Shown here piece by piece: positions 1-24,000 of a stretch of 24,000 bases of DNA. A model generated the notes under the pieces. That model was not told where the DNA came from, did no database searches, and was given only the letters and a program-made list of their open reading frames with translations. The DNA is taken from the NCBI RefSeq assembly GCF_002286735.1, contig NZ_NRTA01000017.1:18656-42655 (forward strand), in the 5' to 3' direction. The position numbers and the translations under genes are program-made. How positions within the stretch are numbered: position 1 is the first letter of the stretch; the number at the start of each line of letters is the position of its first letter. Source of the DNA: Leptolyngbya sp. BC1307 (GTDB taxonomy: Bacteria; Cyanobacteriota; Cyanobacteriia; Phormidesmidales; Phormidesmidaceae).

Positions 1-174
1 GTCGCGAAAGTCTTGAAAGGCATAGATCTGGCTGAGCTTTTGGGGGCCGATGGCTTTAGCAATCACGGGGTCATCAAAGCGGCGGTCGGCGCTGAGCAGC
101 AGGCGATCGCCCCGCACAGCTGCCTTCATCTCTGCATCGAGAATTGCTAACAGCTGCGCGGTGGTGTAAGCCAT
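1..174 (-). CDS. hypothetical protein, N-terminal part only (gene runs off the window start)
   Basis: Hand translation of the minus strand from ATG at 174..172 gives 58 uninterrupted codons (MAYTTAQLLAILDAEMKAAVRGDRLLLSADRRFDDPVIAKAIG...) reaching position 1. Codons are host-like and C-ending. It is absent from the ORF track because it is truncated. No family recognised. Confidence 0.4.
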   Translation of the reverse strand, partial: MAYTTAQLLAILDAEMKAAVRGDRLLLSADRRFDDPVIAKAIGPQKLSQIYAFQDFRD

Positions 175-258
175 GGCTCGCGAGGGGTGGATTGTGCTGA
201 TCAAAATTTTACCAAGAACGCTCTCTAGCAGCGGTTGAAAATACTGTGGGTTAGCATT

Positions 259-297
259 GACTGCAAACTGGGACTGCAAACTGGGACTGCAAACTGG
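259..297. repeat. perfect 13-bp tandem repeat x3 (GACTGCAAACTGG) in an intergenic spacer
   Basis: Read directly: 259-271, 272-284 and 285-297 are identical. The repeat lies between the nucleoside hydrolase stop (310) and the start of the downstream minus-strand gene (174). Confidence 0.9.
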
Positions 298-309
298 GAG
301 TCTCAAGGC

Positions 310-1233
310 TCAAGAAAAAGTAGCAAGCGCCTCTAGCAGCAGGGCATAAACGCCATCTGCATCGACCGTTTCAGCAACATTGATCGCCGCCTGAGAACCG
401 CTGCCATACCAATCCACCACAGTACGGCCTACAGTCTGCTCGCCGGTGAGTTCTACGGTAACCGGCACTGAGCGCGTCGTGAATAACTGTGGCTTCAGCA
501 AATAGGCAATCACGCACGGATCGTGCAGGGGGCCGCCAGGCAATCCGTAGCGAGCCAAGTCGCTTTGACCATAAAAGGCGAGCATTCCAGCAGCGGCAGT
601 ACTGACAGGGTTGCCAATGGCGCGAATGGCCGCCAGGCGCTCGGGCGTCGTCAGCACTTGATGCGTCACATCTAGCGTTATCAGCGTCGTGGGTATGCCT
701 GCTGAGAGCACCACATGCGCCGCATGCGGATCGACATAGATATTAAATTCTGCTGAGGGCGTAATATTGCCCTGGCCCATCGCGCCGCCCATAATCACTA
801 GCTGCGCAATGTGAGCGGCAATTTGTGGGCATTTGATCAGGGCAACGGCCAGGTTAGTCAGCGGGCCAAGGGCAGCAACGGTAATTGGCGCTGGCGCACT
901 GAGCAACTGCTGAATGAGAAAATCAACGCTGTGCTGCGATCGCCCCTTTCCCCTCGGCTCAGGCAAATCTGCGCCCTGCAAACCGGTCGCACCATGCACC
1001 TCTTCAGCCGTCGCCAAAGGTCTGATTAAGGGACGCGGACAGCCTGCAAACACCGGCACCTCACGGCCCGCTAATTCACAAATTTTACGAGCGTTGCCAT
1101 AGGTGAGTGATAGCGGCACATTGCCCGCCACCGTCGTCACACCCATCACCGGCATTTGAGCGCCGAAGGCCAAAAGCAGGGCGATCGCATCATCCACCCC
1201 CGGATCACAATCGATAATCACAGCGCCAGTCAT
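310..1233 (-). CDS. inosine/uridine-preferring nucleoside hydrolase family protein
   Basis: ORF 310..1326. N-terminal IUNH signature VIIDCDPGVDDAIALLLA (DxDxxxDD), plus VIMGGA, NIYVDPHAA and LITLDVTHQ. Start moved to ATG 1233 (MTGAVIIDCD), which follows a purine-rich GGAGAG stretch; the 31 upstream codons look like a spurious extension. Confidence 0.85.
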   Translation of the reverse strand: MTGAVIIDCDPGVDDAIALLLAFGAQMPVMGVTTVAGNVPLSLTYGNARKICELAGREVPVFAGCPRPLIRPLATAEEVHGATGLQGADLPEPRGKGRSQHSVDFLIQQLLSAPAPITVAALGPLTNLAVALIKCPQIAAHIAQLVIMGGAMGQGNITPSAEFNIYVDPHAAHVVLSAGIPTTLITLDVTHQVLTTPERLAAIRAIGNPVSTAAAGMLAFYGQSDLARYGLPGGPLHDPCVIAYLLKPQLFTTRSVPVTVELTGEQTVGRTVVDWYGSGSQAAINVAETVDADGVYALLLEALATFS

Positions 1234-1393
1234 CCTGCTCTCCTGCCTCCTCTCTCCTGCTCTCCCACTTAACCTTTCAAAGCCAAAACTGTAAAATTCA
1301 GTACAGCTACTCATATCAGTAGCCACCGTAAGCTAGCCTAAGAGCCAGATTACGATAGATGCTCCCTATACATAAACTATTTTGGCGCTGGCG

Positions 1394-2530
1394 ATGACTC
1401 GGATTTCTTTAACTGACCGTTTTTGGCAATTGGCTGTAGGGCGATCGCTCCTTCCTGGCCTGCTGGTTAGTTTGTTGGCGATCGCAGGCTGCTCTGGCAG
1501 CAGACTGGGTGACACGCTCGGCAGAAGCCTGGAGCCCGACCCGCAGCTGGCCGAAAATGAACAGACAACAGATTCACCTGATGAGCCAGCAGACAGGGCT
1601 CAACCTGAGTCTCCTGCCACCGATGAAACTGCCGCTGCCGAACGTAACAGTGCCAGCGGCAACTCTGCTGCCGAGCGCAATCGTCAGGCCAGAGCCGAGG
1701 CTGAAGCCGCTGCGGGCAGTAACGCAGCCACCGCTGGCGACTACAAAGATCTGAGCAAAGCCCCCGAAGAAATTCAGCCCTATTTAAAAGATCTCATCAG
1801 CTTAGATCTGCTCAAGGTGAGTCCTACCGCGCCCGACCCGACCCCGACTGCACTAGGGACCCAGCCCGCTCCCCTACCTAGCCCAGATGAATTTCGTCCC
1901 AATCAGGCGATTAGCCGCCGCGAATATGCCCGCTGGCTAATGGCCACCAATAACCGCCTGTATGCCGATCAGCGCAGCCGCAAAGTCCGCCCCGGTATCG
2001 CCAGCAGCCAGCCTGTCTTTCAAGATGTGCCCGCTAGCGACCCCGATTTTGGCGCTATTCAAGGGCTGGCTGAGGCAGGCATCATTCCCAGCCCGCTCAC
2101 GGGCAGCAGCACTGCGCTCACCTTTCGCCCCAATGCACCGCTAACTCGCAAAGACCTGGTGCTGTGGAAAGTCCCCTTAGACACACGCCAGCCGCTGCCT
2201 CAAGCCACGCCAGCAGCCGTGCAAGAAGCTTGGGGCTTTCAAGATGCCGCCAAAATCGAGCCTCGGGCGCTGCAGGCAATCCTGGCCGACTATCAAAACG
2301 GTGACTTTGCCAATATTCGGCGGGCGTTTGGCTATACCACCTTATTTCAACCAGACAAAGCAGCGACTCGCGCTGAGGCCGCTGCCATACTCTGGCGCTT
2401 TGGCAACTCCACAGAGGGTATCACCGCTGAGGAAGTCCGCAATCCGGCGGCAAAGTCTCAAGCGGATGAGACTGACAGCAGCACCGGCAGCAGTCCGAAC
2501 AGCAGCGCTGGGGCCAGACAGAATGACTGA
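1394..2530 (+). CDS. SLH (S-layer homology) domain-containing lipoprotein
   Basis: ORF 1382..2530; ATG at 1394 preferred over TTG 1382. Signal peptide with lipobox LLAIAGC. Low-complexity Ala/Glu/Pro linker. SLH-like motifs FQDVPASDPDFGAIQGLAEAGII, TRKDLVLW and TRAEAAAILWRF. Confidence 0.75.
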   Translation: MTRISLTDRFWQLAVGRSLLPGLLVSLLAIAGCSGSRLGDTLGRSLEPDPQLAENEQTTDSPDEPADRAQPESPATDETAAAERNSASGNSAAERNRQARAEAEAAAGSNAATAGDYKDLSKAPEEIQPYLKDLISLDLLKVSPTAPDPTPTALGTQPAPLPSPDEFRPNQAISRREYARWLMATNNRLYADQRSRKVRPGIASSQPVFQDVPASDPDFGAIQGLAEAGIIPSPLTGSSTALTFRPNAPLTRKDLVLWKVPLDTRQPLPQATPAAVQEAWGFQDAAKIEPRALQAILADYQNGDFANIRRAFGYTTLFQPDKAATRAEAAAILWRFGNSTEGITAEEVRNPAAKSQADETDSSTGSSPNSSAGARQND

Positions 2531-2682
2531 GGCGACAGGGCCGGAGCAACCTAATGCTGAAGCTTGGGACGAAGACCGCTTTTTTGACGAGATCGCTGGG
2601 ATCGGGGTTATTCAGGTGACTTCAGATGTGGGGCAGGAGCGGGCGGTTTGTGGGTAGAGGGCAGGCGGCAGGAGACGGGAGG

Positions 2683-5502
2683 CTAGATTTTTTGCTGCAT
2701 GGCGGGGCAGCGCTGTAGGGCTTGTGCTAGTACCTCACGCTTGATCGGCTTGGTTAAGTAGTCATTCATACCAGCATCGAAGCAGCGCTGGCGGTCTTGG
2801 CGGGTGGTGCTGGCGGTCATGGCGATGATCCAGGTGTTTTGGTGCTGATCCATTTGCCGAATCTGGCGGGTGGCGGTGGTGCCGTCTGTATCTGGCATGC
2901 GCATGTCCATCAAGATAACGTCGTAGCGCTGGCGCTGGAGGGCTGCTAACACAGCTTTTCCAGAGCAGGCTACGTCGGCCTGGTAGCCCAACAGCTCTAG
3001 CAGCCGCAGGGCGACTCGCTGATTGATTCGATTGTCTTCGGCAATCAGAATAGTGAGACAGGCCCGGCGATCGCCTTCTGAGGCAACCAACCCTACTGCT
3101 GCAGGGGGCGGGATCGGTAGATCAGTGGGGCAGATGAAGCGCAGTGACTGATAGAGGGCAGCTTGCTTGATGGGCTTCCACAGCGTGGCCGTCACTTCAG
3201 CAGGCGGGCTGGCCGTACTTCTGAGAGCGCTGAGTAAAATGATTGGCAGCTGATTGCACCCAGCGGCAGCGTGCAGGGTTGCCAGCCTTTGGGTGAGCGA
3301 GTCTGCACTGGCGATAGGCCCATACAGACTCGGTTGATGGGCGGGCACGGCAACGGCCTCATCTAAGATGATGCCGTCAAAGGCAGTGTTTCGCATTAGC
3401 CGCAGCGCTGCTGAAAGTGAGTCTGCGGGGGTGATGCTGATGCCCAGCGGCTGAAGCTGCCAGTCTAGATAGTTACGTCGGGTTGGGTTGGGGTCAATTA
3501 GCAGCAGATGGGTGCCGCTCAGACCGGTTAGATAGCTGGGCATCGGTTGGCGGTTGGCAGCGAGTTCGGCCTGCACCGTAAAGTAAAAGGTGCTGCCTTC
3601 ACCGAGGCTACTTTTCACCCATAGATTGCCGCCCAGGTATTCGCTCAAACGTTTGCTAATAGAGAGCCCTAGCCCGGTGCCGCCATACTTACGCGCGGTC
3701 GAAACGCTGCCCTGGCAAAAGGGTTCAAACAGCTGCGCCATCCGCTCTGGGGCAATGCCAATGCCGGTATCGCTAATTGCAAAGCAGATTTCGTAGCGGC
3801 TGGGGGCTGGCGGCGGCGCTGTTGGCTGTTGAGAAGTCCGGCGATTTTTCCAGTGGTAGGCCCAGTGCTTGAGCGTAGAGCGCTGGTGCGAAAATAGAGG
3901 GGTTGGAGGTATCAGAGCGATCGCCTCTACCCGCACTGATACTTCTCCAGCCTCAGTGAATTTCACGGCGTTGCTGAGCAGATTGAGCAAGATTTGCTGT
4001 AGCCTGACCGGATCGCTCAGAATCACCGCTGGCGTTGTCGGGGCAATCGAGTGGACCAGCTCTAGCCCTTTGCGGGTGGCCCGAGGCGCGAGCATCTCCA
4101 GGCTGCGCTCCAGCGTTTCGTTCAGGCACACCGGATATTTTTCAATCAGCAGCCGCCCTGACTCAATTTTAGAAAAATCTAAAATATCATTGATCAAAAC
4201 CATTAGGGTCTGACTGCTGTTGTATAGGGTCTCGGCAAACTCGCGCTGTCGATGGTCTAGAGGGGTTTCCTGCAGCATTTCTGACAGGTTGATAATGGCA
4301 TTGAGCGGCGTGCGAATCTCGTGGCTAACAGTGCTGAGAAAGGCAGACCGCACCTGCAATAGCGCACTCGCCTGCAGTCGGCCTAGAATAATCGCACCGA
4401 TAGTCACCGCGCCAACCGCAATGAGGGGAGTCGCCACCGGCAGCAGGTAGCTACAGCGCAGCGCGACCACACAAAGCAGCAGCCAGCTCAGCGCGATCGC
4501 ACTACCAGCCATGAGCTGTAGCCCAACTTCGCGCCGGTAAAACAGCCCGCCCAAAAGCGACCCGCCGATCAGCAGCGCTAGCGCCACGGTATTTTTTGAG
4601 GGCGATCGCAGCCAGCGCTGTCCGAGCAAGTTATCGATCACGGCGGCTTGCAGGTACCCCCCCGGCACTGGTGCCCGACTGTCGAATGGGGTGCGCAGAT
4701 GAGTCCGGCCAGAGGTTGCCCCGTAGCCGACGACAATAATTTTGTCCTTGAGAGAGCTGGGCGAAAATTGGCCATTGAGCACATTAATCAGGCTAAGAGT
4801 CGTCAGTTCACTGATGGGGCCGGGCCAGTTGATCTGAATTTCGCTGAGAGCGGTGGGAATGCTGACCAGCTCTTTTTCTAAACTGTAGACCTGAACCGCT
4901 GCAATCCCTAAGGCCGGAATATCTTCTACAAGCAACTCAATTCTGCGGGTCAGCCCATCCGGATCGATTTGCACTCGCAAGTGGCCAGTAGCGATCGCCG
5001 CTGATTCTAAAATGGGCAGCGGCTCAATGGCGATGCCTGATAGCCCCCAGGTTTGACCAATCACCACCCGGCCATGATCGGTCATGGCCTGCGCTAACCG
5101 AGCATCGACTGCAGCACTCTCTGCTGTATCAGCCCCAGCAGACTGAATATCAGCAAGCAGCAAATTAAAAACAACGGCGCTCGTATCTGATTGAGTGAGC
5201 AACTGCAGCAGATTGGCATAATAGTCGCGCGAGATCGGAAACTGCCCTAGCTGGCTTAGCGTTTTGTCATCAACACTGATCATCACTACCCGGCTATCCC
5301 ACCCCACTGAGCCGCGCCACCGCATCAGCGCAGAGGTGGCGATTCGCTCCATCGGCACCCAAGCGTTGAGCTGTAGCAGCATGACTACCAGCAGGCTGAC
5401 CATTAGCCCTGGCACGATTCGGTGTAGCCATCTGAACCGGCTGACTAGCTGCCTACCTAACTGCCTACCTAACTGACTACCCAACTGACTGGCTATCGGC
5501 AT
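2683..5502 (-). CDS. CHASE2-domain hybrid sensor histidine kinase with two C-terminal receiver-like domains
   Basis: ORF 2683..5562. N-terminal TM helix then a CHASE2-like region (VVMISVDDKTLSQLGQFPISRDYYANLL), followed by a TM cluster. H-box FLSTVSHEIRTPLNAI, N-box LLSNAVKF, G-boxes DTGIGI and GGTGLGLSI. One receiver-like segment (LLLIDPN...IILDE...WKPIK) and one canonical receiver (ILIAEDN...DVILMDMRMPDTDG...TKPI). Start placed at ATG 5502, which forms an ATGA overlap with the upstream ORF stop; ATG 5562 is the alternative. Confidence 0.9.
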   Translation of the reverse strand: MPIASQLGSQLGRQLGRQLVSRFRWLHRIVPGLMVSLLVVMLLQLNAWVPMERIATSALMRWRGSVGWDSRVVMISVDDKTLSQLGQFPISRDYYANLLQLLTQSDTSAVVFNLLLADIQSAGADTAESAAVDARLAQAMTDHGRVVIGQTWGLSGIAIEPLPILESAAIATGHLRVQIDPDGLTRRIELLVEDIPALGIAAVQVYSLEKELVSIPTALSEIQINWPGPISELTTLSLINVLNGQFSPSSLKDKIIVVGYGATSGRTHLRTPFDSRAPVPGGYLQAAVIDNLLGQRWLRSPSKNTVALALLIGGSLLGGLFYRREVGLQLMAGSAIALSWLLLCVVALRCSYLLPVATPLIAVGAVTIGAIILGRLQASALLQVRSAFLSTVSHEIRTPLNAIINLSEMLQETPLDHRQREFAETLYNSSQTLMVLINDILDFSKIESGRLLIEKYPVCLNETLERSLEMLAPRATRKGLELVHSIAPTTPAVILSDPVRLQQILLNLLSNAVKFTEAGEVSVRVEAIALIPPTPLFSHQRSTLKHWAYHWKNRRTSQQPTAPPPAPSRYEICFAISDTGIGIAPERMAQLFEPFCQGSVSTARKYGGTGLGLSISKRLSEYLGGNLWVKSSLGEGSTFYFTVQAELAANRQPMPSYLTGLSGTHLLLIDPNPTRRNYLDWQLQPLGISITPADSLSAALRLMRNTAFDGIILDEAVAVPAHQPSLYGPIASADSLTQRLATLHAAAGCNQLPIILLSALRSTASPPAEVTATLWKPIKQAALYQSLRFICPTDLPIPPPAAVGLVASEGDRRACLTILIAEDNRINQRVALRLLELLGYQADVACSGKAVLAALQRQRYDVILMDMRMPDTDGTTATRQIRQMDQHQNTWIIAMTASTTRQDRQRCFDAGMNDYLTKPIKREVLAQALQRCPAMQQKI
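5453..5488. repeat. in-frame 12-bp tandem repeat (CTACCTAACTGC-like, about 3 units) inside the kinase 5' end
   Basis: Read directly: ctacctaactgc / ctacctaactga / ctacccaactga. On the minus strand it encodes QLGS-QLGR-QLGR-QL near the kinase N-terminus. Confidence 0.8.
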
Positions 5503-5828
5503 CAGGGCACCACCAGTTCGTAGGCTTGCTCGGTGCCGAGCGGGGTGATGACGACCGCCCAAATCCGGCGAGCTGAGCTAGATAGCGCCACCTCAATATC
5601 AAAGCGCCCCTGCCGGTCGAGAGACTGTGGCTGCTCAGCAATCGTGAGCTGACTATTTTCAGCCATCGTGACAAAACCCGTTTGCAGATCAACTTCCAAC
5701 CGAGCTGAGGCATTAGCACCTGTACTCAAAGTATCGCCGACTTCGGTGAGGCGATCGCCCCGCTGAGCCTGACGACGACTGCCGCCCTGAGGAATCAGCG
5801 CTACGGGGCCACTGAGTTCGGTGATCTT
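5502..5828 (-). CDS. FecR-domain-like ORF, start unresolved and possibly disrupted
   Basis: Track ORF 5502..5729 starts at TTG. My hand translation shows the frame stays open upstream to 5828: KITELSGPVALIPQGGSRRQAQRGDRLTEVGDTL-STGANASARLEVDLQTGFVTMAENSQLTI. This resembles the FecR pattern (GD.L.TG..S.A.L.L.DG..V.L..NS.L.I). No ATG/GTG/TTG occurs between 5828 and 5729. The stop TGA overlaps the kinase ATG (ATGA at 5499-5502 region). Confidence 0.5.
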   Translation of the reverse strand, partial: KITELSGPVALIPQGGSRRQAQRGDRLTEVGDTLSTGANASARLEVDLQTGFVTMAENSQLTIAEQPQSLDRQGRFDIEVALSSSARRIWAVVITPLGTEQAYELVVP

Positions 5829-5836
5829 CTACCGGA

Positions 5837-6262
5837 TCAGTCGTCCTTCGTCAGGCTAACGACGATCTGTTCAGCTGCTTGAGGAATAAACAGGTGAGCG
5901 CTGGTCAACCGATGGTGGGTCATTCTGGGTTTGAGCAAGTGAAGGGACTGCGTTGCCGCTGCGCCCTTGAACTCACTCGACAGCTGCGTCAGTGCGGAAA
6001 CCTTTAAAGCCACTTCTGTTGATTTGGATGGCTGCGCTAGTGAAGCAGCGCTATCTGTAGATATATGTGTAGAAGCTTGATCAACCGGACGCTGGCCCGA
6101 GCTGCCCACGCTATCGGCAGTCACCGGCGCGCTGAGGCTCAAAATTAGCCCTAGCGATAGCAGCCCCAGCCCCACCTGCCGGAGCGTCCCTCGGATGAAG
6201 CGCCGCAGGGCTAGTAGAGCGGGTGAAGAACCGTCTGCGGGGGTAGAAGAGTAATTAGTCAC
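5837..6262 (-). CDS. secreted hypothetical protein (signal peptide); possibly the detached N-terminal part of the FecR-like gene
   Basis: ORF 5837..6262 with GTG start. Signal peptide LGLLSLGLILSLSAPVTA|DS followed by a Ser/Thr/Ala-rich linker. It ends 8 nt before the FecR-like frame opens, in a different reading frame. Confidence 0.45.
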   Translation of the reverse strand: MTNYSSTPADGSSPALLALRRFIRGTLRQVGLGLLSLGLILSLSAPVTADSVGSSGQRPVDQASTHISTDSAASLAQPSKSTEVALKVSALTQLSSEFKGAAATQSLHLLKPRMTHHRLTSAHLFIPQAAEQIVVSLTKDD

Positions 6263-6347
6263 GGCGATCAGGTAGAGCGGTATAAATAGATAATGGCAGC
6301 TTGTATTGAGTTTTTCTTAGAGATAGGTAATATTAATTTACAATAGC

Positions 6348-6379
6348 AAAAACCCCTGTGACTGTAAAGCCTTCAGGGC
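6348..6379 (-). terminator. candidate rho-independent terminator after the ABC permease gene
   Basis: Minus strand immediately after stop TGA (6382..6380): gCCCTGaaggctttacagtcaCAGGGgttttt. This is a 5-bp GC-rich stem with a 15-nt loop and a T-run. The stem is short, so the call is tentative. Confidence 0.4.
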
Positions 6380-7405
6380 TCAATAACGAATTCTCGGATC
6401 GACGTAGGCATTCAAAATGTCGATAGCAATGCTCACCAGCGCCACAATCGCCGCGAAAAACACCATCAGCCCCTGCACCACCGGATAGTCGCGCTGACTG
6501 ATGGCCTCATACAGACGATTCGCGAGCCCCGGCCAGGAAAAGGTCACCTCGGTGAGGACTGCCCCGCCCAGCAAAGAGGCAAATGTCAGGCCCAATATCG
6601 TAATCACCGGAATCATGGCGTTTTTTAGCGCGTGAGCGGTGATAATTCTAAATTCTGAAATGCCTCTGGCCCGCGCTGCCTCTACATAGTCGGCCTTTAG
6701 CGTCTGCCGCAGATTGACCCGCACAATCCGCTCAAAGACACCGCTGATCAATATGCCCAGCGTCAGGCTAGGCAGTGCCAGGTAGTAAACCGTCGTGCCA
6801 AACTGAGCCAAATCGCCATGCAGCAGGCTATCTAGTAAATACAGTCCGGTGGGGCCAGCAGGTGCGATCTGACTCAGCGGAAACCGCGTGCCGATAGGAA
6901 ACCAGCCGAGCTGCACAGAAAAAACCAGCTGCAAGATCATGCCAAACCAATACATCGGCACCGCGTAGGTAACAATGCCAAACACCCGCCCCCCCGCATC
7001 AAAAACGGTATTGGGCCGGGAAGCGGCAATCGACCCGACGGTCAGGCCGACCGCAGCGGCAATAATCATGCCGCACAAAGTCAGCTCCACCGTCGCCGGA
7101 AAGTGATCGCCAATAATCTGCCAGACGGTTTGCCCTTGACTAGCCAGAGAGCTGCCCAGGTTGAAGCTGAGCAAATCACCCAGGTAGTCGAGATACTGCT
7201 TGGGCAAAGGCTGATCGAGGCCCAGTTTGGTTCGCATGAGCGCTTTTGCCGCCTCAGGCGCACGGGAGCCGAGCAGCGCATCGACCGGATCGCCCGGCGT
7301 GGCCCGCATCAGCAAGAACACTACGGTGGTAATCGTCCAGATCATCAGCGGCGCTAACAGCAGGCGCGAGATGACGTAGAGCCGGAGAGAATTAGAGCGA
7401 GACAT
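6380..7405 (-). CDS. ABC transporter permease, peptide/nickel (DppB/OppB-like) family
   Basis: 341 aa. N-terminus RLYVISRLLLAPLMIWTITTVVFLLMRATPGDPVDALLG is typical of DppB/OppB-type permeases. Multiple TM segments. EAA-like loop YVEAARARGISEFRIITAHALKNA. Starts 3 nt after the binding-protein gene stop. Confidence 0.9.
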   Translation of the reverse strand: MSRSNSLRLYVISRLLLAPLMIWTITTVVFLLMRATPGDPVDALLGSRAPEAAKALMRTKLGLDQPLPKQYLDYLGDLLSFNLGSSLASQGQTVWQIIGDHFPATVELTLCGMIIAAAVGLTVGSIAASRPNTVFDAGGRVFGIVTYAVPMYWFGMILQLVFSVQLGWFPIGTRFPLSQIAPAGPTGLYLLDSLLHGDLAQFGTTVYYLALPSLTLGILISGVFERIVRVNLRQTLKADYVEAARARGISEFRIITAHALKNAMIPVITILGLTFASLLGGAVLTEVTFSWPGLANRLYEAISQRDYPVVQGLMVFFAAIVALVSIAIDILNAYVDPRIRY

Positions 7406-7408
7406 GGC

Positions 7409-9145
7409 TTACCCTTTTTCAATCTGCCAGAGAAGGAACTGCTGATTAGGCTCGATGGCGACATCGCTCACATCAGCGGTGGTAAAGATATAGTCTTTGG
7501 TCTGCCAGAGAGGAACGTAGGGCACGTCGTCAATCATGAGCTGCTGCAAGTCGCTGAAGACCTGATCGCGCTTGGCAGGGTCTTGCTCGGCGTTTTGCTG
7601 GGCGACGAGCTGGTTGGCTTCTTCGCTGTAGTAAAACGAGCCGTTGCTCTGCGTGGCTCCGACTTCGCACAGCGTTTCAGGGCTGCCCTGGTCGCAGGTG
7701 AGAAAGGGCTGCACGAAGTTTTCGGGGTCGAAGTAGTCGGGGTACCAGTTAGAGAGCACGCTGTTATAGGCACCTTTTTCGACGTTTTCAAACAGGGTCG
7801 CCGCTTCAGCGGTGCTGACGGTGATATTCACCAGGCCGGGTAACGCTTGTTCGACTGACTGCTTAATAGTGTTGGCGGCCACTTGCCGAGGGGTAGAGGC
7901 TGACGGATACCAGATTTCAAACGTGAGCGGATTGGCTTCGGTAATGCCAGCGGCGGTGAGGTACTGCTTGGCTTCGTCATAGTCGCCGTCGCCGTAGGCT
8001 TCTTCAAAGACGGGTTCGTAGACTTCAAAGCTTTTAGGAATCAGGCTGTAGAGCGGTTCGGCCTGGCCGTTGAAGGCGCGATCACTAATCAACTGCCGAT
8101 CCATCATCGCAGCTACCGCTTTGCGCACGTTGAGATCGTCGAAGGGGGCAATCTTCTGGTTGAGCGATAGGTAGTTGACCACCGTGCTGCCTGCTTCGAT
8201 GACCTGCCAGTCATTGCTATCAGCGTCGGATTCGATCTTGGCGATCTGGTCGGGGTCGAGCGTTTGATAGGCCACATCGAGCCCGCCGGAGGTAAAGGTA
8301 GTAAACAGGTTGGCCGCGCTGGTAAACACCTGAATATCAATACCGCCATTGGCCGGAGGCTCACCCCAGTAGTCTTCATTCACATCGAGCTTGATCACAT
8401 CGCTGCTAAAGGAGGCTAGCTTGTAAGGGCCAGAGCCAATGAAGTTGTCAGGCTTGAAGCTGCCCGCGCCGATCTCGTACTCTGTGGGGGAAACGGGCGT
8501 CATGCTCCAAAAGGTCAGCAGGGCTGGAAAGGCAGCAAACGGTTGCTTGAGCGTGATCACCAGTTCACCCGTTTCAGCAGCGGTAGCAGATTCGACCTTA
8601 TCGGCGATTAGAGAAGAGGGCCGACCGTTGTTTTCGATAATCCGCTGGATGGAAAAAGCCATCACCTCGGCATCGAAGGGGGTGCCGTCATGCAGGGTGA
8701 CATCGTCGCGTAGTGGGATGGTGTAGGTGAGGCCGTCTTCGCTGACGGTGGGCATTTCGGTGGCGAGCTGCGGTACCAGATCGGTGGTGCCAGGGGCGTA
8801 GGTATAGAGGCGATCGCCCAGGTTATAAAGCAAAATGCCGGGAAAAATTTCGTAGGCATCAGCTGGATCTAGCGTGCGCGCGCTGAGGGTGGTGCCGATT
8901 GAGACGCGATCGCCCGTACTCACAGCCCCTTCTGTCGCCGCCGAATCTACCGAAGCCGTATTGCCGCCGCCGCAGCTCACAGCTAGCACTAGCACCAGGC
9001 TAAACAGGCCCCCGTAGGCTCCGACTCGGCGTAATCTTTGACCGATCCTCTGGCTGATTTTTTGGCTAATTCTAAAGAACCATCGCCGCTGCAAACGAAG
9101 AAGCGTCACCATCATGGTCTGCCTGTGTAACCTACAACACGTCAT
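7409..9145 (-). CDS. ABC transporter substrate-binding protein, family 5 (peptide/nickel type), lipoprotein
   Basis: 578-aa ORF. Lipobox LAVSCGGG after a basic N-region. SBP_bac_5-like features throughout (LDPADAY, DGLTYTIPLRDDVTLHDGTPFDAE, GSGPYKL, WYPDYFDPENF). Start uncertain: ATG 9145, or the ATGATG at 9115/9112. Confidence 0.88.
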   Translation of the reverse strand: MTCCRLHRQTMMVTLLRLQRRWFFRISQKISQRIGQRLRRVGAYGGLFSLVLVLAVSCGGGNTASVDSAATEGAVSTGDRVSIGTTLSARTLDPADAYEIFPGILLYNLGDRLYTYAPGTTDLVPQLATEMPTVSEDGLTYTIPLRDDVTLHDGTPFDAEVMAFSIQRIIENNGRPSSLIADKVESATAAETGELVITLKQPFAAFPALLTFWSMTPVSPTEYEIGAGSFKPDNFIGSGPYKLASFSSDVIKLDVNEDYWGEPPANGGIDIQVFTSAANLFTTFTSGGLDVAYQTLDPDQIAKIESDADSNDWQVIEAGSTVVNYLSLNQKIAPFDDLNVRKAVAAMMDRQLISDRAFNGQAEPLYSLIPKSFEVYEPVFEEAYGDGDYDEAKQYLTAAGITEANPLTFEIWYPSASTPRQVAANTIKQSVEQALPGLVNITVSTAEAATLFENVEKGAYNSVLSNWYPDYFDPENFVQPFLTCDQGSPETLCEVGATQSNGSFYYSEEANQLVAQQNAEQDPAKRDQVFSDLQQLMIDDVPYVPLWQTKDYIFTTADVSDVAIEPNQQFLLWQIEKG

Positions 9146-9203
9146 TATGGGGGATGTTGGGTCAATTCGTCAGAAGAGAGCGTGCCAATTTTAGTCAGAT
9201 TCT

Positions 9204-9653
9204 CTAGCTCACGGCTTCTGCGCTTTCGGCTTCAGCCGCGCCCATTCGTCCTTGCAACCAGGCCGTAATTAAATGGGACAATAGACCCACCGGGCCAGCA
9301 AACAGGCACAGCGCTAAAGAGTGCCGCGTCCAAACGCCTTTTTCTTGCCCTTGCCAATAGATCCAGCGTCCGACAAACAGATCCATCACAATAAAGTGAA
9401 TCCAGCCCGTCGCCATCACCCGCTCATCGGCAAATAGCCCCGCTAGCTGACTCAAGGTCGGGTTCGCAAAGGCCGCTAGAGAATCTGGGTCAAGGCTAGT
9501 GGCAAAGCAGTAAATGTAGGCTAAAGCCAGCGGCACAAAGGGAATATAGGAAGCCATTACCCGGCGCGTCACCGACCAGCCTGGCAAAATAATCATCAGC
9601 GTCCAAAAAGGCAGCGCGAATAAGTTGGCACCGTTGTAGAGATAGTCGATCAT
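9204..9653 (-). CDS. ABA4-like (DUF4281) membrane protein
   Basis: ORF 9204..9830 trimmed to ATG 9653 (MIDYLYNGANLFALPFWTLMIILPGW...). About 149 aa with 4 predicted TM segments. The pattern ALPFW...PGW...HF.VMDLFVGRW matches my memory of the DUF4281/ABA4 family. The upstream 59 codons look like non-coding read-through. Confidence 0.65.
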   Translation of the reverse strand: MIDYLYNGANLFALPFWTLMIILPGWSVTRRVMASYIPFVPLALAYIYCFATSLDPDSLAAFANPTLSQLAGLFADERVMATGWIHFIVMDLFVGRWIYWQGQEKGVWTRHSLALCLFAGPVGLLSHLITAWLQGRMGAAEAESAEAVS

Positions 9654-9838
9654 GAGTTGTGTCTTACTTCTGGCAGTGAGCGGTCTGTTTTCAGGTATAC
9701 CTGCAAGTTGCGCTGGCTGACAAAGTTTTCCGCACAAAATCTGTCTAAATAACCTGGAGAGAGGTTGCGCTCTCAAACCAGCCCTGTAAGCTAGGTTAGG
9801 ATAGCGACCGTCTCCCGCTGTAAAGCACAACTGAAACC

Positions 9839-10030
9839 ATGATGATTTTGCCAGGCTCGCCCATTCGCATTACCAACGTTGACGATACTTACTTTGGCTT
9901 TGAAGGTCAGGTGCAGCGCGTCAGTGACGGCAAGATCGCCGTCCTGTTTGAAGGCGGCAACTGGGATAAGCTCGTTACTTTCAAACCTTCAGACTTAGAG
10001 ATTGTCAAGCCCATGCGAGGGAAGAAGTAA
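9839..10030 (+). CDS. ndhS: NAD(P)H-quinone oxidoreductase (NDH-1) subunit S
   Basis: 63 aa. [46 protein letters not shown] matches my memory of the cyanobacterial NdhS (Ssl0352/CRR31-like, SH3-like fold) sequence pattern and size. Confidence 0.75.
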
Positions 10031-10033
10031 GCG

Positions 10034-10675
10034 ATGCGTCTGCCGCTGCCGCAGTTTACTACCCGATCGCGTCAGGCCAGTCACATTGCTGAAGTGATTG
10101 AAACCTCAACCACCGAGTTTTTGGCGCAGTGCTTAGAGCCCGAAGATCTGAGCTTTCCGGCAATGCCGCCCTTTGGTAGCTGGGTGAAAGCTTATGACGA
10201 AGAAGCCGACAACCAGATTTACGGCGTGGTCTACCATGCGACGACCAGCCCGCTAGATTCGGTGCATCGGGCGCGGGCGCTGGGAATGTCGCTTGACGAG
10301 CTGCGCGAACAGCAGCCACAGATTTTTGCCATGCTCAAGACTGAGTTTCGGGTGGCAATTGTTGGCTTTGTGCCGCTGGCAACTCAACGCACCTATCAGC
10401 ATCTGCCGCCGCGTCCGCCGCAGGTTCACCAGGCTGTGCATTGCTGTGAGCCGGATGAAGTGATTTCTTTTACAGAAGAACTCGACTGGCTGCGCACACT
10501 CTTGCAGGTGAGCGGCGTGCCGACAGAGAGTTTGGCGGCGGCAGCGATTCGTGAGGTCTATGGCCTGCGCGATCTAGACCGCGATTGGCTAGTAAGGGCC
10601 GGGCGCACGGTGAGCGTTTTGCTAAAAGATGACTATGACCGCCTGCGGATGATTCTCTCGCAGATTCATCCCTAG
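10034..10675 (+). CDS. conserved hypothetical protein (no family recognised)
   Basis: 213-aa ORF with host-like codon usage. ATG lies 3 nt after the ndhS stop, and its own stop is 3 nt before the next gene. No TM segments or motifs that I can name. Confidence 0.6.
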   Translation: MRLPLPQFTTRSRQASHIAEVIETSTTEFLAQCLEPEDLSFPAMPPFGSWVKAYDEEADNQIYGVVYHATTSPLDSVHRARALGMSLDELREQQPQIFAMLKTEFRVAIVGFVPLATQRTYQHLPPRPPQVHQAVHCCEPDEVISFTEELDWLRTLLQVSGVPTESLAAAAIREVYGLRDLDRDWLVRAGRTVSVLLKDDYDRLRMILSQIHP

Positions 10676-10678
10676 CCC

Positions 10679-11866
10679 ATGCAAACCTACGACACTATCG
10701 TCATTGGCAATGGCCTCACTGGGGCCGCGCTCAGCTACGAACTCGCCAAAGCGGGTCAGGCAGTGCTCTTGCTAGACGATGGCAACCGTGACAGCGGCAC
10801 GTGCTACAGCTATGGCGGCATTGGCTACTGGGCCGGGACAACCGAGTTGACAACGACACTTTTGCGCGCAGGCATGGCTCGCCACCGCGAGCTATCAGAT
10901 GAGCTAGAGGCAGATACTCAGCTCCGAGAGATAGATCTGTTGCTAACGGTCGAAAAAGAAGCAGATATAGACTCTCTCATTAACGCTTACAAAGTCTTTG
11001 ATAGGCCGCCTCAGCTAATTTCTGTTGAAGCGGCGCAGGAGATAGAACCGCAGATTGACGCGGAGGCGATCGCTGCTGCCTTCACCATCCGCCATGCCCA
11101 TGTCGATCCGATGTCGTTGGTAGCTGCTTACAACCAGGCATTTCGCAGGCTGGGCGGTCATCACAATCTGTCTGCCGCGTCTGGATTAGTGAGAGTAGGC
11201 AACAAAGTCACAGGCGTAATGACTGAGGCTCAGGCGTACCCTGCTCAAACGGTTGTGGTTGCAGCTGGCGCGTACAGTCGAAATCTTTTGCGGGCGGTTG
11301 GTTTACAGGTGCCGCTGTTTTTCACGCATGCCGAGATTATAGAAACGCCGCCTTTGGATTTTGAGGTGCGATCGCTGATCATGCCCGCCGCCAACAACCG
11401 CTTTAAGCAAGAGGCCGAAGCCGCTGCTAGCGACCAGTGGCAACAGCCCAACAGCCAGGTGATTCCGCCCGTCTTAGAAGCAGGCGTCATCCAATTCGCC
11501 GATAAAACCGCTCGCATCGGGCAGATCAGCCGCTTTCACTCCGCCTACAGCCCGCCTGCTGACCCTACCGATAGCGAAACCGCTATTCGCCGGGCTATAG
11601 AACAACAGCTACCAATCCTCAAAGGCGTTCCTGGCACCTGGCGACACTGCCTGGTCACCTTCACCCAAGACGGCTTACCGCTACTCGGCCCTGTGCCTAC
11701 CGTCAGCGGGCTACATCTCTTCTCAGGTTTCACCAGTCCCTTTGCGCTTGTACCGCCTGTTGCTCAGCGCTACGCCCAATACTTGACAGGGCACCTGCCA
11801 GACTCGCCAGACGGCCTGATAAAAGATATGCTGATTGACCGTTTCAGCGTTGAACGCGACCATTAG
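10679..11866 (+). CDS. FAD-dependent oxidoreductase (DAO/glycine-oxidase-like superfamily)
   Basis: 395 aa. N-terminal Rossmann dinucleotide motif YDTIVIGNGLTGAALSYELAKAGQAVLLLD (GxGxxG followed by an acidic residue). Length and layout fit DAO-family flavoenzymes. Confidence 0.8.
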   Translation: MQTYDTIVIGNGLTGAALSYELAKAGQAVLLLDDGNRDSGTCYSYGGIGYWAGTTELTTTLLRAGMARHRELSDELEADTQLREIDLLLTVEKEADIDSLINAYKVFDRPPQLISVEAAQEIEPQIDAEAIAAAFTIRHAHVDPMSLVAAYNQAFRRLGGHHNLSAASGLVRVGNKVTGVMTEAQAYPAQTVVVAAGAYSRNLLRAVGLQVPLFFTHAEIIETPPLDFEVRSLIMPAANNRFKQEAEAAASDQWQQPNSQVIPPVLEAGVIQFADKTARIGQISRFHSAYSPPADPTDSETAIRRAIEQQLPILKGVPGTWRHCLVTFTQDGLPLLGPVPTVSGLHLFSGFTSPFALVPPVAQRYAQYLTGHLPDSPDGLIKDMLIDRFSVERDH

Positions 11867-11909
11867 GCCCGTTCATCCTCAGTCTTTGATTGCTCTGTAA
11901 AGGATCGGC

Positions 11910-13451
11910 ATGGCCAAAGCCAAGAAAGTAGCCAAAGAAGAACCGTTAGAAAAGCAGCTATGGAAAGCGGCTGATACGCTGCGCAAGAATATTGACGCGG
12001 CTGAGTATAAGCATGTGGTGCTGGGCTTGATTTTCCTCAAGTACATCTCAGATGCTTTTGAAGAACTCTTCACCAAGCTGAAAGCCGGTGAGGGTGAGTA
12101 TGCCGGGGCTGACCCGGAGGACAAGGACGAATACAAGGCAGAGAACATTTTCTTTGTGCCGCCAGAGGCGCGGTGGTCTTTTTTTCAGGCCAAGGCGAAA
12201 CAGCCCAAAATCGGTACGTTTGTCGATGCGGCGATGGATGCGATTGAAGCGGAGAATGCTTCGCTTAAGGGCGTGTTGCCGAAGGTGTTTGCAAGGCAGA
12301 ACCTTGACCCGACTAGCTTGGGTAGCTTGATTGACCTAGTGAGTAATATTGCGCTGGGCGATGCTAAGGCCCGCAGCGCGGATGTGCTGGGGCATGTGTT
12401 TGAGTATTTCTTAGGTGAGTTTGCCCTGGCTGAGGGCAAGCAGGGTGGGCAGTTCTATACGCCGCGCAGCATTGTCGAGCTGCTGGTGGCGATGCTGGAG
12501 CCGTACAAAGGGCGAGTTTTCGATCCTTGCTGTGGATCGGGTGGGATGTTTGTGCAATCAGATGAGTTTGTAAGAGAGCACCAGGGCCGGGTGAACGATA
12601 TCTCTATCTACGGTCAGGAGAGCAATCAGACGACGTGGCGGCTGGCGAAGATGAACCTAGCGATTCGCGGTATCGACAGTTCGCAGGTGAAGTGGAATAA
12701 CGAAGGCTCGTTTCTTAATGACGCGCACAAGGATGTGCGGGCGGATTTTATTATTGCTAATCCACCGTTTAACGTGAGCGACTGGAGCGGTGAGCTGCTG
12801 CGGGGAGATGGGCGCTGGCAGTATGGGGTGCCACCTGCGGGGAATGCGAACTTTGCTTGGTTGCAGCATTTTCTGTACCATCTGGCTCCTAGCGGACGGG
12901 CGGGAGTGGTGCTGGCAAAGGGGGCGCTGACCAGTAAGACTAGCGGGGAGGGCAAGATTCGCGAAGCGCTGATTGCTGATGGCAATGTGATGGACTGCGT
13001 TGTGAATTTGCCCGCGAAGCTGTTTTTGAATACGCAGATCCCGGCGGCGCTGTGGTTTATGAATCGGGCGCGGAATAATGGCCATCCGCGTAAGGGCGAG
13101 ATTTTGTTTATTGACGGGCGCAACCTGGGGCACCTGATCAATCGACGGACGCGCGAGCTATCAGATAAGGATATTCAGCAGATTGCACAGACATACCATG
13201 CTTGGCGCACCGGGGAAGCGGGCTATGAGGATGTGAAGGGCTTCTGTGCGTCGGTGCCCTTGGAGCGGGTGGCAGAGCTGGACTATGTGCTGACGCCGGG
13301 GCGCTATGTGGGGTTAGCCGAAGAAGAGGATGATTTTGATTTCACGGAGCGGTTTACGGCGCTGAAGGCGGAGTTTGAGGCGCAGTTACAGGAAGAGGCG
13401 GCGCTGAATGAGGCGATCTCGCTCAACCTATCGCGGGTAAAGCTGCCATGA
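11910..13451 (+). CDS. hsdM: Type I restriction-modification system, DNA methyltransferase subunit M (N6-adenine)
   Basis: 513 aa. HsdM N-terminal region ([32 protein letters not shown]). AdoMet motif [13 protein letters not shown]. Catalytic motif [10 protein letters not shown]. Also [14 protein letters not shown] and [14 protein letters not shown] lies 5 nt upstream of the ATG. Confidence 0.95.
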
Positions 13452-14827
13452 CGCTGATAGAGCAAATTCAGCAGGGCGAGGGCAAGACGCTGGAGCTAAA
13501 GGCTCAACTGCCCCGGCATGACCAGATCGCGAAGACGGTGGTGGCGTTTGCTAATACCAGCGGCGGCAAGCTGGTGATTGGGGTGGATGATGAGCGGCAG
13601 GTGGTGGGGCTGGCTGAGACGGATGTTTTGGATTTGCAGGATCGGGTGGCTTCGATTGTGTTTGACCGCTGCTCTCCAGCGATTTTGCCAGAGATTTATA
13701 GTGCGAATGTGCAGGGCCGTCTGGTGCTGGTGGTGGAAGTATTTCGGGGAAATTTGCTGCCCTATTACCTGAAGGCGGCGGGGAAAAACGAGGGGACGTA
13801 TTTGCGGATTGGGGCGACGAATCGGCGGGCGGATTTTGAGCACATTCTGGAGCTGGAGCGGCAGAAGCGCAGTCAGAGTTTTGATGAGGAGGTTTGCCGG
13901 GAGCAGGTGCTTTCTGAGTTGGATTTGACGCCGTTGATGGAGCGGTTTGCGGAGCGGGGGAAGCCGCTGACGGCGGAGAAGCTGAGGAATTTGAAGCTGG
14001 TGCAGATGGAGCAGGGGGAGCTATGGCCGACGCAGGGGCTGATGATTTTGCTGGGGCGCTATCCGCATGTGGTGATGAAGTGTGCGCGGTTTCGGGGGAC
14101 GGATATGAGTGTCTTTTTGGATCGCAAGGAGTATGAGGGCGATTTGTTTGGACAGCTAGCGCAGGCGGAGGGGTTCATTAAAAACCATATTCATCTGCGG
14201 GGTGAGATTAGTGGGTTGCAGCGGACGGATACGTATGAGTTGCCGGATGAGGCGCTGCGGGAGGCGTTGGTGAATGCGGTGGTGCATCGGGACTATACGA
14301 ATAAGGGCCGCGATATCAAGGTGGGGGTGTATGACGATGTGGTGAATGTGGTGTCGCCGGGGGGGTTGCCGAGTACGCTGACGGCGGAGACGCTGTTGGA
14401 TGGGCGTTCGGAGATTCGTAATCGGACGATTGCGCGAGTGTTTAAGGCGTTGGGGTACATCGAGCAGTGGGGCAGCGGGATTCAGCGGATTCGGGCGGCT
14501 TGTTTGGATTGGGGGCTGGCGGAGCCGAGGATTCGAGAGAAGGGGGATTTTGTGGATGTAGAGTTTTATCGGCCTGGGTTTGAGGTGATGGCTAAACCTA
14601 AAAGTATCGGAAAAGTATCGGGAAGTATCGGTAGAGTATCGGAAAATGAGCAGCGAATTTTGGCTTATCTGGAAACTCAGCGGTCAATCACATCCAAAAT
14701 CGTTGAGAACCTAGTTGGAGTTAAGGAAGCTAGAGCTAGACGGATATTGAAAGAAATGATTGATAAGGGCTTAGTTGAGAAGCGGGGTGGTGGACGCAAC
14801 ACCTACTACGTAGGAAGTGAAGGGTGA
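13448..14827 (+). CDS. COG2865-type protein: AlbA_2 (Schlafen-like) domain + HATPase_c_4 ('RecG C-terminal-like') domain + C-terminal winged HTH
   Basis: 459 aa. N-terminus [12 protein letters not shown]...[29 protein letters not shown] (AlbA_2 pattern). Middle [14 protein letters not shown]...VVSPGGLP...[28 protein letters not shown] (HATPase_c_4 pattern). C-terminus [48 protein letters not shown] (MarR-like wHTH). The ATG overlaps the hsdM stop (ATGA at 13448-13451). Confidence 0.85.
14603..14642. repeat. four copies of octamer AGTATCGG spaced 11/10/11 bp, inside the COG2865 gene linker
   Basis: Read directly: copies at 14603-14610, 14614-14621, 14624-14631 and 14635-14642. The octamer is read in two frames, giving [15 protein letters not shown]. 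Confidence 0.85.
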
Positions 14828-14831
14828 AAAG

Positions 14832-15965
14832 ATGAGTGAGTGGCTAGAATTTAAAATAGAAGACTTTGCTGAAGTTCTAAATTATAAACGTGTACCTCTG
14901 AGTACCAAAGATAGAACCGGAAGAAGTGGAAAATTTCCATATTACGGAGCATCAGGCATCGTTGATTACATAGACGACTACATCTTTGATGGAGAACATG
15001 TTCTAATTTCGGAAGATGGAGAGAACTTAAGAACAAGAAAGACTCCAATAGCCTTTAAGGCAGATGGGCAGTTCTGGGTGAATAATCATGCTCATATACT
15101 TAAGTTTCGTGAGGAACATCTTAGCAGCCTTATCGTTTATTATCTTCAAAATTTAGATTTGAACGAATTCATAAGCGGTGCTGTTCAGCCAAAGTTAAAC
15201 AAGACGAATCTCTTGGCAATACCAATTTTCCTTCCAAGAGAAAAGATAGAGCAGCAAGCGATCGCACAAGTTCTCAGCAGCCTAGACGACAAAATTGACC
15301 TACTGCACCGCCAGAACAAAACGCTTGAGGCGATCGCTAAGACACTGTTCCGTCAGTGGTTCATCGAAGAGGCTCAGGATGATTGGGAGGAGATGAATGT
15401 AGCTGATTTTGTCGAACTAAATAAATCCAGCATTGATAAAAGCTACCCCCACAAAACAATTGAGTATTTGGATACTGGCTCAATTCTTGAAGGTAAGATT
15501 GATGGTTTACAATCGCTTGAGACGAGCCATTCGCCCAGTAGGGCAAAGCGTTTGGTTCGACATAACGATGTGCTCATCTCTACTGTAAGACCCAATCAGA
15601 AGCACTATGGGGTAGTTAAAAACCCAGCAGATAACCTAGTCGTTTCTACTGGGTTCTGTGTCATAACTTGCACGAAAATAGATCCTCACTTCGTTTATCT
15701 TCTACTGACGAACGACGAAATGACTGAGTATCTGCACTCAATAGCTGAGGGTTCTACCTCAGCTTATCCTTCACTGAAGCCATCGGACATAGGGGCTATC
15801 GTCTTTCATCTTCCACCAAGCGATAAGCTAAAAGATTTTGCCAGTATTGCCCACGAGTCGTGGGAGAAGATAGAGAACAATTATGCTCAAATCCAAATCC
15901 TTGAAAAACTCCGCGATACGCTTCTTCCCAAACTCATGAGCGGCGAAGTGCGCGTAGACGTGTAA
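14832..15965 (+). CDS. hsdS: Type I restriction-modification system, specificity subunit S
   Basis: ORF 14817..15965. Two variable target-recognition halves separated by a central conserved helix (EQQAIAQVLSSLDDKIDLLHRQNKTLEAIAKTLFRQWFIE). C-terminal conserved helix (YAQIQILEKLRDTLLPKLMSGEVRV). ATG 14832 is 4 nt after the upstream stop; GTG 14817 is the alternative. Confidence 0.9.
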   Translation: MSEWLEFKIEDFAEVLNYKRVPLSTKDRTGRSGKFPYYGASGIVDYIDDYIFDGEHVLISEDGENLRTRKTPIAFKADGQFWVNNHAHILKFREEHLSSLIVYYLQNLDLNEFISGAVQPKLNKTNLLAIPIFLPREKIEQQAIAQVLSSLDDKIDLLHRQNKTLEAIAKTLFRQWFIEEAQDDWEEMNVADFVELNKSSIDKSYPHKTIEYLDTGSILEGKIDGLQSLETSHSPSRAKRLVRHNDVLISTVRPNQKHYGVVKNPADNLVVSTGFCVITCTKIDPHFVYLLLTNDEMTEYLHSIAEGSTSAYPSLKPSDIGAIVFHLPPSDKLKDFASIAHESWEKIENNYAQIQILEKLRDTLLPKLMSGEVRVDV

Positions 15966-15975
15966 CCATAGCCGA

Positions 15976-16410
15976 CTACTCAGGCACAAAAACCAAAATC
16001 GAGATCGCCCCACTAAGACGAGTAAAGTGCTTCGGATTTAGCGTTAATAGCCTATCCACATCTGATTTCAACGCAGCTTGGGCGATCAAAGCATCGAAAA
16101 TCCCCCCGCCTGGAAGGTTGAGATCTGACATTTGAGCGATCGCCGCCTGATAATCTGCTTGTTCTAACGAGACAGCCTTTAGGTATTGCAACTGATGCTC
16201 AATTAACAACCTGACATCTTGCGGTGACATGCGGGGTTTGCTAGGCATCCGAGTCAGCACAGAGTAAATTTCTGCCAAACTATGAGTGGAAAGATAGCCT
16301 TCAACTTGCCCTGCCTTAGCCGCTTGTAGCTGAGCGAAGCAAGGAACATGGCTAGGGTGCTGAGGCAGTGATGCCGCAACAATGACAGAAGTATCAAATA
16401 GAACCTTCAC
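15976..16410 (-). CDS. vapC: PIN-domain ribonuclease toxin (VapC family)
   Basis: 144 aa. PIN acidic set at the expected spacing: D6 (VLFDTSV), E47 (SLAEIY), D106 (GIFDALI), N125 (LTLNPKHF). The GTG start overlaps the upstream antitoxin stop (GTGA at 16407-16410). Confidence 0.85.
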   Translation of the reverse strand: MKVLFDTSVIVAASLPQHPSHVPCFAQLQAAKAGQVEGYLSTHSLAEIYSVLTRMPSKPRMSPQDVRLLIEHQLQYLKAVSLEQADYQAAIAQMSDLNLPGGGIFDALIAQAALKSDVDRLLTLNPKHFTRLSGAISILVFVPE

Positions 16411-16703
16411 AGCCCTAGTTCTTCCCAGCTTCTACCCCTACTTTGCTCAAGTAGCGCATCAAAATCAACCTGCTCAAGCGACTCCGTATCAAACACCAAA
16501 ATGCCATCCTGATCTCGAAGGCGAGACTCTACCGAATCAACTCTCATCGCAGTATCCGCAGATAGCGTAACAGATAGGCTAACTTGCGCTTTAAGTGCGT
16601 TTATTTTTTCCGTGACAGCCTGCAAAATAAACTGCTCCGGCGAGAGTCCTTGCCGCCTAGCAATTTGTTCAACTTCTTGTTGCAAAGCAGAGGATAGATC
16701 CAT
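16407..16703 (-). CDS. type II antitoxin (VapB-like, helical/RHH-like N-terminus) paired with VapC
   Basis: 98 aa, directly upstream of and overlapping the PIN gene. N-terminal LQQEVEQIARRQGLSPEQFILQAVTEKI resembles small DNA-binding antitoxin folds. The C-terminal half is acidic. The call rests on position and size rather than a firm motif. Confidence 0.65.
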   Translation of the reverse strand: MDLSSALQQEVEQIARRQGLSPEQFILQAVTEKINALKAQVSLSVTLSADTAMRVDSVESRLRDQDGILVFDTESLEQVDFDALLEQSRGRSWEELGL

Positions 16704-16762
16704 AGCGAGGCTAATAGCTGCGATACAGCCATTCTAGCTTGGATCAAACCCACGTAATTTAT

Positions 16763-16776
16763 GAGTACAAATACTC
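16763..16776. promoter_or_regulatory. inverted repeat GAGTA-N4-TACTC, candidate operator upstream of the antitoxin gene
   Basis: Read directly. Lies 60-73 bp upstream of the antitoxin ATG (16703), in the divergent vapB/hsdR intergenic region. The function is inferred only. Confidence 0.25.
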
Positions 16777-16850
16777 GTCTCAGCTCAGCTTAATTCAATC
16801 AATATTTTCAACTGGGTAAGCTAAGCAAGTATTGTCCTGTACTTCATACA

Positions 16851-16870
16851 ACGCTTCGTAAAATAAGCGT
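16851..16870. promoter_or_regulatory. inverted repeat ACGCTT-N8-AAGCGT just upstream of hsdR
   Basis: Read directly (ACGCTTCGTAAAATAAGCGT). Lies 25-44 bp upstream of the hsdR ATG (16895). It could be an operator or a 5'-UTR hairpin. Confidence 0.25.
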
Positions 16871-16894
16871 AACGCCCCCTTCAGCCCCAGCTCA

Positions 16895-19800
16895 ATGACT
16901 CACCAACTCAACGAATCCGCCATCGAAACCCTTGCCATTGAGCTACTCCAGCGCCAGGGCTACACCCACCTACACGCTCCCGGCCCTGATAGCCCCACCC
17001 CCGAACGCAGCCGCTACGAAGAAGTCATCCTCACTAACCGCCTAGAAGCCGCCCTGCACCGCATCAACCCCAACACCAGCCCCGACAAACTGCAAACCGC
17101 CCTCAAAGACATCCAGCGCATTTCATCACCCGACTTGCCCGCCAATAACGAAGCCTTCCACCGCCTGCTCACCGAAGGCGTCAACATCACTATTCAGCAA
17201 GACGGCGGCGAACGCGGCGACCTCGTATGGCCAATCGACTTCGCCCACCCCAACAATAACGATTTCGTCGTCGCCAGTCAGTTCACCGTCATCGAAAACA
17301 ACCACAACAAGCGCCCCGACCTAGTGCTATTCATCAACGGCCTGCCCCTGGTCGTGATCGAGCTAAAAAACGCTACCGACGAAAACGCCACCCTCAAAAC
17401 CGCCTACCAGCAGATCGAAACCTACAAAGCCACCATCCCCAGCCTGTTCACCCCCAACGCCTTTTCGATCATCTCCGACGGACTCGAAGCCAGAGCCGGT
17501 TCCCTCTCCGCCGGATTCAGCCGCTTCATGGCCTGGAAAACCGCCGACGGCAAAACCCAAGCCTCGCCCCTGGTCAGTCAGCTCGAAACGCTGATCGCAG
17601 GCATGTTAAACAAAGCCACCCTGCTAGACCTTGTGCGCCACTTCATCGTCTTTGAAAAAACCAAAAAAGAAGACCCCAGCACCAAAGTCATCAGCATCCA
17701 GACCGTCAAAAAGCTCGCCGCTTACCACCAGTACTACGCCGTCAACGCCGCCATCGAATCTACGCTGAGGGCCGCGAACATTGGAGCTGCTGATATCAGC
17801 GCTCCTTTTGAGGGCGCATTCAAAGCGGGGGAAAGCCCAGCCAGCTATGGACTGGGTGATGTGGCTCAGCAGCCGAAGGGCGATCGCAAAGCAGGCGTCG
17901 TCTGGCACACCCAAGGCTCCGGAAAATCCCTGTCAATGGTGTTCTACACCGGCAAAATCGTTCAAACCCTCAACAACCCAACCATCCTCGTTATCACCGA
18001 CCGCAACGACCTGGACGATCAGCTCTTTGACACCTTCGCCGCCTCAAAGCAGCTCCTACGCCAAGACCCGGTACAAGCAGGCGATCGCGACGAGCTAAAG
18101 AGTCTGCTAAAAGTCGCTTCTGGTGGCGTCGTTTTCTCCACCATTCAAAAATTCCAACCCGAAGACGGCAACATTTACGAACAGCTCTCAGAGCGCCGCA
18201 ACATCGTCGTTATCGCCGACGAAGCCCACCGCACCCAATACGGCTTCAGCGCCAAAACCATCGACGAAAAAGACGACAGTGGCACCCTGATCGGTAAAAA
18301 AGTCGTCTACGGCTTCGCCAAATACCTGCGCGACGCCCTGCCCAGCGCCACCTACCTCGGCTTCACCGGCACCCCCATCGAAAAAACCGACGCCAACACC
18401 CCGGCAGTGTTCGGCAACTATGTAGACATTTACGACATCGCCCAAGCCGTAGAAGACGGGGCCACCGTGCGCATCTTCTATGAAAGCCGCCTTGCCAAAA
18501 TCAGCCTCAGCGACGCAGGCAGAAAGCTGATTGCGCAGCTAGATGAAGACCTAGCCCAAGACGACCTAGCCGAAGCCCAGAAAGCCAAAGCCAATCGCAC
18601 CAAAGTAGAAGCCCTCATCGGCAATCCTCAACGCATCCAAACCATCGCGCAAGATATCGTCAGTCACTTTGAAGCACGGCAAGAAGTCTTTGCCGGTAAA
18701 GGCATGGTCGTGAGCATGTCGCGCCGCATCGCTGCCGAACTTTACGACGCTATTATCCAGATCCGCCCCGACTGGCACGACGACGACCCCGCTAAGGGCG
18801 CGATCAAGGTGGTGATGACTGCCAAATCGAGCGAAGGCTCTCAAATTGCCAAGCATCACACCACCAAAACACAGCGTAAGAATCTAGCCGACCGCATGAG
18901 AGACGACACCGACCCGCTGAAGCTGGTGATCGTGCGCGACATGTGGCTCACCGGCTTCGACGCGCCTAGTCTGCACAGCTTGTATATCGACAAGCCGATG
19001 AAAGGTCATAACCTGATGCAGGCGATCGCCCGCGTCAACCGCGTCTACAAAGACAAACCCGGTGGCCTCGTCGTAGACTATCTCGGCATCGCCTCAGACC
19101 TGAAAGAAGCCCTCTCCTTCTACTCCGACGCAGGCGGCAAAGGCGATCCTACTCTCGCCCAGGAGCAAGCCGTCGCTCTCATGCTCGAAAAGCTCGAAGT
19201 GGTTTCTGCGATGTACCACGGCTTCCCCTACGAGAACTACTTTGACGCCGACACCGCCCGTAAACTGTCGATGATTTTGGCCGCAGAAGAGCATATCTTG
19301 GGCTTAGAGGACGGTAAGAAGCGCTATATCAACGAGGTGACGGCATTGTCTCAGGCGTTTGCGATCGCCATCCCCCACGAGCAAGCCCTAGACGCCAAAG
19401 ATGAGGTCGGCTTCTTCCAAGCCATCAAAGCCCGCCTGACCAAATTCGACAGTCCCAGCGAAGGCCGCAGCAACGAAGAACTCGAAACCACCATCCGCCA
19501 AGTCATCGATCAGGCGCTGGTATCAGAGCAGGTGATCGATGTATTCGACGCCGCAGGCATCAAAAAGCCAGACATCTCCATCCTCTCCGATGAATTCCTG
19601 GCCGAACTCAAAGACTACGAGCATAAAAACATCGCCCTAGAAGTGATGAAAAAGCTGCTCAACGACGAGCTAAAAGCCCGCGCCAAGACGAACCTCGTAC
19701 AGAGCAAAACCCTGCTAGAGATGCTCGAAAACGCCCTCAAGCGCTACCAAAACAAAATCCTCACCGCCGCCGAAGTGATGGATGAGCTAATCCACATCAG

Positions 19801-20134
19801 TAAAGAGATCGTATCCTCCGATTCTGAAGCCTCAGCAATGGGCCTATCCGAGTACGAATACGCCTTTTACACCGCCGTCGCCAATAACGACAGCGCCCGC
19901 GAGCTGATGCAGCAAGACAAGCTGCGCGAACTCGCCGTCGTCCTCACCCAAAAGATTCGCGAGAACGCCACCATTGACTGGGCTATTAAGGAGAACATGC
20001 GGGCCAAGCTCAAAGTCATCGTCAAACGGCTGCTAAGAAAGTATGGCTACCCACCTGATATGCAGCTACTGGCCACCGAAACTGTACTCAAGCAGGCTGA
20101 GGTGATCGCCAGTGAGCTGACCGGCCAGCCGTAG
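16895..20134 (+). CDS. hsdR: Type I restriction-modification system, endonuclease/translocase subunit R
   Basis: 1079 aa. N-terminal PD-(D/E)xK nuclease motif (RPDLVLFINGLPLVVIELK). SF2 helicase motifs: Walker A HTQGSGKS, DEAH box VIADEAHRTQ, plus FTGTPI and LTGFDAP...QAIARVNR. The C-terminal helical domain (EYEYAFYTAV...IDWAIKENMRAKLKVIVKRLLRKYGYPPD) is typical of HsdR C-termini (DUF3387-like). Confidence 0.95.
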   Translation: MTHQLNESAIETLAIELLQRQGYTHLHAPGPDSPTPERSRYEEVILTNRLEAALHRINPNTSPDKLQTALKDIQRISSPDLPANNEAFHRLLTEGVNITIQQDGGERGDLVWPIDFAHPNNNDFVVASQFTVIENNHNKRPDLVLFINGLPLVVIELKNATDENATLKTAYQQIETYKATIPSLFTPNAFSIISDGLEARAGSLSAGFSRFMAWKTADGKTQASPLVSQLETLIAGMLNKATLLDLVRHFIVFEKTKKEDPSTKVISIQTVKKLAAYHQYYAVNAAIESTLRAANIGAADISAPFEGAFKAGESPASYGLGDVAQQPKGDRKAGVVWHTQGSGKSLSMVFYTGKIVQTLNNPTILVITDRNDLDDQLFDTFAASKQLLRQDPVQAGDRDELKSLLKVASGGVVFSTIQKFQPEDGNIYEQLSERRNIVVIADEAHRTQYGFSAKTIDEKDDSGTLIGKKVVYGFAKYLRDALPSATYLGFTGTPIEKTDANTPAVFGNYVDIYDIAQAVEDGATVRIFYESRLAKISLSDAGRKLIAQLDEDLAQDDLAEAQKAKANRTKVEALIGNPQRIQTIAQDIVSHFEARQEVFAGKGMVVSMSRRIAAELYDAIIQIRPDWHDDDPAKGAIKVVMTAKSSEGSQIAKHHTTKTQRKNLADRMRDDTDPLKLVIVRDMWLTGFDAPSLHSLYIDKPMKGHNLMQAIARVNRVYKDKPGGLVVDYLGIASDLKEALSFYSDAGGKGDPTLAQEQAVALMLEKLEVVSAMYHGFPYENYFDADTARKLSMILAAEEHILGLEDGKKRYINEVTALSQAFAIAIPHEQALDAKDEVGFFQAIKARLTKFDSPSEGRSNEELETTIRQVIDQALVSEQVIDVFDAAGIKKPDISILSDEFLAELKDYEHKNIALEVMKKLLNDELKARAKTNLVQSKTLLEMLENALKRYQNKILTAAEVMDELIHISKEIVSSDSEASAMGLSEYEYAFYTAVANNDSARELMQQDKLRELAVVLTQKIRENATIDWAIKENMRAKLKVIVKRLLRKYGYPPDMQLLATETVLKQAEVIASELTGQP

Positions 20135-20305
20135 AAGAACAAGCACCGCAGAAAAGCCAATACCCTTTAAAGTGACGTGCAAATCGGCATGGCTAGGCGG
20201 TACATTGAGTTCTAGCCGCCAGAATTACCTGTAAATCCTTGACGGTCAGCAGAAGGGACACTAGCTTTGCCTCTCGGTCAGCCTATCCTGTCAACATAAA
20301 TCTCT

Positions 20306-21082
20306 ATGGCATACGATCACCATCTCAAGCAAATTGAGGCGCTGGCCCTCAGCGATGAGAAAAAATCATATTTAGAAAACCGCTGGCTAGATCAGTATGC
20401 CTGGTTTGAGCGGCGGGCAAAAACCATGCAGATGTGGTATCGCCGTCTGCGGCTGATTGTTGTCATCGGAGGCGTATTGATTCCAAGTTTAATTGGCATC
20501 AAATTTTCTCCCGACATAGGCGCTCTATTCGGATTGAGAGATCAGCCGGTCGAGCAAGAACCTGCCTGGGTAAGTGTCGCGAGTGGCCTTACAGATGGCG
20601 TCATTTTTATTATCAGCTTGATAGTGGCGATCGCGGCTGCACTTGAAGAATTTTTTAACTTTGGAGAGAAGCACCGAAATTATCGCAGAGCCGCCGAAGC
20701 GATGAAAGGAGAATACTGGCAGTTTTTACTGCTCTCAGGTCACTACAGCAAGTATCAAGACGATGCGATGGACTATGCCCAATCGATCAAGGCTGCTTAC
20801 GGTACGTTTGTCCAGCGGATAGAACAAATTATCGAAGACGATGTTCGCAGCTTTATCGAGCTAGTCGATGAACAAATGCTCGAAGACAATCGCCAAACTC
20901 AAAAGATGTTGCAGGACAAAACAGATGGTTTGATGAGTGAACTCAAACATATCGGCGATCGCTTGGCAGCAATAGAGGGTGCGCCTGCTAAGCGATCGCC
21001 AACCAATCCTACAGCCGCTCCCTCAGAAACGCCCGATACCTCAGCCGCAATCATGGCTATTGATCTAACAGATCAGCCCTAG
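20306..21082 (+). CDS. DUF4231/SLATT-like two-transmembrane protein with coiled-coil/disordered C-terminal tail
   Basis: 258 aa. Pattern YLENRWLDQYAWFERRAKTMQMWYRRLRLIVVIGGVLIPSLIGI (TM1), then VIFIISLIVAIAAALEEFF (TM2), then NFGEKHRNYRRAAEAMKGEYWQF. This matches my memory of the DUF4231 family in the SLATT clan. The assignment is from pattern only. Confidence 0.6.
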   Translation: MAYDHHLKQIEALALSDEKKSYLENRWLDQYAWFERRAKTMQMWYRRLRLIVVIGGVLIPSLIGIKFSPDIGALFGLRDQPVEQEPAWVSVASGLTDGVIFIISLIVAIAAALEEFFNFGEKHRNYRRAAEAMKGEYWQFLLLSGHYSKYQDDAMDYAQSIKAAYGTFVQRIEQIIEDDVRSFIELVDEQMLEDNRQTQKMLQDKTDGLMSELKHIGDRLAAIEGAPAKRSPTNPTAAPSETPDTSAAIMAIDLTDQP

Positions 21083-21109
21083 AAGGAGATAGGCCCTAGA
21101 AAGAGATAG
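21076..21109. repeat. 17-bp tandem duplication (16/17 identical) spanning the stop codon of the SLATT-like gene
   Basis: Read directly: GCCCTAGAAGGAGATAG (21076-21092) and GCCCTAGAAAGAGATAG (21093-21109). The first copy contains the TAG stop at 21080-21082. Confidence 0.85.
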
Positions 21110-21261
21110 ATAGAGGACAGCGCTGCCGTTGAACGATTGGCTGCTTCACTGCATAAAGAATGTAGCGTTTGCAACGAAAAATTCAGATCTCAAGTAACTT
21201 TTGGCCTATACTGAGGCCCAACGGACGGCAGCACTTATAGAGTGTTTTGCAGCCGTTCTAT

Positions 21262-22272
21262 ATGAAAAATGGCCCTGCAAGCCGCCGGGCAAGTAGCCAA
21301 ATGAACAACACCGCACTAAATAGCAAGGCCAAACCCAGTTGGGCAGGTGACGACTTACTCTCCCGTTTCGTAAATCTGTTGATTCAGACCAAGCCGATTT
21401 ACGGTGTGATGAAATCTCAAGCCAGGCGAGTCTTGATCAAGACCGCTGAGAAAAACGGCATTCAGTGGCGAGAAAACTACGAGGCGCTAGAAGCTTCGGC
21501 AGCAAAGCAAGCGCTGACAACAATCGCTAACCCGAAGATTGTTTATCCAGACTATTATCAAGTGCCTTTTCATGCCTACGATGAAGGCAATTTGTGCTGG
21601 CCAGCCGCCTTTGAAGCGGAGTCAGCTACCCAGGCGATGGCGCTGCGCATCTGGCCGCAGGAAGACCTGACCTGGCAAGCCGCTCAAGCCCGATTGCGTA
21701 CTAGCTTTCACGACGTGCTGGCTGAGCATGGCCCGCCTTCGGTACGAGACATTTTAGACATCGGCTGTTCGGTCGGCATCTCCACGCGAACTATCCATGA
21801 CTATTACGAGAAGACTCAAAACCATTCTGTTCGCACTGTGGGTTTAGATCTTTCTCCTTACATGCTAGCGGTGGCAAAAGTGCAAGATGAAGAGGGGGCG
21901 ATCGCTCAATGGATTCACACCAAAGCCGAAGACACCGGCCTCTCAGGGGCATCTTTTGACCTGATCACGCTGCAATTTGTCATTCACGAACTGCCGCGCC
22001 ACATTACCCAAGCCATCTTTCGCGAAGCCCATCGGCTGCTGCGACCCGGCGGCTGTTTGGCAATTGTCGATAACAATCCGCAGTCGGAAGTCATTCAAAA
22101 CCTGCCGCCCGTCCTCTTCACCCTGATGAAAAGCACCGAACCCTGGAGCGATGACTATTACACCTTTAATGTAGAAGCGGCCTTGCAGGAAAGCGGACTT
22201 GAGCATGTAGTGACCATCATGAGCGATCCGCGCCATCGCACTCTGATTAGCAGAAAGCCATCTTCGTCATAA
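21262..22272 (+). CDS. class I SAM-dependent methyltransferase
   Basis: ORF 21247..22272 (TTG). SAM motif I ILDIGCSVGISTR, post-I GLDLSPYML, then FDLITLQFVIHELP and LRPGGCLAIVD. Start uncertain: ATG 21262 or ATG 21301. Confidence 0.8.
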   Translation: MKNGPASRRASSQMNNTALNSKAKPSWAGDDLLSRFVNLLIQTKPIYGVMKSQARRVLIKTAEKNGIQWRENYEALEASAAKQALTTIANPKIVYPDYYQVPFHAYDEGNLCWPAAFEAESATQAMALRIWPQEDLTWQAAQARLRTSFHDVLAEHGPPSVRDILDIGCSVGISTRTIHDYYEKTQNHSVRTVGLDLSPYMLAVAKVQDEEGAIAQWIHTKAEDTGLSGASFDLITLQFVIHELPRHITQAIFREAHRLLRPGGCLAIVDNNPQSEVIQNLPPVLFTLMKSTEPWSDDYYTFNVEAALQESGLEHVVTIMSDPRHRTLISRKPSSS

Positions 22273-22327
22273 ACAAACTGTCGGATTCGCCCTTTAACTG
22301 ACGAATTCAAGATCTCTGAGGGCCATC

Positions 22328-22708
22328 ATGAATCTGAACCAAGTCACGCTTCCTTCAACAGATATCAGGCGCTCTGTCGCTTTTTGCAGAGGCATGGGAT
22401 TTAGGCTCATTGTCGAGTCTGAAGACTATGCCAGGTTTGAGTGTCCGGCGGGCGAATCGACTTTTTCAGTACACAAATTAGTCGATATCAAACCAGGCTC
22501 TGACACTATCATCTACTTTGAATCTGATGAGCTTGATCAGTTGTTTTTAGACCTGACTAATGAGGGATATGCCTTTGAGTATGCCCCTAGAGACGAGCCG
22601 TGGCTATGGAGAGAGACCAGGCTCAAAGATCCGGATGGCAATATGATTTGCCTATTTTGTGCGGGCGTTAATCGCAAGCATCCACCGTGGCGCGTGATTG
22701 ATGCATGA
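22328..22708 (+). CDS. VOC family (glyoxalase/bleomycin-resistance/dioxygenase fold) protein
   Basis: 126 aa. N-terminal LNQVTLPSTDIRRSVAFCRGMGFRL and C-terminal RLKDPDGNMICLF are typical of the VOC beta-alpha-beta-beta-beta fold. Confidence 0.75.
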   Translation: MNLNQVTLPSTDIRRSVAFCRGMGFRLIVESEDYARFECPAGESTFSVHKLVDIKPGSDTIIYFESDELDQLFLDLTNEGYAFEYAPRDEPWLWRETRLKDPDGNMICLFCAGVNRKHPPWRVIDA

Positions 22709-22713
22709 ACTCT

Positions 22714-24000
22714 CTAAGTGAGCTTTTCGATGGCGCTGCGCAAAAACTGTTTGACAAATTCATCGCGCCGGTTGAGCTGATACTGCTGCTCTACAACGGC
22801 CTGAATGCCGCGATCGCCCCAATCTTGATTAGCCTGAAAGTAAACCATAAAACTCTTGCCCGCAATCCGCGTTAGATAGGCCGCGCTCGCCCCCTGCACC
22901 AGCTTACTAGCGACTGCCGTAGCCAAATTCACCTGTAACCCCACCGCTAATAGCTTCATCGCCCCCTTGGCCAAACTCAGCGCCGCCATTGTTTTCGCCA
23001 GCGACACCGCCAGTGTCTTCGCCTCCTCAATGCTGACTTCTACCCCATAGACCCGGCCTAGCTCCACCACCATTTGCGCATTCACCGCAGCCGTCGCCAG
23101 CATATCTACCACCGGCAGCGGTGTGGCCGCCAACACGCCTGCCCCTATCCACTGATAGCGATCTACAATTTTTTCTGCCTGCTGCTGTCGTTGCACAGTG
23201 ATTAGCGTGCGCGCATCTGCGCTCAGCCGCTGAGATTGCAACAGCAGATTGCTAGCAATCAGATCAGATCCTTCTTGCCGCAAAATAGTCAGCATGCGTT
23301 CGATCAGGTCGGCAATAGTCGGATCGGGCTGAACCATTGTGCCATCTGCTAGCTGAGCCGGAGACGGGCGGGCGGCGATCGCCACTACATCTTCAGCCGC
23401 CATCAGCCCCCGCGTGCGCTCACGCAGTCGCCCTAAAATCTGTTCTCTCTCTTCGGGTAAATAGCGATCGCTCTTATTGAAGACAAGCAGCGATCGCTTT
23501 CCCATACCCACTAGCATCGCCAGCGGCTCATACTCCACCCGATGCAGGTCGTTGTCAATCACAAACAACAGCAAATCCGCTGAGGTGGCTAGTGCTTTGG
23601 CCTGCTGCGCCCGCTCTTCACCAAATTCTCCTGCCTCTAACAATCCTGGCGTATCAGTAATGAGAATCTCCTGATCCCGGTTAGCGAGTCCGGGCACCCC
23701 TATCCGATAAGTCTGCGCTACCTGAGTCGTGCCTAGCGTCGCCGCTACGGGCGCAGCCATCTCACCGAGCAGGGCATTTACCAGCGCCGTCTTCCCTGCC
23801 GACCCCAGGCCAAACACCACTATCTGAAATGTCTGTTCTTCTAGCCGCTGCGCCAGTGCCTGAGACCGAGCCGCCAAAGCCTGCCGCGCAATCTCATCTT
23901 CGATTTGGCTAACCTGCTGCTGAGCCGCCTGCAAGCTCACCGCCGCCACTTTATCTGGCGTCTCCGGCAGGGTCACCACCCGCTTGCGCCGAGGCCGCAA
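22714..24000 (-). CDS. GTPase (MMR_HSR1-like) fused to a DUF697/YcjF-like C-terminal domain; may continue beyond the window end
   Basis: G1 VVFGLGSAGKTALVNALLG, G3 ITDTPGL, G4 FNKSDR. C-terminal DRYQWIGAGVLAATPLPVVDMLATAAVNAQMVVELGRVYG fits DUF697. The reading frame is open up to position 24000, so the true start is not determinable here. Confidence 0.85.
   Translation of the reverse strand: MRPRRKRVVTLPETPDKVAAVSLQAAQQQVSQIEDEIARQALAARSQALAQRLEEQTFQIVVFGLGSAGKTALVNALLGEMAAPVAATLGTTQVAQTYRIGVPGLANRDQEILITDTPGLLEAGEFGEERAQQAKALATSADLLLFVIDNDLHRVEYEPLAMLVGMGKRSLLVFNKSDRYLPEEREQILGRLRERTRGLMAAEDVVAIAARPSPAQLADGTMVQPDPTIADLIERMLTILRQEGSDLIASNLLLQSQRLSADARTLITVQRQQQAEKIVDRYQWIGAGVLAATPLPVVDMLATAAVNAQMVVELGRVYGVEVSIEEAKTLAVSLAKTMAALSLAKGAMKLLAVGLQVNLATAVASKLVQGASAAYLTRIAGKSFMVYFQANQDWGDRGIQAVVEQQYQLNRRDEFVKQFLRSAIEKLT

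Follow-up and report, generated by a model that had tools for sequence, protein, structure and literature searches.

The gene that lies between hsdM and hsdS of a Type I restriction-modification (R-M) cassette in Leptolyngbya sp. BC1307, designated X here, encodes a typical member of the Schlafen class described in 2026 as pSlfn HisKinase-HTH (Taboada et al. 2026, PMC13056530) and as the Schlatpase supradomain with a C-terminal helix-turn-helix (HTH) domain (Kuzmenko et al. 2026, bioRxiv 10.64898/2026.05.29.728809); it is not a new kind of gene, and the RNA-cutting Schlafens of human antiviral defense are among its relatives. The account that we favor, and consider probable, is that X is a Schlatpase-wHTH RNA endonuclease with GHKL gating, a self-contained sensor-effector that is carried as back-up anti-phage cargo, and for which we propose control through its winged HTH (wHTH) and a short repeat array. 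The array, which accompanies the wHTH tail across the family, appears to be unreported: linker, 5'-UTR and 3'-end repeat arrays, a swappable tail and unit-slippage alleles are not described by Taboada et al. 2026 or Kuzmenko et al. 2026. Coordinates refer to the window, i.e., the whole 24,000-nucleotide stretch of DNA that was analyzed (Table 1).

Domain architecture and class membership of X

X, for which NCBI has a Leptolyngbya sp. BC1307 protein of 100% identity, combines a SLFN_AlbA_2 nuclease domain, a GHKL-type ATPase domain and a C-terminal wHTH, as the initial annotation had assigned from motifs that are all present in the protein (LELK at residues 15–18, the others at residues 33–48, 274–283, 323–332 and 339–348). 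The TrmB-type score of the wHTH (6e-5) is slightly below the gathering cut-off, but the fold confirms the assignment, with Foldseek matches to CadC/SmtB/MarR wHTH domains at probability 1.0. Foldseek also matches the nuclease domain with SLFN11-N (7fex, 1.6e-4) and SLFN14, and the ATPase domain with histidine-kinase catalytic domains, while the PADLOC pAgo model PDLC02394 matches residues 24–307.

The expectation that the acidic residues of SLFN13 would be conserved is borne out. Mapped through 5yd0 with a consistent offset of +13, E11, E16 and D48 correspond to E205, E210 and D248 of rat SLFN13, and K18 completes the Ex4ExK motif. Among 47 homologs, E11, E16 and K18 do not vary and D48 reaches at least 90% conservation; in a set of 68 genes the former three residues are still invariant, whatever the genomic context. 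The GHKL residues E272, N276, H280, D296, G305, E339, G342 and G344 are invariant in both sets; we infer, not from an alignment, that E272 is the equivalent of RzAgo E314. X carries the features by which the class is defined (PF04326, Ex4(E/D)xK with a third acidic residue, PF13749 with intact N-box and G-boxes, and a C-terminal HTH), shares with it the three-part PF04326, PF13749 and HTH organization, the Ex4ExK motif, the GHKL N-box and the setting in a defense island, and at the protein level shows no difference from it. The HisKinase-HTH architecture makes up 19.2% of 5,930 pSlfns (PMC13056530), an HTH is present in >90% of Schlatpase C-tails (bioRxiv 10.64898/2026.05.29.728809), and Schlatpase-type proteins, with 60,692 of 103,533 Schlafen-domain proteins, are the commonest bacterial Schlafen class. 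COG2865 proteins have long been labeled ‘RecG-like helicases’, a misannotation that had been remarked on correctly.

The statement in the initial annotation that no role has been established experimentally is outdated. Prokaryotic Schlafens are tRNA-cleaving anti-phage effectors, tRNA being cut by pSlfn and Cash (PMC13056530, PMC13462974), and for the SLFN+PF13749 supradomain in RzAgo, the SLFN-pAgo of Runella zeae, ATP-driven tetramerization is required (bioRxiv 10.64898/2026.05.29.728809); these activities were established for relatives whose sensor domains differ from that of X. The Schlatpase module is common to RzAgo and X, and RzAgo is inactive in nucleic-acid-bound filaments before activation; however, its sensor is the Argonaute core with guide RNA, whereas X has only the wHTH and a self-encoded repeat array. 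By analogy with these proteins, and judged from its sequence, X is predicted to be an RNA, probably tRNA, endonuclease, in which the GHKL ATPase would drive oligomerization and thereby gate the nuclease, and whose most likely role would be that of an anti-phage effector, either suicidal or as a back-up. Of the two roles originally offered, effector or regulator, the former is the better reading. X also agrees with the logic of ‘immunity-suicide coupling’ (Makarova et al. 2012, PMC3506569). The literature reports no activity or phenotype for a HisKinase-HTH-type or R-M-embedded pSlfn; Taboada et al. expressed seven systems alone in E. coli, a set that contained HisKinase-type fusions, and obtained phage protection from two only, one fused to DUF262 and one to an Ig-like domain (PMC13056530).

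The cassette and the hsdM–hsdS junction

The start codon of X (ATG, 13448–13450) overlaps the hsdM stop codon (TGA, 13449–13451) as ATGA, and its own stop codon (TGA, 14825–14827) is followed by the 4-nt spacer AAAG and the hsdS ATG at 14832. The overlap and the short gap make X part of the methylase translation unit, and the coupling geometry described initially, including GTG 14817 as an alternative hsdS start, holds in every sequence-level statement. In homologous loci, the HsdS reading frame opens with MSEW..., its ATG overlapping the stop codon of X, and ATG 14832 is therefore the preferred start. The window HsdM matches EcoR124II M (6e-43) better than EcoKI M (4e-15), and the solved relatives of the window HsdR are EcoR124I/II HsdR chains only; the cassette is most likely related to the EcoR124 (IC) lineage and horizontally acquired. 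At 85% nucleotide identity it is common to a cyanobacterium and a Bacteroidota MAG. In the comparison with the 85%-identical cassette L001, the hsdS match is confined to a central region (15249–15391) and the C-terminal conserved region, and the PIN/VapC pair, whose two ORFs overlap by 4 nt, is missing from L001 and represents a separate insertion in the hsdS–hsdR gap on the opposite strand; the 98-residue upstream ORF is a candidate antitoxin.

Table 1 Features of the locus in the window
Feature	Positions	Strand	Basis or remark
hsdM, Type I methyltransferase subunit	11910–13451	+	Pfam N6_Mtase 6e-106, HsdM_N 8e-27; PADLOC MTase_I 1.6e-192
X, prokaryotic Schlafen, 459 aa	13448–14827	+	Schlatpase-wHTH (pSlfn HisKinase-HTH) class
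SLFN_AlbA_2 nuclease domain of X, aa 11–128	13478–13831	+	Pfam PF04326 8e-25, 88.1 bits (cut-off 25.3)
Ex4ExK motif E11/E16/K18	13478–13501	+	Inside SLFN_AlbA_2 domain
Third acidic residue D48	13589–13591	+	Inside SLFN_AlbA_2 domain
GHKL N-box E272/N276	14261–14275	+	Just upstream of Pfam HATPase_c_4 span
GHKL-type ATPase domain (HATPase_c_4, PF13749), aa 287–373	14306–14566	+	Pfam 7e-25, 87.3 bits (cut-off 26)
Tandem array, 4.4 copies of 11-nt unit AAAAGTATCGG	14600–14646	+	TRF; in linker aa 385–399
C-terminal wHTH, aa 398–454	14639–14809	+	Pfam TrmB 6e-5; Foldseek fold matches
hsdS, specificity subunit	14832–15965	+	Pfam Methylase_S 3e-30; PADLOC Specificity_I 1e-112
PIN/VapC toxin (15976–16410) and 98-aa upstream ORF (16407–16703)	15976–16703	-	Pfam PIN_3 4e-11; TIGR00028 VapC family
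hsdR, restriction/translocase subunit	16895–20134	+	Pfam HSDR_N, SWI2_SNF2, T1RH-like_C; TIGR00348 9e-176
SLATT/DUF4231 two-TM effector-like protein, island end	20306–21082	+	Pfam DUF4231 4e-24; NCBIfam SLATT_1 3e-25

Among relatives with adequate flanks, HsdM is encoded directly upstream of X in 19 of 54 (35%), and virtually all M-X junctions show the ATGA overlap seen in the window, so that the nesting is far beyond chance; our neighborhood survey bears out the suspected enrichment of the family in the hsdM-X-hsdS slot. The association of COG2865-type proteins with R-M, to which the initial annotation refers, is already published: Schlafen-ATPase-DNA-binding clusters 1, 2 and 7 are tied to R-M, BREX and CRISPR (Weickert et al. 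2026, PMC13462974 Fig. 6), and a BREX ‘backup suicidal effector’ is a Schlafen-minimal HK-wHTH (PMC12839542). The present loci agree with these surveys, in which the architecture is likewise tightly tied to R-M and BREX operons, both in the M-X-S arrangement and in a brxC-X-pglX locus (L161). Whereas the surveys report association only, our counts add the slot, the coupling geometry, the frequency of empty and otherwise occupied slots, and the solitary copies.

The nesting raises the question of a PrrC-like guardian, in which X would be physically bound to the methylase or the restriction complex of the Type I system, stay latent there and be freed as a tRNase by Ocr/ArdA/Stp-like anti-restriction, or when the enzyme stalls or cleaves DNA. 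Like PrrC of EcoprrI (and RloC), X is a predicted tRNA-targeting suicide nuclease inside an IC-like Type I operon, and the Type IC lineage, to which the system is nearer, is host of PrrC. In addition to the slot frequency and the ATGA coupling, such a role draws support from one large X clade that is almost wholly M-X-S, from the pairwise identity of X, which follows that of HsdM (r = 0.78), and from reported fusion proteins in which Schlatpase is joined to HsdS, or Schlafen to an R-M methyltransferase. Furthermore, the genes protective when expressed alone (PMC13056530) did not include a HisKinase-type pSlfn, which could mean that a partner is needed.

PrrC, however, has an ABC-ATPase N-domain and a nuclease domain of its own without homology to X, and scans with Pfam, NCBIfam and PADLOC reveal no PrrC/RloC-type ABC-ATPase or anticodon-nuclease domain in X; embedding in a Type I operon is found, but neither PrrC/RloC homology nor obligate co-occurrence with hsd genes. 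The slots differ as well, prrC occupying hsdS–hsdR and X hsdM–hsdS, and X often occurs without any R-M system. Close relatives without a Type I system in the neighborhood are in the majority (29 of 54), and the 24 scored copies outside Type I loci all retain the full set of nuclease and ATPase residues. The nearest relative (L029), with an 85%-identical X, is solitary, adjoins aspS and still has 16 nt of the 3' end of hsdM as a relic, and other copies are nested in BREX (with BrxC neighbors), Shango-like, Type IV-like and PDC loci. The wHTH tail, moreover, does not covary with TRD1 of HsdS.

The slot itself tells the same story from the side of the R-M system. Among HsdM relatives at 75–89% identity (n = 60), it is empty in 32, holds other cargo in 25 (RhuM, KilA-N, ORF6N, Bro-N, YhcG, Fic and others) and contains X in 2. 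The hsdM–hsdS junction is a general docking or cargo site for accessory defense genes; roughly half of the closely related Type I systems have nothing in it, and X is dispensable for them. With Type I-free copies that have intact residues, and a slot with mixed or no cargo, X resembles an added-on effector that acts autonomously more than an obligate methylase partner. These observations do not lend support to the earlier proposal of PrrC-like assembly with, or sensing of, the M2S complex if this is taken as obligatory, and we regard guardianship of this type as unlikely; any kind of functional link of X with the R-M enzyme is putative. According to the cargo reading that we prefer, X would ride between hsdM and hsdS in a Type I cassette that was acquired horizontally. 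The stable M-X-S clade, taken together with the published fusions, argues for real functional coupling in at least some lineages.

The C-terminal tail and its repeat arrays

Mean pairwise identity is 28% in the tail and 57–67% in the core, linker and tail are mosaic even within clusters of 90% identity, and the 85% nucleotide identity of X with L001 ends at about codon 376, with a mosaic breakpoint at 14575. Linker and wHTH form a tail module that is hypervariable and can be swapped, and the recombination joint between it and the enzyme core is sharp. The conserved core (residues 1–376) would be the enzyme, and the variable C-terminal module its regulatory or sensing part, consisting of the wHTH and a linker with about four direct repeats of 10–12 nt.

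In the window array, the perfect 8-mer AGTATCGG starts at 14603, 14614, 14624 and 14635, four occurrences where 0.44 are expected, and the window contains no further copy that could serve as promoter operator. The units (11/10 nt) are read in two alternating frames, and the linker is predicted to be disordered (AF2 pLDDT <50 for residues 378–395). Of 75 complete family genes, 71 have an array; the median copy number is about four in every period class, and relatives of only 25–39% identity carry arrays as well. The arrays usually lie in the linker before the wHTH, where they are 64-fold enriched, with a lineage-specific unit of 10–12 nt; periods are 10, 11, 12 or 21 nt only, and the linker zone, unlike the background, has no periods of 3, 6, 9, 15 or 18 nt. 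The period is 10 or 11 nt in 40 of the 71 arrays, in which the frame shifts at each unit change so that two or three frames are read, while the 12-nt arrays encode tetrapeptide repeats (GGSI, KSSE, SERM) in up to 15 copies with 100% unit identity. Non-coding arrays are found between the -10 box and the ribosome-binding site (RBS) in 6 of 75 genes, others at or past the stop codon. Arrays have no Rfam match, and the array RNA is unstructured. Unit type covaries with tail type, even at a separation of 1.2 kb. Shared units all have one orientation (208 direct versus 0 reverse-complement pairs), and recognition of DNA and of RNA is therefore indistinguishable. Physical linkage and common descent alone could give rise to the unit-tail covariation. 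The 12-nt arrays, with up to 15 copies, are in keeping with a flexible linker that simply stays in frame, but not with helical phasing.

Alternatively, the repeats might be no more than a flexible linker that evolves fast, slippage-prone DNA of low complexity without a function at the nucleic-acid level, and regulation of X might reside elsewhere, for instance in a wHTH that senses a phage molecule. The tetrapeptide arrays with their identical units, the predicted disorder of the linker, the unstructured RNA, and the mosaic nature and variable length of linkers speak for such a scheme. Against it stand the frame-shifting 10- and 11-nt units, the absence of 3-, 6-, 9-, 15- and 18-nt periods from the linker zone, the related units in arrays that precede the start codon or follow the stop codon and are not translated, and the constant median copy number, and we consider it quite unlikely.

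That X is mainly a transcriptional regulator of the R-M genes, acting through its wHTH like a C-protein and with secondary enzymatic domains, appears highly improbable. Its wHTH is of the MarR/SmtB/TrmB type, the six relatives with arrays between the -10 box and the RBS have these at an operator-like site, and the window array sits just upstream of hsdS. However, the region upstream of hsdM contains no inverted repeat or C-box-like palindrome in 11600–12000, and neither a promoter signal above chance nor a consensus promoter. The invariant nuclease and ATPase residues would be needless for a pure regulator, closely related Type I systems do without X, and X is also found where R-M genes are missing altogether. 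The known C-proteins are small and of the XRE-type HTH kind, unlike X, an enzyme of 459 residues with a wHTH. What survives of the suggested operon control via the wHTH is some self-regulation, in a form that the initial annotation did not foresee; it is plausible because the wHTH seems to have a cognate repeat array within its own gene or adjacent to it.

Possible control by the wHTH and its array

In the mechanism that we propose for X as a self-contained sensor-effector, the wHTH would bind, in the form of DNA or of the transcript, the array that lies within or next to the gene of X, and so keep the nuclease repressed or latent. A more specific form of this model, which we put forward tentatively, is that the four wHTHs of a tetramer bind the cis-encoded array of about four repeats in the 5' UTR/operator, the linker codons or the 3' end, and thereby hold the RNase repressed or latent. 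The ligand might be DNA, as in an iteron-like operator, or X's own transcript, after the fashion of a type III toxin-antitoxin system, in which case shut-off of transcription by a phage could be sensed; slippage by one unit would uncouple sensor and effector and, in M-X-S operons, hsdS translation.

The combination of an endoribonuclease gene with a short tandem direct-repeat array is reminiscent of Type III toxin-antitoxin systems (ToxIN, CptIN, TenpIN), in particular for the six relatives in which the array separates the promoter from the start of the RNase gene. In systems of the ToxIN type, copies of the unit and the RNase form an oligomer in which the enzyme is bound and inactive. The units of the X family, at 10–12 nt, are shorter than known type III antitoxin units of roughly 35–45 nt and lie mostly inside the coding sequence, the Schlafen/AlbA_2 fold is unrelated to that of ToxN/AbiQ, and no terminator was noticed between array and gene in the inspected X-family sequences.

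Gain or loss of one 10/11-nt unit would detach the wHTH by frameshift. In Thiothrix unzii, the gene has four or three copies of TGCCGGATAC and encodes 459 or 399 residues, respectively, the short allele being present in two independent assemblies; loss of the one unit results in a frameshift that removes the wHTH tail. Tails are also out of frame in three other relatives (L024, L041, L080). Coding tandem repeats with a unit length that is not a multiple of three are shared with the contingency loci of phasevarions in Type I R-M systems (PMC7383803), and the natural one-unit deletion in T. unzii provides the frame-switching polymorphism in unit number between strains that characterizes phase-variable loci. 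The affected gene in the X family is the Schlafen cargo and not hsdM or hsdS, and many arrays have in-frame 12-nt units. Typical contingency repeats are short, high-copy simple-sequence repeats; with units of 10–11 nt in about four copies, slippage of X arrays should be much rarer.

As an ordinary member of its class, the locus in the window by itself adds little. The family as a whole provides separable core and tail modules, a tail that travels with a short repeat array behaving like an element of the nucleic acid, and natural one-unit-loss alleles, which make regulation of Schlatpases directly testable, and the docking site at the hsdM–hsdS junction bears on the assembly and spread of ‘layered’ immunity. 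Control by a wHTH and its array, if true, would give the commonest bacterial Schlafen class a control logic that is new and self-contained, and would account for the fact that Schlatpase-wHTH genes can be dropped into any defense operon.

The Schlafen-like gene within the Type I operon

The gene placed between hsdM and hsdS, referred to here as X, encodes a 459-residue protein, to which a Leptolyngbya sp. BC1307 protein at NCBI shows 100% identity. Its start codon overlaps the hsdM stop codon as ATGA (13448–13451), and the nesting between hsdM and hsdS described in the initial annotation was found as reported there. For the hsdS start, two options had been offered; the ATG at 14832, shortly after the TGA that ends at 14827, is likely to be the correct one rather than the GTG at 14817, because in homologous loci HsdS (MSEW...) is started from an ATG overlapping the stop codon of X. 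The gene group from hsdM to the SLATT/DUF4231 gene is flanked on both sides by ordinary metabolic genes.

Features of the Type I operon and adjoining genes (window coordinates)
Product	Position	Strand	Remarks
HsdM	11910–13451	+	
X	13448–14827	+	Pfam SLFN_AlbA_2, HATPase_c_4, sub-threshold TrmB wHTH
HsdS	14832–15965	+	
PIN/VapC pair	15976–16703	minus	between hsdS and hsdR
HsdR	16895–20134	+	
SLATT/DUF4231 protein	20306–21082	+	after hsdR

The PIN/VapC toxin gene overlaps a 98-residue open reading frame without a family match, which is a candidate antitoxin, and the SLATT/DUF4231 protein, which has two TM segments, is encoded directly 3' of hsdR without its usual nucleotide-signaling partner. 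In an Arcobacter plasmid locus (L163), an SLATT gene (1–152) is located two genes upstream of an X-like gene, in the order SLATT-DUF87-X-hsdR.

Upstream of hsdM, no inverted repeat, C-box or operator was found, and the same search upstream of hsdR returned just two inverted repeats, both short and close to the intergenic region of PIN and hsdR. A scan of positions 9800–21300 for sigma-70 promoters and terminators gave counts not above shuffled expectation and no plus-strand promoter-like sites at the hsdM/X/hsdS junctions, and an Rfam scan of 11500–17000 at E ≤ 1 produced zero matches. The suggestion that X serves as a controller of the operon finds nothing operator-like upstream of hsdM to act on, and a role purely of this kind is unlikely.

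Pfam assigns residues 11–128 of X to SLFN_AlbA_2 (8e-25) and residues 287–373 to HATPase_c_4 (7e-25), while a TrmB wHTH at residues 398–454 is sub-threshold; no NCBIfam model was found for X, and PADLOC returned partial matches alone, to pAgo-associated models. The AlphaFold2 model (pLDDT 80.8; disordered segments 250–261, 306–321 and 378–395) is matched best in Foldseek by the uncharacterised DIP2311 structure 3lmm (5e-24) and by 2kyy, and also by pig SLFN11-N and human SLFN14, by histidine-kinase catalytic domains, and by the wHTHs of CadC, SmtB and MarR. In an alignment of 47 homologues from many phyla (54–86% identity), the Ex4ExK motif (E11, E16, K18), the residues N36, G39, G40 and G45, and the GHKL residues E272, N276, H280–Y283, D296, G305 and E339–G344 are invariant, and D48 is conserved in at least 90%. 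Through chain 5yd0, with a numbering offset of +13 at both anchors, E11, E16 and D48 correspond to E205, E210 and D248 of rat SLFN13, in agreement with the acidic site of SLFN13 type that had been anticipated; a HMMER alignment of the Ex4ExK region with SLFN14 was shifted by five residues and was left out in favor of the 5yd0 anchor. The nuclease and ATPase residues do not vary with genomic context and are kept in 22/22 genes with the order hsdM-X-hsdS (M-X-S) and in 24/24 without Type I genes. Judged from sequence, these data show X to be a canonical Schlatpase-wHTH Schlafen with its predicted catalytic sites intact, and the initial annotation of its three domains, the wHTH now backed by the Foldseek matches, was essentially right.

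COG2865 is reportedly among the families listed in the 2011 defense-island work of Makarova and colleagues. The idea of toxins embedded in restriction-modification (R-M) loci dates to PrrC and Makarova et al. 2012 (PMC3506569), and both the gene type of X and its association with R-M are already in the 2026 literature. A catalogue of 5,930 prokaryotic Schlafens, in which the Ex4(E/D)xK motif is defined, attributes 19.2% to 'HisKinase-HTH' fusions; seven systems were tested alone, HisKinase-type fusions included, and these were not among the two that protected, a DUF262 fusion and an Ig-like fusion (Taboada et al. 2026, PMC13056530). The CRISPR-associated Cash cleaves the tRNA T-loop, and clusters of a Schlafen, an ATPase and a DNA-binding protein are described as 'tightly associated' with R-M, BREX and type I CRISPR systems, their mode of activation being left open by the authors (Weickert et al. 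2026, PMC13462974). The combination of SLFN and PF13749 has been named the 'Schlatpase' supradomain (60,692 proteins, C-tails more than 90% HTH), which is tetramerised by ATP binding such that the active nuclease is built, and which in Poribacteria operons occurs either on its own or as a fusion with a Type I specificity subunit (Kuzmenko et al. 2026, bioRxiv 10.64898/2026.05.29.728809). A BREX survey regards Schlafen-minimal HK-wHTH proteins as 'backup suicidal effectors' (PMC12839542). Our searches for literature joining Schlafens with hsdM, hsdS or PrrC returned nothing save a general nuclease review.

X as cargo of the hsdM-hsdS junction

Relatives of X were collected by scanning one genome per species, which gave more than 584, and 80 loci at 49–85% identity were kept, 54 of them with enough flanking DNA for neighborhood counts. 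HsdM is directly upstream of X in 19/54 loci (35%), and in 17 of these HsdS is also directly downstream, which bears out the expected enrichment of the family in this slot; Type I genes are merely nearby in 6 loci and absent in 29. The M-X junction is ATGA in virtually every M-X locus, and an overlap is also seen at roughly half of the X-S junctions. The pairwise identities of X and of HsdM are correlated (r = 0.78), and in a neighbor-joining tree one large clade is almost wholly M-X-S (20/26 leaves). This stable clade leaves room for a PrrC-like arrangement, raised in the initial annotation, in which X is held latent on the M2S complex and triggered by anti-restriction; such a mechanism is, however, not needed to explain the data, and we consider it improbable.

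The clade to which the window's own gene belongs is mixed. L001, a Bacteroidota (Cyclobacteriaceae) MAG locus, is M-X-S, and the X gene of L029, a cyanobacterial MAG locus (85% nucleotide identity), is solitary and adjoins aspS, retaining ATGA along with a relic (~16 nt) of the 3' end of hsdM. Elsewhere, X is nested with 4-nt overlaps between SngB and an SngA-like gene (Shango-like; L019, 2692–7589) or between brxC and pglX (BREX-1 on a conjugative Azotobacter plasmid; L161, 1–6254), is followed 4 nt on by a methyltransferase-PLD-helicase-DUF3427 protein (Type IV-like; L004, 2899–8123), or lies between DUF87 and hsdR (L163); other relatives adjoin PDC-S01, PDC-M62A or housekeeping genes. These loci show that X can likewise stand by itself or belong to defense operons of other kinds. 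In plasmid and phage collections, X relatives are found only below 40% identity, with no close mobile-element copy. Distant relatives (~30% identity, no wHTH match) on plasmids of Klebsiella and the Pseudomonas syringae group consistently adjoin a 'TrlF family AAA-like ATPase', and the pair may constitute a different two-gene Schlafen system.

The reverse survey covered 80 metagenomic loci with an HsdM 75–89% identical to that of the window, 60 of which were evaluable. HsdS directly follows HsdM in 32, and non-X cargo fills the slot in 25, i.e., RhuM (5), KilA-N (4), ORF6N (3), Bro-N (3), DUF1016/YhcG (2), as well as Fic/SoFic, a HEPN-type NTase partner, 23S_rRNA_IVP and HTH proteins; one locus has other genes in the slot and no HsdS in view. 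In the remaining two, HsdM and HsdS are ~1 kb apart, and the two short open reading frames in between look like a shortened X. These stretches (L134, 4459–5473; L140, 3668–4670) match X, are broken into short reading frames and are probably decayed remnants. Since the slot is mostly empty or occupied by other cargo, the hsdM-hsdS junction is a site for cargo in general, and Type I systems of this family can do without X.

Between the hsdM ATG (11910) and position 14575, at about codon 376 of X, the window matches L001 at 85% nucleotide identity; at this point GC content falls from 0.57 to 0.42–0.45. Similarity resumes only in the central region of hsdS (15249–15391) and its C-terminal conserved region (15888–15961) and then spans hsdR (16905–20121); the main blocks, 11910–14575 and 16905–20121, correspond to 6457–9128 and 10815–14025 in L001. 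The two cassettes differ only in the X tail, i.e., its swappable C-terminal part, in the TRDs of HsdS, and in the PIN pair, which is absent from L001. A cyanobacterium and a Bacteroidota MAG thus share a Type I cassette at a level of identity that implies recent inter-phylum transfer, and the comparison shows X to be translationally nested in a horizontally moving cassette.

Third codon positions are opposed within the operon (hsdM G3 0.46, C3 0.19; hsdR G3 0.18, C3 0.53; 11910–14572 versus 16895–20134), for which a strand bias of the donor or an earlier inversion is a possible cause. The X core has an extreme bias toward G-ending codons (G3 0.62, C3 0.09). The pattern is common to the window, L001 and L029 and is not seen in other family members, and a family trait such as avoidance of target-tRNA codons was rejected because the bias is confined to this lineage.

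Repeat arrays and exchangeable tails

Across 68 X genes, mean pairwise identity is 57–67% in three core segments (nuclease and GHKL ATPase), 18% in the linker and 28% in the wHTH. Core and tail identities are ~0.87 and 0.32 for the window and L001, and 0.90 and 0.23 for L049 and L056. Tails are swapped independently of the cores and of TRD1, the HsdS region compared with them: exchange or co-evolution of tail and TRD1 as a unit was rejected (Spearman rho −0.20), and in an Acinetobacter cluster the cores are 98–99% and the tails 83–94% identical, with TRD1 at only 15–26%.

The linker of the window gene contains a tandem array of direct repeats, 4.4 copies of AAAAGTATCGG at 14600–14646, in which successive copies of the perfect 8-mer AGTATCGG are spaced by 11, 10 and 11 nt and are read in two alternating frames. 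The 8-mer has 4 matches in the window versus 0.44 expected, with no extra copies elsewhere in the window that might act as remote operators. L001 carries a different 10-nt unit, CGACCGATTA, at the same place. Separately, a tandem repeat with a 12-nt unit, CTAACTGCCTAC, is present in 3.6 copies (5445–5487) near the 5' end of a CHASE2 hybrid histidine-kinase gene (2683–5562, minus strand).

Over all X loci, the linker zone has 5.0 arrays per kb with a TRF score of 50 or more and the remaining sequence 0.078 per kb, such that arrays are enriched 64-fold in the linker; an array is associated with 71/75 complete genes (linker 61, 5' UTR 6, 3' end 4). Linker periods are 10, 11, 12 and 21 nt only, whereas the background spans 7–27 nt; median copy number is 4.0–4.4 in the 10-, 11- and 12-nt classes, its lower bound being set by the detection threshold. 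Arrays of ten-nt units run through all three reading frames (three copies of ACCGATTACG encode TDYDRLRPIT), and twelve-nt units give tetrapeptide repeats of up to 15 copies. Six genes of one clade (L031, L034, L051, L059, L060 and L071) have no linker array and carry a related unit (...GCCGAAGA...) arrayed upstream of the start codon, which is non-coding in L031, L034, L051 and L060 because of an in-frame stop; in the latter three it begins 6–10 nt past a TATAAT box and ends 25–51 nt before the ATG. The arrays of L040 and L063 run across the stop codon. Among four relatives at 25–39% identity, L161 (BREX), L163 (DUF87-X-hsdR) and L164 (Runella plasmid) have 11–12-nt arrays at the same gene position, and in L162 a 10-nt array with palindromic units lies upstream of the two-gene operon that holds the gene. 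The array RNA folds less stably than shuffles and is unstructured. A reading of the repeats as a slippery protein linker and nothing else is hard to reconcile with non-coding arrays, units read in multiple frames and restricted periods. The arrays are not mentioned in the Schlafen papers or in the rest of the literature searched, and have apparently not been described before.

Array unit and tail vary together. Tail identity is 0.50 in unit-sharing pairs versus 0.25 in others, and 0.39 versus 0.24 where the cores are below 60% identity. The six genes with 5'-UTR arrays have one common tail type, and L036 and L063, with cores equally close or closer to these genes, have different tails and different units, at the 3' end. 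Within 90%-identity protein clusters, linker and tail form a patchwork of unit families, with its own unit before each wHTH type. Unit-sharing pairs are all direct in orientation (208, none reverse-complement), and orientation was therefore uninformative as a test for DNA-level recognition. Together, these comparisons show that tail and array form a separable, fast-changing module.

Two syntenic alleles of Thiothrix unzii differ, over 161 nt aligned around the array, by four versus three copies of TGCCGGATAC and one SNP, and encode products of 459 and 399 residues; the short allele is present in a complete genome and again in a second, independent assembly, which shows that unit loss occurs in nature. 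In L024, L041 and L080, an intact wHTH is out of frame with the core. For the window array, a one-unit change is computed to cut X to 391–425 residues, with the stop 117–197 nt before the hsdS ATG, and a 21-nt change keeps the frame.

A model for the control of X

X is probably an ATP-gated RNase activated by oligomerisation, which would be co-expressed with the methylase and act as a back-up effector of abortive infection. We propose a control mechanism for it. Its wHTH would recognize the cis-encoded array, as DNA or RNA, and thereby keep X repressed or latent. Typical sites of winged-helix proteins such as PhoB and OmpR are direct repeats with 10–11-bp spacing, and four array sites would match an X tetramer. 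The inactive RNA-bound filaments of RzAgo and the inhibition of ToxN by repeat RNA are the closest functional analogies to this model.

To the published association of such genes with R-M, the present data add, first, numerical support for X as autonomous cargo of an hsdM-hsdS junction that is a general docking site and, second, a family-wide repeat array, previously unremarked, that is coupled to a swappable wHTH. The coupling of array and wHTH provides a testable handle on the control of the commonest bacterial Schlafens.
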